A stretch of 64,000 nucleotides of DNA, taken from NCBI GenBank assembly GCA_012838585.1, contig DUPB01000031.1, positions 1,017 through 65,016 of the forward strand, given 5' to 3'. Position numbers and translations under genes: made by a program. Positions 1 through 64,000 of the stretch are shown in pieces. This DNA comes from Bacteroidales bacterium (GTDB lineage Bacteria > Bacteroidota > Bacteroidia > Bacteroidales > Dysgonomonadaceae). Position 1 is the first letter of the stretch, and the number at the start of each line of letters is the position of its first letter. Below the pieces are notes generated by a model. The model ran no database searches, was not told the origin of the DNA, and saw nothing but the letters and a program-made list of their open reading frames with translations.

Positions 1-62
1 AGAACATCTTACAGCCCAGTGAAGGCAATGCACCATCCAATTTTGAAGGTGAAGAGTGGTAA
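1..62 (+). CDS. 3' end of a gene truncated by the window edge (...NILQPSEGNAPSNFEGEEW*), probably a small protein upstream of the fimbrillin-like gene
   Basis: Open frame 3-59 ending in TAA at 60-62, 23 bp before the ATG at 86. Not in the ORF track because it is partial. Confidence 0.45.
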   Translation, partial: NILQPSEGNAPSNFEGEEW

Positions 63-85
63 GAAAACTATAACTTACTGACCCT

Positions 86-2071
86 ATGAAATACAGACTC
101 TTTTTATGGATGATAGCCGCACTTCTTGTTGTTGCCGGATGCACCAACGACGAGATCGCGAGCGAGCAACCGACACCTGAGACGGAAAAGGGCAAAATTA
201 CCCTTACGGCATCCGTGCCTGACGAGACACCACAAACCCGCCTCAGCTTGGGACAGCAAGCGGGAACACTGAATATTACAGTGAGATGGAAAGCATACGA
301 TCAGATAAGATTCTTCTTCAAACAAGGTGACGTGATTAAGGAGGGAACCCCCGTAACGTTAACCCCGGATGCTATTTCCGACGGCGGGAAAACAGCCACC
401 TTTACCATCGATATCCCGGCAGGAATTGACGGAAATGCCGCGTACACGCTTTACGCCGTTCACGGATCACCGTTTATTTCTTTAGACGTAGCCGGTAAGA
501 TAAACGTGCAGGTTCTTCCCGCAGAGTTTTGGACATTAACCAACCTTAACATGGTACCCATAGCTGGCCAAGTGGAAATTGCCGCGGGAGCCTCAATCGG
601 CACCATCAATTTCAATCATTTGGGGGCACTGCAATGCCTGAAAATAAAAAACAGTTCGAATACACAACTATCTTTTATTCCCCAATTGGAAAATGAGGAG
701 GGGGCGAAATGGTATTACGCCTTCTCGGACCCTAATGCTCCCTTTTACGACTTGATTGGTAATCAGGTTTCATACGCGGAGAAAGGAACTGTAATCGGTT
801 CAGCGTTAATTCACTTAAACTCCGGGGAAACAGTTCTATGCGCGCAATGGGTAATGCCTATTCCGAACGCGGCAGTTCCCGAGATAAAGCTTCGCATAGT
901 TCCTACCCATGGAGGACAAATTGTCTCCGTGAATAGTAAACCCGCTCGCGCGAATCCCATGCAGACAGGCAAAGCGTATCACCTCTACGCGTTGTGGAAC
1001 GGTACTTCGCTATACTTTACCGATGCCTCGTTGAACCCGCCCCCTCTTGTAGGTAATTTGATGCATGCCGATGGCGGTACCGATTTTATCGGTGTGGTGT
1101 ACTCCAAAGGCGACAACAAGGTGTATTACAATAGCACGAAAGACTGTTATGGTTGGCTGGGTGAAACCCTTTTGGGAACAGGTGCTGAAGCCCGCGTGGC
1201 AATAGACGGAAATAACCACCCGCACGTGGTGTTTACCACTACCGACGGAAAAATCGCCTATTGTAAACATAACGGTACGGCATGGAGCACGGAATATATT
1301 ACAACCAATAACGAGGGTGCATGCTCGAAACCCGATATAGCGGTTGATAACGACGAAAAGGCACATATTACCTATACCGATACGGAAGGACAAATCGGGG
1401 ATTACCATAATCTTCCCGATATCATGTACGCTACAAACCGCAGCGGCACATTTGAAAAAAATGTTATTTATAACGGGTATTATTCATATACAGAAAAGAT
1501 GGGCTACTATTACGATAAAGGCTCTCGTATCGCCGTGGACCCAAGCGGGAACTACTATATTATAACTCACCAGCGCTGGCAAATAAAAAGCACCTCCCCT
1601 TCTCCTGATTCTAATTATTATCGCGTAGTTATAAAAACCCCTACGGCAGGGGGAGTTTCTTCATCCGGCACAGACGATAACTGCGATATATATGACTTAG
1701 AGTATGTCACTTGGGATAAGACTATTAAAGCCCTTTATATGGAAGAAAACACAAACCGCACCGCTACTATCGAGGTGAATGGAAACAGCGCCTCATTTGT
1801 TAACCATTATAATATTACAACGACTACCGCTGTTCCTCACAGCCTATCATGTCATGGATTAAAGGCTAATATAGCAGGTCTATCCGGTTCTAACCTGTTT
1901 GTCAAGTGTTCAAACGCGGGTACCCCGGTGGAAAACATCTATTCAGATATAACCGTTAAGGATGGTACGCGGGTGGCAGCAGTTCAAATAGGTATCGGAT
2001 CGTATGTACATGTAGTATATACCGATAATGCTGATTCGCGCATAAAAGTGATGAAAATTGCGAGCTGGTAG
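86..2071 (+). CDS. Fimbrillin-like (type V pilus, Mfa/Fim) lipoprotein with a C-terminal beta-propeller-like domain
   Basis: Lipobox VVAGC at C19. N-terminal half resembles Bacteroidetes fimbrillin domains (ITLTASVP..TR, VRWKAYDQIRFF, PMQTGKAYHL). C-terminal half has repeated IA[IV]D-x4-H-[IV]-x-[YF] blade-like motifs. Confidence 0.7.
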   Translation: MKYRLFLWMIAALLVVAGCTNDEIASEQPTPETEKGKITLTASVPDETPQTRLSLGQQAGTLNITVRWKAYDQIRFFFKQGDVIKEGTPVTLTPDAISDGGKTATFTIDIPAGIDGNAAYTLYAVHGSPFISLDVAGKINVQVLPAEFWTLTNLNMVPIAGQVEIAAGASIGTINFNHLGALQCLKIKNSSNTQLSFIPQLENEEGAKWYYAFSDPNAPFYDLIGNQVSYAEKGTVIGSALIHLNSGETVLCAQWVMPIPNAAVPEIKLRIVPTHGGQIVSVNSKPARANPMQTGKAYHLYALWNGTSLYFTDASLNPPPLVGNLMHADGGTDFIGVVYSKGDNKVYYNSTKDCYGWLGETLLGTGAEARVAIDGNNHPHVVFTTTDGKIAYCKHNGTAWSTEYITTNNEGACSKPDIAVDNDEKAHITYTDTEGQIGDYHNLPDIMYATNRSGTFEKNVIYNGYYSYTEKMGYYYDKGSRIAVDPSGNYYIITHQRWQIKSTSPSPDSNYYRVVIKTPTAGGVSSSGTDDNCDIYDLEYVTWDKTIKALYMEENTNRTATIEVNGNSASFVNHYNITTTTAVPHSLSCHGLKANIAGLSGSNLFVKCSNAGTPVENIYSDITVKDGTRVAAVQIGIGSYVHVVYTDNADSRIKVMKIASW

Positions 2072-2101
2072 CATTAACAATAGATAAAACGCGGACAACA
2101 T

Positions 2102-2133
2102 AAAATCCCCGGCTAATCAAGTCGGGGATTTTT
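2102..2133. terminator. Intrinsic terminator hairpin, probably bidirectional
   Basis: AAAATCCCCGGCT-aatca-AGTCGGGGATTTT stem with A and T tails, between convergent genes. Confidence 0.8.
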
Positions 2134-2315
2134 GGTGTCAATCATGTAGCGACATGATATTATCGTATCTTAAAAATACAAGGATGAAGGCATTTTCCTT
2201 ACACGCGAGTTTGGAAACTCGCTCGCGCGACAAAATACTGAAAACTTGGTGTAATAGTCAAAAATGATGCTTTTTCACATAAGAAAATACCCTAAAGAGC
2301 CGATTATTTTTTTAC

Positions 2316-3308
2316 TTACACGTGTCTATGGCATAACCTTATGGCATCTAGGGCCGACTCGGCGGTACATTTTTCAGGAATTTCGTTCTTTATTATCGAA
2401 TCTACAAAATAGTTCAACTCATTCGCGAATCCCTGATTGCCATCACCCACGGGAATGAGCCGGGTGTCGGTATCGGTGGTAACAACGATATTACCCGGGT
2501 CTTTCCATGAATAGAGTATGCTGGCATCTGAAAAACGGGCGCTGAAACCTGCCTGAAACGGGTAAGACGAATGAAACGTGTTGCCACCTTCAATTTTCAC
2601 GACAAGCGACCTGTTTTTATAACGCCAAAAGGCGCTCACGTAGTCATAATTACTGAGTTTCCCGGGTAAAGTGGTGACGTTAACCTCGTCAGGGATACCA
2701 CAAACCCACTGCGTGTAATCGATGTCGTGAATCACCAAGTCGAACAAGGCACCACCCGATGAGCCAAAATCTTTCTGTTTCTCCTTCCATTGCCCCCACG
2801 TGGGAACACCCGAAAATCGCGACATGGACAAAAACTCAATTTCCCCCAATTCTTTCGAGTCAATCAGCTCCTTCAGCTTTTCGTAAGCGGGCATAAAACG
2901 AACCACCTGTCCTACCATCAAGGTTTTATTTTTGCTTCGTGCTAACGCTATTAACTCTTCACCTTGTGAGACATCCAAACAAAAAGGTTTCTCGACAAAA
3001 ACATGCGAACCATGCATCAGCGCAAGCTTTGCCATCTCGTAATGTAAAGCGGTATGCACTGATATTATGCAAGCATCTGGGTCTTCAGCGGCAAGACATT
3101 CGGCTAAATCCGAATATACTTTCACGTTTGCAATATCACTCTGGCTCAAACTTCCGGTTGAAAAATTGCCTAGATTTTCCTGCAATTTTTCAGGAACCTG
3201 CTCTGAGTTTTTGTCCACGATCGCAACGAGTTGCAAGTTAGAATTTTGCAAAATATTAAAGGTATGGGTCACCCCCATAAAGCCAAATCCAACAACTACT
3301 ATTTTCAT
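2316..3308 (-). CDS. Gfo/Idh/MocA family oxidoreductase (cytoplasmic)
   Basis: Rossmann motif VVGFGFMG, EKP motif (VFVEKPF), DLVIHDID motif; no signal peptide. Confidence 0.85.
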   Translation of the reverse strand: MKIVVVGFGFMGVTHTFNILQNSNLQLVAIVDKNSEQVPEKLQENLGNFSTGSLSQSDIANVKVYSDLAECLAAEDPDACIISVHTALHYEMAKLALMHGSHVFVEKPFCLDVSQGEELIALARSKNKTLMVGQVVRFMPAYEKLKELIDSKELGEIEFLSMSRFSGVPTWGQWKEKQKDFGSSGGALFDLVIHDIDYTQWVCGIPDEVNVTTLPGKLSNYDYVSAFWRYKNRSLVVKIEGGNTFHSSYPFQAGFSARFSDASILYSWKDPGNIVVTTDTDTRLIPVGDGNQGFANELNYFVDSIIKNEIPEKCTAESALDAIRLCHRHV

Positions 3309-3365
3309 AATTATTTTTTTTATTGTTCTGTGTATCTAATTCTATTTAAAAAAAGATATACTATT

Positions 3366-3452
3366 TCAGGTGTATTTGTTTCGTTTTACCCAATACGTTA
3401 ATATTTGCGCCATTTCCTTTATGGCCCGATTACTCCACGTTATATATTGCAT
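3366..3452 (-). pseudogene. Truncated RelE/ParE-family toxin (28 codons: MQYITWSNRAIKEMAQILTYWVKRNKYT*)
   Basis: Translated by hand. ATG at 3452 overlaps the antitoxin 3' end. The I-x-W-S-x-x-A and YW-x-x-RN pattern matches the N-terminus of Bacteroidetes RelE/ParE toxins. Premature TGA at 3366-3368. Confidence 0.6.
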
Positions 3453-3663
3453 CGTAAAAGATTTTTTGGGCTTCGTTGTTCGGTGTTACGTTTCCGGTTC
3501 TCAAGTCCTCCAATCCCTCATCAATTGCTTGCATCTCCGCCTCTGAAACTTCTATTTCTATATCATTCGGGTAAGCTGTAAAAGGTATTTTCATTTCACG
3601 CAGTAACGCCGTTAAGACATTACTTTGGCTTTTAGTTTGCGGATTAATTAAAATGGATTCCAT
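3430..3663 (-). CDS. Small acidic putative antitoxin (DUF2683-like)
   Basis: 77 aa; LTALLREMKIPF and the C-terminal AIDEGLEDLRTG helix are typical of RelE/ParE-associated antitoxins. Overlaps the toxin remnant. Confidence 0.55.
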   Translation of the reverse strand: MESILINPQTKSQSNVLTALLREMKIPFTAYPNDIEIEVSEAEMQAIDEGLEDLRTGNVTPNNEAQKIFYDAIYNVE

Positions 3664-3685
3664 CGTTTTTGATTTTTGATTACTA

Positions 3686-3693
3686 CAAAATTA
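3686..3693 (-). promoter_or_regulatory. Bacteroidetes sigma-A -7 box (TAATTTTG) for the antitoxin gene
   Basis: Matches TAnnTTTG, about 23 bp upstream of the ATG at 3663. Confidence 0.55.
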
Positions 3694-3793
3694 CATGAAA
3701 AACTTCCTATTTCCAAACGTCTGTAATGAAAGTCATGTGACCCACCGATTTTCCTAAACTTCCCATCTTGCTCGCGATGAATGAGATTTTTTG

Positions 3794-3801
3794 TACTTTT
3801 G
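3794..3801 (+). promoter_or_regulatory. Bacteroidetes -7 box (TACTTTTG)
   Basis: Matches TAnnTTTG upstream of the SGNH gene at 3887. Confidence 0.45.
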
Positions 3802-3886
3802 TCTTACGTGTGCCAGAGGAGTGATACCATGTTGGTTCATGCCTTAAAAATAAATTCATTAAGCATTCACCCAAACAACTGACAAT

Positions 3887-4627
3887 ATGCTAAAATTCAG
3901 ATTTTTAATCCTATCCCTTCTCTTTTCTGGGATTTCTCTCTTCACGATGGGGAATGAGGACACGTTAAGGGTCTTATTCGTAGGAAACAGCTACACCTAC
4001 TATAATAATCTCCCGCAATTGGTTTCTATTCTCTCAAAACAGACAGGAACAACATTAATAACCCAAAAAAGCGTTGTAGGTGGCGCGAAGTTAAGCGAGC
4101 ACTGGCATGGACAAAGAGGGTTAAAAACCAAAGAGATGATCAGAAGTGGCCATTACGATATCGTTGTCCTTCAGGAGCAGAGTATGGGAGCCATAGAGCA
4201 GAGTGATAGCCTCAAATTTTACGCTAAACTATTTTGTGAATTTATAAAAGAAAATGGTGCGGTCCCGTATCTATACCAAACCTGGGCAAGAGAAAAAGTG
4301 CCACAATATTTTGAAACCATTGAGAAGGTATACACGGAAGTCGCGGAAGAAAATGATGCACGCTTAGTCCCCGTGGGCCGTGCATGGAGGCTTGCCAATC
4401 AATCGCGCCCGAACATACAACTATTTGATCCGGACGGAAGCCACCCATCCAATTTAGGAACTTTTCTCGCGGCATGCCTGTTCACGGCAACAATAACAGG
4501 AGAAATACCTGAAACAATCCGTACCAACTATACCTGCCTTGACATTGAAGGAGAATCAATTACACTAATGATTCTTGATAAACTGGATGTCGTCTTCTGC
4601 CAAGAAATAGCCAGAGATCTCATTTAA
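3887..4627 (+). CDS. Secreted SGNH/GDSL hydrolase-family protein (DUF4886-like)
   Basis: N-terminal hydrophobic signal, block I VLFVGNSYT, VVLQEQS, and D-x-x-H motif DGSHP. Confidence 0.8.
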   Translation: MLKFRFLILSLLFSGISLFTMGNEDTLRVLFVGNSYTYYNNLPQLVSILSKQTGTTLITQKSVVGGAKLSEHWHGQRGLKTKEMIRSGHYDIVVLQEQSMGAIEQSDSLKFYAKLFCEFIKENGAVPYLYQTWAREKVPQYFETIEKVYTEVAEENDARLVPVGRAWRLANQSRPNIQLFDPDGSHPSNLGTFLAACLFTATITGEIPETIRTNYTCLDIEGESITLMILDKLDVVFCQEIARDLI

Positions 4628-4736
4628 AATGCTGATATTCGAAAATTACCCGCACAAGAAAATCAAAAAGCAACAAATTGTTAAATAATGCTAAGTCATT
4701 AAGCTATCACCTGAAAAAGCTGTATAATATTGGCAA

Positions 4737-4761
4737 AAAGGTATATAATTATATACCTTTG
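4737..4761 (+). promoter_or_regulatory. Perfect 24-bp palindrome (AAAGGTATATAATTATATACCTTT) overlapping a -7 box (TACCTTTG); probable HicB operator and promoter
   Basis: Palindrome read directly at 4737-4760, TAnnTTTG at 4754-4761, 30 bp upstream of hicA. Confidence 0.7.
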
Positions 4762-4790
4762 CATGAATGAATCAGTGAGCCATAAGTAGA

Positions 4791-4970
4791 ATGAAGTATA
4801 GCGAATATTTGAGAGAAGCAAGAAAAAAGGGATGGCAATATATTAGACCAAGGAAGGGTAGTCATGAGATTTGGGAAAAGGATGGGAAAAAGGTGTCAAT
4901 CCCAAATCATGGAGCAAAAGAGATACCGAAAGGTTTAGAAAGTAATTTAAGAAAGGAAATGGAAATGTAA
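4791..4970 (+). CDS. hicA: HicA family mRNA interferase toxin (59 aa: MKYSEYLREARKKGWQYIRPRKGSHEIWEKDGKKVSIPNHGAKEIPKGLESNLRKEMEM)
   Basis: Translated by hand (below the ORF track cutoff). Conserved KGSH catalytic motif and IPNHG..EIPKG; directly upstream of hicB. Confidence 0.9.
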   Translation: MKYSEYLREARKKGWQYIRPRKGSHEIWEKDGKKVSIPNHGAKEIPKGLESNLRKEMEM

Positions 4971-4999
4971 CTTTATAGTTCCCACAATAACAAAATAAA

Positions 5000-5395
5000 A
5001 TGAAAACCATACAAATTATTATTGAAAGAAGTTCTGATTCGTTTGGTGCTTACGCCAAAAACGTGAAAGGCATTTACGGTGCCGGTGATACTGTAGAGGA
5101 GTGTAAACAATCTATATTAGACGCTATTGAAACCATCAAGACATTTGACAACGATCAAATACCAGCGGCATTGAAGGGAGACTATAACTTGGTATACAAA
5201 TTTGATACCGAAAGTCTTTTACAATATTATAAAGGCATACTTTCTAATTCGGCAATCGAACGCCTTACCGGGATTAATCAAAAATTGATACACCAATATT
5301 CTACAGGGTTGAAAAAGCCACGGCCGGCGCAGCGTGAAAAAATTCAGGAGGGACTGCATCGGTTAGGACGAGAATTACTGGAAATAGAGTTATAA
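5000..5395 (+). CDS. hicB: HicB family antitoxin with C-terminal HTH
   Basis: RNase-H-like N-terminus (FGAY..GIYGAGDTVEECK) plus HTH (IERLTGINQKLIHQYSTGLKKPR). Confidence 0.88.
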   Translation: MKTIQIIIERSSDSFGAYAKNVKGIYGAGDTVEECKQSILDAIETIKTFDNDQIPAALKGDYNLVYKFDTESLLQYYKGILSNSAIERLTGINQKLIHQYSTGLKKPRPAQREKIQEGLHRLGRELLEIEL

Positions 5396-5591
5396 AATAA
5401 TAAAACCCTTAAAAAGCAAATAATTACCGTCAGCAAAATGACCGTGAACAACAGGTTCAACTGTAGTCCAATAGAATCAAAACCAAACATGGGTGGATAT
5501 ATCACTGGTAAAAAAACATTAAACTCAACCTATATGGAAGCAAATCAAGAAATGTTGTTTTTTATTGACGAAACATTTATGAAATAACGCC

Positions 5592-5721
5592 ACATAACAC
5601 AGTGTATAAACCATAAGGGTAACAGCGAATGGCGAAGGTTTTTCTTCGCATCAGCGTCTCATACCTAATAGCATGAATGTGTCCCAAAGTTTCTCGCGGC
5701 TCACACACCCTTCCGTTAAAT
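5592..5721 (+). other. Solitary attC-like recombination hairpin (ACATAAC ... GTTAAAT, 130 bp)
   Basis: TAAC/GTTA core ends, right end fits GTTRRRY. Inner arms GTGTATAAACC (5602-5612) and GGCTCACACAC (5698-5708) pair fully only on the bottom strand via G:T. Lies 4 bp after the stop of an orphan ORF tail (5438-5587). Confidence 0.5.
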
Positions 5722-5778
5722 ATAGTTAAAGTTGCGCCATTTCTTATCCCTCCGTTTGGTTTATATTATAAACCGATT

Positions 5779-5786
5779 TATATTTG
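5779..5786 (+). promoter_or_regulatory. Bacteroidetes -7 box (TATATTTG)
   Basis: Matches TAnnTTTG, 36 bp upstream of the ATG at 5823. Confidence 0.5.
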
Positions 5787-5822
5787 CATTCGATTTACAG
5801 TCATTCATTATTAAAAAAAACT

Positions 5823-6401
5823 ATGAAAGAAAAACAATTGAATGAGAAAGAGAGTTTAGAACTCATCACTCAAATGATTCGCAACACGCGACAGCGTATT
5901 GAAAAAGGGAACGGAATACCGTTTCTTATCTGGGGCTACACAACCGTACTTGTTTCGTTATTGGTTTGGTATCTGCTTTCAACTACGGGTAATCCTAATT
6001 GGAATTACTTATGGTTTCTTATCCCCGTCATCGGTTTTCCCGCGATGATGTGGGCTATTAGAAAACAAGAAAAGGGAGTAAAAACCTATATCGATAGGGT
6101 TATCGGTTACGTGTGGATTGTCGTTGGAATAGCTGGACTTGTCGTATCTGCATCAGCCATTTTTTTATGGAACTTGCCCATTCTTTTTATCGTGATACTG
6201 ATGATGGGGAGCGGAACCGCTATTACAGGATTGATTATAAAATTTAAGCCGATTATTTTCTCGGGATTTGCCGGGATTCTTCTCTCTTTCGTATGCCTGA
6301 TTGTAAAAGGATACGCATCCATCCTGCTTTTCGCGCTTATCTTTTTGGTAATGATGGTTATTCCCGGACATATATTGAATGTAAATAAGAAACATTATTA
6401 A
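5823..6401 (+). CDS. Multi-pass membrane protein of unknown function, paralog 1
   Basis: Likely start MKEKQLNEKESLELITQMIR at 5823 (ORF track start 5784 overlaps the promoter). About 6 hydrophobic segments; ends MVIPGHIL. Confidence 0.75.
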   Translation: MKEKQLNEKESLELITQMIRNTRQRIEKGNGIPFLIWGYTTVLVSLLVWYLLSTTGNPNWNYLWFLIPVIGFPAMMWAIRKQEKGVKTYIDRVIGYVWIVVGIAGLVVSASAIFLWNLPILFIVILMMGSGTAITGLIIKFKPIIFSGFAGILLSFVCLIVKGYASILLFALIFLVMMVIPGHILNVNKKHY

Positions 6402-7018
6402 TGTATAAGCATATGGAAAGCAACACTTTTACCGAAAAAGAAAGTTTGGCCCTAATAACCGAAATGATTCGTAGCGCCAAAAACAGATTAGAAAAAAATA
6501 GCGGCTTACCCTTTATTATCTCCGGATACATCACAATTGTGATGATTACCGCGAGTTGGTTTCTTCTGAACCACCATCACTATTGGAACTTATTGCTCTT
6601 TTCTATTCCTGTCTTTGGTTTCTTGAGTATTCCTTTAACAAATGCTTTATCAGCAAAAGAAAAGGCAAATCACCTTGATAGAATCATTAACAAAACATGG
6701 CTGATTCTAGCATTCGGACTTTTTGTCACGATGGTTGGCGGATTACCGGTATGGGCATTTCCCATGATTTTTTATAAGACGGTATCTTACTTTTTATTAT
6801 TTATCGGAATAGGGGTAATTATTACAGGTGTTGTAATTCGGTTCAGACCCTTTGTTTTTCTGGGTTTTCTCGGCATACTTGCATCATTGGTACCACTTTG
6901 GTTAAATTTCTTCGACAAGACACACTATATCGTGTGGTTCGCCGACATTCTGGTTATATTGATGATGATAATACCTGGACATATTTTGCATTACAAAAGA
7001 AATAAAAGTCATGTTTAA
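6401..7018 (+). CDS. Multi-pass membrane protein of unknown function, paralog 2
   Basis: TAATG coupling with the previous gene. Shares EKESL.LIT.MIR, G.PF.I.GY and M.IPGHIL with paralog 1. Confidence 0.75.
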   Translation: MYKHMESNTFTEKESLALITEMIRSAKNRLEKNSGLPFIISGYITIVMITASWFLLNHHHYWNLLLFSIPVFGFLSIPLTNALSAKEKANHLDRIINKTWLILAFGLFVTMVGGLPVWAFPMIFYKTVSYFLLFIGIGVIITGVVIRFRPFVFLGFLGILASLVPLWLNFFDKTHYIVWFADILVILMMIIPGHILHYKRNKSHV

Positions 7019-7301
7019 GCCACTTGACCCCCTGCTTCACTCTGAACTTCGATTGGCCATTATCTCCATATTGCTATCGGTAGAAGAAGCCGATTTCGTC
7101 TACCTCAAAGAGCAGACAAAGTCCACATCGGGAAACCTGAGCGTGCAGATTGACAAGTTAAGCGAGGCGGGTTACATTGAAGTTAAAAGGGGGTTTGTAG
7201 GAAAACGAACCCGTACCGTATGCAAAATCACGCGAGTCGGTATAAAAGCCTTTGAAGAGTATGTTGAATCTCTAAAAGGGTATCTAAACTTGAATAAGTA
7301 A
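7011..7301 (+). CDS. Winged-helix (MarR/ArsR-like) transcriptional regulator
   Basis: LDPLLHSELRLAIISIL..ADFVYLKE..T.GNLSVQIDKLSEAGYI pattern; overlaps the upstream gene by 8 bp. Confidence 0.8.
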   Translation: MFKPLDPLLHSELRLAIISILLSVEEADFVYLKEQTKSTSGNLSVQIDKLSEAGYIEVKRGFVGKRTRTVCKITRVGIKAFEEYVESLKGYLNLNK

Positions 7302-7350
7302 TAAATCGGATTGTAAGAGATAATTTTACATAGAAATAAAATCCCAGAAA

Positions 7351-7383
7351 TTACATATATGTAAACTATTTGATTTATCTTTG
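7351..7383 (+). promoter_or_regulatory. 14-bp palindrome TTACATATATGTAA plus -7 box TATCTTTG
   Basis: Palindrome at 7351-7364, TAnnTTTG at 7376-7383, ATG at 7388. Confidence 0.55.
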
Positions 7384-7387
7384 TATT

Positions 7388-7693
7388 ATGAAAGCAAATG
7401 ACGGACAGATTACCGACTACGATGTGGTACTGGATGCGAAATTTGGCAAAACAGGCACGCCCGAGCGGGAACAAGCAAATAAAGATGCTTATACATTTTA
7501 CATGGGACAGATACTAAAGGAAGCACGCCAAAATGAAAAAATGACACAGGCAGAACTTGCGGAAAAAGTTGGAATGAATAAAACCTACATCTCTCGTATA
7601 GAAAAAGGAACGATAGAACCGGGTATAGCCACCTTTGGCAAGATTATTAATGCGCTTGGCTTGAGGATAGAAATAGTGAAAACTTTAGCATAA
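7388..7693 (+). CDS. XRE-family HTH protein, HigA-like antitoxin with no adjacent toxin
   Basis: LDAKFGKTGTPERE N-terminus plus HTH_3 (LKEARQNEKMTQAELAEKVGMNKTYISRIEKG). ATG at 7388 preferred over 7370. Confidence 0.75.
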   Translation: MKANDGQITDYDVVLDAKFGKTGTPEREQANKDAYTFYMGQILKEARQNEKMTQAELAEKVGMNKTYISRIEKGTIEPGIATFGKIINALGLRIEIVKTLA

Positions 7694-7770
7694 TCGACTC
7701 TATTCAAGTTTTTTCTAACTATGGCGAGGTACCATCCATCTGGTAAGCCATGCGATTTCCAAAAACATTT

Positions 7771-7803
7771 TAGCGGGGTATTCCACTGCCCCGCTATTTT
7801 TTT
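7771..7803 (+). terminator. Intrinsic terminator
   Basis: TAGCGGGG-tattccactg-CCCCGCTA followed by a T run. Confidence 0.8.
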
Positions 7804-7844
7804 GTCTCAATTCAAGAAAATTAACACGAAAATCATGCTATCTT

Positions 7845-7870
7845 GCAACATTTCTGCTTTTAGAAACATC
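7845..7870 (+). promoter_or_regulatory. Candidate ECF-sigma autoregulated promoter GCAAC-N17-CATC
   Basis: Resembles the generic ECF consensus (G[G/C]AAC-N16/17-C[G/A]TC), 28 bp upstream of the ECF gene. Inference only. Confidence 0.3.
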
Positions 7871-7898
7871 ATATTAGTGTAAACAGGAAATTATTTAT

Positions 7899-8432
7899 AT
7901 GTCGGAGCATCGCTTGATACAAGCCTGCAAGCAAGGAGAAATGTGGGCGAGGAAAGAGTTGTATGAAACATACGCTCCCTCCATGATGTCGTTGTGCAGG
8001 CGGTATATGTCGAACTACAACGATGCTCAGGACGTGTTACAAGAGGGCTTTTTGAAGATATTTACCGTAATCGGGCAATATTCAGGGAAAGGAGCGTTTG
8101 GGGCTTGGATCAGGAAGGTTTTTGTAAACACCGCCCTGGAACATATCCGAAAAAGGAGCCGCATGAACGAAAGAGAGCTGTTAAACGACTATCAGATGGA
8201 CTTTCAAGACGATTATCCCGATGTGGAGAAAGTGAGCGAGGATGACTTGGTACAATGCATTGCCGAATTGCCCGAGATGTATCGGACGATATTCAACCTA
8301 TTCGTGGTAGAAGGTTATAAGCACATGGAGATTGCCGAAATGCTCGATATTCCCGAAAGTACCTCACGCTCCTATTTTTTCAGGGCAAGAAAACTGTTGC
8401 AAGAGAAAGTTACCCGATTAATCAATGAATAA
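7899..8432 (+). CDS. ECF RNA polymerase sigma-70 factor
   Basis: Region 2 (DAQDVLQEGFLKIF, FGAWIRKVFVN) and region 4 (LPEMYRTIFNLFVVEGYKHMEIAEMLDIPESTSRS). Confidence 0.92.
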   Translation: MSEHRLIQACKQGEMWARKELYETYAPSMMSLCRRYMSNYNDAQDVLQEGFLKIFTVIGQYSGKGAFGAWIRKVFVNTALEHIRKRSRMNERELLNDYQMDFQDDYPDVEKVSEDDLVQCIAELPEMYRTIFNLFVVEGYKHMEIAEMLDIPESTSRSYFFRARKLLQEKVTRLINE

Positions 8433-9840
8433 AATGCAAGCTGACAACAGACATATCGATAGTCTTGACAACTTTTCGCGGAAAGTGGGCGAGAAGGTGA
8501 GAAATCACACCCAGCCGGTGGACGCTTCCGTGTGGGAGGGTGTTGAGAAGAGGCTTTCGGTGAAAAAACGTCCGCTTGTGCCGTGGCGATGGGTTGCAGC
8601 AAGTGTTGCCGCCGTGGCCATCGGGTTGATTTTCCTGTTAACCCCGTTTGATAAAGAACCCGCGGAACAGATAATCGTGAAAAGTACACGTGGTGTGAAA
8701 AATGCGCAGAGTGAACAGAGCGTGCAAGACGAACAAACCGCCACACCAAAACCTCAGAAGGATAAGAAAGAGGAAGCCAAGTCCCCTGTTACGAAAGAAA
8801 CTCACCAACCCCTTCTGGCAAGTACAAAACAAAGCATGGAAGAGCCGATGGCTACGCACCGTCGCGAAGAAAAACAAACCGAAACACCTCAAACGATTGA
8901 GCAACAAGACCTTGGAGTAGACAAATCATTCATCGAAAAACCAATAGAGAAAGAAGCGACAGAAGCGGCAAAGGTAGAAAGGGCAGAAAAGACAGAAAAA
9001 ATAGAAAGCACGGAAAAAGCAGAAAGTGCGGAAAGAACAGAAAGCACTGAAAAAAGAGTAAAAGCAGCTTCAACCGATTCCACTACAATAAAGAAACCGC
9101 GTGAAGATATAATATTGGCGGAAGTGTCAGGGACATCAGCGGATTATCCACGCTCCCGGAAACAATCGAAACCCTCTTTGCTGTTAGCTATCAGCGGTGC
9201 TTCGGTCGATGCGAACTTTGATTTCGCGGACAAAGAATACCTGTACGCCAACTCCAATATGGATCCCGATGAAAGCGCGAAAGATATGACCAGTTCTCCC
9301 AACCAATACGCCACGCTAACCCCTGCCGACTATTCTGAAGTGACACATTTGCCGCCTATCTCTTTCAGCATCATGGCCGGATTCCCCTTAAACAAAACGT
9401 GGAGCATTGAAACGGGACTGATGTACACCTACATGGTGTCGCACTTCTCAAAACCGGGAAACGTGGAATATAGCGGTAAACTCAAGCTGCACTACCTGGG
9501 AATTCCGGTAAGATTAAAAGCCAATGTATACCAAAGTAATCGATGGAGCATCTACCTGTCGGGAGGGGGTAGTGCAGAGAAAGGGCTGTCCTCACAATAT
9601 CGCCAGCAAATTCGCTACGCGGATGGTGCCATAAAACATACCCATGTGCGTTCGAAGATTGATGGCGTGCAGTTTTCTGTACAGGCTGCCACCGGGTTCG
9701 GTTACAAGATCAACAACAGCATTCAACTTTTCGGCGAGCCGCGCATCGTCTACTATTTCAATAACAATCAGCCGATGAGCGCCCGGACCGAAAGCCCTTT
9801 GACCGTCGGGTTAAACGGAGGAGTTAAAATCAATTTTTAA
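8425..9840 (+). CDS. Putative anti-sigma factor fused to an outer-membrane beta-barrel (PorT/OmpA-like)
   Basis: Short N-terminal domain (VWEGVEKRL), one TM helix (WVAASVAAVAIGLIFLL), long E/K/T-rich linker, amphipathic beta-strand C-terminus (SIETGLMY, HYLGIPVRLK) ending in Phe. Overlaps the sigma gene. Confidence 0.65.
   Translation: MNKMQADNRHIDSLDNFSRKVGEKVRNHTQPVDASVWEGVEKRLSVKKRPLVPWRWVAASVAAVAIGLIFLLTPFDKEPAEQIIVKSTRGVKNAQSEQSVQDEQTATPKPQKDKKEEAKSPVTKETHQPLLASTKQSMEEPMATHRREEKQTETPQTIEQQDLGVDKSFIEKPIEKEATEAAKVERAEKTEKIESTEKAESAERTESTEKRVKAASTDSTTIKKPREDIILAEVSGTSADYPRSRKQSKPSLLLAISGASVDANFDFADKEYLYANSNMDPDESAKDMTSSPNQYATLTPADYSEVTHLPPISFSIMAGFPLNKTWSIETGLMYTYMVSHFSKPGNVEYSGKLKLHYLGIPVRLKANVYQSNRWSIYLSGGGSAEKGLSSQYRQQIRYADGAIKHTHVRSKIDGVQFSVQAATGFGYKINNSIQLFGEPRIVYYFNNNQPMSARTESPLTVGLNGGVKINF
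8965..9054 (+). repeat. Ten imperfect 9-bp in-frame tandem repeats encoding (x-E-K/S/R)n
   Basis: gcggcaaag gtagaaagg gcagaaaag acagaaaaa atagaaagc acggaaaaa gcagaaagt gcggaaaga acagaaagc actgaaaaa. Confidence 0.75.
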
Positions 9841-9927
9841 AACAGACCAATATGAAACCGACATGTTTAAAATAATCATTAAACATCAAAGGTTCCATAC
9901 ACCGAAACAAAAAAATAAAATAATCGT

Positions 9928-11208
9928 ATGAAAAAGTCACATTTTCTATTTCTTGCACTTAGCGTGTTGATGCTCCCTGCCTGCGATCACGGCACGGAAG
10001 AGTACGTAACCTACATGACGAACGAGCCGATATTCATGTCGGCTACTGAATTCAGGAGTTCGGTGGATGTAGAAGCTCCTAAGCCCATTGAGGAACAGGG
10101 AAAAATCGCCTTTTACAACGATTACCTCTACATTTCGCAACCGGGCAAGGGTATTCACGTTATCGACAATCGCCAGCCGTCGAACCCACGCAACATCGCT
10201 TTTATCGAGCTGTTGGGAAATGCCGATATGCATATCCGGGACAACATGCTGTATGCCGACTCCTTTATCGACCTGGTGTGGTTCGATATCAGTGATCCAG
10301 CGGCTCCCGTTTTTAAGGGACGCAAAGAGGAGGTTTTCCCGGAGGCACTTCCACCCATTGAAAACAACTACGGATGTGATTACTCTCAGGCGATGGACAG
10401 GAAAAATGGCGTTGTCGTAGGTTGGAAAGTGGTGGAAAGGAAAGAGCTTGTTAGCAACTATAAATCCAGGTGGCATTGGGGTTGGGGTTGGAGCAAAGAG
10501 CTGATGTACACAGATGCGGCACCTTCTACCGGGAATGCTGGCGGTGCAGGAATGGTTGGCTCCATGTCGCGTTTCGCCATTTATAAAGATCATCTGTACA
10601 CCATTCTCCAGAACCGATTGGATATCTTCGACCTTTCGGGAGAGGAACCCGAAAAGGTGGGCAAGGAGATTTACGTGGGAAGCGATGCCGAAACCATTTT
10701 CCCATACAAAGATTACCTCTTTTTCGGAACGCCTACCGGGATGATCGTCTACTCGGTGGAGAATCCAACAGAGCCAGTATACATCTCGCGTGTCATCCAT
10801 ATTCTCGGGTGCGACCCGGTAGTAGTGGAAGATGACATCGCCTACGTGACCGTTCGCTCGGGCGACTTCTGCGGGCAGGATGTAGACATGCTGATGGTGA
10901 TTGACGTGAAAGATGTAAAGCACCCCAAACCGATCGTGGAATACGCGATGTATAACCCGAAGGGATTGGGCATTGATAACGGCACGCTGTTCGTTTGTGA
11001 CAAAGGGTTAAGGGTGTTCAACGCGAAAGATCCGCTCGCGCTGATGACTGAGGCTAATAAGTTGGCACATTTCCAAGAGATGGACGGGTTGGATGTGATT
11101 CCCTATAACAATGTGCTGATGATGATTGCCGATGACGGCATTTACCAGTACGATTATACCGATGTCACGAAGATAAAACTGTTGAGTGTATTACCGATAG
11201 GTAAATAA
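9928..11208 (+). CDS. LVIVD-repeat lipoprotein
   Basis: Lipobox MLPAC. Repeats such as IHVIDNRQPSNP, LVWFDISDPAAP, MIVYSVENPTEP, LMVIDVKDVKHP, plus GVGGSMSRF-like motif GMVGSMSRF. Confidence 0.75.
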   Translation: MKKSHFLFLALSVLMLPACDHGTEEYVTYMTNEPIFMSATEFRSSVDVEAPKPIEEQGKIAFYNDYLYISQPGKGIHVIDNRQPSNPRNIAFIELLGNADMHIRDNMLYADSFIDLVWFDISDPAAPVFKGRKEEVFPEALPPIENNYGCDYSQAMDRKNGVVVGWKVVERKELVSNYKSRWHWGWGWSKELMYTDAAPSTGNAGGAGMVGSMSRFAIYKDHLYTILQNRLDIFDLSGEEPEKVGKEIYVGSDAETIFPYKDYLFFGTPTGMIVYSVENPTEPVYISRVIHILGCDPVVVEDDIAYVTVRSGDFCGQDVDMLMVIDVKDVKHPKPIVEYAMYNPKGLGIDNGTLFVCDKGLRVFNAKDPLALMTEANKLAHFQEMDGLDVIPYNNVLMMIADDGIYQYDYTDVTKIKLLSVLPIGK

Positions 11209-11273
11209 ATTTCCTGTTTCGCTCGATGGTCTGCCGCCGAACCCGAACAAGTTTGGCGGCAGTTTTTTCATCC

Positions 11274-13577
11274 CTAGAACGGGTATCCAATAGCGAAGTG
11301 AAGCGCGAAATCCCGCTTCAGGTTCGGCTTGAAGAGTGTCCAGCGCTCCCCTTCGGGAAGCGCCGGGTTGTGTGCCTTCATCCCCCCGTCAAGGCGCAGG
11401 ATCAAGAAGTTGAGGTCTAACCTCAAGCCCACGCCATACGACACCGCCAGCTCCTTGTAGAAACGATCCCACCTGAACATACCGCCGGGCTGCTCCTCGT
11501 AATCTTTTATGGTCCAGATGTTGCCCGCGTCAATGAAACCCGCCAACTCGAATAGCGAAGTCATCTTGCGCCGGAATTCCAGGCTAAGGTCAAGCTTCAC
11601 ATCCCCTATCCTATGCCCGAAATCGGAGCCGAGGGAGTCGCGGCTGTAGGTGCCCGGCCCCAGGCTGCGGGTGCTCCATCCCCTCACGCTGTTGGCACCA
11701 CCCCCAAAGTAGCGCTTCTCAAACGGCAATACGATAGCGTTGCCATAGGGATAAGCCACGCCAACGGCCACTCGGGCAGCCAACGTGTTCTTGTAATCGA
11801 ACACGTACATGGGGGCAAAGTCGAAGTCGCCTTTAACGTATTCCGAGTAGGGTATCTTGAAAAAGGTCTTCCTGCCATTCTCCCGTTCTCCCGCCCCGAA
11901 GCTGGTGGCCAAGCGGGGAAGCCACCCTGCTACCTCAACGCCCGCGCGAATACGAAACGGAACAGCAGGCATGCTCCGCCTGGCGATACGGCTGTAATTG
12001 GTGAAAGTGGCATGGTAGGCCGATCGAACGATAAGCTGCTCGTCGTAGCTGTACCGCAAGATGGGGTTGACCTCCTCGTTCATATAGAGGGAGTCGAACT
12101 GGGCGGAGGTACGGGGCATCCGCACGTAGGTAATCCCCACCGGTTCCAGCACGTGCTGCAACTTCCAGTCGAACGACGACCATTGAAAACGACTCGACAG
12201 GTTGAAGAACTGTCGCAGGTACTCCGGGCGATTCTGATAGTTGATGCCGGCGGTAAAATCGGTTGAGGCTGAGGGCTGATCGCGCAGACGATCCAGCCTC
12301 CAGGGTAACAGCAGCTGTGGAACGGAGAGGAACACCTCCGCACCATACTCGTAGTAGCTGTCGTCTAGCAGATTCAAGCTGTCTGACGAGCCGATAAACT
12401 CGTATGCCCCGTTCAAACGGACACGAAATGTCTCTCCCCCCTTGAAAAAGTTCCGGTGCTCGTACGACACGTTGCTGGCAATCCCCAAATCGCCTGCCGA
12501 GTTAGTACCATCCACCCCGAACTGCATGTAGTGCATGTTGCCCGGGAAAAGGGTAACCCGCGCATCAAGGTAATTGCTATCGTTACGAACCACTGGCGTC
12601 AAACGGATGGCCGTCTGGCTAATGGGTCCCATGCCGTTCAGCGATGCGTAGCTCCGCTCGACCAGCCGGTCAGAATAAAGCCTCCCCGGGCGGATGAAGG
12701 TGTTGTAGTAGATGGTCTTCGGCAGCAGGAAACGATCCCGTTGAGACACGATCTGAACGCCCTTGTAGTAGGTCGTGTCTAACTGGGAGTGACGCGTTGA
12801 ATCGCTCAAGATGGCATCATCCACACCATTAACAACCAGCACATTTCCAATATTGTACCGCTTATAGGCCAAGCCATCGTCAGGGCTATTGAGCGACAAC
12901 GTGACATCCACCTGGTGATCGCCGACCGTGGTATCGGCCAGAAAGTAAAAATGGTCTTTCATGAAATTATAATACCCCCTGTTCTTCAGGAAAGTGGTCA
13001 TGTTTTCCCGGCCATCATCCAGCACCGAGAGGTCAAACAGGTCCCCCTCTTTTACCAGTTGAAGTTGGCCACCATCGCTCAGTAGGCCATGCACCGTGGT
13101 ATCCACGGAATGGATGGTTTCAGAAAAGGTGCGAACACGATACGGTTCGTTTCCGGTGACGTTAAAGGTCACATGCGCCCTCCTGCCCTCTTTTACCACC
13201 AGGGTATCCACACGCGCGTTCAGGTACCCCTTGTTATTGAGGTGCAGCCGAATCTGTTCGGCCGAGATCACGGCAAGCTGCTCGTTATAGAGCACCGGGG
13301 GATTCCCATGCTTGAGCAGCTGACGATTCAACCAGGTAGAGTCGTTATCAGGGAGATTGTACATATGCAACTTCCATTTGCCAAATAGGGGGATAGAGGC
13401 GTTGGGACGTTGACGAAGGTAGGGAATCAGTTCCGGCTCTCCCATGCCGCGTACGTCTGAACGGATATCCACCTTATTGAGGAGGTAGCTCTGTTCAGGC
13501 ACCTTCTTGGTGGCATCACAACCCACCAGCAGAAGCAGCCCCAACAACAGGTATGTATACTCCCTTCTACGCATCAT
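11274..13577 (-). CDS. tamL: Omp85/BamA-family outer membrane lipoprotein TamL
   Basis: Lipobox LLVGC, POTRA-like N-terminus, Omp85 motifs FGGGANSVRGW and SYGVGLRLD, C-terminal FAIGYPF; coupled to tamB. Confidence 0.8.
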   Translation of the reverse strand: MMRRREYTYLLLGLLLLVGCDATKKVPEQSYLLNKVDIRSDVRGMGEPELIPYLRQRPNASIPLFGKWKLHMYNLPDNDSTWLNRQLLKHGNPPVLYNEQLAVISAEQIRLHLNNKGYLNARVDTLVVKEGRRAHVTFNVTGNEPYRVRTFSETIHSVDTTVHGLLSDGGQLQLVKEGDLFDLSVLDDGRENMTTFLKNRGYYNFMKDHFYFLADTTVGDHQVDVTLSLNSPDDGLAYKRYNIGNVLVVNGVDDAILSDSTRHSQLDTTYYKGVQIVSQRDRFLLPKTIYYNTFIRPGRLYSDRLVERSYASLNGMGPISQTAIRLTPVVRNDSNYLDARVTLFPGNMHYMQFGVDGTNSAGDLGIASNVSYEHRNFFKGGETFRVRLNGAYEFIGSSDSLNLLDDSYYEYGAEVFLSVPQLLLPWRLDRLRDQPSASTDFTAGINYQNRPEYLRQFFNLSSRFQWSSFDWKLQHVLEPVGITYVRMPRTSAQFDSLYMNEEVNPILRYSYDEQLIVRSAYHATFTNYSRIARRSMPAVPFRIRAGVEVAGWLPRLATSFGAGERENGRKTFFKIPYSEYVKGDFDFAPMYVFDYKNTLAARVAVGVAYPYGNAIVLPFEKRYFGGGANSVRGWSTRSLGPGTYSRDSLGSDFGHRIGDVKLDLSLEFRRKMTSLFELAGFIDAGNIWTIKDYEEQPGGMFRWDRFYKELAVSYGVGLRLDLNFLILRLDGGMKAHNPALPEGERWTLFKPNLKRDFALHFAIGYPF

Positions 13578-16500
13578 TTCTCCTCTTTAGGCTTGCTATA
13601 CCTGAAATCGAAAAGGTTCCTGATCGATTGCCCCTCCTTGGTGACCACGAAACCGACACCCTGCGTGACGGGGGCACGGCTGGAAAACCGCTCGTTGGCA
13701 CGATTAAACGCTCTAAGCATAAACCAGTTGTTTATGTCGTACTCCAACTCGAACTCGCCCATGAACGCTTGCTGGCTAGCCAACATGCTTTTATCCCCGT
13801 AACTCAGGTTGGTCGATAGGCGCAGGCGGTTATTCAACAGGCGGGTAGAGACATCCACCCCCATCCTGGCGTTATCAAGGGAGCCATCCAGCGTCTGCAA
13901 ATTCGTGCTGACCGTCCAGTTATCCCTCAAGGCGCTGGCGAACAGGGCATCCAAGCCCCTGGAGAGGTAATTCGCGGCGAAGTTGGTGAACATCGACGAG
14001 CCGAAGGCAACATCCGGCGACCCTTCGGCAGGGATAAAACTCCCGGTGGTGGCCAAGTAGGCGAACTGCAATATCTTGGTCTCCTCGGTGTTGATGAAGC
14101 TTTTGACCCGCTGCTGAATATCACTGGAGCTCTCGGGAAGCTCGATGTCGTACTTGAGATCCATCGCCTCCAGGTTGCCGTTAATCCGCAGCAACGCGTT
14201 CACCGGGACACGCGTATTTTTCAATTCCTGTGCGAAAGTGGGGCTAAGTGCCGACAAATCGGTTCGCACTGGCAGGAAGGCTGTAATATCGAAACGGGTA
14301 TTAAGGGGGTGACCAGCCATAGTCAGCCGGCTACCTTCACGTATAGAAAAGTCGATAGAGCGCAAATTCTGCAGGTTATAGTGAAATTTACCCTCATTGA
14401 TCACGTAATCACCGTAAAGCCTTACCTGGGGCGTTGCTTTGGAGTTGTAATTGATGCTCAACTCCCCTTCGCCGTTTATCTCCAAGGCGTTGCCTGAGGT
14501 CGGATCCAAAATGACCCCGGCAGTGAGCTGGGGGGTCAGGTCGACCGTGGCCCGCATCACAACAGGCAACCCCGAAGCGGTAGAGGCGTTAATCTGACTG
14601 GAGAGCTCACGACCTCTACGGAGGAAACTCAATGAGTCCTCCGATGGGGTATTGATGTAGACAATCCCGGTATACTCGATGGCCTTGGCAGTTTGCGGCA
14701 ACACCACCGTAACGTCTGACTGCCTCCTGGTGTACAGCCTACCATCACCAAAGATACCCGAGGAGGAGCCCGCGATGCTGACATTACCCGACAGGCAGAG
14801 GTTGCCGTACACCATCAGGTCGGTACGGTTCTTATTGTTCAACAGCATGAAGTCATCAAGGCGAACGTTGGCCGTGAAGGCCATCCCCCCGAAGTTGACG
14901 TGCGAAAGTTGTAAATCCAAGGTGGCCGCTCGGTTATTCTGATCGCGAATTACCAGGTTGGTCAGTCCCACGTTGTCCTTGCCCACCCTGATAGTGTCCG
15001 ACAGGTAATAGGTAACGTTGGTATAGGCGACCTTCAGTTCACCATCCTCGATTCCCAACCACCCCTGGGTGAGCGGCTCTGAAAGCTTGCCGCCTATATG
15101 GAGACGCGAATTCAACCGTCCCTTCAACTCACTGAAAATCGTGGTGGCCAACGGCTGAATGGTACGAAGCTCAAAGTTATCAATCGAAAGGGCAACGTCC
15201 AAAGGTAAGGGACTGGCTTCGCCCGTGGGAACGTATCCCTTGATCTCGAGGCTCTTCTCTTGGCCATTCTCCAGGTAGGCGTTCAAGTTAAGCCCAGAGC
15301 GGAGCTGGTCCCAGTCCCCTTCGATTCGTAACGTACCAATCGTATCGTTGTTCAGGGCGATATGCTCTACGCGCAGCGCTTCGGTATGGATCATGGGGGT
15401 CTCCAGGGCCTGCTGGACGAAAACCTCACCCTTAAGGGAACCGGAGATGTTAGTCACGTCAAAAGCAGCCAAAATAGAGCCCATCTCCGTGTTATTGAAG
15501 TAGAGCCGGATATTGTCCTCCTCTCTTTTCGAGGCCACCCCTTCCAGCCCAAACAGCAACATCTCGCCTTGTCGAACACCGAAGTTCCTAACGGTTATCG
15601 AATCTTTTCGGTATTCAATAGCGGCCTTGTTAATCGTAACATCCCGCCCGTTAAACTGCGCGGAGGTAGGATGCACCCGGAGATCAATGCCCAGCTGATC
15701 GTTCCAATCCCTTAAGAAGTCCATAGCGATGAGCAGGTTCCCGTTCGACTTCGTGTTTACCTGATTCAAATCGTACTCAAAGTGGTTCACCAGCGAATCA
15801 CCCGCGGCAGTGCTACGAAGACGGGCATTGAGGTACCCCTTATCCTGCACCAGGTAGCTGCTCATCGCGAGCTTGATGCCTTTCTGTCTGCTCTCAAGTT
15901 CCAGCCAGGTCTCCCTTACGTCGCTGTTGCCAAAGATTATCTGGGGGATATGTGCATCTAGACGCAACGGTCGGCTATTGTTCAGATTAATGACCTCCGC
16001 AATGGTCGCCGGCTGCTTTAGCCATTCGCTAATCGTCCTGCCGGTCCGGTTTCTCAGATCAATACTCCCGGAAATAGTTGCCGGCTCCACATTGTAGAAA
16101 GGAAGGGAGAAGACGTGAGAGATATCTTCTGTGTTTTTTATGAGGAAATTAAAGGTGAAATTATTTTTGGCCGGGGAATCCTTATCCGTTGACAATGGTT
16201 GGTTCACTGTATGCAGGGGAACAGTTACTGCACCCTCCACTATCTCCTCCTCCTCTTTTATCACGGAGGGCAGGTAAAGCTGCAGCTCCTTGGCCAACTC
16301 CCTGCCAATCGTGGAAAAGTAGTAGTCTCCCATGATCTCCCCGTCGAGGATAGAGGATGCGATCTCTATCTTTTTACCCTTCTTCGGGTCGACTGATGCT
16401 TGTAGGTAAATGGGTCCCGGGTTGTAGTAAAAGCTACTATCCATGAGCGATGTCTGGTCCATCACGAGGGAGCCGGTCAAATCGTCAAACGTCGTACCGA

Positions 16501-18214
16501 TGAAGTGGGCGTTCAGGCGGGTAGCGAAAGTAGGCATCTTCCACCCCTCCATCATAAGGAAGGGCCTCAAATCCAGCCGATCAATCACACCGTCCAACTG
16601 GATTTCCTTCTCCTCGCCGAAGGAGAAGCCGGCCGCCAGCTCCAGTTTGTTCAATTCGCCGTCGGCAGTCACGGTGGCGGCGACGGTCGTACCAGAGTAA
16701 ACTCCGTCAAAAAGCAGATCCCGGTAGGGGAACCCCTTGTAGGTGGTCGACTTGATATTCCCGTTGGCCTCGACCGTCACCCCTTCACCTTGCACGATGG
16801 AGACGGTGGCGTCGGTAGCGAGCGTGGTAATACCCACACCGGCTTTCTCACCGATAATATCGGCCACGGAGATATTATTCACGCGAACTGGCCCACCATA
16901 AACGAGGTGCTTGAACCGGTTGGTCATCTTCCCTATCCCGTTCAACAATACCTCCCCCCGCTCCGTATCGATCACGATATCGTAACGAAACAGCGGTATC
17001 TTACCCACCGCGGTCAACCGCAAGTCCAAGTTACCCAACGCGGTTAGTTGAGGGGGCGAAGTGTAAGCAGGAGCCCAAATGCGGATAAGTGCTTCCAGAT
17101 GCTCCTGCGTTATGGCGAGACGGTGAATCCGCAGGTTCAGGTCACTTGTCGCGTAGCTAAGGCAGTCAGCCATCTCCGCCGAAAGAACAAAGCGGGTAAA
17201 GGGACCATACTTGAAATCCAGGTGCTTTACCGTGGCTAAGGGCCATGCACCCTCCGCTTCTAACTCGAACGACATCGGCTGATCGAGATGATTCAGTTTG
17301 GCGGCGAAAATAGCGGCGTCATCAGGCTCCAACCGGTCGCTCTTCAAGGTAGCCGCGAACTCTTTCGACTCCCTGTCAAAATGGGCATCCCTCACTTTGA
17401 GATCAGAGTTATTAAAGACCAAATTAAGCCACTCGCACTTCAATCGGCTGCCGACCGACCTGAATAACAACGCGAGGTTTTCTAATTGCAACCCCGAGTG
17501 ATCCTCCCGAAAAGACAACCGCTTGACCTCAACCGTCATCTTATCCATACCTTGAAAGTCGACGTTCGCCCGCAGGTCAAATTCCCTAGCATCAATATGG
17601 TTCGGCGAAAACACACCGGGGGTAACAGGAGCGGAAAGGACGTGGTATCTCAACGAGCCATTCCTAAAGTGAATAGCTCCGGAGGTGATGCGCCACGGAT
17701 TTTTTCGCTTTTTCACCCCCTTGATATCGGTTTCAGGCTTATCTTCCGTTATTCCCCCCCCTTCACCACCATCCCTATCAGCACCCTTTCCCTCGTCCGT
17801 CTCCTCTTTATCGCCCGCGAACGAGTCGATGATAAACTGAAAGTTAAACGGCTCGTCTGGTGAGAGTCGATAGACCTTGGCCACGAAATCCTCCAGGATT
17901 AACTGCTCGACCATTACCCTACGGCTCAAGAGATCAACTGGCACGATTCGAACAGTGAGGCGACCAGTATACAAAAGGGTATCTTGCTGTTGGTCTTCCA
18001 CGTATAGCCCATTCAGGTCCACCTTGTTGAAAAAGCGAACCCGAACACCATCCAGAGAGAGCCGGCTGTTTATCTTGGGCTGTACCTTCTCCAACGCGAA
18101 GCGAGCCGCCCGTCGTTGAACGGAAGGTATACTGAAAAGGAGGAACAATATCACGTTCAATGATATAATTCCAACGATCACGTAAGCAAATATACGGGCG
18201 ACTTTTGAAGCCAA
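13574..18214 (-). CDS. tamB: TamB/AsmA-like translocation and assembly module protein (DUF490)
   Basis: 1546 aa, N-terminal TM anchor, beta-taco-like repeats, C-terminal DUF490-like region (GEFELEYDI..QGVGF). TTG start; 4-bp overlap with tamL. Confidence 0.8.
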   Translation of the reverse strand: MASKVARIFAYVIVGIISLNVILFLLFSIPSVQRRAARFALEKVQPKINSRLSLDGVRVRFFNKVDLNGLYVEDQQQDTLLYTGRLTVRIVPVDLLSRRVMVEQLILEDFVAKVYRLSPDEPFNFQFIIDSFAGDKEETDEGKGADRDGGEGGGITEDKPETDIKGVKKRKNPWRITSGAIHFRNGSLRYHVLSAPVTPGVFSPNHIDAREFDLRANVDFQGMDKMTVEVKRLSFREDHSGLQLENLALLFRSVGSRLKCEWLNLVFNNSDLKVRDAHFDRESKEFAATLKSDRLEPDDAAIFAAKLNHLDQPMSFELEAEGAWPLATVKHLDFKYGPFTRFVLSAEMADCLSYATSDLNLRIHRLAITQEHLEALIRIWAPAYTSPPQLTALGNLDLRLTAVGKIPLFRYDIVIDTERGEVLLNGIGKMTNRFKHLVYGGPVRVNNISVADIIGEKAGVGITTLATDATVSIVQGEGVTVEANGNIKSTTYKGFPYRDLLFDGVYSGTTVAATVTADGELNKLELAAGFSFGEEKEIQLDGVIDRLDLRPFLMMEGWKMPTFATRLNAHFIGTTFDDLTGSLVMDQTSLMDSSFYYNPGPIYLQASVDPKKGKKIEIASSILDGEIMGDYYFSTIGRELAKELQLYLPSVIKEEEEIVEGAVTVPLHTVNQPLSTDKDSPAKNNFTFNFLIKNTEDISHVFSLPFYNVEPATISGSIDLRNRTGRTISEWLKQPATIAEVINLNNSRPLRLDAHIPQIIFGNSDVRETWLELESRQKGIKLAMSSYLVQDKGYLNARLRSTAAGDSLVNHFEYDLNQVNTKSNGNLLIAMDFLRDWNDQLGIDLRVHPTSAQFNGRDVTINKAAIEYRKDSITVRNFGVRQGEMLLFGLEGVASKREEDNIRLYFNNTEMGSILAAFDVTNISGSLKGEVFVQQALETPMIHTEALRVEHIALNNDTIGTLRIEGDWDQLRSGLNLNAYLENGQEKSLEIKGYVPTGEASPLPLDVALSIDNFELRTIQPLATTIFSELKGRLNSRLHIGGKLSEPLTQGWLGIEDGELKVAYTNVTYYLSDTIRVGKDNVGLTNLVIRDQNNRAATLDLQLSHVNFGGMAFTANVRLDDFMLLNNKNRTDLMVYGNLCLSGNVSIAGSSSGIFGDGRLYTRRQSDVTVVLPQTAKAIEYTGIVYINTPSEDSLSFLRRGRELSSQINASTASGLPVVMRATVDLTPQLTAGVILDPTSGNALEINGEGELSINYNSKATPQVRLYGDYVINEGKFHYNLQNLRSIDFSIREGSRLTMAGHPLNTRFDITAFLPVRTDLSALSPTFAQELKNTRVPVNALLRINGNLEAMDLKYDIELPESSSDIQQRVKSFINTEETKILQFAYLATTGSFIPAEGSPDVAFGSSMFTNFAANYLSRGLDALFASALRDNWTVSTNLQTLDGSLDNARMGVDVSTRLLNNRLRLSTNLSYGDKSMLASQQAFMGEFELEYDINNWFMLRAFNRANERFSSRAPVTQGVGFVVTKEGQSIRNLFDFRYSKPKEEK

Positions 18215-18531
18215 ATCAGTTCGGGCGAATTTAGTGAAGCAACTTGCCTATTACATCCACCTTCATGAGAACTTTCAAAGTCAATACTATGGTAACTCCT
18301 GGCTCATGTTGATCCCTGCACCGTCACCAGTTGTTTACACATCAATACGGAACGAAAAACCCACACGAAAGTAGAATGACAAACACTCCTGTTTTTAGTT
18401 ATGCAATGATACTAAAAAAAGGCGGATATAGCCACGGAACAGGCTTTAATTTTAGCAAAAACGGTTTATTTGGGATTTTTCTACAATAGAGAGTTGCCGT
18501 ACTCCTTGACGGCGGGGGAGCAGATCTTCCA

Positions 18532-20037
18532 TTATTTGGGGTTTTTCCACAATAGGGAGCCATCACCGTAGCTCAAGAAACGATAGTTGTTCTCCAATGC
18601 GAACCTATACACCTCACGCCACCCCTCCCCGATGAAAGCGGCGACCAACAGCAACAAGGTACTCCGGGGCTGATGAAAGTTGGTAATCAACCCATCGGGA
18701 TAGTGAAAGGGGTAGCCGGGTGCAATCATCAATTGGGTTACCGCGGTTATCGAGCCCTTACTAGTGCGGTCGAGGTGGCGAAGAATGGCTTCCAGGGCTT
18801 CGTTCGGATCAATCGGATCGCTCTCCTCGTACGGTTCCCACTGCCCCACCTTGAAGAGAAAAGAACCGGGCTCGGATTTCCCGCCGCTCTTACCTTCCAC
18901 CGTGTATACACCCCACATTTCATGGGCATCTTTTGCCTCCTGCCCACTCCCCACCGTGCGCTCACCACCTATTTCACATTCCCTCCCTGTGCCCTGCCCA
19001 CTTCCTACTGGGTGCTTACCACCTGCTCCATACCCAATCCCGACTTCATGTGCATTCTCCCTTTCATGCAGCTTTTTCCCGATATAGTACAGGCTCTCCA
19101 CCGTACGAGCTGAAGTGGTTCCCACCGCGATCAATGGCCCAGTACGATGCAGCAACCGCTCAATCGTCTCCCTGGAAACGGATATGAACTCCGTATGCAT
19201 ATCGTGCTCGCCCATGAGCGGTGACTTCACCGGCTTGAAGGTACCCGCACCCACGTGGAGGGTTACCTCGGCAGTCCGGATGCCCCTTTCGTGTAACCGA
19301 TTCATCAACTCGGGGGTAAAATGAAGTCCCGCGGTAGGGGCAGCCACGGAACCTTCGACCCGGGCGTAAACCGTCTGATAGGTCACATCATCGCTCGACT
19401 CCGCCGCCCGGTTAAGGTAGGGCGGAATAGGCAACTTTCCCGCGGCTTCCAAGAGTTCAGAAAAGGTAATCCCAAGGTTTTCAGCAACGTGATAGCCACC
19501 GCAACCTTTGTTAGCACCGTTGTCATCCCCGGCATCACAACCCGGGTGATCCCCAGCACATTCGCCGTTATCCCAAGAAAAAGAGACGATAGCGTCACTC
19601 CCATCCATCCCTGCCCTCTCGGCGCACAACTCGACCACCCGCTCACCAATGGGAACCTGCAGGGTCAACACCTCATCTTTCCAGCGCCGCGCGTTCCCCA
19701 CCATGCAGCGCCATGAGCAACAGCTCCGCTGCTGGAAGCTCACCGCGTAATCGGCCGGCTCGTAGGGCGACAAGCAAAAGACCTCCACGCGAGCACCCGT
19801 CACCTTATGAAATAGCAGTCGGGCATGAATCACCCGGGTATCATTAAAAAGCAACAGGCTTCCAGGGGGCAACTGCTCGGGTAGTGAGCGAAAGAGCGTC
19901 GAGGTGACGAGACCCGCATCGTACACCAGTAATTTCGACCCATCTCTATCAGGAAGAGGATACTTGGCGATGCGCTCATCGGGCAAGGGGTAATCATACC
20001 GATCGATGCTTAACCGCTGTATATCGGCTTTTTTCAT
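18532..20037 (-). CDS. queA: S-adenosylmethionine:tRNA ribosyltransferase-isomerase with two extra insertions
   Basis: Motifs YQTVYA, GSVAAPTAGLHFT, VTLHVGAGTFKPV, AVGTTS, TNFHQPRSTL, YRFLSYGD. ATG at 20037 preferred over TTG at 20052. Confidence 0.92.
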   Translation of the reverse strand: MKKADIQRLSIDRYDYPLPDERIAKYPLPDRDGSKLLVYDAGLVTSTLFRSLPEQLPPGSLLLFNDTRVIHARLLFHKVTGARVEVFCLSPYEPADYAVSFQQRSCCSWRCMVGNARRWKDEVLTLQVPIGERVVELCAERAGMDGSDAIVSFSWDNGECAGDHPGCDAGDDNGANKGCGGYHVAENLGITFSELLEAAGKLPIPPYLNRAAESSDDVTYQTVYARVEGSVAAPTAGLHFTPELMNRLHERGIRTAEVTLHVGAGTFKPVKSPLMGEHDMHTEFISVSRETIERLLHRTGPLIAVGTTSARTVESLYYIGKKLHERENAHEVGIGYGAGGKHPVGSGQGTGRECEIGGERTVGSGQEAKDAHEMWGVYTVEGKSGGKSEPGSFLFKVGQWEPYEESDPIDPNEALEAILRHLDRTSKGSITAVTQLMIAPGYPFHYPDGLITNFHQPRSTLLLLVAAFIGEGWREVYRFALENNYRFLSYGDGSLLWKNPK

Positions 20038-20145
20038 TATTTTGACTACCAAAAAATTGATTTTCGTATTTATTAATTCATTTATTGCACAAAAATAGTC
20101 AACTTTGCATCGGATGACAAAAAAACAGTCGCTTAGAAAAGAGTT

Positions 20146-21348
20146 ATGAGATCAATATCCGTTGGGGACACCGTCCGTTTCCTGAACAGCGTGGGAGAAG
20201 GAAGAGTGAAAGGCTTCCAAAACAAGCAGATCGCGATCGTGGAAGATGAGCACGGGTTCGACGTGCCGGTACTCGTCTCGGAGCTCGTGGTCATCAAATC
20301 GGCCGAAGAGGAACTTGAAAAGATAAAAGCAACGTCCGACGCCGCGGTAATGGACGAGAACGCCCAAGGTAAGATAGGTTCTAAAACGGGATGGGAGAAG
20401 GGATTAAAGCCCAAGACAGACGCCGGGATGGGTAGACTGGGCAAACCGGAGACGGGGATAAGAAGGTCAGGCAAATGGGAGTCAGCAACGGGTCAACCGA
20501 TGTTCCAACCTGAATCAAAGCACACGGTGACAACCGAGGAAACCCCCGAGGGGGAACAGATTACCGCCTGCCTGGCCTACCTCCCCATGGACAGTAAAAA
20601 CCTCTCCACCACCGCGTACGAATGCTATTTCGTGAACGACAGCAACTACTTCCTCTACTTCAACTACATGAGCAGGGAGAACAACGTGTGGAAAAGCCGA
20701 CACACCGACCTGGTTGAACCCAACACCAAAATTTTCGTCGAAGAGTTTGATAAAACGGAGCTGAACGAGATCGAGAAGGTCGCGGTACAATTCATCGCCT
20801 TTAAACGGAACAAGCCGTACGCGTTCAAGAACCCCGGGTCGGTGGAGCTACGTATTGACACGGTGAAGTTCTATAAGCTGCATAGCTTTCAAGAGAACGA
20901 CTACTTCGAGGAGGATGCACTTATCTACTACCTCATACGAGAGGACCTACCCGAGGAGGAGCTGCTGGTTTCGGCAGGTGACCTGGAACGGGCCATGAAC
21001 GAGAAAAGGAGGGCCGACCGACCTGCCAGGAGCAGGAGGAAGAGGACGGGACAACCGGAGAAAGCAAAGGTGGTGGAGGTGGATCTCCATATCAACCAGC
21101 TCCTCGACACGACGGCCGGCATGAACAACGCGGATATCCTGGAATATCAGCTCAAGAAGTTCAACGAGACGATACAAGCCCACCTCAACCAAAAGGGCAA
21201 GAGGCTGGTATTCATTCACGGGAAAGGCGACGGGGTGCTGCGACAAGCCATCCTAAGTGAACTGAAGAAAAAATATCCCTCCTGCTACAGTCAGGATGCC
21301 TCGTTTAAAGAGTACGGTTTCGGTGCCACCATGGTCACTATAAGATGA
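20146..21348 (+). CDS. DUF2027 plus C-terminal Smr/MutS2 domain protein
   Basis: N-terminal VGDTVRFLN, central DUF2027-like region (YFVNDSNYFLYF), Smr motifs EVDLHI, VFIHGKGDGVLR, YGFGAT. Confidence 0.85.
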   Translation: MRSISVGDTVRFLNSVGEGRVKGFQNKQIAIVEDEHGFDVPVLVSELVVIKSAEEELEKIKATSDAAVMDENAQGKIGSKTGWEKGLKPKTDAGMGRLGKPETGIRRSGKWESATGQPMFQPESKHTVTTEETPEGEQITACLAYLPMDSKNLSTTAYECYFVNDSNYFLYFNYMSRENNVWKSRHTDLVEPNTKIFVEEFDKTELNEIEKVAVQFIAFKRNKPYAFKNPGSVELRIDTVKFYKLHSFQENDYFEEDALIYYLIREDLPEEELLVSAGDLERAMNEKRRADRPARSRRKRTGQPEKAKVVEVDLHINQLLDTTAGMNNADILEYQLKKFNETIQAHLNQKGKRLVFIHGKGDGVLRQAILSELKKKYPSCYSQDASFKEYGFGATMVTIR

Positions 21349-21370
21349 TTAACGTTAACATATTCTGTTT

Positions 21371-21973
21371 ATGAAGTTTTTGAAAAGAGCAATTACCATC
21401 CTTATCGTGGCCCTCCTCGTTACCAGCTGCGAAGTTATCCAACGCATCGGGGGGGCCTACCAGCTATCCCAAAGCGAATATCGATACAACTCGCTCAGCA
21501 ACATACAAATAGCGGGAATGAACCTCGGCAACGCATCCAATATCTCCGTTTCTAACCTGGCATCCATTGCCACGATCCTCGCGGGAGGGTCAACACGCCA
21601 AACCATCCCGTTTAGCATGACACTCAATATGGACGTGACCAACCCCAACAATGCGACTGCCTTCCTGGATGCGCTGGATTACAGCATCCTGATCAACGAG
21701 ATGGAGTTCGTGGAAGGGAAGATGGACGTCCCTATCCGCATCGACCCCGGCCAAACCACCCTGCTTTCGATTCCCATCAGCGTCGACCTGAAGAGTCTGA
21801 TGAACCGTTACTCGCAGGAGCGGGTCACCAACGAGATGAGCGCCTTCTTGGGTATCACCCCGAAAGAGACGTCGGTAACGGTCAAGTTGTGGCCCAAGCT
21901 TACGGTCGGCAACACGCTGATCAAGGTGCCCGCACCCATACCCGTGGTATTCAACTTCGGAGGGAAACAATAA
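21371..21973 (+). CDS. LEA_2-domain lipoprotein
   Basis: Lipobox LVTSC; LNMDVTNPNNATAFLDALDY motif typical of LEA type 2. Confidence 0.7.
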   Translation: MKFLKRAITILIVALLVTSCEVIQRIGGAYQLSQSEYRYNSLSNIQIAGMNLGNASNISVSNLASIATILAGGSTRQTIPFSMTLNMDVTNPNNATAFLDALDYSILINEMEFVEGKMDVPIRIDPGQTTLLSIPISVDLKSLMNRYSQERVTNEMSAFLGITPKETSVTVKLWPKLTVGNTLIKVPAPIPVVFNFGGKQ

Positions 21974-22030
21974 GCTTTGGGGCAATAGTGAGCTTTATTG
22001 ACTATCTTCGCGTTTTAATTGTTCATGACG

Positions 22031-23401
22031 ATGCAAAAACCATCCATACCCAAGGGGACACGGGACTTTTCGCCGGAAGAGATGGCGAAACGAAACTATA
22101 TTTTCAACACGATCAGAGAGGTGTACCAACTCCACGGCTTCCAGCCAATTGAAACACCCGCAATGGAGAACCTCTCCACCTTGCTGGGCAAATACGGGGA
22201 GGAGGGCGACCGGCTGCTGTTCAAGGTGCTCAACTCGGGGGATTTTCTATCCAGCCTGAGCCACGAGGATCTCACGGAAGGCAACGCGGCGAGAAGTGCG
22301 CACAAGATCTCGGAAAAGGGATTGAGGTACGACCTCACGGTTCCCTTCGCACGGTACGTGGTGATGCACCGCAACGAAATTACCTTCCCATTCAAACGGT
22401 ACCAAATACAACCGGTATGGCGTGCTGACCGACCACAACGGGGACGCTACCGGGAGTTCTTTCAATGCGACGCCGATATCGTGGGCTCCGACTCGCTGCT
22501 GAACGAAATCGAGCTGATACAGATCATCGACGAGGTGTTCGCCCGCCTCGGCATTCGGGTATCTATCCGGCTAAATAACCGCAAGATCCTCGCCGGGATA
22601 GCGGAGGTCATCGGCCAAACCGACCAGCTCACCGCCATCACGGTAGCCATCGACAAGCTGGATAAAATCGGACTGGAAAAGGTGAACGAGGAGCTTGCCG
22701 CGAAAGGTGTCGACGAAGAGGCCATTAAGAAGCTGCAACCCATCCTAATGATGAGCGGCGACAACGCCGAAAAGATCGGGCTGCTGCGAAAAGAGCTACA
22801 CGCTTCTAAAACGGGACTCGCGGGAGTCGACGAGGTGGAACTTATCTTCGAGAAAATCAAGCCATTAGCGCTGAGGAACGAGCTGGTGCTCGACCTCACC
22901 CTGGCTCGGGGACTCGATTACTACACCGGTGCCATCATCGAGGTAAAGGCACTGGATGCCGAGTTCGGGAGCATCACGGGGGGCGGCCGATACGATAACC
23001 TGACCGGTATATTCGGGCTGCCCGACGTCTCCGGCGTGGGCATATCGTTCGGTGCTGATAGGATCTACGACGTGCTGAGCCAGCTTGACCTTTTCCCGGA
23101 GGGTTTTTCCCACGCGACCGACCTGCTGTTCGTCAACTTCGGCGAGAAGGAGGCCGACTGGATCCTGCCGCTCCTAAAGGAGCTGAGAAGCTCGGGAATA
23201 CGGTGCGAACTATACCCGGAAGTAGCCAAGATGAGGAAACAGATGACCTACGCGAACAATAACCGGATCCCCTTCGTGGCGCTGGTGGGTGAAAAAGAGA
23301 TGCAAGAGGGGGTCATCGGCCTGAAAAACATGATCAACGGCGAACAACGGAACTGCTCATTGCAGGAGTTGACCGACGAGATGAAAAAAACGTCCGGATG
23401 A
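22031..23401 (+). CDS. hisS: Histidine--tRNA ligase
   Basis: [45 protein letters not shown] motifs. Start at MQKPS (22031) preferred. Confidence 0.97.
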
Positions 23402-25353
23402 TATCGATCGACAACCTAACCGTGCGGTTCGGGGGGTTCACGCTGCTCGACCAGGTTTCGTTTGTCCTGAACCGAAATGAACGGGTCGCGCTAACAGGAA
23501 GGAACGGCTCCGGAAAGTCGACCCTCCTGAAAATCATGGCGGGCCTGCAACTCCCTACCGAAGGCTCCGTCTCTACCCCCAAGGAGGTATCCATCGGCTA
23601 CCTACCGCAACATATGACGGTAAGCGATAGCCGAACCGTGATGGAAGAGGCTTCGATCGCGTTCGAGCAGTTGCTGGCCATGGAGCAAAAGGTGAAACGG
23701 CTCCACCAAGAGATGGCCAAGCGCACCGACTACGAATCGGATGACTACCATGCGCTCATCCAAAGGGCTACCGATCTGCAGGAGCAGTTAAACTTTTCGG
23801 GAATCCACACGTTCGAGGCGGAAACGGAGAAGACGCTCCTGGGCTTAGGGTTTGAACGGAGCGACTTTGACCGTCCCACCAGCGAGTTCAGCGGTGGATG
23901 GCGCATGCGTATCGAGCTGGCGAAGATACTGTTGCAAGCGCCCGACGTGCTGCTGTTGGACGAGCCTACCAACCACCTCGACATCGATTCAATCCAGTGG
24001 CTGGAGCAGTTCCTCGCCAATAGCGGTAGCGCGGTGATGCTGGTATCGCACGACCGCGCTTTCCTGGACCGGGTGACCAACCGCACCATCGAGATAGTGC
24101 TGGGCTCTATCCACGACTACCGGGTGAGCTACTCCACCTACGTGGAACTGCGCAAAGAGCGGCGGGAGCAGCAGCTACGGGCATACGAGAACCAACAGAA
24201 GCAGATTAAGGATACCGAGGAGTTCATCGAGCGCTTCCGGTACAAGGCAACCAAGTCAAATCAGGTGCAGTCCCGGATCAAGCAACTGGAGAAGCTCGAC
24301 CGCGTTGAGGTGGACGAGATAGACACCTCACGGCTCAACCTGAAGTTCCCGCCCGCACCCCGATCCGGCTCCTATCCCATCATCATGGAGGGAGTCTCAA
24401 AAAGCTACGGGAGCCACGAGGTGTTTAGCAAGGTAACGCTCACCATCGAACGGGGCGAAAAGGTCGCCTTCGTCGGCAAGAACGGCGCGGGGAAGACGAC
24501 CCTCGTCAAGTGCATCATGGGCGAAATCGAGCACGGGGGCAAGCTCAAACTGGGACATAACGTCAAGATCGGCTATTTCGCCCAGAACCAGGCGCAGCTC
24601 TTGAACGAGGAGCTGACCGTGTTCGACACGATTGATCTAGTGGCGGCAGGCGATATCCGCTCCAAGATCAGGGACATTCTCGGTGCATTCATGTTCGGCG
24701 GGGAAGCATCGGACAAACGGGTGAAGGTGCTGTCGGGCGGTGAGCGTAGCCGCCTGGCCATGATCCGGTTGCTCTTGGAACCGGTGAACCTGCTCATCCT
24801 GGACGAACCGACCAACCACCTCGATATGGCGTCAAAGGATGTGCTGAAGAAAGCGATAGAGACATTCGAGGGTACCGCCATCATCGTTTCGCACGATCGC
24901 GATTTCCTGGATGGTCTGGTGGGAAAAGTGTACGAGTTCGGGGCCGGGAGAGTGAGGGAGCACCTGGGAGGCATCTACGAGTTCCTGGAAAAGAGGGCAC
25001 TAAACAGCCTCCAGCAACTTGAACGAAGCTCCACGCCAGCCGATAGCGATAGTAGAGGGAAAAAAGATGAACAGCAGGAGCCGATAAACGAAGGCAGACG
25101 CTCCTACGAGGAGCAGAAAGCGTGGAACCGGAAAGTGCGAAAACTAGAACGGGATGTCGAGAAGGCGGAAGAGAAGGTGGAGCGACTGGAGGAGAAGATT
25201 AGCAAATTGGAAAGTCGCCTCGCCACGCCGGAAGGTGCGGCTGATATGGAGTTGCTTCAGAAGTACCTTGAGATGAAAGCGAAACTGGACCGCGCAATGA
25301 ACCTTTGGGAACGTTTAGCGTTGGAACTGGAAGAAACAAACCTAAGCAGCTGA
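23398..25353 (+). CDS. ABC-F family ATP-binding protein
   Basis: Two ABC cassettes (GRNGSGKST / FSGGWRMR / [11 protein letters not shown]; GKNGAGKTT / LSGGERSR / [10 protein letters not shown]), interdomain linker, C-terminal coiled coil, no TM segments. Confidence 0.93.
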
Positions 25354-25374
25354 TTATTCACGTTAAGTATTGCC

Positions 25375-25594
25375 TTTTTAATGCTTTCATGCTCGTCTGA
25401 CGTAAATTATTTGCGACAAGTGAGAGCAAATGCAAAGCTTGCTTTGATTTTGCCGAACGTAGCAAATATCTGTAAGGCGAATTTTGCGTTAAGCAATACG
25501 AGCAGAAAACGAACTTGTTCGTATTATGCCGTTGCGAGCAAAAGTGCAGCTTCACTGAAAGTTTACGAGGTCTTCGCCATGAAAGCATTAAAAA
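25375..25594 (+). repeat. 220-bp palindromic intergenic element (MITE/REP-like), related to the element at 58960-59173
   Basis: 17-bp perfect terminal inverted repeat TTTTTAATGCTTTCATG / CATGAAAGCATTAAAAA. Two internal modules with CTTG-loop hairpins. Blocks of 23/26 and 29/30 identity to the 59-kb element. Confidence 0.75.
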
Positions 25595-25615
25595 ACACAA
25601 AGAGTAAACAAACAA

Positions 25616-26158
25616 ATGAAAAAAATAAGTGTTTTCCTTTTCAATAAGCTCCTGGGATGGCGGGTGGCGAACGAGGTACCTCGCCTGCCCAAGTGCGTGA
25701 TCGCGGTTGCCCCCCACACGAGCAACTGGGACTTTATCATCGCGAAGCTAGCCTATTCCTCCTTGGGTAGAACCGCCCACTTCCTCATCAAGTCGGAGTG
25801 GTTTTTCTTCCCGTTCAACCTTTTTTTCAAACGAATCGGGGGTATCCCGGTCAAGCGAGACAGAAGCGAATCCCTCACCGACACCCTCGCCGAAGAGTTT
25901 CAAAGACGGGAGCAAATGGAGCTGGCTATCGCACCCGAAGGAACCCGTAAACCGGTAACGAAATGGAAAAGAGGCTTCTACTTTATCGCCTTGAAAGCCG
26001 GCGTACCTATCATGCTTATAGGACTGGATTACGGGAAAAAGGAAGCCCGCTTCTTGGGTCTGTTTCATCCAACAGGTGACTACGAAAGTGACATCCCAAA
26101 AATCAAGTCGTACTACCACGGCCTCCGGGGGAAAAAACCCGAAAATTTCCTTTTATAG
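25616..26158 (+). CDS. 1-acyl-sn-glycerol-3-phosphate acyltransferase (PlsC-like)
   Basis: HX4D motif APHTSNWD, GGIPVKR, IAPEGTRK. Confidence 0.88.
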   Translation: MKKISVFLFNKLLGWRVANEVPRLPKCVIAVAPHTSNWDFIIAKLAYSSLGRTAHFLIKSEWFFFPFNLFFKRIGGIPVKRDRSESLTDTLAEEFQRREQMELAIAPEGTRKPVTKWKRGFYFIALKAGVPIMLIGLDYGKKEARFLGLFHPTGDYESDIPKIKSYYHGLRGKKPENFLL

Positions 26159-26166
26159 GCCCCGCG

Positions 26167-26218
26167 CTGCCCTTTTCTGCCCTTTTCTACCCTTTTCTAC
26201 CCTTTTCTGCCCTTTTCC
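26167..26218. repeat. 10-bp tandem repeat (CCTTTTCT[G/A]C), about 5 copies, intergenic
   Basis: ctgc ccttttctgc ccttttctac ccttttctac ccttttctgc ccttttcc read directly. Confidence 0.85.
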
Positions 26219-26285
26219 CCCAACCTACCCCGCCCCTGAAAGCGTCAAAGATTGTCACGTGAAACAGAGACGAAGGCACCCTTAC

Positions 26286-27401
26286 CTAATCCTCGAAATC
26301 GAGTCTAAGCTGCACACCATCCACGGGCAATACAGCCTGTTCGGCATCCGGTTTCTTCAATGTCAGCCCCAACAGCCGGATCTTCTTCTCCTGCAGGTCA
26401 TCCACTTGTAACAGGAGCTCTTTTCCCAGCTCAAACAGCCTTTCGTACGTGTTGATATAGTAATCTACCGTCCGGCTGCGCGTCACCTGATCGAAATCAG
26501 CATACTTCACCTTCAACGTCAACGTCTTGGCAAAGAAGTTTCGCTTTTCGGCCCGGCGATGCACCTTCCGGGCAATCTGATGGAGTGCACCCAGCATATC
26601 TACCAGCTCATCGAGGTCGTCCAGGAAGGTCTCTTCCGCGCCCAGCGATTTACGTACCCTCTCTGGCTCTACCTCCCGGTCATCTACCCCCCGGGAGAAA
26701 TGGTAATACATTCTTCCCACCTTGCCGAACTCCCTCACCAGGTCGAGCTCACTCCACTGTTTCAAGTCCCTCCCGGTCCGGATGCCTAGCTTCTCCATCC
26801 GGGCAGCCGTCACCTTTCCCACCCCAAAGAACTTGGTGACCGGCAGCTTCTCGATAAACGCTTCCGCTTGTTCGGGTTCAATCACGAACAGGCCATCCGG
26901 CTTCCTGAAGTCCGAGGCAATCTTAGCCAAAAACTTGTTATAAGAAACCCCAGCCGAGGCAGTCAACCCGGTTCGGTTATAAATCTTCTGCTTGATCTCC
27001 TTAGCGATCAGCGTGGCCGAGCGGATACCGGGATAATTAACCGTTACATCTAAAAACGCTTCGTCGAGGGAGAGAGGCTCCACCAGTCGGGTGTACTCCT
27101 GGAAAAGCTGCATGACCTGTTTGGATACAGCACGGTAAACATCAAATCGCGGCATCGCGAAGATAAGATCGGGGCACTTTCGCAAAGCGGTGACCGATGG
27201 CATGGCGGAGCGAACGCCATACTTGCGCGCCTCGTAGCTGGCCGCGGCCACCACGCCCCGTTTTTCGCCATAACCCACGGCGAGCGGCTTACCACGGTAC
27301 TCAGGGTGATCACGCTGTTCAATGGAAGCGTAAAAGGCATCCATATCGATGTGAATAATTTTTCTCTGGGGAAGAGCTTCATCAGGCTGTGTTTTCATCA
27401 T
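26286..27401 (-). CDS. dinB: DNA polymerase IV (Y family)
   Basis: IIHIDMDAFYAS, ASYEARKYGVRSAM, SLDEAFLD, KFLAKIASDFRKPDG, GVGKVT. Confidence 0.95.
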   Translation of the reverse strand: MMKTQPDEALPQRKIIHIDMDAFYASIEQRDHPEYRGKPLAVGYGEKRGVVAAASYEARKYGVRSAMPSVTALRKCPDLIFAMPRFDVYRAVSKQVMQLFQEYTRLVEPLSLDEAFLDVTVNYPGIRSATLIAKEIKQKIYNRTGLTASAGVSYNKFLAKIASDFRKPDGLFVIEPEQAEAFIEKLPVTKFFGVGKVTAARMEKLGIRTGRDLKQWSELDLVREFGKVGRMYYHFSRGVDDREVEPERVRKSLGAEETFLDDLDELVDMLGALHQIARKVHRRAEKRNFFAKTLTLKVKYADFDQVTRSRTVDYYINTYERLFELGKELLLQVDDLQEKKIRLLGLTLKKPDAEQAVLPVDGVQLRLDFED

Positions 27402-27438
27402 ACGCTTCGTAACTATGTAATGATTCGGTCGCTACCTA

Positions 27439-27446
27439 CAAAGATA
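27439..27446 (-). promoter_or_regulatory. -7 box (TATCTTTG) for dinB
   Basis: TAnnTTTG, 37 bp upstream of the dinB start. Confidence 0.55.
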
Positions 27447-27588
27447 AGGTTTCTAAATTAATTATCAGCTAAAAAAACATCATCCATCATTTTCCTAATA
27501 TATTGCATATAAAGTTGACCACTGCAAATATAAGTTACCGATTGTAAATATACCGATTAAAAAAGCGAACTGTTACAAATTTATTGAT

Positions 27589-27596
27589 TAAATTTG
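27589..27596 (+). promoter_or_regulatory. -7 box (TAAATTTG) for the CDP-alcohol transferase-yicC-gmk operon
   Basis: TAnnTTTG, 26 bp upstream of the ATG at 27623. Confidence 0.55.
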
Positions 27597-27622
27597 CGTG
27601 AAAAGGTTCGGGTAGAGAGAGA

Positions 27623-28474
27623 ATGAACAACACGAAAAAGAACGTTATGAAGAAGAAAGAAAGAAGAGCAAGGCTGGAGAGATCGCTCCGCCTCATAACT
27701 GCTGACCGCGAAAGAACCAATATTTTACGCGAGGGAGAACAGAAAACCATCGCCCGCCTGGTACAGAAGGTACCCTCCTGGATTAGCTCCGACGGGATGA
27801 CTGCTATCGGCTTTTTCGGCAACCTGATGGTCGCCACGAGCTTCGTTCTGGCCCTCTACTTTGGCCGAGGCTGGTTACTTTTAGCGCTACCCGGTTTCGT
27901 GATCAACTGGCTGGGCGACTCACTCGACGGCCGACTGGCCTACTACCGACAAAAGCCCCGTAAATGGTATGGCTTCTCGTTAGACGTCACGGTCGATTGG
28001 ATTGGTACCGTCCTCATCGGAACAGGATATATGATATACGCCCAAGGCCCTTGGAGATTTGTCGGCTTTTACTTTGTCGTCCTGTACGGATGGGAGATGA
28101 TCACCTCTCAACTCAGGTACAAGATCGGGGGCAGTTACTCCATCGACTCCGGGATATTCGGTCCCACGGAGGTGCGCATCATCATAGCCACCATCCTAAT
28201 TTTAGAGGTCATCTTCCCCGGCTCCATCCACTACCTCGCCACGTTTGCCTGTTTCATCCTCCTACTATCTAACTTAAAGGAGAGCCGAAACCTTCTGAAG
28301 ATTGCCGATGAACGAGACAAAGCCGATCGGGAAAAGAGAAAAGAGAAGAAGAAGAAGAAAAAGAAAAATAAGCAGAAAAAGAGTCAAGATGATATACTCG
28401 ATGACAGGGTACGGTCGGGCCACGGTGGAACTTCCGAACAAGAGGATTACCGTGGAGATTCGTTCCCTGAATAG
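27623..28474 (+). CDS. CDP-alcohol phosphatidyltransferase family protein with a Lys-rich tail overlapping yicC
   Basis: Signature D-x-x-DG-x-x-A ... G-x-x-x-D-x-x-x-D (GDSLDGRLAYYRQKPRKWYGFSLDVTVD); multiple TM helices. Confidence 0.85.
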   Translation: MNNTKKNVMKKKERRARLERSLRLITADRERTNILREGEQKTIARLVQKVPSWISSDGMTAIGFFGNLMVATSFVLALYFGRGWLLLALPGFVINWLGDSLDGRLAYYRQKPRKWYGFSLDVTVDWIGTVLIGTGYMIYAQGPWRFVGFYFVVLYGWEMITSQLRYKIGGSYSIDSGIFGPTEVRIIIATILILEVIFPGSIHYLATFACFILLLSNLKESRNLLKIADERDKADREKRKEKKKKKKKNKQKKSQDDILDDRVRSGHGGTSEQEDYRGDSFPE

Positions 28475-29261
28475 TAAACAATTCGATCTCTTCACACGTC
28501 TCCCGATATTGTATCGAGAGAAAGAGATTTCGTTGCGCAACGACCTCTCCAAAAAGTTGGTGCGCGGTAAAGTGGACCTATCGATAAACGTGGAGGTCAT
28601 CGCGAAGGAGGTTTCATCCCGCGTAGATCCACACGTGATCAAGCAGTACCAACGGGAGCTGAGCACCTTAACGGAGGAGATGGACGTAGCCCCACCTGAC
28701 GACTGGTTAGCGGTATTGATGCGTCTGCCCGAAGTGATGAGGCAAGAAAGCGAGGAGTTGGACGACACCGAGTGGGAACAGGTGCAGGCGGCTATCGACC
28801 AAGCGGTAGATGAGCTTATCTCCTTTCGCTCCAAAGAGGGGCAGATGACCCAGGAACTACTCACGGAGAAGATCGAAAACATCCGTATGCTGCTCAACGA
28901 AATCGAGGAATTTGAAGCGGAACGAATCGAGAAGGTGAGAACCCGGCTGCACGAAGAGCTAAGCAAGCTAGAGGGTATCGAGTACGACAAGAACAGGTTC
29001 GAGCAAGAACTTATCTACTACCTGGAGAAGCTGGATGTGAACGAGGAGAAAACACGCTTGGCGCACCATCTTGAATATTTCCTGGAAACGTTATCGGAAA
29101 GCTATTCACAAGGGAAAAAGTTGGGCTTTATATCGCAAGAGATAGGCAGGGAAATCAACACCCTTGGTTCCAAGTCGAACCAATCGAATATGCAGCGAAT
29201 CGTTGTGCAGATGAAAGATGAGTTGGAACAGATTAAAGAGCAGATATTAAATGTCTTGTAA
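28389..29261 (+). CDS. yicC: YicC/YloC family endoribonuclease
   Basis: MIYSMTGYGR N-terminus (true start 28389, not 28302), IRSLNSKQ, RGKVD, EKLDVNEEKTRL, GKKLGFISQEIGREINTLGSK; linked to gmk. Confidence 0.9.
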   Translation: MIYSMTGYGRATVELPNKRITVEIRSLNSKQFDLFTRLPILYREKEISLRNDLSKKLVRGKVDLSINVEVIAKEVSSRVDPHVIKQYQRELSTLTEEMDVAPPDDWLAVLMRLPEVMRQESEELDDTEWEQVQAAIDQAVDELISFRSKEGQMTQELLTEKIENIRMLLNEIEEFEAERIEKVRTRLHEELSKLEGIEYDKNRFEQELIYYLEKLDVNEEKTRLAHHLEYFLETLSESYSQGKKLGFISQEIGREINTLGSKSNQSNMQRIVVQMKDELEQIKEQILNVL

Positions 29262-29844
29262 GGAAAATAACAGAAATGGACGCTTGATTACCATTTCCGC
29301 GCCATCGGGAGCAGGCAAGTCGACCATGATACGCTACTTACTGGCCCAGGATTTGAACATCCAGTTTTCTATCTCTGCCACAAGCCGCCCCCCCCGCGGT
29401 GAAGAGAAAGATGGCGTGGAGTACTACTTCCTGACCCCGGAGGAGTTTCGAGAGCGTATTGCCGCAGATGAGTTCCTGGAGTACGAAGAGGTCTACGATG
29501 GGAGGTTTTACGGCACGCTGAAGAGCGAGGTGGAACGCATCCTAAGCCAGGGGAAGAATGTAATCTTCGACGTGGACTGCGTGGGGGCTCTCAATATCAA
29601 GAAGGTTTACGGCGACCGCGCACTAACAGTTTTCGTGATGCCGCCCTCGGTAGAGGTGTTGCGCCAACGCCTGGAGAAGCGGGGTACAGACGCTCCTGAA
29701 GTGATCGAGAACCGACTTGCCAAGGCGAAGTACGAAATGAGCTTCGCACCCCGGTTCGATGCCATCGTTTGCAACGATGACTACGAGAGGGCACGGGTAG
29801 AGATGTTAAAACTGGTTAGCGATTTCGTTTCAATCAATCTATAA
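29251..29844 (+). CDS. gmk: Guanylate kinase
   Basis: SAPSGAGKST P-loop, SATSRPPRGEEKDGVEYYF, YGTLKSEV, LEKRGTD. Confidence 0.95.
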   Translation: MSCKENNRNGRLITISAPSGAGKSTMIRYLLAQDLNIQFSISATSRPPRGEEKDGVEYYFLTPEEFRERIAADEFLEYEEVYDGRFYGTLKSEVERILSQGKNVIFDVDCVGALNIKKVYGDRALTVFVMPPSVEVLRQRLEKRGTDAPEVIENRLAKAKYEMSFAPRFDAIVCNDDYERARVEMLKLVSDFVSINL

Positions 29845-29873
29845 AACAGCATACCTATATTATACTGCTTCCT

Positions 29874-30938
29874 ATGACACAAAAGCGTCCTCTTTATATA
29901 CTTATCCTTTTCTCTTTCCTCCTTCTCCTGCCCCACCCCTTCTTCGCGCAGTTACAGAAAGAGATACAGCACGGTATTCTTGTCGATTCCGGGCACGTTT
30001 CCCGATTTTCCGCACAACTACAGAAAGAGACACGGCACGGCGTTCTCATTGACTCCGGGCACGTTTCCCACTTTTCCGCCCAATTACAGAAAGAGACACT
30101 TCGATACGCGGTAACGGATGGCGAGGAGCTTTGGATGGATATCTACAGGGGTGACTCCATCACGACGGAACCTCGCCCCTGCCTGCTCTTCGTTTTCGGG
30201 GGCGGCTTTAAAGAGGGAGAAAGAGACGCGAAAGGGTACCAGCCCTATTTTGATTACTTCGCCCGCCGTGGCTTCGCGGTGGTTTCCATCGACTACCGCT
30301 TGGGGATGAAGGGAGAGAAGGCCCCAGGCATGTTTAACTTTAAGCCGTTGCTGAAAGCTATAGAGATGGCGGTAGTCGATCTCTACACGGCCACCGGGTA
30401 CCTGGTTGACCATGCCGAAGAGCTGGGTATTGACCCCGGGCGGATCATCATCAGCGGGTCAAGTGCCGGCGCTATCACGGTTCTACAAGCCGACTACTGG
30501 AAGAGGAACCGTCATCCCAACGCCGAATCGTTGCCCGCTGACTTCCGGTACGCCGGGGTGATCTCATTCGCTGGCGCGATCTTCAGCACCAACGGCACAC
30601 CCTCCTACCTCCAGCCCCCCGCCCCAACCCTCTTCTTCCACGGGAGTGGCGACCGGCTGGTTCCATACAACAAAATCCGCCTTTTCCACCTGGGCATGTT
30701 TGGCTCCAAAGCTATCGCTGAAAAGTTCAAGCTGGAGCGTTACCCCTACCAGTTTTACAGCATGGAGAAGATTGGTCACGAGGTCGCGGATTATCCCATG
30801 CGGGAGTTCCTCCCGGAAATCGAACAATTTATTCGTGATTGGGTGTTCGACCGTTCACGCCGCATGGTAGATATTCGGTACGAGGATATGTCGAGAAAGG
30901 CAGATCTTACCGCTACCCCGGCAAACTACTACAAATAA
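29874..30938 (+). CDS. Secreted alpha/beta hydrolase (esterase-like) with N-terminal 22-aa repeats
   Basis: Oxyanion FGGGF, nucleophile GSSAG, FFHGSGDRLVP, C-terminal His (IGHEV); signal peptide. Confidence 0.85.
   Translation: MTQKRPLYILILFSFLLLLPHPFFAQLQKEIQHGILVDSGHVSRFSAQLQKETRHGVLIDSGHVSHFSAQLQKETLRYAVTDGEELWMDIYRGDSITTEPRPCLLFVFGGGFKEGERDAKGYQPYFDYFARRGFAVVSIDYRLGMKGEKAPGMFNFKPLLKAIEMAVVDLYTATGYLVDHAEELGIDPGRIIISGSSAGAITVLQADYWKRNRHPNAESLPADFRYAGVISFAGAIFSTNGTPSYLQPPAPTLFFHGSGDRLVPYNKIRLFHLGMFGSKAIAEKFKLERYPYQFYSMEKIGHEVADYPMREFLPEIEQFIRDWVFDRSRRMVDIRYEDMSRKADLTATPANYYK
29946..30098 (+). repeat. 66-bp in-frame tandem repeat, about 2.3 copies
   Basis: Units start at 29946, 30012 and 30078 and encode AQLQKE[IQ/TR]HG[IV]L[VI]DSGHVS[RH]FS. 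Confidence 0.9.
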
Positions 30939-33760
30939 TGAGTGCCCAACAACTCCACAACCACCTCACGAAACTCTTCCCCAAAGAGCAAGTTTTTACC
31001 GACGAGCTTTATCGCCTTGTGAAAGGAACCGATGCCGGGCTCTATCAACTTATCCCCAAAGCAGTGGTGAAAGTCAACAAGGAAGAAGAGGTAATCCGAC
31101 TACTGCAATTTTGCAGCAAAGAAAATGTTCCTGTAACATTTAAGGCGGCGGGAACAAGCCTGAGCGGACAAACTATTTCCGATTCCGTTTTAATGGAGAT
31201 TGGACAAGGTTTTGAGTTTTCAGCCATTACCGATAACGGGCATACCGCCACGTTTGGCGTGGGACTAACGGGAACGGCGGCGAACCGCATGTTACAACGC
31301 TATCGCCGAAAACTGGGACCGAGACCGGCATCCATCAATTCGGCGAAAATCGGAGGAATTATTGCCAACAACGCAAGCGGGTCAAGCTACGGCATCCGCC
31401 ACAACAGTTACAACACGGTAAAAGCGATGCGGATTATCTTTGCCGATGGCGCACTGCTCGATACCGCAGATGCCGAGAGTTGCCGAAAATTTATCGAGTC
31501 ACACCCCGCCCTAATCGCTCAAATTGAGCAACTCCGTAAGGAGGCTTTCGAAAACAAAGCGATAAGAGAGCGTATTCATCGCAAGTATCAACTCAAAAAC
31601 ACCTGTGGCTACGGCGTTAACTCGCTGATTGACTTTGACGATCCCATAGATATTATCCGACATCTGATGATTGGCTCTGAAGGCACGCTCGGGTTCGTGT
31701 CTCAAGTCACCTTTGAAACGGTGCACGATGCGCCATTGAAAGCCACGGCGATGCTCTACTTCCATAACCTGCGCGACGTGTGCGAAACCATCCTTCCGTT
31801 GCGTTCCTGCTCGGTAAGCGCGGCGGAGCTAATGGATCGAAACGCTTTGCGAGCGGTAGAAAATCAGGAGGGAATGCCTGCCGAACTGAAATCGCTTCCC
31901 GAAGGAGCCGCAGCGTTGCTTATCGACACTTCTGCCGATGACGAGGATACGCTATTAGCCCATATGCAGGAAATTGAAGAAAAACTCGCGCGTATTCAGA
32001 CGCTTTACCCCATAAAATTCACCACCGACCAACGTTTATACGACCTCTATTGGAACGTGCGTAACGGGCTCTTTACATCGGCGGCAGCCTCACGTCCGCC
32101 ACACACGGCAAGCATCATTGAAGATATCGCTTTTAACGGGGATATTTTAGGTGATGCGCTGACCGATGTGCGGGAGCTGTTGGTGCGAACAGGTTATTCC
32201 GATGCGGTCATGTGGGGGCATTTGCTCGACGGGAATGTTCATTTTACCGTTTTCCCCGATATAAACAGAGCGGAGGGCGTGAACAAATACGCCCGTTTTA
32301 TGCGTGAACTCGCCGAGTTGGTCACGGTGAAACACGATGGCAGCCTGAAAGCCGAGCACGGAACGGGACGAAACATGGCTCCCTTCGTGAAAAAGGAATG
32401 GGGAGCGGACATTTACGGGTTGATGAAACGGATAAAATCGGCTTTCGACCCGTTACAGATCTTAAATCCCGGGGTAATCATCAACGACGACAAAGAGGTT
32501 TTTATCAAGAACCTGAAACGCGTTCCCGATGCCAATCCGCTGATCGATAAATGCATTGAATGCGGATTTTGCGAACCCACTTGTACTTCGAAAAACCTCA
32601 CGCTCACTCCCCGACAGCGTATTGTGGCGTATCGTCGGTTGGCACAATTATCGGATAACGAATCCAATAGAAAAACGCGCGAGAAATGGGCGAAAGAGAT
32701 GGCGTATGGGTTTAACGAAACCTGCGCTACCGATGGGCTTTGCGCTATTGCTTGCCCGGTGAATATCGACACGGGGGCGTTGGTAAAGGAGCTGCGTTGG
32801 AAGGAGAACGGCAGATGGGCAAACAGCATCGCAAGCAGTATCGCCAATAACATGAAAGAGGTAACTTCGATTATTCGGGGCGTAATGAAAACACCGCACG
32901 CCATCGCGAAAACCATAGGATACCACAACATGGAAAGTATAACGAAAGGGTTGTATAAAGTAGGCAACGGCCTGTTACCGCTTTGGACTCGTTACACACC
33001 GTCAAGCAGCAAAAAGATCGTCCGCGATATTTTCCCGGCCGAGAGTGCCGATTCGCCCATGGCAGTCTATTTCCCATCGTGTATCACCCGCTCCATGGGC
33101 GGTGCATCCTATGGATACAGGGAAACGGACGACGTTCCCGCCAAAATGCTCTCGTTGTTGCGAAAAGCAAATTACACGGTCATCATTCCCGAGGAGAAAG
33201 ACAAGCTCTGCTGCGGAATGGCTTTTAGCAGCAAAGGTTTTCGCAAGCAAGCACGACAAAAAGAGACGGAACTAAACGAAGCGTTGCTGAAAGCTAGTCG
33301 CAATGGCGAACTGCCCATTCTGTGCGATATGAGTCCTTGCTTGTTGCATATGCGCGAAACTCTCGACCCGCGACTGAAATTGTACGACCAAGTGGAGTTT
33401 ATCCACGACTTCCTGTTAGACCGACTTCAAATCGAGAAGCAACCCATATCTATCGCCATACACACCACGTGCAGCTCCAGCAAAATGCATTTAGAGGAAA
33501 AGCTGCACAAAATCGCGTCGCTTTGCGCCGAAACGGTGATCGTTCCAGAGAACATCTCCTGTTGCGGCTGGGCGGGCGACAGGGGCTTTTTCTATCCCGA
33601 ACTAAACAACTCGGCATTAGCACAGTTGAAACAGGGCGTTGGAAGCGCCACCGAAGGCTACTCAAACAGCCGCACCTGCGAAATCGGGTTGTCCATCAAC
33701 AGCGGTATGGCGTATAAGTCGTTAATCTACTTGGTGGATAAAGCGGCAAAAAGCATCTGA
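30938..33760 (+). CDS. FAD-binding and 4Fe-4S/CCG-domain oxidoreductase (Fe-S D-lactate dehydrogenase-like)
   Basis: FAD_binding_4 (FKAAGTSLSGQ, IGGIIANNASG, GSEGTLG, EHGTGR), ferredoxin motifs CIECGFCEPTC and CATDGLCAIAC, two CCG domains. True start 30938 (TAATG overlap), not 30839. Confidence 0.8.
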   Translation: MSAQQLHNHLTKLFPKEQVFTDELYRLVKGTDAGLYQLIPKAVVKVNKEEEVIRLLQFCSKENVPVTFKAAGTSLSGQTISDSVLMEIGQGFEFSAITDNGHTATFGVGLTGTAANRMLQRYRRKLGPRPASINSAKIGGIIANNASGSSYGIRHNSYNTVKAMRIIFADGALLDTADAESCRKFIESHPALIAQIEQLRKEAFENKAIRERIHRKYQLKNTCGYGVNSLIDFDDPIDIIRHLMIGSEGTLGFVSQVTFETVHDAPLKATAMLYFHNLRDVCETILPLRSCSVSAAELMDRNALRAVENQEGMPAELKSLPEGAAALLIDTSADDEDTLLAHMQEIEEKLARIQTLYPIKFTTDQRLYDLYWNVRNGLFTSAAASRPPHTASIIEDIAFNGDILGDALTDVRELLVRTGYSDAVMWGHLLDGNVHFTVFPDINRAEGVNKYARFMRELAELVTVKHDGSLKAEHGTGRNMAPFVKKEWGADIYGLMKRIKSAFDPLQILNPGVIINDDKEVFIKNLKRVPDANPLIDKCIECGFCEPTCTSKNLTLTPRQRIVAYRRLAQLSDNESNRKTREKWAKEMAYGFNETCATDGLCAIACPVNIDTGALVKELRWKENGRWANSIASSIANNMKEVTSIIRGVMKTPHAIAKTIGYHNMESITKGLYKVGNGLLPLWTRYTPSSSKKIVRDIFPAESADSPMAVYFPSCITRSMGGASYGYRETDDVPAKMLSLLRKANYTVIIPEEKDKLCCGMAFSSKGFRKQARQKETELNEALLKASRNGELPILCDMSPCLLHMRETLDPRLKLYDQVEFIHDFLLDRLQIEKQPISIAIHTTCSSSKMHLEEKLHKIASLCAETVIVPENISCCGWAGDRGFFYPELNNSALAQLKQGVGSATEGYSNSRTCEIGLSINSGMAYKSLIYLVDKAAKSI

Positions 33761-33816
33761 ACCACACGAATCTAAAAATAATCGCTATCTTTATACCGTT
33801 AAATCCGTTTAATTAT

Positions 33817-36186
33817 ATGATGATGAATCAACGCATACAGGGGTTAAGGGAAGAGAGCGTTACAACACCCGCGACTTTGTCCATCGAGCGTGCTTTGATA
33901 ACCACCCGGTTTTACAAAGAGAACAATGGGAAATATTCCATCCCGATGATGCGCGCCCTCAACTTCATGGAGATTTGCGAGAAAAAAGCCATTTACATTG
34001 GCAAAGATGAGCTGATAGTAGGCGAGCGGGGCGAAAAACCGAAAGCTGTCTCCACCTTCCCCGAACTGACCTGCCATACGGTTGAAGACCTGCGTGTACT
34101 CAACACACGTAGCCAACAGCGTTACATCATCAGCGAAGAAGATATCGAAACCTATCGGACCGAGGTTATCCCCTATTGGCAAGGGCGTACCCAGCGCGAA
34201 CGCATCTTCAATTTTGTACCCGAAGAGTGGAGTGCCGCTTATGAAGCAGGGTTATTCACGGAGTTTATGGAGCAACGCGCTCCCGGGCACACCTGCCTGG
34301 ACGGGAAGATCTATGAAAAGGGCATGCTCAATTTCAAAAGAGAGATCAATGAAGAGATCGCCCAATTGGATTACTTTAACGACCCCGAAGCTACCGACAA
34401 GGAGGAGCAACTGAAAGCCATGGCCGTTTCTTGCGACGCCATTATCAGACTGGCCGAACGATACGCCGAAAAGGCCGAAGATATGGCAACTGAAGAGAAG
34501 GAGCCGAAACGAATTGACGAACTGTTGCAGATAGCAGAAGTTTGCCGCAGGGTACCGGCACATAAGCCGCGCGATTTTTGGGAAGCGATTCAAATGTACT
34601 GGTTCGTACACCTGGGAGTCATTATCGAATTGAACGGCTGGGATGCCTTTAACCCCGGGCACTTCGACCAGCATCTTGCACCCTTTTACAAAAACGATTT
34701 GGCTGCCGGAACACTTACCCGCGATGACGCGAAAGAGCTTTTAAGTTGTTTCTGGATAAAAGTGAACAATCAGCCTGCCCCGCCAAAGGTGGGTGTTACC
34801 GCTAACGAGAGCGGCACCTATAACGATTTCACCAACATCAATATAGGGGGTGTGAAACCCGACGGCTCGGATGGCGTGAACGAGGTGTCATATATCATGC
34901 TGGAGGTTATCGAAGAGCTGCATATCCTGCAGCCGGGAACCTCGGTACATATCTCATCCCGCACCCCGGACAAGTTTTTACACGCCGCCATCAAAGTGAT
35001 TCGTCAAGGGTATGGTTATCCCTCGCTGTTTAACCCCGACATCTATATCCAGGAGATGTTGCGCTCAGGAAAATCGCTCCGTGATGCCCGCGAAGGGGGA
35101 TGCAGCGGATGCATCGAAGTGGGTGCTTTTGGTAAAGAGGCTTACCTGCTTACCGGCTACCTCAACGTGCCTAAAATCCTTGAAATCACGCTGTTCAACG
35201 GAGTTAACCCGGTTACGGGAAAGAGGGTGGGTATCGAAACAGGCGACCCGCGCGATTTCACCTCGTTTGAAGCGCTTTACCATGCTTTCCACGCGCAGTT
35301 GAAGTATATTATCGACCTGAAGATCAGGGTTAACAACTATATCGACCGGATGTTCGCCAAATATGCCCCGGCCACCTTTTTATCGGTAATCATCGATGAC
35401 TGTATAAAAAAGGGACGGGACTATTATAATGGCGGACCGCGATACAACACCACCTATATCCAATGTACCGGGCTGGGGACCATTACCGACTCGCTGTCGT
35501 CAATCAAAAAGCACGTTTACGAAGACAAGTCCATCGACATGGAGCGATTGCTACACGCCCTTTCCGTCAACTTTGAGGGCGAAGAGGTGTTGCGTCAACG
35601 AATCTTGAACAACACCCCCTTCTTTGGCAACGATGACGATTACGCCGATGATATTGCCGTGAGGGTTTACGATGACCTGTTCGATTTGATCGATGGTCGC
35701 CCCAATGGAAAGGAGGGCGGTAAGTATCATATGAACATGCTCTCCACCACCTGTCACAACTATTTTGGCACCATCATGGGCGCAACGCCCAACGGGCGCC
35801 TGGCGGGAAAACCCATCTCGGATGGCACATCGCCATCTCACGGTAGTGACAGGCACGGCCCAACCGCGGTAATACGTTCGCTCGCTAAATTGGATCAGAT
35901 AAAATCGGGAGGGACATTGCTGAATATGCGATTTCTACCCAGTCTGCTTAGACGCGATGAAGATGTGGCCAAGTTGGGCAAACTCATACGCAGCTATTTC
36001 TCACATGGGGGACACCATGTGCAGTTTAACATCGTGGATACGGCAACCCTGCTTGCCGCGCGGGAAAATCCCGAGCAGTACCGGGATCTACTGGTCAGGG
36101 TGGCGGGGTATAGCGACTACTTCAACGATATAGGCGAAAGCTTAAAACAGGAAATTATTGATCGCACCGAGAACAGATCGTTTTAA
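33817..36186 (+). CDS. hypD: Glycyl radical enzyme, trans-4-hydroxy-L-proline dehydratase
   Basis: 789 aa. Gly loop RVAGYS, Cys loop GCIE. HypD specificity residues recognisable: PGHT, WDAF, ESGTYNDF, LTGY, TTCH. No adjacent CC pair as in PFL. Confidence 0.88.
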   Translation: MMMNQRIQGLREESVTTPATLSIERALITTRFYKENNGKYSIPMMRALNFMEICEKKAIYIGKDELIVGERGEKPKAVSTFPELTCHTVEDLRVLNTRSQQRYIISEEDIETYRTEVIPYWQGRTQRERIFNFVPEEWSAAYEAGLFTEFMEQRAPGHTCLDGKIYEKGMLNFKREINEEIAQLDYFNDPEATDKEEQLKAMAVSCDAIIRLAERYAEKAEDMATEEKEPKRIDELLQIAEVCRRVPAHKPRDFWEAIQMYWFVHLGVIIELNGWDAFNPGHFDQHLAPFYKNDLAAGTLTRDDAKELLSCFWIKVNNQPAPPKVGVTANESGTYNDFTNINIGGVKPDGSDGVNEVSYIMLEVIEELHILQPGTSVHISSRTPDKFLHAAIKVIRQGYGYPSLFNPDIYIQEMLRSGKSLRDAREGGCSGCIEVGAFGKEAYLLTGYLNVPKILEITLFNGVNPVTGKRVGIETGDPRDFTSFEALYHAFHAQLKYIIDLKIRVNNYIDRMFAKYAPATFLSVIIDDCIKKGRDYYNGGPRYNTTYIQCTGLGTITDSLSSIKKHVYEDKSIDMERLLHALSVNFEGEEVLRQRILNNTPFFGNDDDYADDIAVRVYDDLFDLIDGRPNGKEGGKYHMNMLSTTCHNYFGTIMGATPNGRLAGKPISDGTSPSHGSDRHGPTAVIRSLAKLDQIKSGGTLLNMRFLPSLLRRDEDVAKLGKLIRSYFSHGGHHVQFNIVDTATLLAARENPEQYRDLLVRVAGYSDYFNDIGESLKQEIIDRTENRSF

Positions 36187-36223
36187 CTTTAATTCATTGC
36201 GCTACTTCTACATTCTATAGAGC

Positions 36224-37126
36224 ATGCCTTTTCTGTTCGACATAAAGCGTTACTCCATCAACGACGGGCCCGGCATACGCGTAACCATCTTTTTCAAAGG
36301 ATGCCCGTTATCCTGCAGGTGGTGCCACAATCCCGAGAGTCGGTCGTTCAAAACCGAAAAGATGTACAACAAAAGCAGGTGCATCGGTTGCTCATCATGC
36401 GTGGAGATATGTCCCGAAAAAGCCCTTACCCTAACTAGCAACGGTATCCAAACCGATTTCACGCGTTGCACCGTTTGTGGCCAATGCGCCCTGGTGTGTC
36501 CCACCAACGCGATGGAGATGAGCGGACGAAGATATTCGGAAGAGGAGGTGATGTCTGTCATTCTGAAAGAGACCGCCATTATGGATTCATCGGGTGGCGG
36601 GGTAACCTTTTCCGGGGGTGAGCCGTTGGCTTTTCCCCAAGTGCTGAAAAGTCTACTTGTAAGATGTGGTGAAGAGGGTATTCACAGGGCCGTGGACACA
36701 TCAGGACACGCTGATCTATCAGTAATGGAAGATATTTTGCCTCATACCGACCTGTTTTTATACGATTTGAAACATATGGATGCAGACGAACATCGAAAAT
36801 GGGTTGGAGTGGACAACGTAACCATTCTTGAAAACCTTCAATTTATTGCCGACAGTAACAAAGCTTATCATATCCGAATCCCGCTAATAGAGGGTGTAAA
36901 CACTACGGATGAAAACATCAGCGCTACGATTGATTTTTTGACATCGCTAAAAAGAGCGCCGGATATGGTGGGACTTCTGCCCTATCACGATATCGCGGCC
37001 CATAAATATGAAAAGCTCGGAAAGATGTATGATGACGAAGGCTTATCGGCACCCGACGATAAGAGGCAGCTGGAAATTCTGAACACGTTTATCGAAAACG
37101 GATTTAATGCAGTAATCGGTGGTTAG
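36224..37126 (+). CDS. Glycyl-radical enzyme activase (radical SAM with ferredoxin insert)
   Basis: [14 protein letters not shown] radical-SAM motif, two extra ferredoxin motifs ([11 protein letters not shown]; [11 protein letters not shown]), [10 protein letters not shown]. Confidence 0.93.
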
Positions 37127-37203
37127 GAATCTATCTAATACAGGTAACTATTCCGCCAAAGTTACTTATATTCGATGTTGTAACTAAAATAAATTTATCC
37201 TTT

Positions 37204-39450
37204 ATGAAACATAGACACTTTTTTGTTATAGCCCTCTTGCTTTTTCCCTTTATGCTATCGGCCCAAGGGATTGACAGCCTGTACCGTTTGGCTGATAACT
37301 ACACCGAATTGTTTACTTCAAAATATTATTGGGGTGCCCAAAACGTACGGGCAGGCTATAGAGCACATCTATTTGCCTATGAAACCCAAACACCGGATGG
37401 ACCTGAGTATTTTATTATTGATCCCGTGGCGGCAACCCAGGAAAAAGCATTCGATCGGGAACGTATCTCCATAGCACTTTCTAAGTTTCTTAATCGGGAA
37501 GTGGATCCCAACAATCTTCCTGTACGCCGATTGCGCCCGGAAAAAGATTCGCTCTTTTTTACCATTGATGACGTGGATCACTTCATGACGCTGTCAGATT
37601 ACACAATAACTAAATGTCAGGAACAAAACAATTATACCAGACCTTACTGGGGCCTTATTGACAAAGAAAACGCAAAAGTAAATGTATCCTCTCCCGACGG
37701 CAAAAAAGAGGCCTATATTTCTGAAGGGAACCTGTGGGTAAGAGATATTGAGACAGGAGAGAGAAAGAAACTGAGCAACGATGGCTCACCCTATGCTTAC
37801 TACTCTTCAAAAATCTATTGGTCGCCCGATTCGCGTAAAATTGTATGCAGCAAATACAGTCCCGTAGAATACAGGAAGTTGTTGTTAATCTCTTCATCGC
37901 CCACCACGCAATTGCAACCTCTCACGGAAGAGTATGAATATCCAAAACCCGGTGATGCTTTACCCGTGAGACGTCCTGCCCTTTTTATGGTGGAAACGGG
38001 CGAAATAGTCCATTTCGATATTCCCAACATTGAACAACAATACTATTTAGGCAACATCAAGTGGAATAAAAACAGCGATTTCTTCACTTTCGATTTTAAC
38101 AGGCGCGGACATCAGCAATACGTGATTTATGCCGGAAATCTGTCGGGAGAGCTACGTGCTGTTGTTAATGAAGAGTGCGATACCTTTATCTACTACTACT
38201 CACTCTATCAGTATTGGTTTGAAAACTCAGACGAAATGCTTTGGATTTCCGAACGTGACGGGTGGCGACACCTCTATCTATACGATGTCCTTTCGGGAAA
38301 AGTTAAAAAGCAGCTGACCAAAGGTGAATGGATCGTTAAGGATGTGGTGAGGGTGGATGAAAAAAAGAGAGAAATCCTATTTATAGGGTGCGGAATGGAT
38401 AAAAATGAGGATCCTTATCTCGAAAAATATTTTTTGCTCAATATAGATAATGGCAACATAGTGGCCCTTACTCCCGAGAATGCCCACCATAGCGTAACTT
38501 TCTCACACGATTACGCCTACATGTTCGATTCTTACTCACGGGTAGATTTGCCACCAACTTTGGTTGTTCGCTCCGTTGAACAGGGCGGAAAAGTTATCTA
38601 TAAACCCTCTTTGCAACCCGATATTTCTGCTGTTAAAGCAGCAGGATGGCAACAACCCGAAGTTTTCTCCGCGAAAGGACGCGATGGAAAGACCGATATC
38701 TGGGGTATGATTGTTCGTCCTTCGAATTTCGACCCGTCGAAAAAATATCCCGTTATTGAATATATCTACGCCGGACCACATGACTCACACGTGCCCAAAC
38801 ATTTCGCTATCGAGCAACGATATACATCTGCTCTTGCCGAGTTGGGATTTATACTTGTAATGATGGACGGAATGGGAACGGCAAACCGCTCAAAAGCCTT
38901 CCACGATGTCTGCTGGCACAATATTAAAGATGCCGGTTTCCCTGACCGAATCGCGTGGATCAAAGCCGCTGCAGCGAAATATCCCGAAATGAATATCGAC
39001 AACATGGGTATTTACGGCATGTCAGCAGGTGGACAGAGCACTATGGGTGCACTTCTATTCCATCCAGAATTTTACAAAGTGGGCGTTTCGGCGTGTGCAT
39101 GTCATGACAACCGCATGGATAAAATCTGGTGGAACGAACAGTGGATGGGGTACCCTATCGGCGAACATTACGCCGCCTCTTCCAATATGGAAAATGCTCA
39201 CCTTCTGGAAGGAAAACTGCTACTTATTATGAGTGATTTGGATAACAACGTTGACCCGTCGAGCACAATGCAAGTGGTAAAAGCACTCATCAAACATGAT
39301 AAGGAGTTTGATTTGGTGATGCTTCCGGGAGAAAGGCATACCATGGGTGGAAAATATGGTGAGAGGAAGCGTCGCGACTTCTTCGTCAAGCACATTCTCA
39401 ATATCGAACCGCCAGAATGGAACAGCAAGAACAGCAATTCTAACAAGTAA
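37204..39450 (+). CDS. Secreted S9B dipeptidyl-peptidase IV-like prolyl oligopeptidase
   Basis: Signal peptide, DPPIV_N-like propeller, catalytic GMSAGG, DNNVD and GERH. Confidence 0.88.
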   Translation: MKHRHFFVIALLLFPFMLSAQGIDSLYRLADNYTELFTSKYYWGAQNVRAGYRAHLFAYETQTPDGPEYFIIDPVAATQEKAFDRERISIALSKFLNREVDPNNLPVRRLRPEKDSLFFTIDDVDHFMTLSDYTITKCQEQNNYTRPYWGLIDKENAKVNVSSPDGKKEAYISEGNLWVRDIETGERKKLSNDGSPYAYYSSKIYWSPDSRKIVCSKYSPVEYRKLLLISSSPTTQLQPLTEEYEYPKPGDALPVRRPALFMVETGEIVHFDIPNIEQQYYLGNIKWNKNSDFFTFDFNRRGHQQYVIYAGNLSGELRAVVNEECDTFIYYYSLYQYWFENSDEMLWISERDGWRHLYLYDVLSGKVKKQLTKGEWIVKDVVRVDEKKREILFIGCGMDKNEDPYLEKYFLLNIDNGNIVALTPENAHHSVTFSHDYAYMFDSYSRVDLPPTLVVRSVEQGGKVIYKPSLQPDISAVKAAGWQQPEVFSAKGRDGKTDIWGMIVRPSNFDPSKKYPVIEYIYAGPHDSHVPKHFAIEQRYTSALAELGFILVMMDGMGTANRSKAFHDVCWHNIKDAGFPDRIAWIKAAAAKYPEMNIDNMGIYGMSAGGQSTMGALLFHPEFYKVGVSACACHDNRMDKIWWNEQWMGYPIGEHYAASSNMENAHLLEGKLLLIMSDLDNNVDPSSTMQVVKALIKHDKEFDLVMLPGERHTMGGKYGERKRRDFFVKHILNIEPPEWNSKNSNSNK

Positions 39451-39469
39451 TTAATTAAGATAAAAGCTT

Positions 39470-40858
39470 ATGTTTTCAAAAGAGACGTACATTTCCAGGA
39501 GAGAACAATTGAAAAAAAAGTTTCAATCAGGCGTACTGCTTTTTTTAGGCAACGACGAGTGTGGTATCAACTATGAGGACAACACCTACTATTACCGGCA
39601 GGATAGCAGCTTCCTCTACTATTTCGGCATAAGTAGGCCCAACCTCGCGGCACTGATCGATATTGACGAAAACAGGGAGTATATTTTTGGCGATGAGGCC
39701 ACCATCGACCTGATTGTTTGGACCGGCTCCCAACCCTCCATACAGGAGTTAGCCGAACGAGTAGGCGTTAAAAATACCAACAGCTTATCACGCTTAACAG
39801 AGAAACTCAGGAAAACCGATAAGGAAAAAATCCACTATCTACCACCCTATCGCGCGGAGCATATTCTAAAACTCAATCACCTGTTGGGGTATCCGAAAGA
39901 GGAGATTTCTGCAAAAACAAGTAAAAAGCTGATTGAAGCAGTAGCCAATCAACGCAATATCAAATCGGAAGAGGAGATCAATGAAATTGAAACAGCGGTT
40001 AGCGTGTCGTCAGAGATGCATAAGAGGGCCATGAATTTCGCCCGTCCCGGCATGACGGAAGCCCAAGTAACCGCGGTGGTTCATGAAACAGCACTTGCGG
40101 CGGGCGGTAATATAGCTTTCCCGATTATCGCGACCATCAACGGGCAGTTCCTTCATAATCACTACCATGGCAACACCATTCATGAAGGTCAACTATTCTT
40201 ACTGGATGCTGGCTATGAAACCCCATTGGGATATGCCGGAGATTTGAGCAGCACATTTCCAGTGTCCAGAAAATTCACTGAACGTCAAAAAGAGATTTAC
40301 CAAATAACGTTGGAAGCTCATAACATCGCTATTAAAATGTCCATGCCCAATGTCAACTTTAAAAATGTGCATATGCACGTTTGCGAATTTATTTTTGACA
40401 GACTAAAAGAGCTCGGTTTAACGAAAGGCAACACTCAGGACGCGGTTGAAAACGGAGCGCACGCGTTATTCTTCCCTTGCGGAACAGGTCATCTTTTGGG
40501 ATTGGATGTACACGATATGGAAAGTTTGGGAGAGGAGATTGTAGGATATAACAATGTACCTAAAAGCACACAATTCGGCTTAAAATCTCTTCGCTTGGGA
40601 AGGGAGCTTGAACCCGGTTTCGTACTTACTATCGAGCCCGGAATCTATTTTATACCCGAGCTGATTGATTATTGGCGGGAGAAAAAAATCAATACCGATT
40701 TCATCAATTTCGATGAAGTTGATACATATCGGGACTTTAGCGGCATCCGCAACGAGGAAAATATCTTAATTACGGAAACAGGAAACCGCGTACTCGGCAA
40801 ACCGTTGGCTAAAAGCATCGAAGATGTGGAGGCTGAGCGAAGGGTCGCTTTTATGTGA
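39470..40858 (+). CDS. pepP: Xaa-Pro aminopeptidase/prolidase (M24B)
   Basis: AMP_N-like N-terminus (YRQDSSFLYYFG). Metal ligands LLDAG, GDLSSTF, GHLLGLDVHD, TIEPG, RNEE. No signal peptide. Confidence 0.85.
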   Translation: MFSKETYISRREQLKKKFQSGVLLFLGNDECGINYEDNTYYYRQDSSFLYYFGISRPNLAALIDIDENREYIFGDEATIDLIVWTGSQPSIQELAERVGVKNTNSLSRLTEKLRKTDKEKIHYLPPYRAEHILKLNHLLGYPKEEISAKTSKKLIEAVANQRNIKSEEEINEIETAVSVSSEMHKRAMNFARPGMTEAQVTAVVHETALAAGGNIAFPIIATINGQFLHNHYHGNTIHEGQLFLLDAGYETPLGYAGDLSSTFPVSRKFTERQKEIYQITLEAHNIAIKMSMPNVNFKNVHMHVCEFIFDRLKELGLTKGNTQDAVENGAHALFFPCGTGHLLGLDVHDMESLGEEIVGYNNVPKSTQFGLKSLRLGRELEPGFVLTIEPGIYFIPELIDYWREKKINTDFINFDEVDTYRDFSGIRNEENILITETGNRVLGKPLAKSIEDVEAERRVAFM

Positions 40859-40976
40859 TATTTAAAGGAGGTAAAGCATTTGTAAATACAAGAAACGAAA
40901 ATTATGCCTACAAGAGACCATTTGGCGATGTATTAGTTGTTCCTATTGGGTCTTTTGGGTGGAAGCATAGTTAGAA

Positions 40977-43517
40977 CTAAGAGGAGAGTTTAGAAACAGT
41001 CCTTTTCCTGTACGCGAGGATGCCAAGGAGAAGGATGAGCCCAAAGGCGGCCGCGATATACAGGAAAACAGCGACCGATCCGCTGGTATGCCCGTAAGAG
41101 TGCATACCGCTCAGGAAGTAGTTCACCCCCAGGAAGGTCATTAACACCGATGAGAAAGCAAGTACCGAGAGGAAGTTAAACAACCAGGTGTAGTTTCCCT
41201 TTTTCGCCAAGTGGATATGCGTAACGATGGCGTAAATCACCACGGTAATCAACGCCCAAGTCTCCTTGGGATCCCATCCCCAGTAGCGCCCCCACGACTC
41301 GTTGGCCCAAACGGCACCAAGGAAAGTCCCGGTAGTCATCAAGGCAAGTCCCACCAGCAGCGACAGGTTATTGATGATGCTTAGCTCTTTCACACGGGAG
41401 GTTACAGCGGCATCGTTCTTGGTGAACGCTATCAGGGAGAGGTTGGTGATACCCAGCAGGAAGCTGATGCCGAAAAAGCCGTAGGCCGCCACGATGACCG
41501 CCACGTGAAACATCAGCCAGGGCGACTTCAATACGGGTACTAACGTGTTGATCTGAGGATCCATCCAGTTGAGCCCCGACACGAACAGGATCACCCCCCC
41601 GAAGAGGGTTGCCAAGGCAAGCGTGAGGCTGTTCTTCCGCCCAAAGAGCAACCCGGCCAGCACCGTGGCCCAGGCGATATAGACCATCGTTTCGTAGGAG
41701 TTGCTCCAGGGTGCGTAGCCGGAGATATACCACCGTAGCCCCATACCGAACATATGGTAAAGAAAGATCAAGACGACAGCGATGGTTAGTACACGAGAGG
41801 CGTAGGTCAACCAAGAACGACTCCTGAATAACTGAACCGCGGCCACCAGAAGCAAAAGTCCCCCGAGAATAAAGTACCCCACCTTGCATCGGCCGAAAAT
41901 GTTCATCTCGTTGTAATGCACTTCCGCCCTTAACTTCTTGGGGTTAATAAGCTGTGCCTTATCATTCTTCAACTGATGTGCTTCAAGTAGCCAGAGCACG
42001 TCACCCGCTTTATCCCAGTCGCCGCTCCTCACCGCGTGTCCCACTTCCGATAGGTACAAAGAGAAGGTTTGGGTGATAAAGAGCGAATCTTGTCGCGGGA
42101 AGTGGCTCAAATCTTCCCCAGGGGCATACCAAGTGTGGGTCGGGTCGTTCGGATCCGGGAAAATACCGGGAATCGAATAGTTAAAAAGCTGGTAGACGAT
42201 GTTGACCCGTTCATCCAGGTTGATCAGCTCTTTATCCAGTGTACTCCTCTCATTGACCGGTCGGTGAAAAGCCTCTTGCAAACGCGGCAACAAGCAGTAA
42301 CGCCCCTCCTCATCAAAAAAGTCAGCATATGCCGCGTAGCTGCCAGGCAATTCATACATGAACTGTATCAGCTCATTGTCCACCACGATAAGCGGCACCA
42401 TCGACCAAACACGCGGCATCGCGAAGAGGCTCAACAGAAACCGATCGGGGTTGAGACCCTCGAAATCCCTCTCCTTATGAAGTTTCCGGAGGATTTCAGA
42501 AGAGAAGGTGTTCATCGGCATCACCCGCCCCCGGAACTGAACCGGCAGGGCGCCGAAACGAGCCGCATGCTCGACAGGCACGGCGTTCTGTAACGCGGTC
42601 TCCAACGCGGCGTGGTGTGCATCCATCCCCACCCTGACTGACGGGGAAACTTGCATGGGTTGGCTCACCTCTAAGCTGTCATCGAGTAAGGGGGCTAACA
42701 TGGTGTCAGACGTAGATTCCTGCCCGATAACCGTTGAAGGGAACAGCCCCAGGAAGAAGCACAAGGGAAGAGCGGGCAGTACCTTTCTCGCTTGCTTTCT
42801 GACCCCTTTCAACTGCTTAAGCAGCGTGCGAAAGCGTGAATTGGGGACGAAGAATATAAGGATAAAGCCGATAATCAGGAGGAGGTAGCCGGAATAGGTG
42901 ATGGTTCTTCCGGCCACATCCCGGTTCACGGAGAGGACGGTCCCTTTTTCGTCGGGATCATAGGATGCCTGAAAGAAGCGGTACCCCTTCAGGTCCAACA
43001 CGTTGTTCATAAAAACCCGCGCCTCACGCACCTCCCCGTCCAGATGAACAAGCAGATCGCTCTCGTAGGATGAGGGACTTTGGGAACCGGGGTAACGGTT
43101 TAGCGTGAACTTTACCAGTTCCAACTCGAACGGCAGCCGCTCGACCTGAACCCCCTTGGAGGTATACATCACCATCCGGTCGCTTCGCTCCCCCTCCCGG
43201 ATATGTACTTGTCCCTCCTTGCCAAACAGATGGGTGGTTAAGGCTCCCCCAAGGATCACGATCAACGCGAAGTGAATCACCAGAAGGGCCCATTTTTTCC
43301 GAAGAAACCACTTCTCTCGGAAAAGCAGAAGAAGGAAGTTCAGCACCAGCAGGAACTGGAGAAAAATAAACAATGGGGAGTAGTAGACCAGCATTTTCGC
43401 CGCTTCCGTCCCCATTGTTTTCTCAATGAAGGTAGCCGAGGCTAACCCCACCGCGTAAATCGTCATCAGAACGATGGTGCCCCTATAGGATGAAAAGAAT
43501 GTGAATACCCTCTCCAT
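40977..43517 (-). CDS. ccsA: Fused system II cytochrome c synthetase CcsB-CcsA (ResB/ResC)
   Basis: ResB-like N-terminus (IHFALIVILGG), WWD motif WANESWGRYWGWDPKETW, conserved His in MFHVAV and SGMHSY. Confidence 0.9.
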   Translation of the reverse strand: MERVFTFFSSYRGTIVLMTIYAVGLASATFIEKTMGTEAAKMLVYYSPLFIFLQFLLVLNFLLLLFREKWFLRKKWALLVIHFALIVILGGALTTHLFGKEGQVHIREGERSDRMVMYTSKGVQVERLPFELELVKFTLNRYPGSQSPSSYESDLLVHLDGEVREARVFMNNVLDLKGYRFFQASYDPDEKGTVLSVNRDVAGRTITYSGYLLLIIGFILIFFVPNSRFRTLLKQLKGVRKQARKVLPALPLCFFLGLFPSTVIGQESTSDTMLAPLLDDSLEVSQPMQVSPSVRVGMDAHHAALETALQNAVPVEHAARFGALPVQFRGRVMPMNTFSSEILRKLHKERDFEGLNPDRFLLSLFAMPRVWSMVPLIVVDNELIQFMYELPGSYAAYADFFDEEGRYCLLPRLQEAFHRPVNERSTLDKELINLDERVNIVYQLFNYSIPGIFPDPNDPTHTWYAPGEDLSHFPRQDSLFITQTFSLYLSEVGHAVRSGDWDKAGDVLWLLEAHQLKNDKAQLINPKKLRAEVHYNEMNIFGRCKVGYFILGGLLLLVAAVQLFRSRSWLTYASRVLTIAVVLIFLYHMFGMGLRWYISGYAPWSNSYETMVYIAWATVLAGLLFGRKNSLTLALATLFGGVILFVSGLNWMDPQINTLVPVLKSPWLMFHVAVIVAAYGFFGISFLLGITNLSLIAFTKNDAAVTSRVKELSIINNLSLLVGLALMTTGTFLGAVWANESWGRYWGWDPKETWALITVVIYAIVTHIHLAKKGNYTWLFNFLSVLAFSSVLMTFLGVNYFLSGMHSYGHTSGSVAVFLYIAAAFGLILLLGILAYRKRTVSKLSS

Positions 43518-43639
43518 TTACTACCTTTTTACGTGTCGTACCACACGCAACGTACCAAACCGCGCAGCGTAATTAGATACACTGCACGGCAAGATGTGCA
43601 GCACGTGAAGTGATGCTAAGTGTCAAGCCGCACCGCGTG

Positions 43640-44551
43640 TTATGCCTCCTCCCACTGCGTACGAAGCAGTTCCAAGGCAGCCGGTATCACCACTGCCCGG
43701 TCACCCTCGCAGCCGCACTCGAAGCTCACGTACTTATCGTACCCTATCTTCTTCAGTGCCTTAAAACCTTCCACGTAATTATCGGCCTCGCCATCTTCAC
43801 CCGGCGTGAGGCGACGCTTACGGCTCGCGATATGCACATGTTGTAGGTAGTCTCCCGCCGACATGAACGCACCGTAATCGGAAGTCTCTTCCCAAGTCAT
43901 ATGCCAGAAGTCGCCCAGGCAAGTCACCCCCGGGTTGTTGATATCGCGACAGATGGATGCCGCATCGGCTAACAACCTCAAGTAGAAGGCCTCCCTACGA
44001 TTCAACGGCTCCAGGATAACGGTAGTACCATGCTGTTGCGCCAGCGTACCCATCTCGTTAAACTGCTCGCACAAGAAGTCGCGGGTCTCCTGGGTATGGG
44101 GCATCGCCGGTTGCTGGTGGTTGAACGCGGGTACGATAATTACCCCGGTCGATCCCACTTCACCCGCGGCGATAATCAACTGCTCCATGGTGTCGCGGCA
44201 CAGCTTGCGCACCTCGGGGTCGGTCGATAGGATAAACCCATCAAATCCCGCGCAAACCGCGCTCATCTTGATGTTGCGCCCTTGCAAAGCGTCCAGGTAC
44301 TCCTGCTTGCGTGCCAGTAACGCCTTGCCGTGCGGCTCGAAGCCCACTACCCCGTTGGCTTCCATGAAATCGAACTTCTCGTTCAAGTTCTCACCCGGGG
44401 CGTTTCCTTCCTGGAAAGATATTTTCAACTCCACATCGGAAGTATCACTCCCCTTCTTCCCACCTCCGGATATCGAGGTACACCCGCCGACGGCCATTAC
44501 GGCCGATCCGGCGAGTGTAGTCTTAATAAACTTTCTTCTATCAAGTGTCAT
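43640..44551 (-). CDS. Tat-exported lipoprotein, xylose-isomerase-like TIM barrel (sugar phosphate isomerase/epimerase family)
   Basis: Twin-arginine DRRKFIK plus lipobox-like AVGGC. Metal ligands ILEPLN, GDFWH, HVH, SFEC. Confidence 0.85.
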   Translation of the reverse strand: MTLDRRKFIKTTLAGSAVMAVGGCTSISGGGKKGSDTSDVELKISFQEGNAPGENLNEKFDFMEANGVVGFEPHGKALLARKQEYLDALQGRNIKMSAVCAGFDGFILSTDPEVRKLCRDTMEQLIIAAGEVGSTGVIIVPAFNHQQPAMPHTQETRDFLCEQFNEMGTLAQQHGTTVILEPLNRREAFYLRLLADAASICRDINNPGVTCLGDFWHMTWEETSDYGAFMSAGDYLQHVHIASRKRRLTPGEDGEADNYVEGFKALKKIGYDKYVSFECGCEGDRAVVIPAALELLRTQWEEA

Positions 44552-44562
44552 AGTATCCCCTT

Positions 44563-45936
44563 CTATTTGCCGCTTCCCGGTACAGGTACCGTGAATCCGG
44601 ACATATCCATCTTCCCGATATTCAAGTCAGCTGGCGTGTAGTCGAGCGTCGATGCCGTCATGCCATCCCACGTGGTCTCTTGACCCGTGTAGGCCGATTC
44701 ACGCCCCATGATCGCGGCCATATTGGAAACTGCCGTTTCGGATGCCTGCTCGATGGGTTTGTTACCACGGATGCAGTTGATCAGGTTCACGTGCTCCAGC
44801 GTGTAGGGATTGGTTTGCTTGAAGTTGGCCTTTTCTGCCTCGTAATCGAACTTCCATATCTCGTTACCACTGTTGTCCACGATGCGGCAACCACCTTGAG
44901 AAGTCCAGTATCCTTTTGTCCCTTGCACGAACTCGCTCACGTTATTGACACACCCGTCAATCTGGCGGCACATGCTGTGCAGGTGAATCCCGTTCTCCAT
45001 GGTGAAGTCGATGCTAAAGTTATCGTACTGGTCGCCCGTTACACGGCGTTGACGCGAGCCGAAGCCCACCGCGCTCACCGGCTTCAATCCCGAGAACCAG
45101 GTAAAGACGTCGATGTTGTGCACGTGCTGCTCCACGATATGGTCGCCCGACAGCCACTTCCAGTTCACCCAGTCGCGTACCATGAACTCGAAATCGTTCC
45201 ATTGAGGCTGACGCTCGCGGTACCATAGCATGCTCTGGTTCCAGTAAACAACCCCACCGGTAATTTCACCGATAGCCCCGTTCATGATCTGTTGGAACGA
45301 CTCCACGTAGCAACGTTGGTGATGGCGCTGCGTACCGGTAACCACCCGCAGGTTCTTGGCCTCTGCCTGGCGTGCTGCCGCCATGATGGTGCGATACCCT
45401 ACCGCGTCCACGCAAATCGGCTTCTCCAGGAAGCAATGTTTACCCTTTTCCACCGCGTACCTAAAGTGCTCGGGACGGAAGAATGGTGGCGTACAGTCGA
45501 TCAGCACGTCGATATCGCTATCAATCACCTGCTTGTACGCGTCCAGCCCAACAAAGCGCTTTTCAGCCGGGATATCAATCCCTTTCTCATCTTTCAGTTT
45601 ATTGGCTAAGCCGTCTACCCGGTCTTGGAAAACATCGCCCAAAGCAGTGATGGTCACCCCATTAGCCGCGTTTAAAAAGTCCATGGCCGCACCGGAACCT
45701 CGGCCACCGCATCCCACTACGCCCGCTTTTAGTTCTTGGCCGTCCGTTGCCAAGTCTGGTAATTCGGGAATGTAGTAACTGCCCGGTTCCCTCAGAGGCA
45801 CGTTAGCCCCGTTCTTCGTACCCCCGCCACAAGAGGTCAAAAAACCTGCCGATCCGGTACCGATCACGCCAACGGCACCTGCCACGGCAGATGTCTTCAG
45901 GAAGTCTCTCCTGGTTACACTGTTTTCTTTCTTCAT
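44563..45936 (-). CDS. Tat-exported lipoprotein, Gfo/Idh/MocA oxidoreductase
   Basis: TRRDFLK plus lipobox FLTSC. Rossmann GCGGRG, EKP, EQHVHNID. Confidence 0.88.
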   Translation of the reverse strand: MKKENSVTRRDFLKTSAVAGAVGVIGTGSAGFLTSCGGGTKNGANVPLREPGSYYIPELPDLATDGQELKAGVVGCGGRGSGAAMDFLNAANGVTITALGDVFQDRVDGLANKLKDEKGIDIPAEKRFVGLDAYKQVIDSDIDVLIDCTPPFFRPEHFRYAVEKGKHCFLEKPICVDAVGYRTIMAAARQAEAKNLRVVTGTQRHHQRCYVESFQQIMNGAIGEITGGVVYWNQSMLWYRERQPQWNDFEFMVRDWVNWKWLSGDHIVEQHVHNIDVFTWFSGLKPVSAVGFGSRQRRVTGDQYDNFSIDFTMENGIHLHSMCRQIDGCVNNVSEFVQGTKGYWTSQGGCRIVDNSGNEIWKFDYEAEKANFKQTNPYTLEHVNLINCIRGNKPIEQASETAVSNMAAIMGRESAYTGQETTWDGMTASTLDYTPADLNIGKMDMSGFTVPVPGSGK

Positions 45937-46071
45937 GTTGATTTGTCTATTTAAATAATTTACTATTGAATTATTGTTTTACACTTATGTGTACGGTATT
46001 CGCTTTTCTCACGCCACAGCTCCCAAGATAATTCCCGTGCCAATGGATTCCAAGACTATTAAATTCCCAGG

Positions 46072-47652
46072 TTACAGGATTCGCGAATCAGGTTCACAAA
46101 CCACCCTGAAACCAATCCCTTTCACGTCTGAATACCACCAGATGCTCTTGGGCTGTTGCGGGTCGGTTTTAAGCCATGCGTCGTGCTGGGTATGTGCCCG
46201 GCTCGCGCTACGCACGTCAGCCGCGTCAGAGGCGTAATGCCCACCCCGTACTACCCACTCCTCGCCTTCCGTTACCAGCGGGTCACGGGTCACCCCCGAC
46301 CGCTTGGTGTAGGCTCCGGGATCGTACTTATCGGCCGTGTACTCCATCACGTTCCCCAACATGTTCTTCAGCCCAAACGGGTTAGGCAACACTACAGAGG
46401 GCAACTGTGTACGCCCATCGCTATTTTTATCGTATACCACGTACGCGCTAATGCTATCTGTTTTCGCCTTAAAGATGCTCCTCATAAAACCCTGGTCCGA
46501 AAAATGCTTTGGGCTACCCGGGAAGAAGTAGGCGCTTTCGCTCCCACCCCGTGCCGCGTACTCCCACTCTGCTTCGGTGGGAAGGCGGTACTTCTTACCA
46601 GTCTTGGCAGAGAGCCACTGGCAGAACGTTTCGGCAGCATAGTGCGTCATCGTGATGGCTGGCCGGTCACCCTGTCCCCACCCCTGATCCGGGTAACCGA
46701 ACGGGGGCGTGGGGCCCGATATACCATCCACGCCGATAGCATCACGGTTGTTTTGATAGACGGTCTCCGGGGGCGTCCGTCCTTCACTCATCGTCTCGGC
46801 ATAAAACGCCCAGAAGAGATCCCAAGTAGTCTCTACCTCGGCCATAAAGAAGGGACTCAGCTCTACCTCATGCTGAGGCGATTCATCGGAATTCCTAAAC
46901 GGCTCCTTCTCCGGGCTTCCCATCATGAACGTGCCCCCTTTGAGGGCAATCATGTTGAACGACAAAGGGGTACCAGGAACCTGCTCCGTGTAGTTCACGA
47001 AGGCGGTAACAGGTGTGGCCTCCTTGTAGAAGAGGCTCGTGTCGACTTTGGCCGCACTGGCTAAACCGGGAATACCCACCATTTGACCGTGCGAGTAGTT
47101 CGGGTTGTAGTGGCCCGCGTCAAGGTGGCAACTGATACACTGAAGGTCAAGCTCCTCCACGTTCTCGTCGTAGTGCAGGTGCGCGATGATTCCCTCATCG
47201 GTTATGCCTTGTGGAAACAGGTCCTGGTGGCACTTCACGCACGACTCGTTGGGAATGTACTTCACCGCGTACTCCAATTCCGACTTCCTCTCCCAGTTGA
47301 TGTCCGCAGTATCCTTGGTAAGGTATCCCCACACATCCTTTATACCCAGTGACATTTTGGCCGTGTAGTGCGCCCACGTATCATTGGAGGGGGGCAGGTG
47401 GCAATCGATACAATCGACCATCACCCCGCTGCCATTATTCACGTGAACCGAAAGCTTCCAACTTTCGTTCACGTGAGGGTGAACGTGGCACATCATGCAC
47501 GACTCGTTGGTAGAGAAGTAAACCGAAGCCTGGTAGAGGGATGCCACAATGATGATCCCTATTACAATACCAATGGATAAGATGAAACCTTTGCGCTGAT
47601 GAATTTTTTTCTTCCTTGCCTCTTTTTTGACTCTTTTCGAACGTTTAGCCAT
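46072..47652 (-). CDS. NapC/NirT/NrfH tetraheme cytochrome c fused to an FGE/SUMF1-like domain
   Basis: Basic N-tail, one TM helix, four CxxCH (aa 52, 81, 138, 172). FGE-sulfatase-fold motifs GGTFMMGS, EVETTW, RLPTEAEWEYAAR, FGLKNMLGNVMEY, VVRGG, GFRV. Confidence 0.85.
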   Translation of the reverse strand: MAKRSKRVKKEARKKKIHQRKGFILSIGIVIGIIIVASLYQASVYFSTNESCMMCHVHPHVNESWKLSVHVNNGSGVMVDCIDCHLPPSNDTWAHYTAKMSLGIKDVWGYLTKDTADINWERKSELEYAVKYIPNESCVKCHQDLFPQGITDEGIIAHLHYDENVEELDLQCISCHLDAGHYNPNYSHGQMVGIPGLASAAKVDTSLFYKEATPVTAFVNYTEQVPGTPLSFNMIALKGGTFMMGSPEKEPFRNSDESPQHEVELSPFFMAEVETTWDLFWAFYAETMSEGRTPPETVYQNNRDAIGVDGISGPTPPFGYPDQGWGQGDRPAITMTHYAAETFCQWLSAKTGKKYRLPTEAEWEYAARGGSESAYFFPGSPKHFSDQGFMRSIFKAKTDSISAYVVYDKNSDGRTQLPSVVLPNPFGLKNMLGNVMEYTADKYDPGAYTKRSGVTRDPLVTEGEEWVVRGGHYASDAADVRSASRAHTQHDAWLKTDPQQPKSIWWYSDVKGIGFRVVCEPDSRIL

Positions 47653-47837
47653 TATAATTTCTGATAAAGTAAGCTGGGCTATAGATTTTACCTATACATT
47701 TCTGAAATTCGCTATAAAAGTAGGCAATATTATCCTATTTGGAAAAAAATAGCCCTTAAAAGTGCCATTTTGACTACGTATTTCCTGTAATCGCTCGTTT
47801 CCTAAAGGAATTAAATTCCTCAACGGAATCCTTTATT

Positions 47838-48488
47838 TCAACGGGAGTTCGCTTCCTCCTGTGAATCTATCTCCAACGATTTAACTTGCTTGATCAGGCT
47901 TTGTGGTTTCATTCGTCTAACCATCTCTATCTCCATCAGGCGGTCCGGAAAGCGCTTTCGAACATAGTCAATGTCCTCCATGTAGAGCGAATCGGCTTGA
48001 TGATAGCACGCATTCGCAGCCTGCTGCGTAATAAAAGCGCCCAAGCTATCCGGGTATTCCGCCAATACCGCTTTTAGGAACTCGTTGCTACGGTGGAAGC
48101 TCACCTCCGCTTTCTCCGGCTGCTCTTTGGCCGCCTGGAAGAGACCCAGTTGAAACAGGTACTCCCCGGTTATCGCCCCGATCCGGTCAGCCTCCTCCTG
48201 AACCGTTAAGGCCGAATCCAGGTAACCCAGTTCACACAGAAGCCTGGCTTTCAGGCCGTAATAATCGGGGTTAAGGCTATCGATCAACAAGGCTTGATCT
48301 ATCAATCGAATGCAGCTCCACGTGGTATCCACATCGTAGTTGGAGACCCGTTGCAGGGCCTCTTGGTAAAAAACATCCGCCTCCGGGTCAACCGTGTGAG
48401 GGGTAATATCGATGGCAGCACCCGGCTTGCAACCGAAGAGAAGCAGCAAGGGGGCAACCAGCAAGGGTAATGAAAACAGTTTTCGCAT
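47838..48488 (-). CDS. TPR-like helical lipoprotein
   Basis: Lipobox LLFGC and TPR-like helices (IDQALLIDSLNPDYYGLKARLLCELG). Confidence 0.6.
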   Translation of the reverse strand: MRKLFSLPLLVAPLLLLFGCKPGAAIDITPHTVDPEADVFYQEALQRVSNYDVDTTWSCIRLIDQALLIDSLNPDYYGLKARLLCELGYLDSALTVQEEADRIGAITGEYLFQLGLFQAAKEQPEKAEVSFHRSNEFLKAVLAEYPDSLGAFITQQAANACYHQADSLYMEDIDYVRKRFPDRLMEIEMVRRMKPQSLIKQVKSLEIDSQEEANSR

Positions 48489-48608
48489 CTTGATTCAAAT
48501 AAAAGTAATCAACTGGCTTACAAAACTTTCACTGACATTTTCGTTATCATTTCTGCTTTCATACGCGACTGTCCGAAGAAAGTTTCAAGAAACAACAGGT
48601 AATGGTTG

Positions 48609-48646
48609 AAAAAGCAGAAGGGAGACCTAATGATCTCCCTCTCTGC
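48609..48646 (-). terminator. Intrinsic terminator of the SusC/SusD operon
   Basis: Minus strand GCAGAGAGGGAGA-tcattagg-TCTCCCTTCTGC followed by TTTTT. Confidence 0.75.
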
Positions 48647-48757
48647 CGCTATTATGGACGATTACACACAATCGCTCTTCTATCAAACGAACAGTGTAAG
48701 TTAATTTCGCCGGAATTGGTGAGCCCGCCTCAATGAACCAGGCTCACGTGGCTGACC

Positions 48758-49873
48758 TTACTCTTTAATGCGGTACAGTGCAAACTCGGCCATGTTAAAG
48801 AAGCGTGGACCCCTGCCATCGTTGGTTGCGTTAACCACGAAGCGGAAGTATTTGAAGGGGGCATCAGCCGCTAAGTAGGCCGACTCGTACGTGGAGCCCG
48901 CACCTGTTGGCAACCCGGAGGTGATACGGATTAATTCCGTCCAATCCGTGCCGTTGGCACTCACCATGATCGACACGTCTTGTGCTTTCCCGTTCGAGTT
49001 GTTCCGGTTTTGATACCAGAAAACACATCCGTCAATGGGTTCATCCAAAGCAACCTGGAAGTGGTGCATCTCGCTGATTGAACCTGACCACAATGAATGG
49101 AAGAAGGTACCCGGATTACCGTCTATCAGGTTCGCTATGGGGCCTTCTCGTGGCTCTTGCGCGTTAGACGACAGCATATCCACGCGTAGCGGGATTTTCT
49201 CCATGATCATCTCCTCTTGCACAATCACGAAGGAGGCCATCTGGGAATAGTTCTCCGACGACTGGAACGTAACGGTTCCGTAACGTGGGTTACGGGCCAT
49301 ATTCTGTGCCACCTTAAACGTTACCCGCTTCTCATCGGCCTTCCCGGCCACGTTTTTGATGCTATAAAGCTGTATGAAGGCAGCCGTATCCGGGATCAAC
49401 ACGTGATCCACTTTCAGGTTCGACTTCACGGTGACTTCCACGGTACCTGCAACGGACGGGATCGACTTAAACACTCCTTCCACTTTCCCCTCCACCAACA
49501 TGAAGGAGCTTTTGCACTCTTGGGTTACGTTGATGTAGTAGGCTTGGTGCCCGTACTCGATAGTGATACGCCCGACGCGGGGAGCGTAGGTGTCATTTCG
49601 GGTGGCCTGGATATCTACCTGCCCCTCCCTCTTTTCAACCGTCAGCCATGCCGCGTTGGAGGAGGTGGACCATTTGGACAGCTCCACGTTGGTGATTACC
49701 TCCGCTACCGCCGAACCGCCCTCTATAGGGAAAACGATGGGGGACAAGCTTTTATCCGGAACAACCAACGTTTTCACCTCGAATTCAGTCTGATAATCGG
49801 GGGCACACGAGGTAATGCCTAAAGCACCAATGATTACCCCGATCAAAATGATTAACACGATATTTTGTCTCAT
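48758..49873 (-). CDS. Surface lipoprotein with BACON-like and F5/8 type C (discoidin, CBM32-like) domains
   Basis: Lipobox ITSC. BACON pattern (SNAAWLTVEK..ATRNDTYAPRVGRITI). Discoidin (NLIDGNPGTFFHS, SANGTDWT, YFRFVV, AEFAL). Confidence 0.75.
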   Translation of the reverse strand: MRQNIVLIILIGVIIGALGITSCAPDYQTEFEVKTLVVPDKSLSPIVFPIEGGSAVAEVITNVELSKWSTSSNAAWLTVEKREGQVDIQATRNDTYAPRVGRITIEYGHQAYYINVTQECKSSFMLVEGKVEGVFKSIPSVAGTVEVTVKSNLKVDHVLIPDTAAFIQLYSIKNVAGKADEKRVTFKVAQNMARNPRYGTVTFQSSENYSQMASFVIVQEEMIMEKIPLRVDMLSSNAQEPREGPIANLIDGNPGTFFHSLWSGSISEMHHFQVALDEPIDGCVFWYQNRNNSNGKAQDVSIMVSANGTDWTELIRITSGLPTGAGSTYESAYLAADAPFKYFRFVVNATNDGRGPRFFNMAEFALYRIKE

Positions 49874-49919
49874 AGAATCTATAATTTACTTAACTGTAAG
49901 GAATCCTCGATACACGTTA

Positions 49920-50915
49920 TCACAACAACTCTGCCCGGGGGCTATACTCCATGCGCAAGATCGCTTTTACCTCCTTATACGGGTCCGTAGACTTCAATCT
50001 GTACTTGTAGTGTAGGCGAAACTCCTTGTAATAGGTCCTCCTCCCGTCAGGAGTGGAGATAATGTTGATTAAGAAGGTGTTGTCGTACATCTCGAACGGG
50101 GTAAGCTGCACCACATCGATGCTCTTGTATGGCGTGATGGTCACCTCACGCGCCAGCGGATTTTTCACGGTCTGCTTGCCGATCGCCACGACGATACTCC
50201 GTTCGTTAATCCGGTTGAGGGCCGTCTTATACTCCCCCAGGTTCTCATCACCGGCCATCATCCTCACCGAGTTCCCTGCCAACGGGAACACCTGGTTGGT
50301 GCTGGTGGGTCGGCGAACCAAGGGGTTGTTCAAATCGAGCAAGGTCACGAAGCTGGAGGTGTAGTTGTAATAGACGTTCCGGCGGGTGGTAGAGAACTCG
50401 TTCGACTTATAGATACGCAGCAGTACCTCTTTCTTTTTCAGGTTATACTCGTCAGTGTTCAACGGGTCAATCTGGTAATCGAGGAAGTAGATCGAGTCGG
50501 GCGAAATCTCTCCCAGGTTACGTAGGTAAACGGGAATTTTCACCTGCATCTCTCCAGCCGGGATAACCGCCTCCAGCGAAGGGATGGTGAAATACCTCTC
50601 CGGAAGGATGCGGGCATAACGGTTCGTCTCGATATCAAAGTTCGATTTATTGTAGGCCTTGATCAACGAGTCGCCCCTCATCAGCGTCACCTTGAAATCC
50701 TGGTCGGAGGGACGCGTGCCGCTTAGGGCGGCTACCAGGTAGATGGTGTCGGTATCCTTGGAGAGATCGGCCACCTGCCTGTCGTAAATCATCTGGGAGT
50801 TGCTCAACAGGCCTACCTCGTTCTTGTACTGCTCTTGTTCAAAGTCGTACGATTCGCAAGCGGTCGTCAAGGCAAACCCAAGTACCAAACAAGCTAATAT
50901 GATATTGTTCTTCAT
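49920..50915 (-). CDS. PUL-associated lipoprotein (DUF1735/BT_3987-like N-terminal domain)
   Basis: Lipobox TTAC. LIKAYNKSNF and LPERYFTIPSLEAVIPAGE..VKIPVYL resemble DUF1735. Located after SusD. Confidence 0.6.
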   Translation of the reverse strand: MKNNIILACLVLGFALTTACESYDFEQEQYKNEVGLLSNSQMIYDRQVADLSKDTDTIYLVAALSGTRPSDQDFKVTLMRGDSLIKAYNKSNFDIETNRYARILPERYFTIPSLEAVIPAGEMQVKIPVYLRNLGEISPDSIYFLDYQIDPLNTDEYNLKKKEVLLRIYKSNEFSTTRRNVYYNYTSSFVTLLDLNNPLVRRPTSTNQVFPLAGNSVRMMAGDENLGEYKTALNRINERSIVVAIGKQTVKNPLAREVTITPYKSIDVVQLTPFEMYDNTFLINIISTPDGRRTYYKEFRLHYKYRLKSTDPYKEVKAILRMEYSPRAELL

Positions 50916-50949
50916 CTTAAATCAATTTTACGGTTTATATTTCAACATA

Positions 50950-53010
50950 TTACCTATCCCAACCCGGGTTTTGATCCATCGCGGGCACTTTAAGCAACTC
51001 ATCGTGAGGCAGGGGCAGCAGCACCATCCTCGGCAGCGCGATCCGGTCACGAATGTTCTGCGTGTTGATGGTCACGATTTCAAAGAATCCCTCGTTGTTG
51101 TTGCTGTTGGTTCGGTCTCGCTCCACGTTCAACCCCCTCCAGTTATTGGTGCTGGCATCGTCATCCAGGTAGGTGCCCCAACGGCGGGTATCGAACACGC
51201 GGTACCCCTCGTTAAACAGCTCTACTTGCCGCTCGTTCATCAGCACTTGCTGGAACTCGGCCCGGCTCGACAGTTGCACTTCCGTGGCACCCGGAAGTCC
51301 CGCACGATAACGTATCATGTTGAAGTACCTCGCCATCTCCGTAACGTCGCGGGTAATGGTAACCTCCACGGTCTCGTTACCCAGGGCGTTAAACAGCTCC
51401 ACGGTTTCCGATCCCTCCACGTTGTTCAACGCCTCCACGTATTCCAGCAGCACCTCAGCGTAGCGGATAATGGGGAAGGGCTTGGGACCGGTTTGGAAAG
51501 CGGCATTTACGCTCCCCTTGCCGTTCGCCCACGAATCATCGGGATGAATATACTTAACGGGGGTGTATCCACTTACGTTGTAGTCATTGATGTTGCTCCC
51601 GGCACCGGTGATACCCGACACGTCTTCGTACGAGAACCAAAACTGCTTCTTGTTGTAGTTGGCGTCCTGCGATGCGGAGTTCATCGGCCAAAAAGAGCCA
51701 GGGAAGCCAATAGAAGCGTAAAAGCGTGACTCCCGGTTGTCGTACATCTTGGGCACGCTGCCCATCAGGATATAGCTTCCCAGCGTCTTTCCACTTCCCC
51801 CGATAGTATGGGTCAAATCAGGATCGTAGGGGTACTCGTCGGAGGAGTCATGAATGGTACGGCCATCGGCCATCAAGTAGCAGTCGACCACCCGCTGTGG
51901 CACGGCCATCCCTCCCCATCCCCCGAAGTAGACCGGGAACGAGTGACGCGTGTAGTTATTCACGTTGTTGGACGGCATGGCCCAGATAAACTCCTTGTTG
52001 GTCTGCATAATCCCCTCGCCGTTAAACATTTCGTGGTACGAGCGCAACGGGTCAATGCCACCGGCACCGTTCGGGAAAGTTGCGGTGGGCACGTTCGGTG
52101 CCAAGGGATAAGGGTGCAGCGGATCCACGTCGACCGTGTGCAACTGGTAGTATCCCATGTCGATGACCGACTTCGCGGCAGCCGCGGCTACGGCCCATCT
52201 GCGCGGGTCGTACTCCTGGTTCACGTAAAACACCCCATCGCTCGACCGCGTCCAGGAACCAAAACAGCGCCGTGCCGCATCACCCCCGTTAAAGAGTGGT
52301 GAGGCTTGGTAGAGGCGCAGCCGTGCGATAAGCGCCAGCGCCGCCCCTTTCGTGGGACGTTCGTACAGGCTAATCGACTGTTGGCTCGCGGTGGGTAAGA
52401 CAAGGGCCGCCTCCATGAACTCATTGCAGATGTAGTCTACCGACTCATCGTAGGTAGAGCGTTCGCGGTCGTAATATTCTGCAGACTCTGAGTTGGGCAT
52501 CACCTCGTCGCCCACGATCAGGCAGGGTCCCCAGTTCATCAGCAGGTGGTAATAAGCGTAACCGCGCAGGAAATGCACGTAGCCCTTGTAGAGCTGTTTC
52601 TCACGTGTGGACATATCGCCCACCTTATCCACGTTAGCCAACATGTAGTTACAACGACGTATCACCCGGTACATTTGGTACCAGATATTCATGGACGAGG
52701 GAACGTTTCGCTCGTTGATCTCCCCAACGGTGAACAGTACACCGGGGAACTCGCTGGTTCTCCAGCGGGTGGTAATCTCATCCGAAGCCATCTGTCCCAG
52801 GTTCCACGAACCGCCCCAGATTGCACCGGGATCGGGAAAGTCCTTAGGGGTATTCCAGAGGTAACCGTCCGCGTTCTTCATGCTATGGAAAATAGAGTCC
52901 TCACGGAACGTGTCCTCGAAATAGGTGTCAACATCCAAGAAGTTGCAGGAACTGAGCATCACGCCAAAAATCCCCACGATCGCTATTAATATTTTTGATG
53001 TAACCTTCAT
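50950..53010 (-). CDS. susD: SusD/RagB family nutrient-binding lipoprotein
   Basis: Lipobox LSSC. FLRGYAYYHLLMNWGP, IIRYAEVLLEYVEA, NERQVELFNEGYRVFDTRRW, QNPGW terminus. Confidence 0.93.
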   Translation of the reverse strand: MKVTSKILIAIVGIFGVMLSSCNFLDVDTYFEDTFREDSIFHSMKNADGYLWNTPKDFPDPGAIWGGSWNLGQMASDEITTRWRTSEFPGVLFTVGEINERNVPSSMNIWYQMYRVIRRCNYMLANVDKVGDMSTREKQLYKGYVHFLRGYAYYHLLMNWGPCLIVGDEVMPNSESAEYYDRERSTYDESVDYICNEFMEAALVLPTASQQSISLYERPTKGAALALIARLRLYQASPLFNGGDAARRCFGSWTRSSDGVFYVNQEYDPRRWAVAAAAAKSVIDMGYYQLHTVDVDPLHPYPLAPNVPTATFPNGAGGIDPLRSYHEMFNGEGIMQTNKEFIWAMPSNNVNNYTRHSFPVYFGGWGGMAVPQRVVDCYLMADGRTIHDSSDEYPYDPDLTHTIGGSGKTLGSYILMGSVPKMYDNRESRFYASIGFPGSFWPMNSASQDANYNKKQFWFSYEDVSGITGAGSNINDYNVSGYTPVKYIHPDDSWANGKGSVNAAFQTGPKPFPIIRYAEVLLEYVEALNNVEGSETVELFNALGNETVEVTITRDVTEMARYFNMIRYRAGLPGATEVQLSSRAEFQQVLMNERQVELFNEGYRVFDTRRWGTYLDDDASTNNWRGLNVERDRTNSNNNEGFFEIVTINTQNIRDRIALPRMVLLPLPHDELLKVPAMDQNPGWDR

Positions 53011-53022
53011 ATATAGTAGTTG

Positions 53023-56000
53023 TTAAAAGTTCAGGTAAACTTGAAATGTGTAGGACGTGGGAAGCGGGTAAGCCCCACCGTTGTAGGTGGCCTGCTCCGG
53101 ATCGAAGTACTTCACCTTGTCGATGGTAAACAGATTGTTGGCCACGAACTCCAGATCGATAGACTGCAAGCCCAATAACCGGACCCACGGGTAGTTATCC
53201 ACTTTATACCTCACGCTCACCTCCTGCAACCTGAGGTAGGAACCATCACGTTTCCAGAAGGTAGAAAGCTGGGAGTTGTTTGAATTGCCACCGTAAGAGA
53301 GGCGCGGGAACTCGGCGTTCGGGTTCTCGGTTTCAGTCGTACCCGAGTACCATGCCGGTGTCCAGCGGTTGGCCGGGTTGTTCGCCAGCTTGATCACGTT
53401 ACCCAACTCACCACTGTAGAATGGAATCCAGCCTGCGTCGTTACCCAAGCCCGCACGGTAGTATTCTACCTTTGCCGCCCCCTTGAAGAGGAAGCCCACC
53501 GTCAAGTGCTTGTAACGGAAGTCAGCCCCCATCCCGTACATCAGGCGCGGGACCTGATTGCCATACGAGAGTGGCACCCGGTCATCAGAGTTAATAATCC
53601 CATCACCATTCACGTCGCGGTACTTGATATCCCCAGGACGAACGATACCAAAGCCGCTCTGGTCGGCACTGGTTTCAATCTCTTCACGATCTTTGAACAG
53701 TCCTTCGGAGATATAGCCCCGGATGATGCCGTACGGTTTACCCGTAACACTCATGTAGTCGTAAGGCAGTTTGTTCTCCTCGTAGTAGTCGATGATGTTT
53801 TGCGAGAAGGTATAGTTAGCCCGTACGCTAAAGTCCATATCGTTGTTGATGGCATGGAAATAAGAGACGTTCCCGTCAGACCCAAAGCTGTGCATGCTCC
53901 CCACGTTCGACATGGGAACGGTTACCAATCCCAAGTAGTTGGGCAGGGTCACCCGTGTCATGAAGATGTTGTCGCGTTGGTCGCGGAAGACGTCCACCAC
54001 GAACTTGAGGTTATCGTTTAAAAAGTTGGCCTCGATACCCACGTTTGCCTTTTTCGCGACCTCCCACTTCAGGTTGTCGGCTCCCTGCTGCTGTTCAACG
54101 ATACCATCCCCGCGGTAACCCCAATAACTCGACGCGCGGTTGCTGATCAACGTGAGGTAGGGGAAACGGGTGGCTCCCGATATCTGGTCGTTACCCGCCA
54201 ACCCGTAAGAACCGCGAATCTTCAGGAAAGACAAAAACGGGAGATTATTCTGCACCCATTGATACGAGGTAGGTACCCACCCAAGGGCGAGCGAGGGGAA
54301 GAACCCGAAGCGCTGCCCTTTCTGGAACTGCGAGGAACCGGTGTAACCGAAGTTCCAGTCCACGAAGTAGGCATTGTTGTAACCGTACGAAAGCCGGCCC
54401 GACACATTTTGCCGACGGGCGGGAATGGCGTTGATACCCAGGTTGCCAAAACCCCAGCGGGTATCTTGCACATCTTCCATGTAATAGTAAAGCAGGGCTC
54501 CCACATCGTGTAGATCAAAGGAGCGGGTCCAGTTGGCTTTTGCCTCACCGTAGTATTTTCTCCACAAATCACTGTCGTTCCCGTACACTAGGGTTGACTC
54601 GCGAATCCGCAACGACTTAATCAAGTTACCCCGGGCATCTCGTCCCGTGGCGCGGTACATATTGGGCCATACGCGGCGGTACTCGTAAAAATAGGACTGA
54701 TAGTCGGCCATCACCTGCGCGGTTAACGTCAACCCCTCGAAAAAGCCCTTCACCTGCTGGGTGAGGCTCATCGTGATCATATTACGGGAGTTGTTGTTCT
54801 TGGTATACCCCGTGTAGTTCAGAGAGGCGTATGGTGATGAAAGGTCATTCGTCCCGTAGGTTGGCAGCGTGCCATCGGCATACTGCTTCGGGAACATCAC
54901 CGGCGTAAGCGAGCGAACGGCCGACCATAGGGTATTGGTATTTTCAGATCCCGGTAGTGTATGGTCAGTGATATTCCCATCCACCCCGAAATAGAGCTTA
55001 GTCAGCGGGGTTAAGTTCATCTCGATATTCGCGCGGTAGGTCATCTTGTTGTAGGCTACCGGTCGTTTAAACTTGGCCTCCTCTTGCTTGTAGGCGGCAT
55101 ACTCTTGTTGCGTTCCCACGGAGACAAAGTAGTTGGCCAAGTCCCCCCCACCCCTGGCACTCACGTAGTAGCGCTGCTGCATGGAGGTTTTCTTTATGAT
55201 CTCGTCAATCCAGTTGACGTCGGGGTAGAGTTCCGGGTCGAGACCCGATTGGATCACGTCCAGCTCGAGACGGGTGTAGAGGTCGGGGTCACCCGACATG
55301 GCCCTGGCCTCGTTGGCCAGCTTCGCGTAGTCATACGCGCCCAGGTACTCCGGCAAGCGTTTCAATTGGTTCACCTGCATGGTGGCACGTCCGGTAATTT
55401 GCAACCTGCCGGCGCTTCCACGCTTTGTGGTGATGATTACCACCCCGTTAGCTCCGCGCACTCCGTACACGGCGGTAGCCGCCGCGTCTTTCAAGATTTG
55501 GAAAGAGGCCACGTCATCGGGGTCCACGTCTTGCAGTCGCCCCTCCAGTCCGTCAATCAGCACCAGGGCACCCGCGTTGGCGCCAAAGGTTCCAATCCCC
55601 CGAATCCAGAAGTTGGAGATATTCTTTCCCGGTTCCCCCGATAGCGTCATGGCCATCACGCCCGCGACCCTACCGGCCAACATGTTGTTCAGCGAGACAC
55701 CCGGCGTTTTCAACTCCTCCACGTCCACGCTGGTGATAGCACCCACCACCGACACCTTCTTCTGTGCCGTGAGCCCGGTGATTACCACCTCTTCCAGCTG
55801 TTGGGTATCTTCTTTCAAAATGATCTCCAACTCGTCGGATGACTCCTCTATCCGTTTCTCCACCACGAGCATCCCGACCATTTGGAAAACGACCGTCTCG
55901 TCACGGGCCACGCGCAGGGAGAATTCACCATCCACGTTGGTGGTGGTTCCCACTCCGGGAGCGTTTTTAATGTAGATGGAGACACCCGGTAGCGGATGTT

Positions 56001-56121
56001 CAAACTCGTCCATCACCACGCCCGCTACCGTCAAGTTCCTGTTTATCGAACTCTGTCCATAGGTTGCCAAGGGGAGTAAACCCACTAAAAGCAACATGGC
56101 ATATATCAATCTCTTCTTCAT
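53023..56121 (-). CDS. susC: SusC/RagA family TonB-dependent transporter
   Basis: Carboxypeptidase-regulatory-like N-terminal domain, plug (LKDAAATAVYGVRGANGVVIITTKRG), NLKWEVAKK, C-terminal YLNF. Confidence 0.95.
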   Translation of the reverse strand: MKKRLIYAMLLLVGLLPLATYGQSSINRNLTVAGVVMDEFEHPLPGVSIYIKNAPGVGTTTNVDGEFSLRVARDETVVFQMVGMLVVEKRIEESSDELEIILKEDTQQLEEVVITGLTAQKKVSVVGAITSVDVEELKTPGVSLNNMLAGRVAGVMAMTLSGEPGKNISNFWIRGIGTFGANAGALVLIDGLEGRLQDVDPDDVASFQILKDAAATAVYGVRGANGVVIITTKRGSAGRLQITGRATMQVNQLKRLPEYLGAYDYAKLANEARAMSGDPDLYTRLELDVIQSGLDPELYPDVNWIDEIIKKTSMQQRYYVSARGGGDLANYFVSVGTQQEYAAYKQEEAKFKRPVAYNKMTYRANIEMNLTPLTKLYFGVDGNITDHTLPGSENTNTLWSAVRSLTPVMFPKQYADGTLPTYGTNDLSSPYASLNYTGYTKNNNSRNMITMSLTQQVKGFFEGLTLTAQVMADYQSYFYEYRRVWPNMYRATGRDARGNLIKSLRIRESTLVYGNDSDLWRKYYGEAKANWTRSFDLHDVGALLYYYMEDVQDTRWGFGNLGINAIPARRQNVSGRLSYGYNNAYFVDWNFGYTGSSQFQKGQRFGFFPSLALGWVPTSYQWVQNNLPFLSFLKIRGSYGLAGNDQISGATRFPYLTLISNRASSYWGYRGDGIVEQQQGADNLKWEVAKKANVGIEANFLNDNLKFVVDVFRDQRDNIFMTRVTLPNYLGLVTVPMSNVGSMHSFGSDGNVSYFHAINNDMDFSVRANYTFSQNIIDYYEENKLPYDYMSVTGKPYGIIRGYISEGLFKDREEIETSADQSGFGIVRPGDIKYRDVNGDGIINSDDRVPLSYGNQVPRLMYGMGADFRYKHLTVGFLFKGAAKVEYYRAGLGNDAGWIPFYSGELGNVIKLANNPANRWTPAWYSGTTETENPNAEFPRLSYGGNSNNSQLSTFWKRDGSYLRLQEVSVRYKVDNYPWVRLLGLQSIDLEFVANNLFTIDKVKYFDPEQATYNGGAYPLPTSYTFQVYLNF

Positions 56122-56140
56122 ATCAAGTTATAGCTAAGAA

Positions 56141-57649
56141 TTATTCAATGGAAAGTTTACGAATCACCTTGTTCCTATGGTCCGCCACGTAGACGATGTC
56201 GCCATCGGCACTCACCGCCACGCCAGCCGGGTAGTAGAATTTGGCTATCTCAGGACCTCCATCCTGGAAACCGGCACTTTGTGGCAACCCGATGGCGGTG
56301 TTCACGGTAGCCTTTTCCTTCGGCACGGTGGTATCGATAACCCGGATGCAGTGGTTTCCGGTATCGGCGATGTAGAGCTTACCGTCATCGGTGAAACAGA
56401 TCTGCTTGGGTCCCATGAAGCGTGCGTTCTCAAGCGTTCCATCTTCCCAGCCGCGGCCATTGACCGGGCCATCGATAAACGCCCTCCCGGCATAGCTTTC
56501 ACCCTTATAGGTAGCCTTGTCCTTATCAGCCAGTTGTGACACGTCAACCCGTCCGATCATATTGTAGTCCTCCATGCAGAAGTAGAGCATGTTGGGCTCA
56601 AGCGGAGAGAAGATACAGTAGGTGTTCCCCCCCGACTGTCCCCGGGCGTTGGGGATATTGGGTAACACGTTATCCAGCAACACCTCCACGTTGCGGGTAG
56701 AGGGGTTAAAGCGTACCAGCTGTCCCTTCCACATCACCGTGTAGATCATGTTGTCCACCTCGTTGGCCACGAACGAGTACTTCCAGTTGCCCTCGATCAC
56801 GTCCTTCGTGTCAGGTCCGGTGATTAACGAGCGGCGACGGGGCGCGTAACTCAAACTTTTAGGCAGGTGGTAGTAGTACAGCCCGGCGTCTTCCGGCATG
56901 TAAACCGACTCCAAACCATCTTCCCCCGAGAAGGTCGGCGCGTTGGTATAACTGGCGTTATAAAGGATCACGATAGCGGTTTGGCTCTTCAAGTCGGCCA
57001 TGATAATGTTGCTAGCAACACCTTCTCCCCTTTCGTTCCGGGCACCTTGACCACTATATATACCCTGGTGGTTAAACGACCTCTCGGCAATAAAAATATT
57101 GTCCTCATCATCCAACACGATGGCGAAGGGTGACGATAGCGTCGCTACCGTGAAATCACCGCCCACCGTGGGCATCGACTGGTTATCGGTCTCCGGTTTC
57201 CCTAATACCGTGCTTACCGTGGTCTGCGTCTTGTAGAGGAATTGATCCTCTGCAACACCGGAAGCGGTTTGGCCATCCTTCCCGGTTCGTTCCACTACGA
57301 TGTTCATTTTGCGTAAAAAGGTCAACTTGGGAACCATCGTGTAGATCTTGTTCCCGTTGGAACCTACCAATCCCGCCGGGTGCTTCACACCAAGGGAATC
57401 TTCAAAGTAAACCCGAAGCCCGGTAGTGTCGCTCCCAAAGTTGGAACCCAGGATGATCATCGGTGTCGCGATGCCTCCCGAATCGGGGTAGAAATCGGTA
57501 ACCTCAATCGGCTTCGATGGGTCGTAGGCTTGGTAATGCACCTTGCCCTCCTCCTTGCAGGATGACAGTAGCCCGTTCAACAACAAGGGCAAACACAACA
57601 AGAAAAGGAGGTGCCTTCGCTTAAGTGTTTCAGTTAACGTTCTATTCAT
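56141..57649 (-). CDS. IPT/TIG plus NHL-repeat surface lipoprotein, first gene of the PUL
   Basis: Lipobox LSSC. IPT (VTDFYPDSGGIATPMIILGSNFG). NHL repeats (LYIADTGNHCIRVI, VYVADHRNKVIRKL). Confidence 0.85.
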   Translation of the reverse strand: MNRTLTETLKRRHLLFLLCLPLLLNGLLSSCKEEGKVHYQAYDPSKPIEVTDFYPDSGGIATPMIILGSNFGSDTTGLRVYFEDSLGVKHPAGLVGSNGNKIYTMVPKLTFLRKMNIVVERTGKDGQTASGVAEDQFLYKTQTTVSTVLGKPETDNQSMPTVGGDFTVATLSSPFAIVLDDEDNIFIAERSFNHQGIYSGQGARNERGEGVASNIIMADLKSQTAIVILYNASYTNAPTFSGEDGLESVYMPEDAGLYYYHLPKSLSYAPRRRSLITGPDTKDVIEGNWKYSFVANEVDNMIYTVMWKGQLVRFNPSTRNVEVLLDNVLPNIPNARGQSGGNTYCIFSPLEPNMLYFCMEDYNMIGRVDVSQLADKDKATYKGESYAGRAFIDGPVNGRGWEDGTLENARFMGPKQICFTDDGKLYIADTGNHCIRVIDTTVPKEKATVNTAIGLPQSAGFQDGGPEIAKFYYPAGVAVSADGDIVYVADHRNKVIRKLSIE

Positions 57650-57920
57650 GTTTAAAAAATTTAATAATATAACCGAGTTAAATGATTCTAAATAACAACG
57701 CCGCGAATATAGTGAACGTTTTTTATTAAAAAAAGTTTTCTACCCTGAATTTTTCGCGTAATTCCGGTAAAAAGTGCGCTATCGACCATGTTATTTGTTA
57801 AAAACCGTTTCCTTTTAACGGGGTAATGCATTCTGTGTCAATGGTTAACAAAACAGAACCTTACCCTTGATCAGATAATAACTCACTCATGGCCATTCGG
57901 CCATTTTGTGGTAACCCATT

Positions 57921-58940
57921 TCATGAGCTTGCTTTTATGATCTCGCGGGCCGCTTCGATAATGGTATCCCTCATTTTATCCTTGTCGGCCTGCAGCATAT
58001 CAACCTGAAAATCAGGTTCCACACCAAATTCAATGTGCTCCTTCTCGGCATTGAACATGGGCGAAGCAGAAAAGCGAACCGACCAGCCGTTGGGGAGCTC
58101 TGAGGAGAAGGGCAGGCCGCTACCGCCACCCGTCTTGTCACCGATAACGGTCACGTTGGGCGCGTATTTCATGATACTGACAAAGTCATTGGTCGCACTA
58201 TAACAGCCCCGGTTAGTGAGTACCACCACCGGTTTCTGGTAGCGCACCCTATTGGAACTTTCCACGTACTTGGGGTGAAGGGGGGAGAAGTCATTGTGAC
58301 CAGGACCCTTTTTATGGGCAATATACCCCACAAGGGTGCGCTCGTTAAAAAAGCGACTGCTCAACCGCTCCACGTTGGTGAGGTTACCCCCGCCATTGCT
58401 CCTCACGTCGATGATCAGACCGTGGCATAATGCCATCCTATTCAACACCTGATCCAGAGCACCTTCGCCCAAGTCGTTCGAGAAACTCCCGTAATAGAGG
58501 TAGCCCACGTTGTCCTCCAGCACCTTGTACCGCATCCCGGAAGTAATCCCATAGTCGCTACCAAGGTAGCGGGAGCAGATAGACGCATCGAAGTTGACGG
58601 GGTAATCCTCGTACCACTGCCAATAGCGGGTTATATCGTGCGAAGCCGACAGGTTCACGTGACCATCCTTCAGTTCGGCCAACATTAAGCCCATAAGCTT
58701 GAAGAGGGCATCGTTGCCCATCTCTTGATTCACCCTGGGGCTATACTTACGGTACACGGCATCCCAATCGATACCCTTGTAGTCGAAAAAGCAGTAATTC
58801 CTGTCCAAGATGGTCCATAATGCCTCGAAATTTCCCCTCGGGTCATTATCAAAGCGGGCGCTCATATCCCCGCAACTGGGCAGCCAGAAAAGCGGCATGA
58901 GCAGGAGCAGGCTTATCGCGTATGGTTTGCCCCGATTCAT
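57921..58940 (-). CDS. S41 family peptidase lipoprotein (tricorn C1-like plus S41)
   Basis: Lipobox LPSC, NFEALW, LKDGHVNL, IIDVRSNGGG, YSATNDF, GDKTGGGSG. True start MNRGK at 58940; the track start 58973 lies inside the MITE arm. Confidence 0.88.
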   Translation of the reverse strand: MNRGKPYAISLLLLMPLFWLPSCGDMSARFDNDPRGNFEALWTILDRNYCFFDYKGIDWDAVYRKYSPRVNQEMGNDALFKLMGLMLAELKDGHVNLSASHDITRYWQWYEDYPVNFDASICSRYLGSDYGITSGMRYKVLEDNVGYLYYGSFSNDLGEGALDQVLNRMALCHGLIIDVRSNGGGNLTNVERLSSRFFNERTLVGYIAHKKGPGHNDFSPLHPKYVESSNRVRYQKPVVVLTNRGCYSATNDFVSIMKYAPNVTVIGDKTGGGSGLPFSSELPNGWSVRFSASPMFNAEKEHIEFGVEPDFQVDMLQADKDKMRDTIIEAAREIIKASS

Positions 58941-58959
58941 CAGTTTTGAATTTAATGAA

Positions 58960-59173
58960 CTTAACTTTCGCATGTCGTTTACTGTTTGAGCTTTCAGGGC
59001 GAAGACCTCGTAAACTTTCGTGGGAACACATCCTGCGAAGATCGCGTTAAAAAAGAAAAGCTGTTTGAGCGCAAGCGAGTTATTTTTCTTTTAGCAATCA
59101 AGCAGTAGATGGGTCACGAAATTTACGTCAGTCAAGCCTGAAAGCTATTAAACAGTTACATGCGAAAGTTAAG
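58960..59173. mobile_element. 214-bp MITE-like non-autonomous element with 16-bp perfect TIRs and 7-bp target-site duplication
   Basis: Left TIR CTTAACTTTCGCATGT (58960-58975), right TIR ACATGCGAAAGTTAAG (59158-59173), flanked by TAATGAA at 58953-58959 and 59174-59180. No transposase ORF inside. Confidence 0.8.
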
Positions 59174-59231
59174 TAATGAACTCTTCAGCTTTCAAGACGA
59201 GAAAGCACAAAAAGTTTCTCGATCCGGACTC

Positions 59232-59687
59232 TCAACGGCAAGGAATCTTGTTGATTCGTCGCAGATGCCTCCCCCCCTCGAACGGCGTGTTCAAGAAGGC
59301 AACCAGGATTTCGTATATCTCCTCCTCCGTAAGCAACCTACCTGGCATCGAGAGCACGTTAGCGTCGTTGTGCGCCCGCGCGAGGAATGCCACGTCGGGC
59401 GACCAGCAGAGCGCAGACCGTATCCCCTGGTGCTTGTTCATCGTCATGTTGATACCATTACCACTACCGCAAATAGCGATACCGGGGTAGCACTCGCCCT
59501 TTTCCACGGCCAAGGCCAGCGGGTGCGCGTAATCGGCGTAATCAACCGCTTCCCCGGAGTATGTACCAAAGTCCTTGTAGGGAATCCCTTGCTCCTTCAG
59601 CACACCGAGAATATACTGTTTCGCTTCAAAGCCGGCATGATCCGATGCGAGGCCGATGGGTTTTTCAACGTTATTAAAAAGCGACAT
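59232..59687 (-). CDS. rpiB: Ribose-5-phosphate isomerase B
   Basis: ASDHAG, ICGSGNG, AHNDANVL, FEGGRHLRR; downstream of tkt. Confidence 0.93.
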   Translation of the reverse strand: MSLFNNVEKPIGLASDHAGFEAKQYILGVLKEQGIPYKDFGTYSGEAVDYADYAHPLALAVEKGECYPGIAICGSGNGINMTMNKHQGIRSALCWSPDVAFLARAHNDANVLSMPGRLLTEEEIYEILVAFLNTPFEGGRHLRRINKIPCR

Positions 59688-59697
59688 GATGGATCGT

Positions 59698-61722
59698 TTA
59701 TAGTATCTTCTTTACCTGTTCGTAAACGTTCTTGCCGGTATACCCTAACTTCTCATCGAGCACCGTGTAGGGAGCCGAAAAGCCAAAGGAGTTCATACCC
59801 CAAACCTTTCCATCAGCACCCACCAGCCCTTCAAGCGTAACGGGCAGTCCCGCGGTAAGGCCAAATTTCCGCTTCCCCTTGGGCAGTACCGACTCCTGAT
59901 ATTCAACCGGCTGCGACCTGAACAACCCCTCGGAGGGAACGGAGACAATCCGAACCCTCACGCCATCGGCACGAAGCAGGGCAGCACCCTCAACCAGCGT
60001 AGACACCTCCGAACCCGACGCCAGTAAAATCACGTCGAAATCCTCCTCATCTTGTACAATGTAGGCTCCCTTATCGGCTTGGAACGCCTCGTCGATGCGG
60101 GATTCGGCAGCCGGTAGGTCTTTGATATTCTGTCGGCTTAAAATGAGCCCCGTGGGGGTTTGATTGTTTTCAAGCGCCATCTTCCAGGCGACCGTCGTTT
60201 CATGCACATCGGCGGGGCGCAGCACCAACATCGAGTTGCGGCCACTGTGATTCTGCAACTTCTCCATCAGTCGGATTTGTGCCTCTTGCTCCACCGGCTG
60301 GTGGGTAGGACCATCTTCTCCCACCCTGAACGCGTCGTGCGTCCAGATAAAGATAACGGGGGTCTCCATTAACGCGGCAATGCGGATAGAGGGTTTCATG
60401 TAGTCAGAGAAGACGAAGAACGTTCCGCAAGCCGGGATTACCCCGCCATGCAGGCTCATGCCGATGCAGAGGCACGACATGGTGAACTCCGAAACACCCG
60501 CTTGCAGGAAGGCACCGGTGAAATCCCCTTTCGCGAAAGCTTTGGTTTGTTTCAAGAAACCGTCTGTCTTATCGGAGTTAGAAAGGTCGGCCGAGGCCAC
60601 CACCATATTTTCTACCTTCTGTGCCAGCACCCCTAACACGGTTGCAGAGGCTGCACGGGTAGCCGATCCCGATTTCTGCTCAATACCCTTCCAATCGATC
60701 TCGGGCAATTCGCGAGAGAACCACTTCCGCTTCTTCTCCGCCAATTGGGGATGCGCTTTGCCCCACGCCTCCTCCTTCGCTTTTTTAGCGGCAACCAGTT
60801 CGCGTAGCTTCTCTTTCCGTTTTTCATACATCGCTTTAACCTCTTCGGGAATCACGAACGGGTTGGCCGGGTCTCCCCCTAAGGCCTTAATGGTCCGTGC
60901 CACGTCGGCACCGGCCGCGCTCAAGGGTTGCCCATGGGTAGAGATTTGATTTTCAAACGAGCTGTTATCCGCGGTCAATGCCCCTTTCCCCATCACCGTA
61001 TCACCAATGATCAGGGTGGGCTGTCCCTTTACCCCTTTCGCTTCAATGAGCGCTTCCCGTATCTCGTCCACGTCGTTCCCGTCGATCGTGATCACGTACC
61101 ACCCCCACGCTTCGTACTTCGACGCCACATCTTCACTCGTGACCTCATCGGTGGTAGTGGAGAGCTGAATCGTGTTGGAATCGTAAAACATGATCAGGTT
61201 ATCCAGTCCCAAGTGGCCGGCAATGCGACCCACTCCTTGGGATATCTCCTCCTGAATACCCCCGTCAGATATAAAAGCGTAGATCGTTTGGTTCATCACG
61301 TCACCCAGGCGTGCCTGAAGGAACTTGGCAGCGATGGCCGCACCCGCGGCGAAAGCATGCCCTTGACCCAGCGGCCCGGAAGTATTCTCCACACCCCGTT
61401 TCAGGTCGATCTCGGGATGACCCGCCGTGGGACTACCCCACTGACGGAAGTTCTGCAACTCTTCCAGGGAGTATTTTCCACTTAAGCAGAGCACAGAATA
61501 TAGCATGGGCGACATATGCCCCGGGTCAAGGAAAAAGCGATCCCTGGATTCCCAAGTAGGGTTATCGGGATCATACTCCAAAAACTCGCTGTAAAGGACG
61601 TTGATAAAATCTGCACCTCCCATGGCACCACCGGGATGGCCCGATTTTGCTTTCTCTACCATTGATGCCGACAAGATGCGAATCGTATCGGCTGCCTTGT
61701 TCATTAACGCGTTGTCGTTCAT
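59698..61722 (-). CDS. tkt: Transketolase
   Basis: SGHPGG, RDRFFLDPGH, TSGPLGQG, TPP motif SDGGIQEE, GEDGPTHQPVEQ, LRPAD. Confidence 0.96.
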   Translation of the reverse strand: MNDNALMNKAADTIRILSASMVEKAKSGHPGGAMGGADFINVLYSEFLEYDPDNPTWESRDRFFLDPGHMSPMLYSVLCLSGKYSLEELQNFRQWGSPTAGHPEIDLKRGVENTSGPLGQGHAFAAGAAIAAKFLQARLGDVMNQTIYAFISDGGIQEEISQGVGRIAGHLGLDNLIMFYDSNTIQLSTTTDEVTSEDVASKYEAWGWYVITIDGNDVDEIREALIEAKGVKGQPTLIIGDTVMGKGALTADNSSFENQISTHGQPLSAAGADVARTIKALGGDPANPFVIPEEVKAMYEKRKEKLRELVAAKKAKEEAWGKAHPQLAEKKRKWFSRELPEIDWKGIEQKSGSATRAASATVLGVLAQKVENMVVASADLSNSDKTDGFLKQTKAFAKGDFTGAFLQAGVSEFTMSCLCIGMSLHGGVIPACGTFFVFSDYMKPSIRIAALMETPVIFIWTHDAFRVGEDGPTHQPVEQEAQIRLMEKLQNHSGRNSMLVLRPADVHETTVAWKMALENNQTPTGLILSRQNIKDLPAAESRIDEAFQADKGAYIVQDEEDFDVILLASGSEVSTLVEGAALLRADGVRVRIVSVPSEGLFRSQPVEYQESVLPKGKRKFGLTAGLPVTLEGLVGADGKVWGMNSFGFSAPYTVLDEKLGYTGKNVYEQVKKIL

Positions 61723-61806
61723 ATACGTTGCAATAAAACGGTTATTATATTAAAATTAAAAAAGTTTCATGTAAGGATTTCCAATCAGGAGCGCTTTTCA
61801 GCCTCA

Positions 61807-61814
61807 CAAAGATA
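61807..61814 (-). promoter_or_regulatory. -7 box (TATCTTTG) for tkt-rpiB
   Basis: TAnnTTTG, 84 bp upstream of the tkt ATG. Confidence 0.55.
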
Positions 61815-61887
61815 ACATTTTTTTACTACTTTCCCGACTCTTGATTGATATGTTTACCCTATTTTTTGATATATCAACCCGAAACAG

Positions 61888-61895
61888 TAATTTTG
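61888..61895 (+). promoter_or_regulatory. -7 box (TAATTTTG) immediately before the TrmH-family gene
   Basis: TAnnTTTG, 4 bp before the ATG at 61900, implying a very short leader. Confidence 0.5.
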
Positions 61896-61899
61896 CGAT

Positions 61900-62661
61900 A
61901 TGGGGTTAAGCCGTAACAAGATCAAACTAATTCGTTCGTTAAAGGAGAAAAAGTTCCGTGACGAACAGCAACTCTTCGTGGCCGAGGGGAACAAGCTGGT
62001 ATCGGAACTGCTGAAGAACAAGAACAGCCGCTGCTACTTCCTGGCAGCCCTCCCCGAATGGTTGGATGCCCACCCGGGCATATTGGCCGGGGAGATCATC
62101 GTGGCCTCCGAAGCCGACCTGAACCGGGCCACGTTCATGAAAACCCCGCCCCCGGTAATCGCCCTCTTCCATCAGCCCAACCATGATGCCGGGCAGCTTG
62201 ACATGAAGGGCAATATTAGCCTGGTCCTCGATGGCGTACAAGACCCGGGGAACGTGGGTACCATCGTGCGCATTGCCGATTGGTTTGGAATTGAGCAGGT
62301 GATCTGTTCCGGCGATACCGCCGACATCTATAATCCCAAAACGGTTCAAGCCACGATGGGAGCCATCGCACGGGTAAAGGTGATCTACACGGATATCGTA
62401 CACTTCCTGCAAGAACAGGAGCGACTGCCCATCTACGGGACCTTTTTAGATGGCCACAACATCTACGAGGAGACGCTTCCCAACGCGGGAATCATCGTGT
62501 TAGGCAGCGAGGGGAAGGGTATTAGCCGAGAGGTGGAAAAAAGGATCAGCAGACGCCTCTTCATTCCCAGCTTCCCCACGGGGAGAGCCACTTCGGAGTC
62601 ACTTAACGTGGCGACTGCCGCGGCGATTATCTGCTCCGAGTTTCGTCGCGGACAGGCATGA
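61900..62661 (+). CDS. TrmH/SpoU family RNA 2'-O-methyltransferase
   Basis: SPOUT motifs LDGVQDPGNVGTIVR, LGSEGKGIS, ESLNVA. Confidence 0.92.
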   Translation: MGLSRNKIKLIRSLKEKKFRDEQQLFVAEGNKLVSELLKNKNSRCYFLAALPEWLDAHPGILAGEIIVASEADLNRATFMKTPPPVIALFHQPNHDAGQLDMKGNISLVLDGVQDPGNVGTIVRIADWFGIEQVICSGDTADIYNPKTVQATMGAIARVKVIYTDIVHFLQEQERLPIYGTFLDGHNIYEETLPNAGIIVLGSEGKGISREVEKRISRRLFIPSFPTGRATSESLNVATAAAIICSEFRRGQA

Positions 62662-62676
62662 CATGCCCGTCATACC

Positions 62677-62708
62677 AAAAAAAATCACGTATTGAAAAAT
62701 ACGTGATT
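62677..62708 (-). terminator. Terminator hairpin between the TrmH gene and tRNA-His
   Basis: Perfect 11-bp stem AATCACGTATT-gaaa-AATACGTGATT with an A run on the left (U tail on the minus strand). Confidence 0.75.
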
Positions 62709-62769
62709 ACCTAAAACAAATCTTATGAAGATAAAAACCTCATTTCCATTAGTTAAGAGTTGAGGTTCG

Positions 62770-62844
<75 letters not shown>

Positions 62845-62861
62845 ATATTGATTTGCGAGCA

Positions 62862-62869
62862 CAAAGGTA
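62862..62869 (-). promoter_or_regulatory. -7 box (TACCTTTG) for tRNA-His
   Basis: TAnnTTTG, 17 bp upstream of the tRNA. Confidence 0.6.
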
Positions 62870-62953
62870 CAACATTTTTTTCATATCACATTAAAATCGA
62901 CCTACATTTTTGATTTTCCCCGCCTCTTGTAAAGAAACTAGAGTTTTTTTTTG

Positions 62954-62961
62954 TAAGTTTG
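62954..62961 (+). promoter_or_regulatory. -7 box (TAAGTTTG) for the DUF151-rsmE operon
   Basis: TAnnTTTG in the divergent intergenic region. Confidence 0.45.
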
Positions 62962-63080
62962 TAATCCTTTGAAAAGGGAAAATACGATTTGAAGCAGGCA
63001 GACAAGAGGGGGTACGGATGCGCAAGCAGCCGTTATCCCTTGCGTTTCACCATGTTTTTGATATTAAAGCCAAAAACAAC

Positions 63081-63674
63081 ATGAAGAGCAATCTAATCAA
63101 ACTATCGATATTGGGCATATCCTTCAGCCAAGTTCAGGCTGGGGCTTACGCACTAATCTTTGCCGAAGAGAACGGCATTCGCCGCCTCCCCATCGTGATA
63201 GGAACCCCTGAGGCGCAATCCATCGCGATCGTCATGGAGGGCATCACGCCGCCCCGTCCCTTGTCGCATGACCTTATCTGCTCCATCTTTAAAGAGCTAG
63301 GTATTCAATTGATCGAGGTGGTTATCCATAAGTTCGAGGATGGTGCTTTTTTCTCTGAACTGCTGCTTAAACAGAACGGAAAGGAGTACCGAATTGATTC
63401 GCGTACGTCAGACGCCGTAGCAATAGCTATTCGTACGGGCTCCCCCATTTATACCACGCGGGAGATCATGCGAAATATGGCAATCGTGTTTGACGAACGT
63501 CCCACCACCTCATCAAGCGAGTCATCATCCTCGGAAGAGAGCGGGGAGGAAGAGCTATCAAAACTCCGTCTGGACACGCTAAAAAGTCGTCTCGAAGCCG
63601 CGGTCAATGAAGAGGACTACGAGCTGGCAACCCGGTTACGTGACGAAATCAACCGTCGGGAGAACCGATCGTGA
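63081..63674 (+). CDS. Bifunctional nuclease (DUF151/BFN) with C-terminal UVR domain
   Basis: RRLPIVIGTPEAQSIA, PPRPLSHDL, IDSRTSDAVAIAIR, and UVR-like AVNEEDYELATRLRDEI. ATG at 63081 preferred. Confidence 0.88.
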   Translation: MKSNLIKLSILGISFSQVQAGAYALIFAEENGIRRLPIVIGTPEAQSIAIVMEGITPPRPLSHDLICSIFKELGIQLIEVVIHKFEDGAFFSELLLKQNGKEYRIDSRTSDAVAIAIRTGSPIYTTREIMRNMAIVFDERPTTSSSESSSSEESGEEELSKLRLDTLKSRLEAAVNEEDYELATRLRDEINRRENRS

Positions 63675-63788
63675 TAGAAACATCTCGGGAAACCTGAAAG
63701 CTAAGAAACGAAAACAGTATCTTAACAGCTCCAAGAAGCCGAGCAAAAAGATTCCAGAAAAAAGCGAAAGTGCAAAAAAACAAAACAG

Positions 63789-64000
63789 ATGGCCGGAATC
63801 CTTTTCTACTGCCCCAACATCCTTGAAAGCCCGGTGCTACCCGAAGAGGAGTCGTACCACTGCGTGAAGGTACTGCGAACCCAAGAGGGAGAGATGGTGA
63901 CCGTCACCGATGGAAGGGGGTTCTTTTACCATTGCGAGCTTGTTCAAGCGCATCCCAAGCAGTGCATCGTGGCCATTCGTCACCAGGCTGAAACAGCCGT
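63789..64000 (+). CDS. rsmE: 16S rRNA (uracil-1498-N3)-methyltransferase, 5' part (runs off the window)
   Basis: Translated by hand: MAGILFYCPNILESPVLPEEESYHCVKVLRTQEGEMVTVTDGRGFFY..., matching the RsmE N-terminal H-x-x-x-VLR and x-DG-x-G motifs. Confidence 0.85.
   Translation, partial: MAGILFYCPNILESPVLPEEESYHCVKVLRTQEGEMVTVTDGRGFFYHCELVQAHPKQCIVAIRHQAETA

Follow-up and report, generated by a model that had tools for sequence, protein, structure and literature searches.

A Bacteroidales hypD locus as a candidate cassette for hydroxyproline-peptide catabolism

In the genome of an anaerobic Bacteroidales bacterium, hypD and the gene for its activating enzyme are followed by two genes for proline-type peptidases. 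Do the four genes act together, releasing hydroxyproline (Hyp) from peptides and passing it to HypD? We analyzed a stretch of 64,000 nucleotides from this genome (GCA_012838585.1, DUPB01000031.1:1017-65016; referred to here as the window). Positions 33817 to 40858 hold four intact open reading frames (ORFs), all on the plus strand and separated by gaps of 37, 77, and 19 bp; our ORF listing agrees exactly with the layout given in an earlier note on this DNA. The features are as follows:

33761-33816, plus strand: 56-bp spacer 5′ of hypD, with a putative −7 box inside
33817-36186, plus strand: hypD (ORF1), 789 aa; over the NF043068 cutoff, residues conserved
36224-37126, plus strand: gene for the HypD activating enzyme, a radical SAM protein (ORF2), 300 aa; matched by TIGR02494 and NF043069
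37204-39450, plus strand: gene for an exported serine peptidase of the S9B fold, divergent subfamily (ORF3), 748 aa; DPPIV_N and Peptidase_S9 domains, Sec signal
39470-40858, plus strand: gene for a cytoplasmic, prolidase-type M24B metallopeptidase, here called “Cys-type” (ORF4), 462 aa; AMP_N and Peptidase_M24 domains

ORF1 scored 1195.5 to 1195.8 bits on NF043068, over the curated equivalog cutoff of 1100, and matched Clostridioides difficile HypD (6vxc) with an E value of 4.5e-299. Every one of the 15 residues that PMC7077986 assigns to catalysis or Hyp binding is kept. ORF1 has F150, R154, H158, W275, D276, K324, S332, D337, F338, C432-I-E434, Y448, and T644, and its glycyl radical site is G764, in RVAGYS. 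The residues described as specific to HypD (His160, Asp278, Asp339, Ser334, Phe340, Tyr450, and Thr645 in C. difficile numbering [PMC7077986]) are all matched, by H158, D276, D337, S332, F338, Y448, and T644, respectively. The activase gene starts 37 bp 3′ of hypD. Its product scored 343.7 on TIGR02494 (cutoff, 174); the best specific model was NF043069 (HypD activase), with a score of 366.9, under that model's cutoff of 425. Besides its CX3CX2C motif (at C27), the protein has a pair of Cys clusters of the ferredoxin type. An activase gene lies beside hypD in 86 of the 95 hypD loci closest to that of the window and in 79 of 80 evenly sampled Bacteroidales loci. With NF043068 and TIGR02494 both over cutoff, the identities that the earlier note had assigned to hypD and the activase gene stand. 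The curated model and the full set of catalytic and substrate-binding residues show HypD and its activase as a pair predicted to convert free trans-4-hydroxy-L-proline to P5C.

The dehydratase and the adjoining radical SAM activase are common to the window and the C. difficile cluster (Levin et al. 2017; Backman et al. 2020, PMC7077986). However, the C. difficile cluster includes a P5C reductase (ProC), whereas the window has no proC by hypD and has two peptidase genes after the activase gene. The earlier note had described clostridial hypD as linked to P5C reductase, in agreement with PMC6219649, where proC is the partner, and had noted that proC is absent from the window. This is indeed the case, and a search with the genome's own ProC found no proC in any of the 95 closest hypD loci. 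The proC-like gene itself sits on another contig and scores below the ProC family cutoff. The genome search for proC and putA that the note had suggested also yielded a P5C dehydrogenase that scores over its cutoff (TIGR01236, 766.5 versus 613.6), together with proA and a proline dehydrogenase (Pro_dh) gene. P5C thus appears to be handled elsewhere, as had been proposed; the suggested alternative of an unknown route gains nothing, given that the genome encodes a P5C dehydrogenase and a ProC-like reductase. Since these two enzymes and a proline dehydrogenase are all encoded, oxidation of P5C to glutamate is at least as likely as the anaerobic fermentation of Hyp that the note had envisaged. In C. 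difficile, P5C is reduced for Stickland fermentation, whereas here it is probably oxidized to glutamate by the dehydrogenase encoded outside the locus.

We compared the distribution of the peptidases with that of hypD. Within the genus, 11 of the 12 hypD+ genomes have the M24B ortholog, compared with 2 of the 25 hypD− genomes (P = 1e-6 by a Fisher test that ignores shared ancestry); the other 23 genomes have no homolog of the ORF4 type at an E value of 1e-20. The S9B type has a similar distribution (10 of 12 versus 2 of 25). Among 401 Bacteroidales species, of which 140 are hypD+, the M24B type occurs in 46 genomes, and 37 of these are hypD+ (odds ratio, ~10; P = 2e-11, again irrespective of shared ancestry); the same holds for 25 of the 31 genomes with a full-length S9B type (odds ratio, 9.2). 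Physical linkage recurs as well. M24B is the commonest neighbor after the activase gene in the 95 closest loci (23 loci), and these linked loci span Bacteroidota, Gemmatimonadales, and Krumholzibacteriia, in differing gene orders. In a phylogenetic tree, 21 linked M24Bs fall into a single clade (SH-aLRT, 98), together with one unlinked copy whose genome is hypD+; 19 generic Bacteroidales homologs lie outside this clade. We found no description in the literature of hypD linkage to these peptidases. We conclude from phyletic co-occurrence, recurrent linkage, and the dedicated clade that the association of hypD with the peptidase genes is more than chance.

Tight linkage is nevertheless a minority arrangement, as the survey of synteny proposed in the note made clear: M24B lies at most 8.8 kb from hypD in 6 of the 80 evenly sampled loci, and S9B does so in 4. 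Many hypD+ genomes have their peptidase genes elsewhere. At least one peptidase from six families is carried by 28 of the 80 loci. In a close relative, M24B has been lost, leaving a 28-aa remnant.

If the peptidase genes were separate transcription units with unrelated roles, their adjacency to hypD would be incidental. Some features of the locus fit such an arrangement. The 77-bp gap 5′ of the S9B gene could leave room for a separate promoter; the three genes after hypD have a lower GC content than hypD itself (0.44 in the peptidase genes versus 0.51); and the gene order is unlike that in the rest of the genus, where M24B is upstream of hypD. However, the association recurs across several phyla in different gene orders, and co-occurrence is strong at both the genus and the order level. 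Moreover, the cassette is kept as one 7045-bp block with 82.3% identity to a genome from another family; the match ends where the cassette does, on both sides giving way to unrelated flanking DNA. We regard incidental adjacency as highly improbable. The consensus of the Bacteroidetes −7 promoter box is TAnnTTTG, and TATCTTTA, at positions 33786 to 33793 in the spacer 5′ of hypD, is a near-match, though weak evidence of a promoter.

ORF3 consists of a DPPIV_N (PF00930) propeller and a Peptidase_S9 (PF00326) catalytic domain with the triad S607/D680/H712. Its N terminus, MKHRHFFVIALLLFPFMLSAQG, is a signal of the Sec type that lacks a lipobox Cys. ORF4 had no signal peptide in the same check, so the earlier placement of the S9B enzyme behind a signal peptide and of the M24B enzyme in the cytoplasm is borne out. 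None of the NCBIfam models fitted ORF3, and its best relative in the PDB, Porphyromonas gingivalis prolyl tripeptidyl peptidase (PTP), gave an E value of only 2e-48. ORF3 shares with PTP-A (2d5l and 2z3w) and with bacterial and human DPP-IV the two-domain fold (beta-propeller plus alpha/beta hydrolase), the Ser-Asp-His triad, export, and the oxyanion Tyr (YAGPH). The propeller differs. PTP has Glu205 and DPP-IV has a Glu-Glu motif (DWVYEEEFG in the genome's paralog), whereas the corresponding segment is deleted from ORF3 (DGSPYAYYSS-KIYWSPD, versus DGEAGKVMNGVTDWVYEEEFGVTRLMEFSPD in the paralog). In PTP-A, Glu205 and Glu636 hold the N terminus of the tripeptide substrate; in ORF3, the Glu205 segment is gone and Glu636 is aligned to Lys. 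According to the passage of PMC5807507 that cites Abbott 1999, the propeller Glu-Glu anchors the N terminus of the substrate in DPP-IV and is needed for activity. The S1 pocket, which is hydrophobic in DPP-IV, is also altered, with Tyr631, Trp659, Tyr662, and Tyr666 aligned to Ala608, Asn, Asp, and Trp. The deleted anchor and the altered pocket rule out ORF3 as a true DPP-IV; an ordinary DPP-IV paralog with an intact Glu-Glu motif is encoded elsewhere in the genome (contig C85). The earlier note had expected DPP-IV-like release of X-Pro dipeptides. ORF3 is DPP-IV-like in fold only, and with the Glu-Glu segment deleted and the anchoring Glu residues of PTP missing, such release cannot be assumed.

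Stenotrophomonas maltophilia DPP-IV (2ecf), also of family S9B, resembles ORF3 at the position that follows the catalytic Ser, where neither has the bulky Tyr found in mammalian DPP-IV (ORF3 has Ala608); the residue at this position is reportedly linked to acceptance of Hyp. The position lies at the bottom of S1 (PMC5807507), and the S. maltophilia enzyme was reported to take 4-hydroxyproline at P1 (Nakajima et al. 2008, cited in PMC5807507). In contrast to ORF3, it is a true dipeptidyl peptidase that keeps the Glu-Glu motif.

ORF4 consists of AMP_N (PF05195) and Peptidase_M24 (PF00557) domains. Its best PDB match is human prolidase, PEPD (5m4g; E = 3.9e-46), at an identity of only 28%. The five metal ligands of PEPD are intact in ORF4 (D246, D258, H341, E389, and E429) and invariant in its clade. 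ORF4 also has the two insertions of the human prolidase type, and its R375 corresponds to Arg398 of PEPD, which closes the site on the dipeptide carboxylate; insertions and Arg alike are absent from Escherichia coli PepP. Scores were under the curated equivalog cutoffs of bacterial PepP/PepQ (NF008131, 186.6 versus 465; NF010133, 165.1 versus 339). The M24B family named in the earlier note is thus retained, and the description as an Xaa-Pro peptidase is refined to the human prolidase type. In the S1′ pocket, formed in PepP by the conserved His350, Tyr388, and Arg406, the Tyr (Y393) and the Arg (R427) are kept, whereas PEPD His366 is replaced by Cys337 (codon TGC at 40478) and the Ile beside the S1′ Arg is replaced by Asn428; two further clade-specific residue pairs differ from PEPD. 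The equivalent of this His in PepP, His350, is an S1′ pocket residue (PMC5723419). Of the hypD-linked copies, 25 of 27 have Cys337, as do 12 of 18 unlinked copies from hypD+ genomes and 3 of 21 from genomes that lack hypD, with clade membership proxied by an E-value cut that admits a few generic copies. As judged from sequence, the Cys and Asn substitutions in the pocket are a clade-wide trait and not a defect. ORF4 is a candidate Xaa-Hyp dipeptidase, its specificity for Hyp being putative.

The two peptidases could instead be general proline-peptide enzymes with no preference for Hyp, placed near hypD only by a tendency of genes for proline-type nitrogen and carbon salvage to be clustered and co-regulated, with Hyp taken up mainly in free form from the environment. 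Both belong to classical Xaa-Pro enzyme families, ORF4 retains the full metal site and prolidase architecture, and human prolidase accepts Xaa-Pro and Xaa-Hyp alike. Tight linkage to hypD in just 5 to 8% of evenly sampled loci fits this explanation too, as does one genus (G180, G298, and G400) with a Cys-type M24B but no hypD. However, 23 of the 25 hypD− genomes lack the M24B type, indicating that it is not a housekeeping enzyme in the genus. The clade-specific changes sit in the S1′ pocket, which holds the imino-acid ring. The genome also has a separate long M24B aminopeptidase P (contig C120) in addition to the ordinary DPP-IV on C85. We therefore consider general proline peptidases an unlikely explanation.

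We favor, with a probability of about 65%, the reading that the four genes constitute a hydroxyproline-peptide catabolic cassette. This is also the core of the earlier note, in which a module frees Hyp from peptides and feeds HypD; co-occurrence, linkage, and travel as a cassette support it. The exported S9B enzyme would shorten Pro/Hyp-rich oligopeptides in the periplasm by a di-, tri-, or endopeptidyl cut, using an S1 pocket predicted to be smaller and more polar than that of DPP-IV and lacking the usual N-terminal anchor. Short peptides would then enter the cytoplasm through a transporter encoded outside the cassette; the four genes include no transporter gene. There, the prolidase-type M24B enzyme would split Xaa-Hyp, and perhaps Xaa-Pro, dipeptides; in the remodeled S1′ pocket, the 4-hydroxyl group would find space and a polar residue to contact. 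Freed Hyp would pass to HypD, and the resulting P5C would be the substrate of one of two enzymes encoded elsewhere: P5C dehydrogenase, yielding glutamate, or the ProC-like reductase, yielding proline. The cassette may move between lineages as a unit. More tentatively, and at somewhat short of even odds, the Cys-type M24B may be a dedicated “hydroxyprolidase” and the S9B enzyme a post-hydroxyproline oligopeptidase, forming with HypD a laterally mobile cassette. If so, the three would be the missing front end of anaerobic Hyp catabolism in Bacteroidota and several other phyla. The cassette supplies candidate enzymes for the release of Hyp by anaerobes from peptides derived from collagen or plant walls.

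The earlier note had framed the locus as a collagen/gelatin-to-Hyp pathway. The Hyp-peptide module is upheld, but the collagen source is an assumption, and related loci also suggest plant extensins. The module may be real and its natural substrate the backbones of plant hydroxyproline-rich glycoproteins (extensins and arabinogalactan proteins). At one locus (L153, in genome G309), a gene of the ORF3 S9B type is flanked on either side by a GH127 beta-L-arabinofuranosidase gene, next to the activase gene and hypD; this arrangement points to plant hydroxyproline-rich glycoproteins. GH127 enzymes strip arabinose from Hyp-linked arabinosides, and the genome of the window has several GH127-like genes. 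Plant glycoproteins have also been proposed as a source of Hyp for Bacteroidetes (PMC6219649). However, ORF listing and domain search found no glycosidase gene in or adjoining the cassette within the window, and collagen and plant sources are not mutually exclusive. A plant source in place of collagen is possible but rather doubtful. Some of the 80 sampled hypD loci (e.g., L156 and L174) also carry proline-racemase-family and OCD-family genes. This pair is the route expected for trans-3-hydroxyproline, a component of collagen, and its presence beside hypD argues against an exclusively plant source.

The four genes of the hypD cassette are intact open reading frames (ORFs), and our ORF call confirmed the intergenic gaps of 37, 77, and 19 bp reported in the earlier note. 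The cassette and the gene that precedes it are laid out as follows.

33817-36186, + strand: hypD (ORF1, 789 aa), intact ORF
36224-37126, + strand: activase gene (ORF2, 300 aa), intact ORF
37204-39450, + strand: S9B peptidase gene (ORF3, 748 aa), intact ORF
39470-40858, + strand: M24B peptidase gene (ORF4, 462 aa), intact ORF
30839-33760, + strand: FAD-oxidase/Fe-S gene (973 aa), stopping 56 bp upstream of hypD

The upstream gene encodes a YdiJ/GlcD-like FAD-linked oxidase that carries fused Fe-S and CCG domains. We rejected it as a member of the module: it does not adjoin hypD in the closest relatives and is therefore probably unrelated to the cassette. We likewise rejected ccsBA, the end of which lies 118 bp past the M24B gene, since it is convergent to the cassette and part of a neighboring system. 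A sigma-70 scan returned fewer promoter-like sites than in shuffled sequences, and no terminator was found within or after the cassette; both scans are uninformative for Bacteroidetes. The host genome (3.2 Mb; completeness, 99.7%) has Proteiniphilum species as its closest named kin, together with Bacteroidales MAGs.

HypD is among the most abundant glycyl radical enzymes (GREs) of gut and sediment anaerobes. Outside Clostridia, its role is poorly understood (PMC8264950). The window HypD matched the sequence of the Clostridioides difficile HypD crystal structure with an E value of 4.5e-299, and residue mapping showed that it retains every essential or substrate-binding residue established by Backman et al. 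(PMC7077986).

Active-site residues of the window HypD
Glycyl radical loop (RVAGYS): G764
Cys-x-Glu loop: C432-I-E434
Acid-base residues: H158, D276, D337
Carboxylate binding: S332, Y448, T644
Proline-aromatic contact: F338
Other active-site residues: F150, R154, W275, K324

ORF2 encodes a GRE activase with a radical SAM motif and two additional Cys clusters, and its score against the activase model specific for HypD is under the cutoff. There is little doubt that it is the HypD activase, given its location and the pairing of hypD with an activase gene at 86 of 95 loci in a set of closest matches and at 79 of 80 loci in an even Bacteroidales sample.

The first of these sets comprises the 80 best matches among one-genome-per-species contigs plus relatives; at all related loci, ORFs were assigned simply by taking the longest one. 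Apart from hypD and the activase, the family found most often as a neighbor was the window-type M24B peptidase (23/95 loci); window-type S9B was present at 8/95. Gene order in Perlabentimonas is as in the window, one Gemmatimonadales MAG and one Krumholzibacteriia MAG have M24B after the activase, and most Proteiniphilum genomes have M24B immediately upstream of hypD. Most of the genus (Proteiniphilum loci L033, L037, L039, L042, and L055) has genes for a transketolase, RpiB, a lipoprotein of the S41 peptidase family, M24B, HypD, and the activase, in this order, with a convergent gene for a 1,340-aa hybrid two-component regulator with AraC output just downstream. This protein is a candidate regulator; it is not encoded near the window's cassette.

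The second sample was drawn from an even set of 401 Bacteroidales species, 140 of which have hypD; 80 hypD loci (L149 to L228) were taken with ~8.8 kb on each side.

Neighbor families at 80 hypD loci of the even Bacteroidales sample
S37 peptidase (commonest neighbor): 16/80 loci
EamA transporter: 8/80 loci
Window-type M24B: 6/80 loci
C69 dipeptidase: 6/80 loci
M64 peptidase: 5/80 loci
Window-type S9B: 4/80 loci
Long aminopeptidase P: 4/80 loci
Proline-racemase family: 4/80 loci
OCD/mu-crystallin family: 2/80 loci

Of the 80 loci, 28 contained one or more of six peptidase families, and at 23 a peptidase gene lay no more than 4 genes from hypD on the same strand. The S37 neighbor is an exported PS-10/S28-like serine peptidase of ~437 aa, the gene for which usually follows hypD closely; the host genome of the window does not have it. 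The fullest locus (L156, G142:C1:519868-539856) encodes activase, HypD, S9B, M24B, OCD-family, proline-racemase-family, S37, and C69 proteins, all co-directional. Another long co-directional locus of this kind (L174, G341:C1) encodes activase, HypD, S9B and/or M24B, OCD/mu-crystallin, proline-racemase-family, S37, and C69 proteins. The proline-racemase-family and OCD-family gene pair, found in L156, L174, and L244, is known for trans-3-hydroxyproline, a collagen constituent. L156 and L174 are apparently joint loci for 4-hydroxyproline and 3-hydroxyproline peptides.

We compared genomes with and without hypD (hypD+ and hypD-) by Fisher tests, which ignore shared ancestry, so that the p-values overstate independence. 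Among 37 genomes of the genus, an M24B orthologue was present in 11 of 12 hypD+ versus 2 of 25 hypD- genomes (odds ratio, 126; p, 1e-6), and an S9B orthologue was present in 10 of 12 versus 2 of 25 (odds ratio, 57; p, 1e-5). In both M24B-carrying hypD- genomes, the gene is at a contig edge; in the remaining 23, no other hit to window-type M24B was as good as an E value of 1e-20. Across the 401 genomes of the order (hypD base rate, 35%), 37 of the 46 genomes positive for M24B at an E value of ≤1e-160 were hypD+ (odds ratio, 10; p, 2e-11), an approximate odds ratio because the threshold is a proxy for the M24B clade and admitted a few generic His-type copies. For the full-length S9B type, 25 of 31 positive genomes were hypD+ (odds ratio, 9.2; p, 7e-8). 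The signal was spread across many families. One hypD+ Proteiniphilum genome that lacks both peptidases (G014) has a 70-aa S9B remnant (G014:C11:23670-23879).

ORF4 combines an AMP_N domain with an M24 domain and lacks a signal peptide. Its best solved relatives, in a near tie, are human prolidase and Escherichia coli PepP, and it falls under the curated cutoffs of the bacterial PepP and PepQ models. In a three-way alignment, ORF4 and human prolidase have in common two insertions that are missing from PepP; one of the two is the loop with R375, which corresponds to human Arg398. None of the five metal ligands has been lost. With these shared insertions and the intact metal site, the aligned sequence of ORF4 is prolidase-like in architecture.

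In a maximum-likelihood tree built with the quick search setting, with a generic comparison set from Bacteroidales only, 21 hypD-linked M24B proteins grouped with one copy that is unlinked but stems from a hypD+ genome in a single clade (SH-aLRT, 98), separate from 19 generic Bacteroidales homologues. One genome (G053) carries one copy of each kind. We conclude that the hypD-linked clade is a paralogue and not merely the local housekeeping enzyme. Specific to the clade are Cys337, in place of the His seen in the generic proteins, human prolidase, and PepP; Asn428, which replaces Ile; Ser-Ser at positions 260 and 261; and Lys-Ser at positions 372 and 373. The S1′ pocket that holds the proline ring is defined by His350, Tyr388, and Arg406 (PMC5723419). 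In the window M24B, the Tyr (Y393) and Arg (R427) of this pocket are retained, the His is replaced by Cys337, and Asn428 adjoins the Arg. Cys was found at position 337 in 25 of 27 hypD-linked copies, in 12 of 18 unlinked copies of hypD+ genomes, and in 3 of 21 copies of hypD- genomes, all three from one genus. From sequence alignments, as for the S9B pocket below, we infer that the M24B pocket may have been rebuilt to take a ring bearing an extra hydroxyl.

The three hypD- species with a Cys-type M24B (G180:C128, G298:C20, and G400:C84) also hold a shorter S9B homologue, and in all three the match contains two in-frame TAG codons, which could be a boundary artifact, decay, or something else.

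ORF3 has a Sec-type signal, a DPPIV_N propeller, and an S9 catalytic domain with the triad S607/D680/H712. Its nearest solved relative is the prolyl tripeptidyl peptidase (PTP) of Porphyromonas gingivalis, at an E value of only 2e-48, and public-database names for its cluster are generic only. We aligned ORF3 with its orthologues, PTP, and the host genome's ordinary DPP-IV paralogue (contig C85). The paralogue has the Glu-Glu propeller segment DWVYEEEFG, which is missing from the window S9B, and the second anchoring Glu of PTP aligns with a Lys. The position after the catalytic Ser, which lies at the base of S1 (PMC5807507), is Ala in the window S9B and not Tyr, and there are three further S1 changes (Trp to Asn, Tyr to Asp, and Tyr to Trp). 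The label "DPP-IV-like" used in the earlier note thus holds for the fold and does not extend beyond it, and the cleavage specificity of this peptidase cannot be read from its sequence.

In the clostridial cluster, the partner of hypD is proC (PMC6219649). With the host genome's ProC as the query, which a divergent ProC could escape, proC was not found beside hypD at the 95 related loci. We found no paper in the literature tying HypD to peptidases. HypD and the enzyme families are already known; what is new is that two uncharacterized subfamilies are tied to HypD, a tie that rests on synteny, gene content, phylogeny, and pocket residues. Two specific subfamilies are now named for the peptide step ahead of HypD, with a residue-level hypothesis for M24B in which Cys337 and Asn428 are the candidate S1′ determinants. 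Pro-Hyp and kindred dipeptides are resistant to host peptidases; hence, a microbial Xaa-Hyp dipeptidase would also matter for what becomes of collagen peptides in the gut.

[quoted passage not shown] Elsewhere in the genome are a P5C (L-glutamate gamma-semialdehyde) dehydrogenase (C160:2896-4557; TIGR01236, 766.5 bits against a cutoff of 613.6), a fragment of a proline dehydrogenase (C172, at the edge of the contig), and proA with a ProC-like gene (C238), the latter at 160 bits, below the cutoff of 196.75. If P5C is oxidized to glutamate, Hyp would supply carbon and nitrogen; if P5C is instead reduced to proline, Hyp would provide proline or act as a modest electron sink.

As to the proposed origin of Hyp in collagen or gelatin, we found no indication of collagen within the window. 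Related loci give two hints that diverge. The proline-racemase-family and OCD-family pair of L156, L174, and L244 leans toward collagen. In L153 (G309:C2:1046217-1066205), a window-type S9B gene with a GH127 beta-L-arabinofuranosidase gene on either side is located immediately upstream of the activase gene and hypD. The Hyp residues of plant extensins bear arabinosides, and these neighbors fit, and hint at, extensin-type substrates. Collagen and plant extensins may both be used as Hyp sources.

The window cassette aligned with a locus in a genome of another family (L254, G177:C27:263-7276) as a single colinear block of 7,045 bp with 82.3% nucleotide identity, which begins at hypD and goes no further than the M24B gene. 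The genes that flank the cassette in the window are all missing from the 16 kb fetched around this block. The cassette proteins are 82 to 90% identical to these counterparts, and the corresponding proteins inside the window's own genus are only 62 to 84% identical, with M24B on the opposite side of hypD. GC content is 0.44 to 0.47 in the last three cassette genes (36224-40858) versus 0.50 to 0.53 in hypD and the flanks. The block with unrelated flanks and the lower GC content fit, and suggest, lateral movement of the whole cassette. In a related MAG (L050), a 28-aa M24B stub (15726-15809) follows the S9B gene, indicating that the four-gene order is ancestral in that group and that M24B was lost in L050.

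Follow-up and report, generated by a model that had tools for sequence, protein, structure and literature searches.

The window, by which we mean the whole 64,000-nucleotide stretch of Bacteroidales DNA analyzed here, encodes a gene set that our analyses support as a conserved, uncharacterized periplasmic module joining an exported Gfo/Idh/MocA oxidoreductase (Gfo) and an exported TIM-barrel protein to a NapC/NirT cytochrome. The cytochrome is fused to an FGE-like domain that, judging from its motifs and gene associations, probably carries a covalent flavin. We favor, with moderate confidence, the interpretation that the fusion, Gfo, and TIM-barrel proteins constitute a periplasmic sugar or glycoside:menaquinone oxidoreductase module that would feed fumarate respiration. 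The cluster consists of four minus-strand genes in the same direction, with gaps of 135, 11, and 122 bp in the window's list of open reading frames and lengths, in gene order, of 526, 457, 303, and 846 aa. The open reading frames lie exactly where the sequence-only reading had placed them, and its account of the domain make-up of the four proteins agrees with their Pfam matches and motifs. The genes and the features within the fusion are:

46072..47652, minus strand: fusion gene, 526 aa; N-in transmembrane anchor, periplasmic tetraheme NapC/NirT domain, and FGE/PvdO-fold domain lacking the Cys pair
47098..47595, minus strand: transmembrane helix and four CxxCH motifs in the translation (residues 20–185)
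46093..46956, minus strand: FGE/PvdO-fold domain (residues 233–520), with no Cys pair after RGG
46708..46728, minus strand: D309-G-I-S-G-P-T315 in the translation, a candidate ApbE flavinylation site in which Thr315 would be the FMN carrier
44563..45936, minus strand: Gfo/Idh/MocA gene, 457 aa; Tat-exported lipoprotein oxidoreductase
43640..44551, minus strand: TIM-barrel gene, 303 aa; Tat-exported, xylose-isomerase-like lipoprotein
40977..43517, minus strand: CcsBA gene, 846 aa; fused ResB–CcsB, a system II cytochrome c synthase

We infer that the fusion, Gfo, and TIM-barrel genes form one operon. A literature search found no paper or experiment on this gene set, in line with its initial designation as undescribed.

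The gene order was compared in two samples, 80 related loci, for which the denominators differ by gene (72 for Gfo, 69 for TIM, and 55 for CcsBA), and 20 loci from distant Bacteroidota. Among the related loci, the fusion is followed by Gfo in 72 of 72 and Gfo by the TIM barrel in 67 of 69; in 18 of the 20 distant loci an FGE-like gene directly adjoins a Tat Gfo of the same subfamily (266–497 bits). Given this recurrence, the fusion–Gfo–TIM arrangement is far beyond chance, and these three genes are the conserved core. CcsBA, which matches the Pfam ResB (PF05140, 88 bits) and Cytochrom_C_asm (PF01578, 120.7 bits) models and has the WWD motif WGRYWGWD, comes next in just 19 of 55 related loci, all 19 from Dysgonomonadaceae-type organisms, and is the single cytochrome c synthase match in the genome; it is therefore not a specific part of the module. 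The earlier proposal of a four-gene system thus stands for fusion–Gfo–TIM and is revised for CcsBA. In a sample of 401 Bacteroidota genomes, 39 have an FGE-like match and 55 the Gfo subfamily, and the latter is found in 38 of the 39, the 39th having generic FGE matches only. A stand-alone form of the FGE-like protein is common in Bacteroidota families outside Bacteroidales.

The N-terminal part of the fusion is the sole NapC/NirT match in the genome and scores above the cut-off of Pfam Cytochrom_NNT (PF03264, residues 20–185, 88.6 bits). It shares with NrfH, CymA, and NapC a single N-terminal transmembrane anchor and four CxxCH heme motifs (CMMCH, CIDCH, CVKCH, and CISCH), and its residues K99 and D106, both invariant in alignment A1, align with K82 and D89 of the menaquinol site of NrfH (2J7A_C). 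The differences are that only the window protein is fused to an FGE-fold domain, that it scores far under the NrfH, NapC, and TorC equivalog cut-offs, and that its first heme motif reads CMMCHVH, with H58 at the position of the Met ligand in heme 1 of NrfH (CTSCHIM). NapC/NirT proteins usually oxidize quinol rather than reduce quinone; unlike them, the fusion is proposed to work in the direction of quinone reduction, and its partner would be a dehydrogenase of the NAD(P) type instead of a reductase.

The Gfo protein contains the N- and C-terminal GFO_IDH_MocA domains of Pfam, a TAT_signal match (27.4 bits) with RRDFLK and the lipobox LTSC, the Rossmann motif GCGGRGxGA, and an EKP motif, and presumably acts as a dehydrogenase of sugars or glycosides with NAD(P) bound. 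The TIM-barrel protein (AP_endonuc_2, PF01261, 103 bits; RRKFIK and lipobox VGGC) matches the structures 3KWS (477 bits) and YcjR (6WN6, 92 bits) with an E/D/H/E metal tetrad aligned, and is presumed to be a 3-keto-sugar epimerase, isomerase, or lyase. Both enzymes are Tat lipoproteins in the window, as had been noted; this is not a general trait, since distant orthologs have a Tat signal and no lipobox, and the lipoprotein state is thus lineage-specific. A paralog of Gfo in this genome is encoded on contig C62, in a cluster made up of TIM-barrel, Gfo, BT2158-like Gfo, and two 3-keto-disaccharide hydrolase genes. This setting favors oxidation of glycosides at C3. The paralog cluster has no cytochrome and there is no FGE-like partner beside the paralog, and such a partner is also absent from 17 of the 55 genomes with the Gfo subfamily; the enzyme thus also occurs with no partner next to it.

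Several characterized systems resemble parts of the module. BT2156–BT2160 of Bacteroides thetaiotaomicron (Liu et al. 2021, PMC8121099) and YcjQRS of E. coli likewise combine a periplasmic Tat Gfo glycoside dehydrogenase with a xylose-isomerase-like TIM barrel; in this comparison the closest counterpart of the window TIM barrel is the 3-keto-D-glucoside 4-epimerase YcjR, and the association of the Gfo paralog with 3-keto-disaccharide hydrolase domains is a further likeness. However, the window Gfo falls outside the BT2158/BT2159 families (22 bits; cut-off 750), and the window cluster lacks the DUF1080 hydrolase. In addition, BT2156–2160 do not include a cytochrome, and PMC8121099 describes the electron acceptor of BT2158 as unknown, whereas the gene adjoining the window Gfo encodes a dedicated heme-containing acceptor that may also carry a flavin. 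The glucose–fructose oxidoreductase (GFOR) of Zymomonas mobilis is also a Tat-exported member of the Gfo family and reaches the periplasm with NADP tightly bound (PMC8121099), but it reoxidizes its cofactor with fructose as a second sugar, whereas we propose a protein partner as the second “substrate” of the window Gfo. Periplasmic C3 oxidation of glycosides with delivery of electrons to the respiratory chain, the same overall job that we propose here, is performed by the flavoprotein–cytochrome c sugar dehydrogenases LacABC (lactose/glucoside 3-dehydrogenase) and ThuAB (PMC8121099, PMC9007349), LacABC being a three-component, cytochrome c-dependent enzyme (PMC8121099); the parts differ, since in the window the job would fall to a Gfo of the NAD(P) type, a candidate flavin carrier with the FGE fold, and a tetraheme anchor of the NapC/NirT family.

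The second domain of the fusion matches Pfam FGE-sulfatase (PF03781, residues 233–490, 127.3 bits) and has the subfamily signature DPQxPKSxWW near its C-terminus. The sequence VVRGGHYASDAADVRSASR, quoted in the sequence-only reading, is located at residues 467–485, and the FGE Cys pair, reported there as lacking, is indeed absent from the fusion and from all 70 aligned subfamily members. That reading assigned the domain a docking or substrate-binding role and cautioned that no flavoprotein was encoded to bridge NAD(H) and heme. We suggest that the domain probably does more, given the heptapeptide D309-G-I-S-G-P-T315, which is close to the canonical ApbE site. The published ApbE motif is D-x-x-[S/T]-G-A-[S/T], in which a G-to-A or A-to-V change merely lowers flavinylation (PMC12052999). 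Residues D309, G313, and T315 are invariant in alignments A1 and A2; among the 70 subfamily members the terminal T/S is kept in 69 and the D in about 66, and several members have an exact DAISGAT or DAITGAT. The window motif has Pro in place of the Ala of known ApbE sites, in most stand-alone relatives the −2/−1 pair reads R-P, L-P, or H-P, and our literature search found no ApbE test on such Pro-containing motifs. Across the whole genome, D[AG]x[ST]G[AP][ST] occurs in only four open reading frames of at least 150 aa, one of which is NqrB; the flavinylation motif is absent from the Gfo, TIM-barrel, and CcsBA proteins of the window and from multi-FGE-domain proteins of other subfamilies.

Associations with ApbE point in the same direction. 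In other phyla the FGE-like domain is fused to ApbE or to other c-type cytochromes; we identified at least seven ApbE–FGE fusion clusters, and the three checked all adjoin the same Gfo subfamily, although the argument from these fusions is weakened because in Planctomycetes ApbE is joined to many other, unrelated domains as well. Members of this FGE subfamily also occur as fusions with PSCyt1 cytochromes or as neighbors of CxxCH proteins. An ApbE gene lies within 8 kb in 7 of the 20 distant loci (as part of the operon in L101, L110, and L114) and is divergent beside the NapC–FGE fusion in three Dysgonomonas-type loci. ApbE is encoded in 39 of 39 genomes with the FGE-like gene and 55 of 55 with the Gfo subfamily, compared with 263 of 401 overall (Fisher p = 2.5e-8, uncorrected for phylogeny); the source genome has a single ApbE, not adjacent to the cluster. 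Based on the conserved motif and on ApbE fusion, adjacency, and co-occurrence, the missing flavoprotein is most likely the FGE-like domain, and the bridge between NAD(H) and heme is probably provided inside the fusion itself. The domain shares with known ApbE-flavinylated carriers (NqrC, NqrB, RnfG, NosR, and PplA; Meheust et al. 2021, PMC8238504) a periplasmic location, a seven-residue D-x-x-[ST]-G-x-[TS] loop, the same kinds of ApbE linkage, and pairing with membrane electron-transfer modules. It differs from them in fold (FGE/PvdO, vs. FMN_bind, NqrB/RnfD, DUF2271, and others) and in motif (Pro at −1, with R-P at −2/−1 in many relatives, vs. G-A). By the terms queried in each, two flavinylation surveys contain no formylglycine/FGE, sulfatase/SUMF1, Gfo, or NapC. 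The AlphaFold model of the fusion has pLDDT values below 50 for the motif loop (288–320) and the conserved segment 492–509, and because both parts are uncertain the model yields no flavin pocket.

In the scheme that we favor, the Gfo lipoprotein would exit the cytoplasm folded through the Tat system with NAD(P) bound and would oxidize a sugar hydroxyl, most likely at C3 of a glycoside, leaving the reduced nicotinamide trapped in the enzyme. Reoxidation would be carried out by FMN, covalently placed by ApbE on Thr315, within a flexible loop that belongs to the FGE/PvdO-fold domain; the flavin would split the hydride into single electrons for the four c-type hemes of the NapC/NirT domain, which would reduce menaquinone at the NrfH-like site K99/D106. 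The menaquinol may then be reoxidized by a b558-type fumarate reductase, the cytochrome b of which is encoded in the genome; cytochrome bd is absent from the genome. The Tat-exported, metal-dependent TIM barrel would epimerize, isomerize, or β-eliminate the keto-sugar product, and CcsBA would attach the hemes. The gene anatomy, motifs, synteny, co-occurrence, and fusions are what the sequence comparisons establish; that NAD(P) is bound, that a flavin is present, which way electrons flow, and what the substrate is are what we infer here. We know of no precedent in which NAD(P)H within a Gfo-family enzyme donates hydride to a flavin on a separate protein.

Other explanations are each less probable. 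The FGE-fold domain could be a non-redox dock or lectin-like substrate binder that holds both lipoproteins at the cytochrome, electrons passing from the Gfo cofactor to heme without a flavin or by another carrier. Use of the fold as a scaffold in PorK/GldK (PDB matches), loss of the Cys pair, tight adjacency to Gfo, and the non-canonical motif of most members all fit this idea, which we nonetheless consider unlikely: it offers no explanation of how the two electrons of NAD(P)H become single electrons for heme and does not account for the near-invariant D...T/S loop, ApbE–FGE fusions beside Gfo, in-operon ApbE genes, or the co-occurrence with ApbE in 39 of 39 genomes. Slightly less plausible to us is a redox-neutral pathway in which Gfo and the TIM barrel carry out oxidation, elimination or isomerization, and reduction (cf. 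BT2156–2159, Lgd, and Dgp), with the fusion only resetting or poising NAD(P) upon stalling or serving an unrelated respiratory role. For known Tat-exported Gfo-family enzymes, BT2158 and GFOR among them, the view is that a second substrate regenerates the bound cofactor (PMC8121099), and the genomes with a partnerless Gfo and the cytochrome-free paralog cluster are compatible with such a pathway. However, an unrelated role is hard to square with the presence of Gfo in 38 of 38 genomes with the FGE-like subfamily and their near-universal adjacency, and a pure reset would still use the electron path of our main explanation.

Improbable, too, is a reversed flow, in which the NapC/NirT domain, like CymA and NrfH, would oxidize menaquinol and pass electrons via the FGE-like domain to Gfo, so that reduction of a periplasmic keto-sugar or other carbonyl would serve this strict anaerobe as electron sink. 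The habitual quinol dehydrogenase activity of NapC/NirT proteins, the conserved NrfH-like quinol-site residues, and the benefit of electron sinks to an oxidase-less organism speak for it; yet, with standard potentials of about −74 mV for menaquinol and −320 mV for NAD(P)+, the transfer would run strongly uphill, Bacteroidota families outside Bacteroidales commonly have the stand-alone form, and fumarate reductase is already there as a sink. We give very little weight to the idea that the FGE-like domain is a PvdO-like periplasmic oxidoreductase of a small molecule that passes electrons to its own hemes, Gfo and the TIM barrel merely supplying or removing the molecule. Pseudomonas PvdO (5HHA), a periplasmic FGE-fold protein with no Cys pair and a redox-linked role, is the nearest solved structure by sequence (60 bits) and fold (best Foldseek match of the fusion model, TM 0.72 on target), and the NCBIfam PvdO model, “dihydropyoverdine dehydrogenase,” is the top match of the fusion. 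That match, at 86.6 bits, is far under the cut-off of 500; PvdO belongs to another pathway, has no heme domain or Gfo partner, and lacks the D...T loop at the aligned position in a pairwise alignment; no pyoverdine-like pathway is encoded nearby; and the ApbE linkage is unaccounted for.

The sugar or glycoside:menaquinone oxidoreductase scheme retains from the sequence-only reading an exported Gfo and TIM barrel joined to a quinone-interacting cytochrome, and departs from it on the role of the FGE-like domain, on CcsBA, and on the generality of the lipoprotein state. If correct, it would explain the route by which electrons travel from exported NAD-type sugar dehydrogenases to the respiratory chain.

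In the window, the gene for a fusion of a NapC/NirT tetrahaem domain to a domain of the FGE/PvdO fold (the FGE-like domain) heads four consecutive open reading frames:

47652..46072, minus strand: NapC/NirT-FGE fusion, 526 aa
45936..44563, minus strand: Gfo/Idh/MocA oxidoreductase (Gfo), 457 aa
44551..43640, minus strand: xylose-isomerase-like TIM barrel, 303 aa
43517..40977, minus strand: CcsBA haem lyase, 846 aa

As the sequence-only reading had described, ORF calls place these genes on the same strand with intergenic gaps of 135, 11, and 122 bp (fusion/Gfo, Gfo/TIM barrel, and TIM barrel/CcsBA), and the domain identities assigned to the four proteins are borne out by Pfam matches together with motifs read in the sequence. 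A sigma-70 promoter and terminator scan, whose counts equalled the shuffled expectation, found no terminator in the three gaps. The Bacteroidetes -7 motif TAnnTTTG has no exact match; similar sequences lie only upstream of the fusion gene and upstream of a TPR gene, a pattern that is weakly compatible with a single transcription unit and indicates nothing beyond that. Rfam gave 0 matches in 40500-49000. The fusion, labelled by NCBI as a 'SUMF1/EgtB/PvdO family nonheme iron enzyme', has its closest homologues in Proteiniphilum and Fermentimonas (approximately 80% identity), and the nearest related loci reach 97% in a Bacteroidetes bin and 94% in a Petrimonas sp. MAG, which marks the organism as an anaerobe of the Dysgonomonadaceae type.

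A scan with one genome per species identified 593 loci encoding a relative of the fusion, and we analysed the best 80 of the 593, all of which have at least 66% identity and belong to Dysgonomonadaceae and Tannerellaceae, among them L042, recorded as Parabacteroides distasonis, and L060, recorded as Tannerella forsythia ATCC 43037. Among these 80, Gfo follows the fusion in all 72 loci with enough sequence (median gap 39 bp) and 67 of 69 have the TIM barrel after Gfo (median gap 6 bp), whereas CcsBA comes next in only 19 of 55; most of the CcsBA-linked loci carry the label Petrimonas, Proteiniphilum, Fermentimonas, or Dysgonomonas, while no such locus bears that of Parabacteroides or Tannerella. 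The neighbours of the three genes in the Parabacteroides and Tannerella loci (L042 and L060) include no SusC/SusD match. Given these frequencies and the variable presence of SusC/SusD, we define the conserved unit as fusion-Gfo-TIM barrel, so that the proposed four-gene system is kept together in its first three members, while CcsBA is a lineage-specific neighbour. In four loci (L010, L078, L007, and L020) the gap between fusion and Gfo has widened to 320-540 bp, compared with the median of 39 bp, which suggests insertions, possibly of MITE-like elements.

Two further gene sets flank the cluster:

47838-57649, minus strand: co-directional PUL encoding an NHL/TIG protein, SusC, SusD, a BT_3044-like/DUF4973 protein, a BACON + F5/8 type C protein, and a TPR lipoprotein
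33817-40858, plus strand: glycyl-radical enzyme (PFL-like + Gly_radical), activase, DPP-IV-type S9 peptidase, and M24 Xaa-Pro aminopeptidase

We considered the upstream SusC/SusD PUL, in which no recognisable glycoside hydrolase was found, as part of the system and rejected it: a terminator-like hairpin (48641-48618) lies between most of the PUL and the cytochrome cluster, the SusC/D proteins upstream in related loci are non-orthologous or absent, and the Parabacteroides and Tannerella neighbourhoods contain no SusC/SusD match. The TPR lipoprotein gene (47838-48488) was also rejected as a member, being found only in the 97%-identical locus L003. The last gene of the plus-strand set ends convergently 119 bp from the ccsBA stop, and from its gene content this set looks like a hydroxyproline/peptide utilisation cluster. 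CcsBA itself is a fused ResB-CcsB haem lyase (PF05140, 88.1 bits; PF01578, 120.7 bits; TIGR03144, 169.3, slightly below the cut-off of 187.6) with the WWD motif present as WGRYWGWD. The sequence-only reading was right about this protein and its place; its inclusion in the system did not hold as a general feature, because in addition to its restricted linkage CcsBA is the only cytochrome c synthase of the genome and is also needed by a second, 11-haem cytochrome, and we regard it as the general haem lyase of the genome. This cytochrome, the only other multihaem protein in the genome, is an 875-aa membrane protein (contig C105, 1798-4426, minus strand). It contains 11 CxxCH motifs as well as MtrC/MtrF-like and c7/c554-like domains, has hydrophobic segments at its N- and C-terminal ends, and is encoded divergently from an outer-membrane protein of the phosphate-porin family (C105, 4549-5839, plus strand). 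It may act as an electron conduit, either extracellular or periplasmic, and would likewise rely on the window's CcsBA.

The N-terminal half of the fusion matches PF03264 (NapC/NirT; 88.6 bits against a cut-off of 24.1) over residues 20-185 and consists of a single transmembrane anchor, GFILSIGIVIGIIIVASLY, followed by the haem-binding motifs CMMCH, CIDCH, CVKCH, and CISCH. It aligns with Desulfovibrio NrfH (2J7A_C) at E = 0.0016, and in an alignment of fusion relatives the family-invariant residues K99 and D106 fall on NrfH K82 and D89, which we take from NrfHA structures to be menaquinol-site residues. The two proteins differ at haem 1, where NrfH has CTSCHIM with Met as the proximal ligand, whereas the fusion has CMMCHVH with H58 aligned to that Met. 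The fusion also misses the NCBIfam equivalog cut-offs for NrfH (65.2 vs. 134.2), NapC/NirT (48.6 vs. 310.6), and TorC (65 vs. 478). On these alignments, the fusion is a NapC/NirT-family cytochrome that is predicted to be tetrahaem and quinone-reactive, and a genome search finds no other NapC/NirT protein.

The C-terminal half matches PF03781 (FGE-sulfatase; 127.3 bits, residues 233-490), and Foldseek matches its model to FGE structures at E ~1e-15, with PvdO as the nearest fold. The PvdO NCBIfam model NF051459 is missed (86.6 bits vs. a cut-off of 500). The catalytic copper-binding cysteine pair expected after RGGS is absent both from the window, which has RGGHYASDAADVRSASR, and from all 70 aligned members of the subfamily, confirming its reported lack; the FGE-like domain thus does not qualify as an FGE. 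When 1.84 billion cluster representatives were searched, the domain (query residues ~216-520) stood out as a distinct FGE subfamily, whose N-terminal partners are NapC/NirT, two PSCyt1 monohaem domains, FG-GAP repeats, ApbE, or a signal peptide alone. Its position after the transmembrane anchor and alongside c-type haems predicts an extracytosolic location.

Within this domain, the segment D309-G-I-S-G-P-T315 agrees at six of seven positions with the ApbE motif D-x-x-[S/T]-G-A-[S/T], Pro replacing Ala. ApbE attaches FMN to the last residue of this motif, and G-to-A and A-to-V changes in it merely reduce flavinylation (PMC12052999). Across the 70 diverse subfamily members aligned, the terminal Thr/Ser is present in 69 and the Asp in approximately 66, several members have exactly DAISGAT or DAITGAT, and the two residues preceding the Thr vary (G-P, G-A, R-P in many relatives, L-P, and H-P). 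The motif was not found in multi-FGE-domain proteins of other subfamilies, nor in the TIM barrel or CcsBA; Gfo was rejected as an ApbE target, as none of 21 orthologues has the canonical motif. Only four ORFs of at least 150 aa in the whole genome match D[AG]x[ST]G[AP][ST]; they include NqrB, a classical ApbE substrate. Two predicted surface lipoproteins, encoded on contigs C203 (462 aa) and C224 (864 aa), carry the exact motifs DAWTGAT and DGISGAT, respectively; these motifs could have arisen by chance or could mark additional flavinylated proteins not yet recognised. In the AlphaFold model of the fusion, with a pLDDT of 68.8, the FGE core is predicted with confidence, in contrast to the haem domain, the motif loop (288-320), and the conserved segment DPQQPKSIWWYSD (492-509); for the loop and the segment this fits cofactor- or partner-dependent parts without proving them.

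The wider distribution of the subfamily connects the FGE-like domain with both Gfo and ApbE. In a sample of 401 evenly chosen Bacteroidota genomes, 39 have an FGE-like match, comprising three NapC fusions and approximately 35 stand-alone forms of 320-360 aa. In 20 of these distant loci, fetched for neighbourhood comparison, the FGE-like gene adjoins a Tat-signal Gfo of the window's subfamily in 18 (266-497 bits), and a Tat TIM barrel is also present in about half. The same Gfo subfamily follows the distant NapC-FGE fusions of L084 and L086 (46% and 44% identity), the stand-alone form of L090, and all three of the ApbE-FGE fusions examined (L083, L091, and L092/93). Across the sampled genomes, all 38 genuine holders of the FGE subfamily have this Gfo subfamily, and 38 of the 55 genomes with the Gfo subfamily have the FGE subfamily. 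At two loci (L106 in genome G235 and L111 in genome G247), a lipoprotein of 217-247 aa with one CxxCH is encoded directly upstream of a stand-alone FGE-like gene, followed by Gfo and TIM barrel genes, an order that, from its gene content, is an unfused counterpart of the cytochrome-FGE arrangement.

The window's own genome has one ApbE gene (270 bits; contig C108), unlinked to the cluster. Elsewhere the association is closer: ApbE-FGE fusions of independent origin make up at least seven clusters at 90% identity, 7 of the 20 distant loci have an ApbE gene no more than 8 kb from the FGE-like gene (inside the operon in L101, L110, and L114), and in three Dysgonomonas-type loci ApbE stands divergently beside the NapC-FGE fusion. 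The argument from fusion is weakened by the fact that Planctomycete ApbE is also joined to many unrelated domains. Five of the seven locus ApbEs are closer to the ApbE moiety of a Planctomycete ApbE-FGE fusion than to the housekeeping ApbE of the window's genome; the proteins concerned (L098, L099, L105, L108, and L114) score 176-219 bits to the former vs. 78-103 to the latter, in genomes with one to three ApbE genes each (two to three in four of the five). This distinct ApbE clade found with FGE-like/Gfo clusters is possibly a flavin transferase dedicated to the variant R-P motif. ApbE is encoded in 263 of the 401 sampled genomes, and neither the 39 genomes with an FGE-like gene nor the 55 with the Gfo subfamily include one that lacks it; the co-occurrence has a Fisher p = 2.5e-8 when kinship is ignored. 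The caveat that no flavoprotein is encoded to bridge NAD(H) and haem thus gives way to a candidate, the FGE-like domain itself, on the basis of its motif and of ApbE fusion, adjacency, and co-occurrence. Against this candidate stand the single, unlinked ApbE of the window's genome, the Pro or Arg-Pro ahead of the Thr, the fusion of Planctomycete ApbE to unrelated domains, the low model confidence of the motif loop, and the proximity of the fold to PvdO. Judging from these sequence features, we consider the chances even that the domain carries a covalent flavin, and regard it as most likely the bridge through which a flavin would link the NAD(P) enzyme to the haems.

Gfo matches PF01408 (37.7 bits), PF22725 (30.2 bits), and PF02894 (27.8 bits), and its GCGGRGxGA and E171-K172 (EKP motif) are invariant in 21 orthologues. 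Both it and the TIM barrel had been read as twin-arginine lipoproteins, in agreement with the Tat motif and lipobox Cys that we find in each (TRRDFLK...LTSC in Gfo, PF10518 27.4 bits; DRRKFIK...VGGC in the TIM barrel, PF10518 17 bits, under the cut-off), from which export and lipidation are predicted; the lipobox Cys is retained in Parabacteroides and Tannerella orthologues. Gfo belongs to no characterised equivalog (iolG, 50 bits; BT_2158_fam, NF058561, 22.2 vs. a cut-off of 750), and its nearest solved structures, at 30-40 bits, are inositol dehydrogenases, DgpA, and glucuronide-3-dehydrogenase. The TIM barrel (PF01261, 103.4 bits) reaches no NCBIfam equivalog cut-off; its orthologue is 3KWS (477 bits), a structural-genomics entry that carries no annotation, its next closest relative is E. 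coli YcjR, a 3-keto-D-glucoside 4-epimerase (local match, 92 bits), and its blocks EPLNR, GDFWHM, HVHIA, and SFEC, which align with YcjR 6WN6 and TM0416, supply a Glu/Asp/His/Glu metal tetrad.

A TIM barrel of 318 aa is encoded in a second cluster of the same genome (contig C62, 1744-8909, minus strand), together with two Gfo proteins, one of the window's subfamily (458 aa) and one BT2158-like (417 aa), and a HEAT-repeat protein of 1132 aa that contains two 3-keto-disaccharide hydrolase (DUF1080) domains. The former Gfo is a paralogue of the window's (448 bits; BT2158-like Gfo, 144 bits). DUF1080 occurs in this cluster only and is absent from the four genes of the window and their neighbours. 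No cytochrome lies beside the C62 cluster, and its Gfo may share the single NapC-FGE fusion or work redox-neutrally. The C62 cluster resembles BT2156-BT2159 of B. thetaiotaomicron, which carries out periplasmic glycoside oxidation at C3 and in which BT2158 passes its electrons to an acceptor described as 'as yet unidentified' (PMC8121099). By analogy, the likeness of the paralogue's cluster to BT2156-BT2159 and of the TIM barrel to YcjR favours glycoside C3 oxidation as the chemistry of Gfo.

These components suggest a path in which electrons would pass from sugar to NAD(P)H, FMN, the haems, menaquinone, and finally fumarate. By standard potentials, flow from sugar to menaquinone and fumarate is thermodynamically downhill, and flow from menaquinol to NAD(P)+ is not. 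Cytochrome bd oxidase was not found in the 99.7%-complete genome (B. thetaiotaomicron control positive), and a b558-type fumarate reductase cytochrome b is encoded on contig C82 (180.8 bits). We think it likely that the fusion carries electrons from Gfo to the quinone pool, and we rate the combined account, a module in which Gfo would reduce FMN, FMN the haems, and the haems menaquinone, somewhat better than even. The original sugar-redox interpretation therefore survives in outline and is sharpened to a three-gene unit with CcsBA as only a neighbour and the FGE-like domain as the probable flavin bridge. The job is of a known kind, a periplasmic dehydrogenase wired to quinone, and its parts are undescribed; a full-text literature search, including two flavinylation surveys and GapMind and fitness papers, found no account of the fusion or of a flavinylated FGE fold.

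In a broader reading of these sequence relationships, to which we give equal weight for and against, the FGE/PvdO-fold subfamily would be an unrecognised class of ApbE-flavinylated electron carriers whose tethered FMN re-oxidises the NAD(P)H of Tat-exported Gfo enzymes and passes electrons singly to interchangeable c-type cytochromes, NapC/NirT here and PSCyt1 or separate cytochromes elsewhere. The nicotinamide of Tat-exported Gfo/Idh/MocA enzymes is not exchangeable in the periplasm, and their electron disposal is an acknowledged gap that a dedicated flavin-haem partner would close. If true, this would give a general answer for the wiring of periplasmic NAD(P) enzymes to respiration in Bacteroidota, Planctomycetota, and related phyla, and would add a new fold to the ApbE substrate list. 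Subfamily members are currently annotated as 'SUMF1/EgtB/PvdO family nonheme iron enzyme' or 'formylglycine-generating enzyme', and the annotation of thousands of proteins called FGE or non-haem iron enzymes would be corrected. For gut, oral, and digester Bacteroidales, it would constitute a new respiratory entry for sugar electrons, by which glycoside oxidation in the periplasm would not be redox-neutral but could provide energy by way of fumarate respiration.

Follow-up and report, generated by a model that had tools for sequence, protein, structure and literature searches.

The window analysed here is the whole 64,000-nucleotide stretch of contig DUPB01000031.1, which belongs to a Fermentimonas-like genome of 3.24 Mb and 50.4% G+C in a fragmented assembly of 278 contigs (hereafter the source genome). 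At the locus of interest all neighbouring genes lie on the minus strand, in the order tkt, rpiB, a non-coding element, an S41 peptidase gene, and the genes for an NHL/TIG protein and a SusC-like TonB-dependent receptor. The element is a MITE bounded by terminal inverted repeats (TIRs) and flanked by a target-site duplication (TSD), and a relative of it lies elsewhere in the window. The features are as follows.

25374–25594, no strand: related element of the same superfamily, with the M1 shell inverted around the X3 and X2b modules; no outer TIR
57921–58940, minus strand: S41 peptidase gene, 339 aa, with a lipoprotein-type N-terminus; true start at 58940
58953–58959, no strand: left TSD copy, TAATGAA (sequence read directly; family-wide TSD test)
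58960–58975, plus strand: left TIR CTTAACTTTCGCATGT, module M0 (the same 16-mer with 0–3 mismatches bounds at least 22 other copies)
58960–59173, no strand: the non-coding element (MITE), 214 bp, forming one long imperfect hairpin (folding z about −9; 50 related loci)
58988–59015, plus strand: left sub-terminal shell M1L, GAGCTTTCAGGGCGAAGACCTCGTAAAC, common to the 25.4-kb element
59016–59121, plus strand: core module M2, with invariant internal loops GGGRACACATCC / GATGGGTC and central stem AAAAGAAAAG/CTTTTCTTTT
59122–59148, plus strand: right sub-terminal shell M1R, TTTACGTCAGTCAAGCCTGAAAGCTAT
59158–59173, minus strand: right TIR ACATGCGAAAGTTAAG
59174–59180, no strand: right TSD copy, TAATGAA
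59181–59231, minus strand: remnant of the native rpiB–S41 spacer, a decayed form of the small hairpin GCTTTCAAGG..CCTTGAAA
59232–59687, minus strand: rpiB (LacAB_rpiB), the upstream gene on the same strand
59698–61722, minus strand: tkt

The TIRs are perfect over 16 bp; the repeat finder reports them as 17 nt at 100% complementarity, one flanking base included, with 182 nt between the arms, and adds a second arm pair, AGCTTTCAGG/CCTGAAAGCT, at 58989–58998 and 59137–59146. The centre of the element is AAAAGAAAA/TTTTCTTTT, with the tip CGCTTGCG on the minus strand. Folding predictions give one long hairpin for either strand (−82.8 and −86.7 kcal/mol; z = −9.6 and −8.8), and on both strands none of 200 shuffles was equally stable. 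The initial annotation had described this architecture, namely perfect TIRs with flanking TAATGAA 19 bp upstream of the S41 start and a central hairpin with a minus-strand tip, and we find all of it in the sequence; the gap between the TIR and the S41 ATG (58940) is 19 nt. By our own estimate, chance alone would produce a perfect 16-mer inverted repeat within 500 bp about 0.007 times per 64 kb, the value for an adjacent 7-bp direct repeat being about 1e-4. These low values indicate that the structure at 58953–59180 did not arise by chance, and the many other copies described below settle the point. One conspecific assembly (L014:3448-3762, ENA ERZ925728; corresponding to window 59147–59159) has 14 nt altered inside the rpiB-side TIR: in their place stands the other arm's complement (CGTTTACTGTTTG), such that the arms become more symmetrical; this is either an arm-to-arm conversion within the palindrome or an assembler switch or artefact.

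The element has no coding gene, its only open reading frames being those that start in the TIRs and run out into flanking DNA. Two of these, on opposite strands, both begin MRKLS, and the earlier attribution of this coincidence to the inverted repeat is correct, because an ATG lies inside each TIR. On the minus strand (window 58941–58973), one such ATG, at 58973, is in frame with the S41 peptidase gene and precedes its start by 11 codons. We place that start at 58940 because orthologues begin MSRGKPY or MSRRKPY; the 350-aa protein (MRKLSSLNSKL-MNRGK...) called instead of the 339-aa one in five of ten public assemblies is probably an annotation artefact.

Scans of the element for a sigma-70-type promoter, an intrinsic terminator or an exact Bacteroidetes TAnnTTTG (−7) box found none, the sole promoter-box-like match being a one-mismatch TAACTTTC in each TIR, facing inward. 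Rfam 15 (including 6S RNA), applied to the element up to E = 10, returned a single chance-level match to a fungal snoRNA (E = 5.9; 15 bits against a cut-off of 48), and the only gathering-level Rfam match in the window is a tRNA. A structured non-coding RNA gene, 6S-like or of another long-hairpin sRNA type, that has become repeated by happenstance could account for the long stable hairpin and its conserved internal loops. We regard this as very improbable: no promoter-like site and no Rfam match at the gathering threshold was found, both strands fold equally well without G:U asymmetry, and the element is one of ∼50 dispersed copies with TSDs.

A BLAST search with the 214-bp element retrieved 50 related loci from the source genome. 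Four are full-length copies of 211–214 bp at 87–95% identity, others are longer (277–367 bp) or short (68–146 bp), and further loci match the inner part only, at ∼80% identity. The copy closest to that of the window, at C183:19208-19421 of the source genome, differs from it at 11 of 214 positions (5%). With up to three mismatches allowed, the 16-nt TIR occurs 73 times in the source genome, as compared to ∼24 occurrences expected, and it bounds at least 22 of the related loci; the genome-wide search for other TIR-bearing copies that had been proposed was thus productive. Many “inner-only” copies still have a recognisable, decayed outer TIR in their flanks, and for this reason we treat all copies as one superfamily. 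The 25.4-kb element had been called a relative without outer TIRs, and we agree: it has only the sub-terminal shell in common with the window copy (30 nt at 97% and 36 nt at 86%, in inverted order), and no outer TIR is recognisable at its ends. Loci bearing the core are intergenic in 33 of 35 cases and occupy tandem, convergent and divergent spacers alike, with a weak orientation bias (15:5) in the tandem ones. Beyond the source genome, the core is detectable in 9 of the 21 genera of Dysgonomonadaceae at 75–86% identity, the full 214-bp type also occurs in the genomes of three congeneric species, G006, G123 and G146, at 93–95% identity, and the same TIR is present in two congeneric MAGs, one of them G006. 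This census refutes the notion of a chance palindrome beside a chance 7-mer repeat in an AT-rich spacer, to which we assign a negligible probability; it could draw on the AT-richness of the flanks and nothing more, and is opposed by the many copies, the significant TSDs and the folding z of about −9.

The MITE family is also a frequent cause of assembly breaks in the host species, with many public short-read contigs (L158–L164; Logan, ENA) broken off within the C72 copy, after 29–34 nt or, in one case, 135 nt. Runs of heptamers (GCTAATT / GCTCATT / GCTAACA) are a further class of simple repeat in source-genome spacers and flank solo X1/X3 hairpin modules at C103:18340-18500, C203:5620-5770, C75:27010-27160 and C214:4640-4680.

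For TSDs, the test set comprised the 29 TIR pairs of the source genome that are in proper orientation, and the control paired left flanks with right flanks of other copies. Perfect 7-bp TSDs flank 4 of the 29 pairs (TAATGAA, AAATTAA, TAACGTA and TAAATGA) and perfect 8-bp TSDs flank 5 (TTACCTAA, TTATTTTA, TTATATTA, TGATGTTA and TCAGGTTA), as compared to none at 7 bp and 0.25% at 8 bp in the control. When one mismatch is admitted, 13 of the 29 pairs have a TSD, as compared to 2.5% with shuffled partners. The flanking 7-mer had been left exposed to the objection that it might be a chance repeat in AT-rich DNA; these counts identify it as a real target duplication. TSD length is not uniform in the family (7 or 8 bp), and the targets are AT-rich and differ in sequence between copies.

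Relatives supply the empty site. The rpiB–S41 arrangement is kept across the genus without the element, in spacers ∼180–280 bp shorter than in the source genome. In G146, whose flanks are 84–88% identical, the alignment reaches both edges of the element, with 27 bp between them. In the spacer alignment, G146 has GAATT-TGTTAAC-CATT, G123 has GAAT-CAATGAT-TATT and the source genome, after removal of the element and one TAATGAA, has GAATT-TAATGAA-CTCT; the target region is present as a single copy at the empty site of both relatives (TGTTAAC and CAATGAT, respectively). The small hairpin GCTTTCAAGG..CCTTGAAA is kept beside the empty site in the spacer alignment of both, and in G006 the rpiB stop codon lies only 3 nt from the S41 ATG. 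These three element-free spacers mark the element as an insertion in the source lineage, and the search for an empty-site allele suggested by the initial annotation has thus succeeded. Two reciprocal pairs were also found: the TSD AGTTGTTG flanks a filled site in G146 and G123 and occurs once, as a single AGTTGTTG, at C227:4389-4396 of the source genome, and GTAAATA flanks a filled site in G146 and is single in source contig C185. Some indels of inner modules have boundary repeats of only 4–6 bp, indicating that not all variation in the family is classical transposition.

We consider it likely that the element belongs to a family of non-autonomous cut-and-paste or copy-and-paste DNA transposons (MITEs) in this Fermentimonas-like Bacteroidales genome; the ∼50 related loci, the TSDs and the empty sites sustain the earlier proposal of a non-autonomous TIR/TSD element. 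As we picture the event, a trans-acting transposase would recognise the 16-bp TIRs and cut an AT-rich intergenic target with a stagger of 7–8 bp, the element would be joined at the cut, and gap repair would produce the TAATGAA duplication. Through the insertion, a tight tkt–rpiB–S41 unit acquired a 291-bp spacer, and the hairpin within it (about −84 kcal/mol) extends to 19 nt from the S41 start. A polar effect of the element on S41 is plausible, because a stable hairpin now separates two genes that abut in G006.

The insertion had been described as recent, and here our results differ. All ten conspecific assemblies in which the place was found, via an identical RpiB protein, carry the element with 0–1 substitutions; these are JGI, ENA and NCBI assemblies built from different samples, and elsewhere three of the ten show a 2% difference. 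The same holds at two other loci, C72 and C151, where no conspecific contig of sufficient length lacks the copy. Within-species identity at the rpiB–S41 copy is uninformative on constraint, because the strains are identical from ∼59500 downstream, in what is a recombination block. The breakpoint lies inside rpiB, at window ∼59500: the three strains are identical to the window downstream of it, through S41 and beyond, and differ by about 3% upstream of it, in the 5′ part of rpiB, tkt and a methylase gene. Orthologues of the C183 copy occur in G146 and G123 between the same flanking sequences, again with AAATTAA as the TSD, and the TIR is near-perfect. Since this copy is common to three species, a perfect TSD and a near-perfect TIR can outlast speciation, and perfect ends are not a sign of youth here. 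The rpiB–S41 insertion is shown to have occurred after the split from the species of G146, G123 and G006, and before the sampled strains diverged, unless it swept through them. With 5% divergence from its closest copy, it is fixed in the species and not demonstrably recent.

The copies are mosaics. Their parts are the outer TIR shell (M0), the inner shell (M1), the core (M2) and optional hairpin modules of 65–85 bp (X1, X2/X2b and X3) that sit at fixed points in one arm, in both arms or at the centre; modules are also found alone or in tandem. Between species, the core is present or absent inside a 32-bp mini-hairpin, GCCTTCAAAG..CTTTGAAGGC, and a mini-hairpin of this type stands beside the empty rpiB–S41 site in G146 and G123. 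In the large elements, the “inner shell” resembles the two halves of such a 32-bp mini-hairpin, pulled apart. Mini-hairpins of the GCCTTCAAAGCGAAGGTCTTCACTTTGAAGGC type, also 32 bp, are found in spacers at C253:∼21610-21650 of the source genome and at window 59181–59231, and at G146:C2:193847-193975 a 123-bp core is inserted in the loop side of the mini-hairpin. The C151 copy illustrates the gain or loss of a module: L152:1170-1465 (GCA_050951145.1) has an extra 75-bp X1 module relative to C151:14226-14436 of the source genome, with the boundary repeat TGAA, and one strain has this module while two others of the species are without it, indicating that module content changes on a within-species timescale. 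At the same locus, strain GCA_040364315.1 (L153:1215-1260, aligned to source C151:14430-14470) has different DNA beyond the distal end of the copy, with a DNA methylase gene upstream, and the end of the element coincides exactly with a rearrangement or the boundary of an island. Each kind of module is gained and lost independently of the others, the most likely routes being nested insertion, tandem duplication and ectopic conversion between copies.

Paired changes keep the two arms of a copy complementary. At 16 of 59 predicted pairs, double changes have preserved the pairing, and arm complementarity is 10.3 of 12 within a copy as compared to 8.0 across copies. G:U-type mismatches show no strand asymmetry (54 versus 43). 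Together, the paired changes and the lack of G:U strand bias point to constraint or homogenisation at the level of the DNA palindrome rather than to one functional RNA strand. We accordingly rejected strand-specific RNA selection, the orientation bias (15:5) also being just weak. One copy is unusually conserved: the C183 copy (source C183:19208-19421; L023:3875-4088; L132) has 2/214 and 4/214 differences across three species, as compared to 7–8% in its coding flanks (Fisher p = 2e-5 and 2e-3). Other orthologous copies behave differently, those at C128 and C90 having diverged like their flanks and that at C109 more than its flanks. General purifying selection on orthologous copies is therefore not supported.

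These data are what a host-maintained reading must be weighed against, in which the element is a structured intergenic repeat of the REP/BIME or ERIC type, its TIR and TSD are side features, and the hairpin, in mRNA or DNA, serves the cell by stabilising or processing transcripts or by decoupling neighbouring genes. The modular mosaic with units alone or in tandem, the co-varying arms, the core in 9 of 21 genera at 75–86% identity, the C183 copy differing by 1–2% over three species where its flanking coding DNA differs by 7–8%, the failure to find a transposase in the source genome and the weak 15:5 orientation bias in tandem spacers are all in keeping with such maintenance. Yet the TSDs and precise empty sites record true insertion events, the C128, C90 and C109 copies are conserved no better than their flanks or worse, G:U asymmetry (54 versus 43) is absent, the source genome has no Y1/RAYT gene, and terminator-like and promoter-like sites were not found. 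We judge the host-maintained reading unlikely, and rejected a RAYT-associated REP/BIME assignment in particular on the presence of TSDs and the absence of a Y1 (RAYT) gene from the source genome.

The initial annotation had postulated mobilisation in trans by a transposase that recognises CTTAAC ends. No autonomous IS carrying this TIR was found in a genome-wide search of the source genome. Among six transposase families searched there, PF01609 (DDE_Tnp_1), PF12762 (IS1595), PF01610 (ISL3) and PF01797 (Y1) gave no match and PF00665 and PF00872 gave sub-threshold fragments only, none above the cut-off, in an assembly (278 contigs) from which IS copies may have been lost through fragmentation. 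With the same six Pfam families, no autonomous IS with the same or similar TIRs was found in the source genome and three copy-rich relatives, and no TIR pairs at IS-scale spacing occur in the source genome, G006 or G018; Y1 (PF01797) is represented in relatives by pseudogene fragments only. Several candidates were considered and rejected. A 1-kb TIR “pair” at C183:4422-5443 is a half-element abutting an acyltransferase gene, “solo” TIR ends adjoin ordinary genes, and a TIR-like 16-mer in L092 is coincidental, sitting within a transposase coding region. Multi-copy DNA of at least 700 bp in the source genome consists of paralogous surface lipoprotein genes and ordinary genes. The longest dispersed repeats in the assembly are such genes for large surface lipoproteins (C6:192-2519, C27:553-3024 and C216:46558-47282), with collagen-like GxY repeats, leucine-rich repeats and a conserved C-terminal domain. 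The five DDE_Tnp_1 (PF01609)-type IS elements of G006 have ends unrelated to CTTAACTTTCGCATGT, and an IS256-like element of G006, G146 and G123 has ends unrelated to the MITE. The latter (L100:1389-2861 in G006, L101 in G146 and L102 in G123) encodes a 397-aa transposase, has an 8-bp TSD and ends in GRTASTGTT..AGTGTGTCT; it is 96–97% identical between species whose housekeeping genes are 84–88% identical, suggesting recent transfer between species. Plasmid and phage collections held no similar element, and five single 16-mer matches in viral contigs were judged to be chance.

Because the assembly holds no candidate transposase, the family now looks immobile in the source genome. We also entertain, at rather low probability, a different history, in which nested palindromic modules found throughout the Dysgonomonadaceae would spread and be remodelled without a known transposase family, the agent being either an enzyme not yet recognised or a DNA-hairpin process of the host, and some copies in operon spacers would have been co-opted as structured elements with a function; the C183 copy, 98–99% conserved over three species against a flanking-gene difference of 7–8%, would be an example.

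The MITE reading can be set against known systems. The element has every structural mark of a MITE other than a known partner IS: a length of 214 bp, within the ∼50–800 bp of the class, and no coding gene; a TIR longer than the minimal 10–15 bp; copy-specific TSDs; dispersed copies; and single-target empty sites. ERIC (IRU) elements of enterobacteria are imperfect palindromes of ∼127 bp in transcribed intergenic regions, conserved across genera, with longer variants that carry ∼70-bp insertions at fixed internal sites; we know of no transposase for them and of no consistent 7–8-bp TSD. Their hosts belong to another phylum, and the likeness to our family is one of architecture, sequence relatedness not being expected. 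REP/BIME/REPIN sequences are mosaics of short palindromic units, single, paired or arrayed, in intergenic regions and mobilised by RAYT (Y1) transposases; REPs are 20–40 nt long, have no TSD and accompany a RAYT gene. Their mosaic build resembles that of our family, which differs by its TSDs and absent Y1 gene. The Correia elements (NEMIS) of Neisseria are MITEs of 100–160 bp with TIRs that fold as mRNA hairpins, often lie just upstream of genes and can change expression, with no partner IS to our knowledge; they duplicate TA, whereas our family duplicates 7–8 bp, and both sequences and host phylum differ.

Closer by taxonomy, being of the same order Bacteroidales, are the MITEs of Porphyromonas gingivalis, which we compared by their published descriptions only. 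MITE239, MITE700, MITEPgRS/MITE464 and BrickBuilt are small TIR-bounded non-coding elements in tens of copies, and MITEPgRS and BrickBuilt have variable internal repeat modules (PMC2575886, PMC4596501). Their TIRs equal those of the resident ISPg1 and ISPg3, such that the partner is known, whereas none was found for our family; their internal variation is that of a tandem minisatellite, whereas ours is of nested hairpins. A 2024 survey predicted 81,380 distinct MITEs in 46,051 Bacteroidota genomes (PMC11602168), and elements of this kind are thus common in the phylum. The main text of that survey mentions neither Fermentimonas, Petrimonas nor Dysgonomonadaceae, and our literature search found no description of this MITE family. 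The element is a genuine MITE, well supported by the evidence, and apart from its unusual nested-hairpin build it is an ordinary kind of bacterial repeat.

The overall significance of the family is modest. For annotation, its TIR adds a false in-frame start that turns the 339-aa S41 peptidase into one of 350 aa; for assembly, many public contigs terminate in these repeats; and the family offers dated insertion markers for Fermentimonas-like species in anaerobic digesters. For biology, a very stable hairpin splits a once-tight rpiB–S41 junction and provides a natural with/without comparison for polarity effects in Bacteroidales, and the mosaic build, arm co-variation and missing transposase together make the family a reasonable case for studying the persistence of palindromic repeats.
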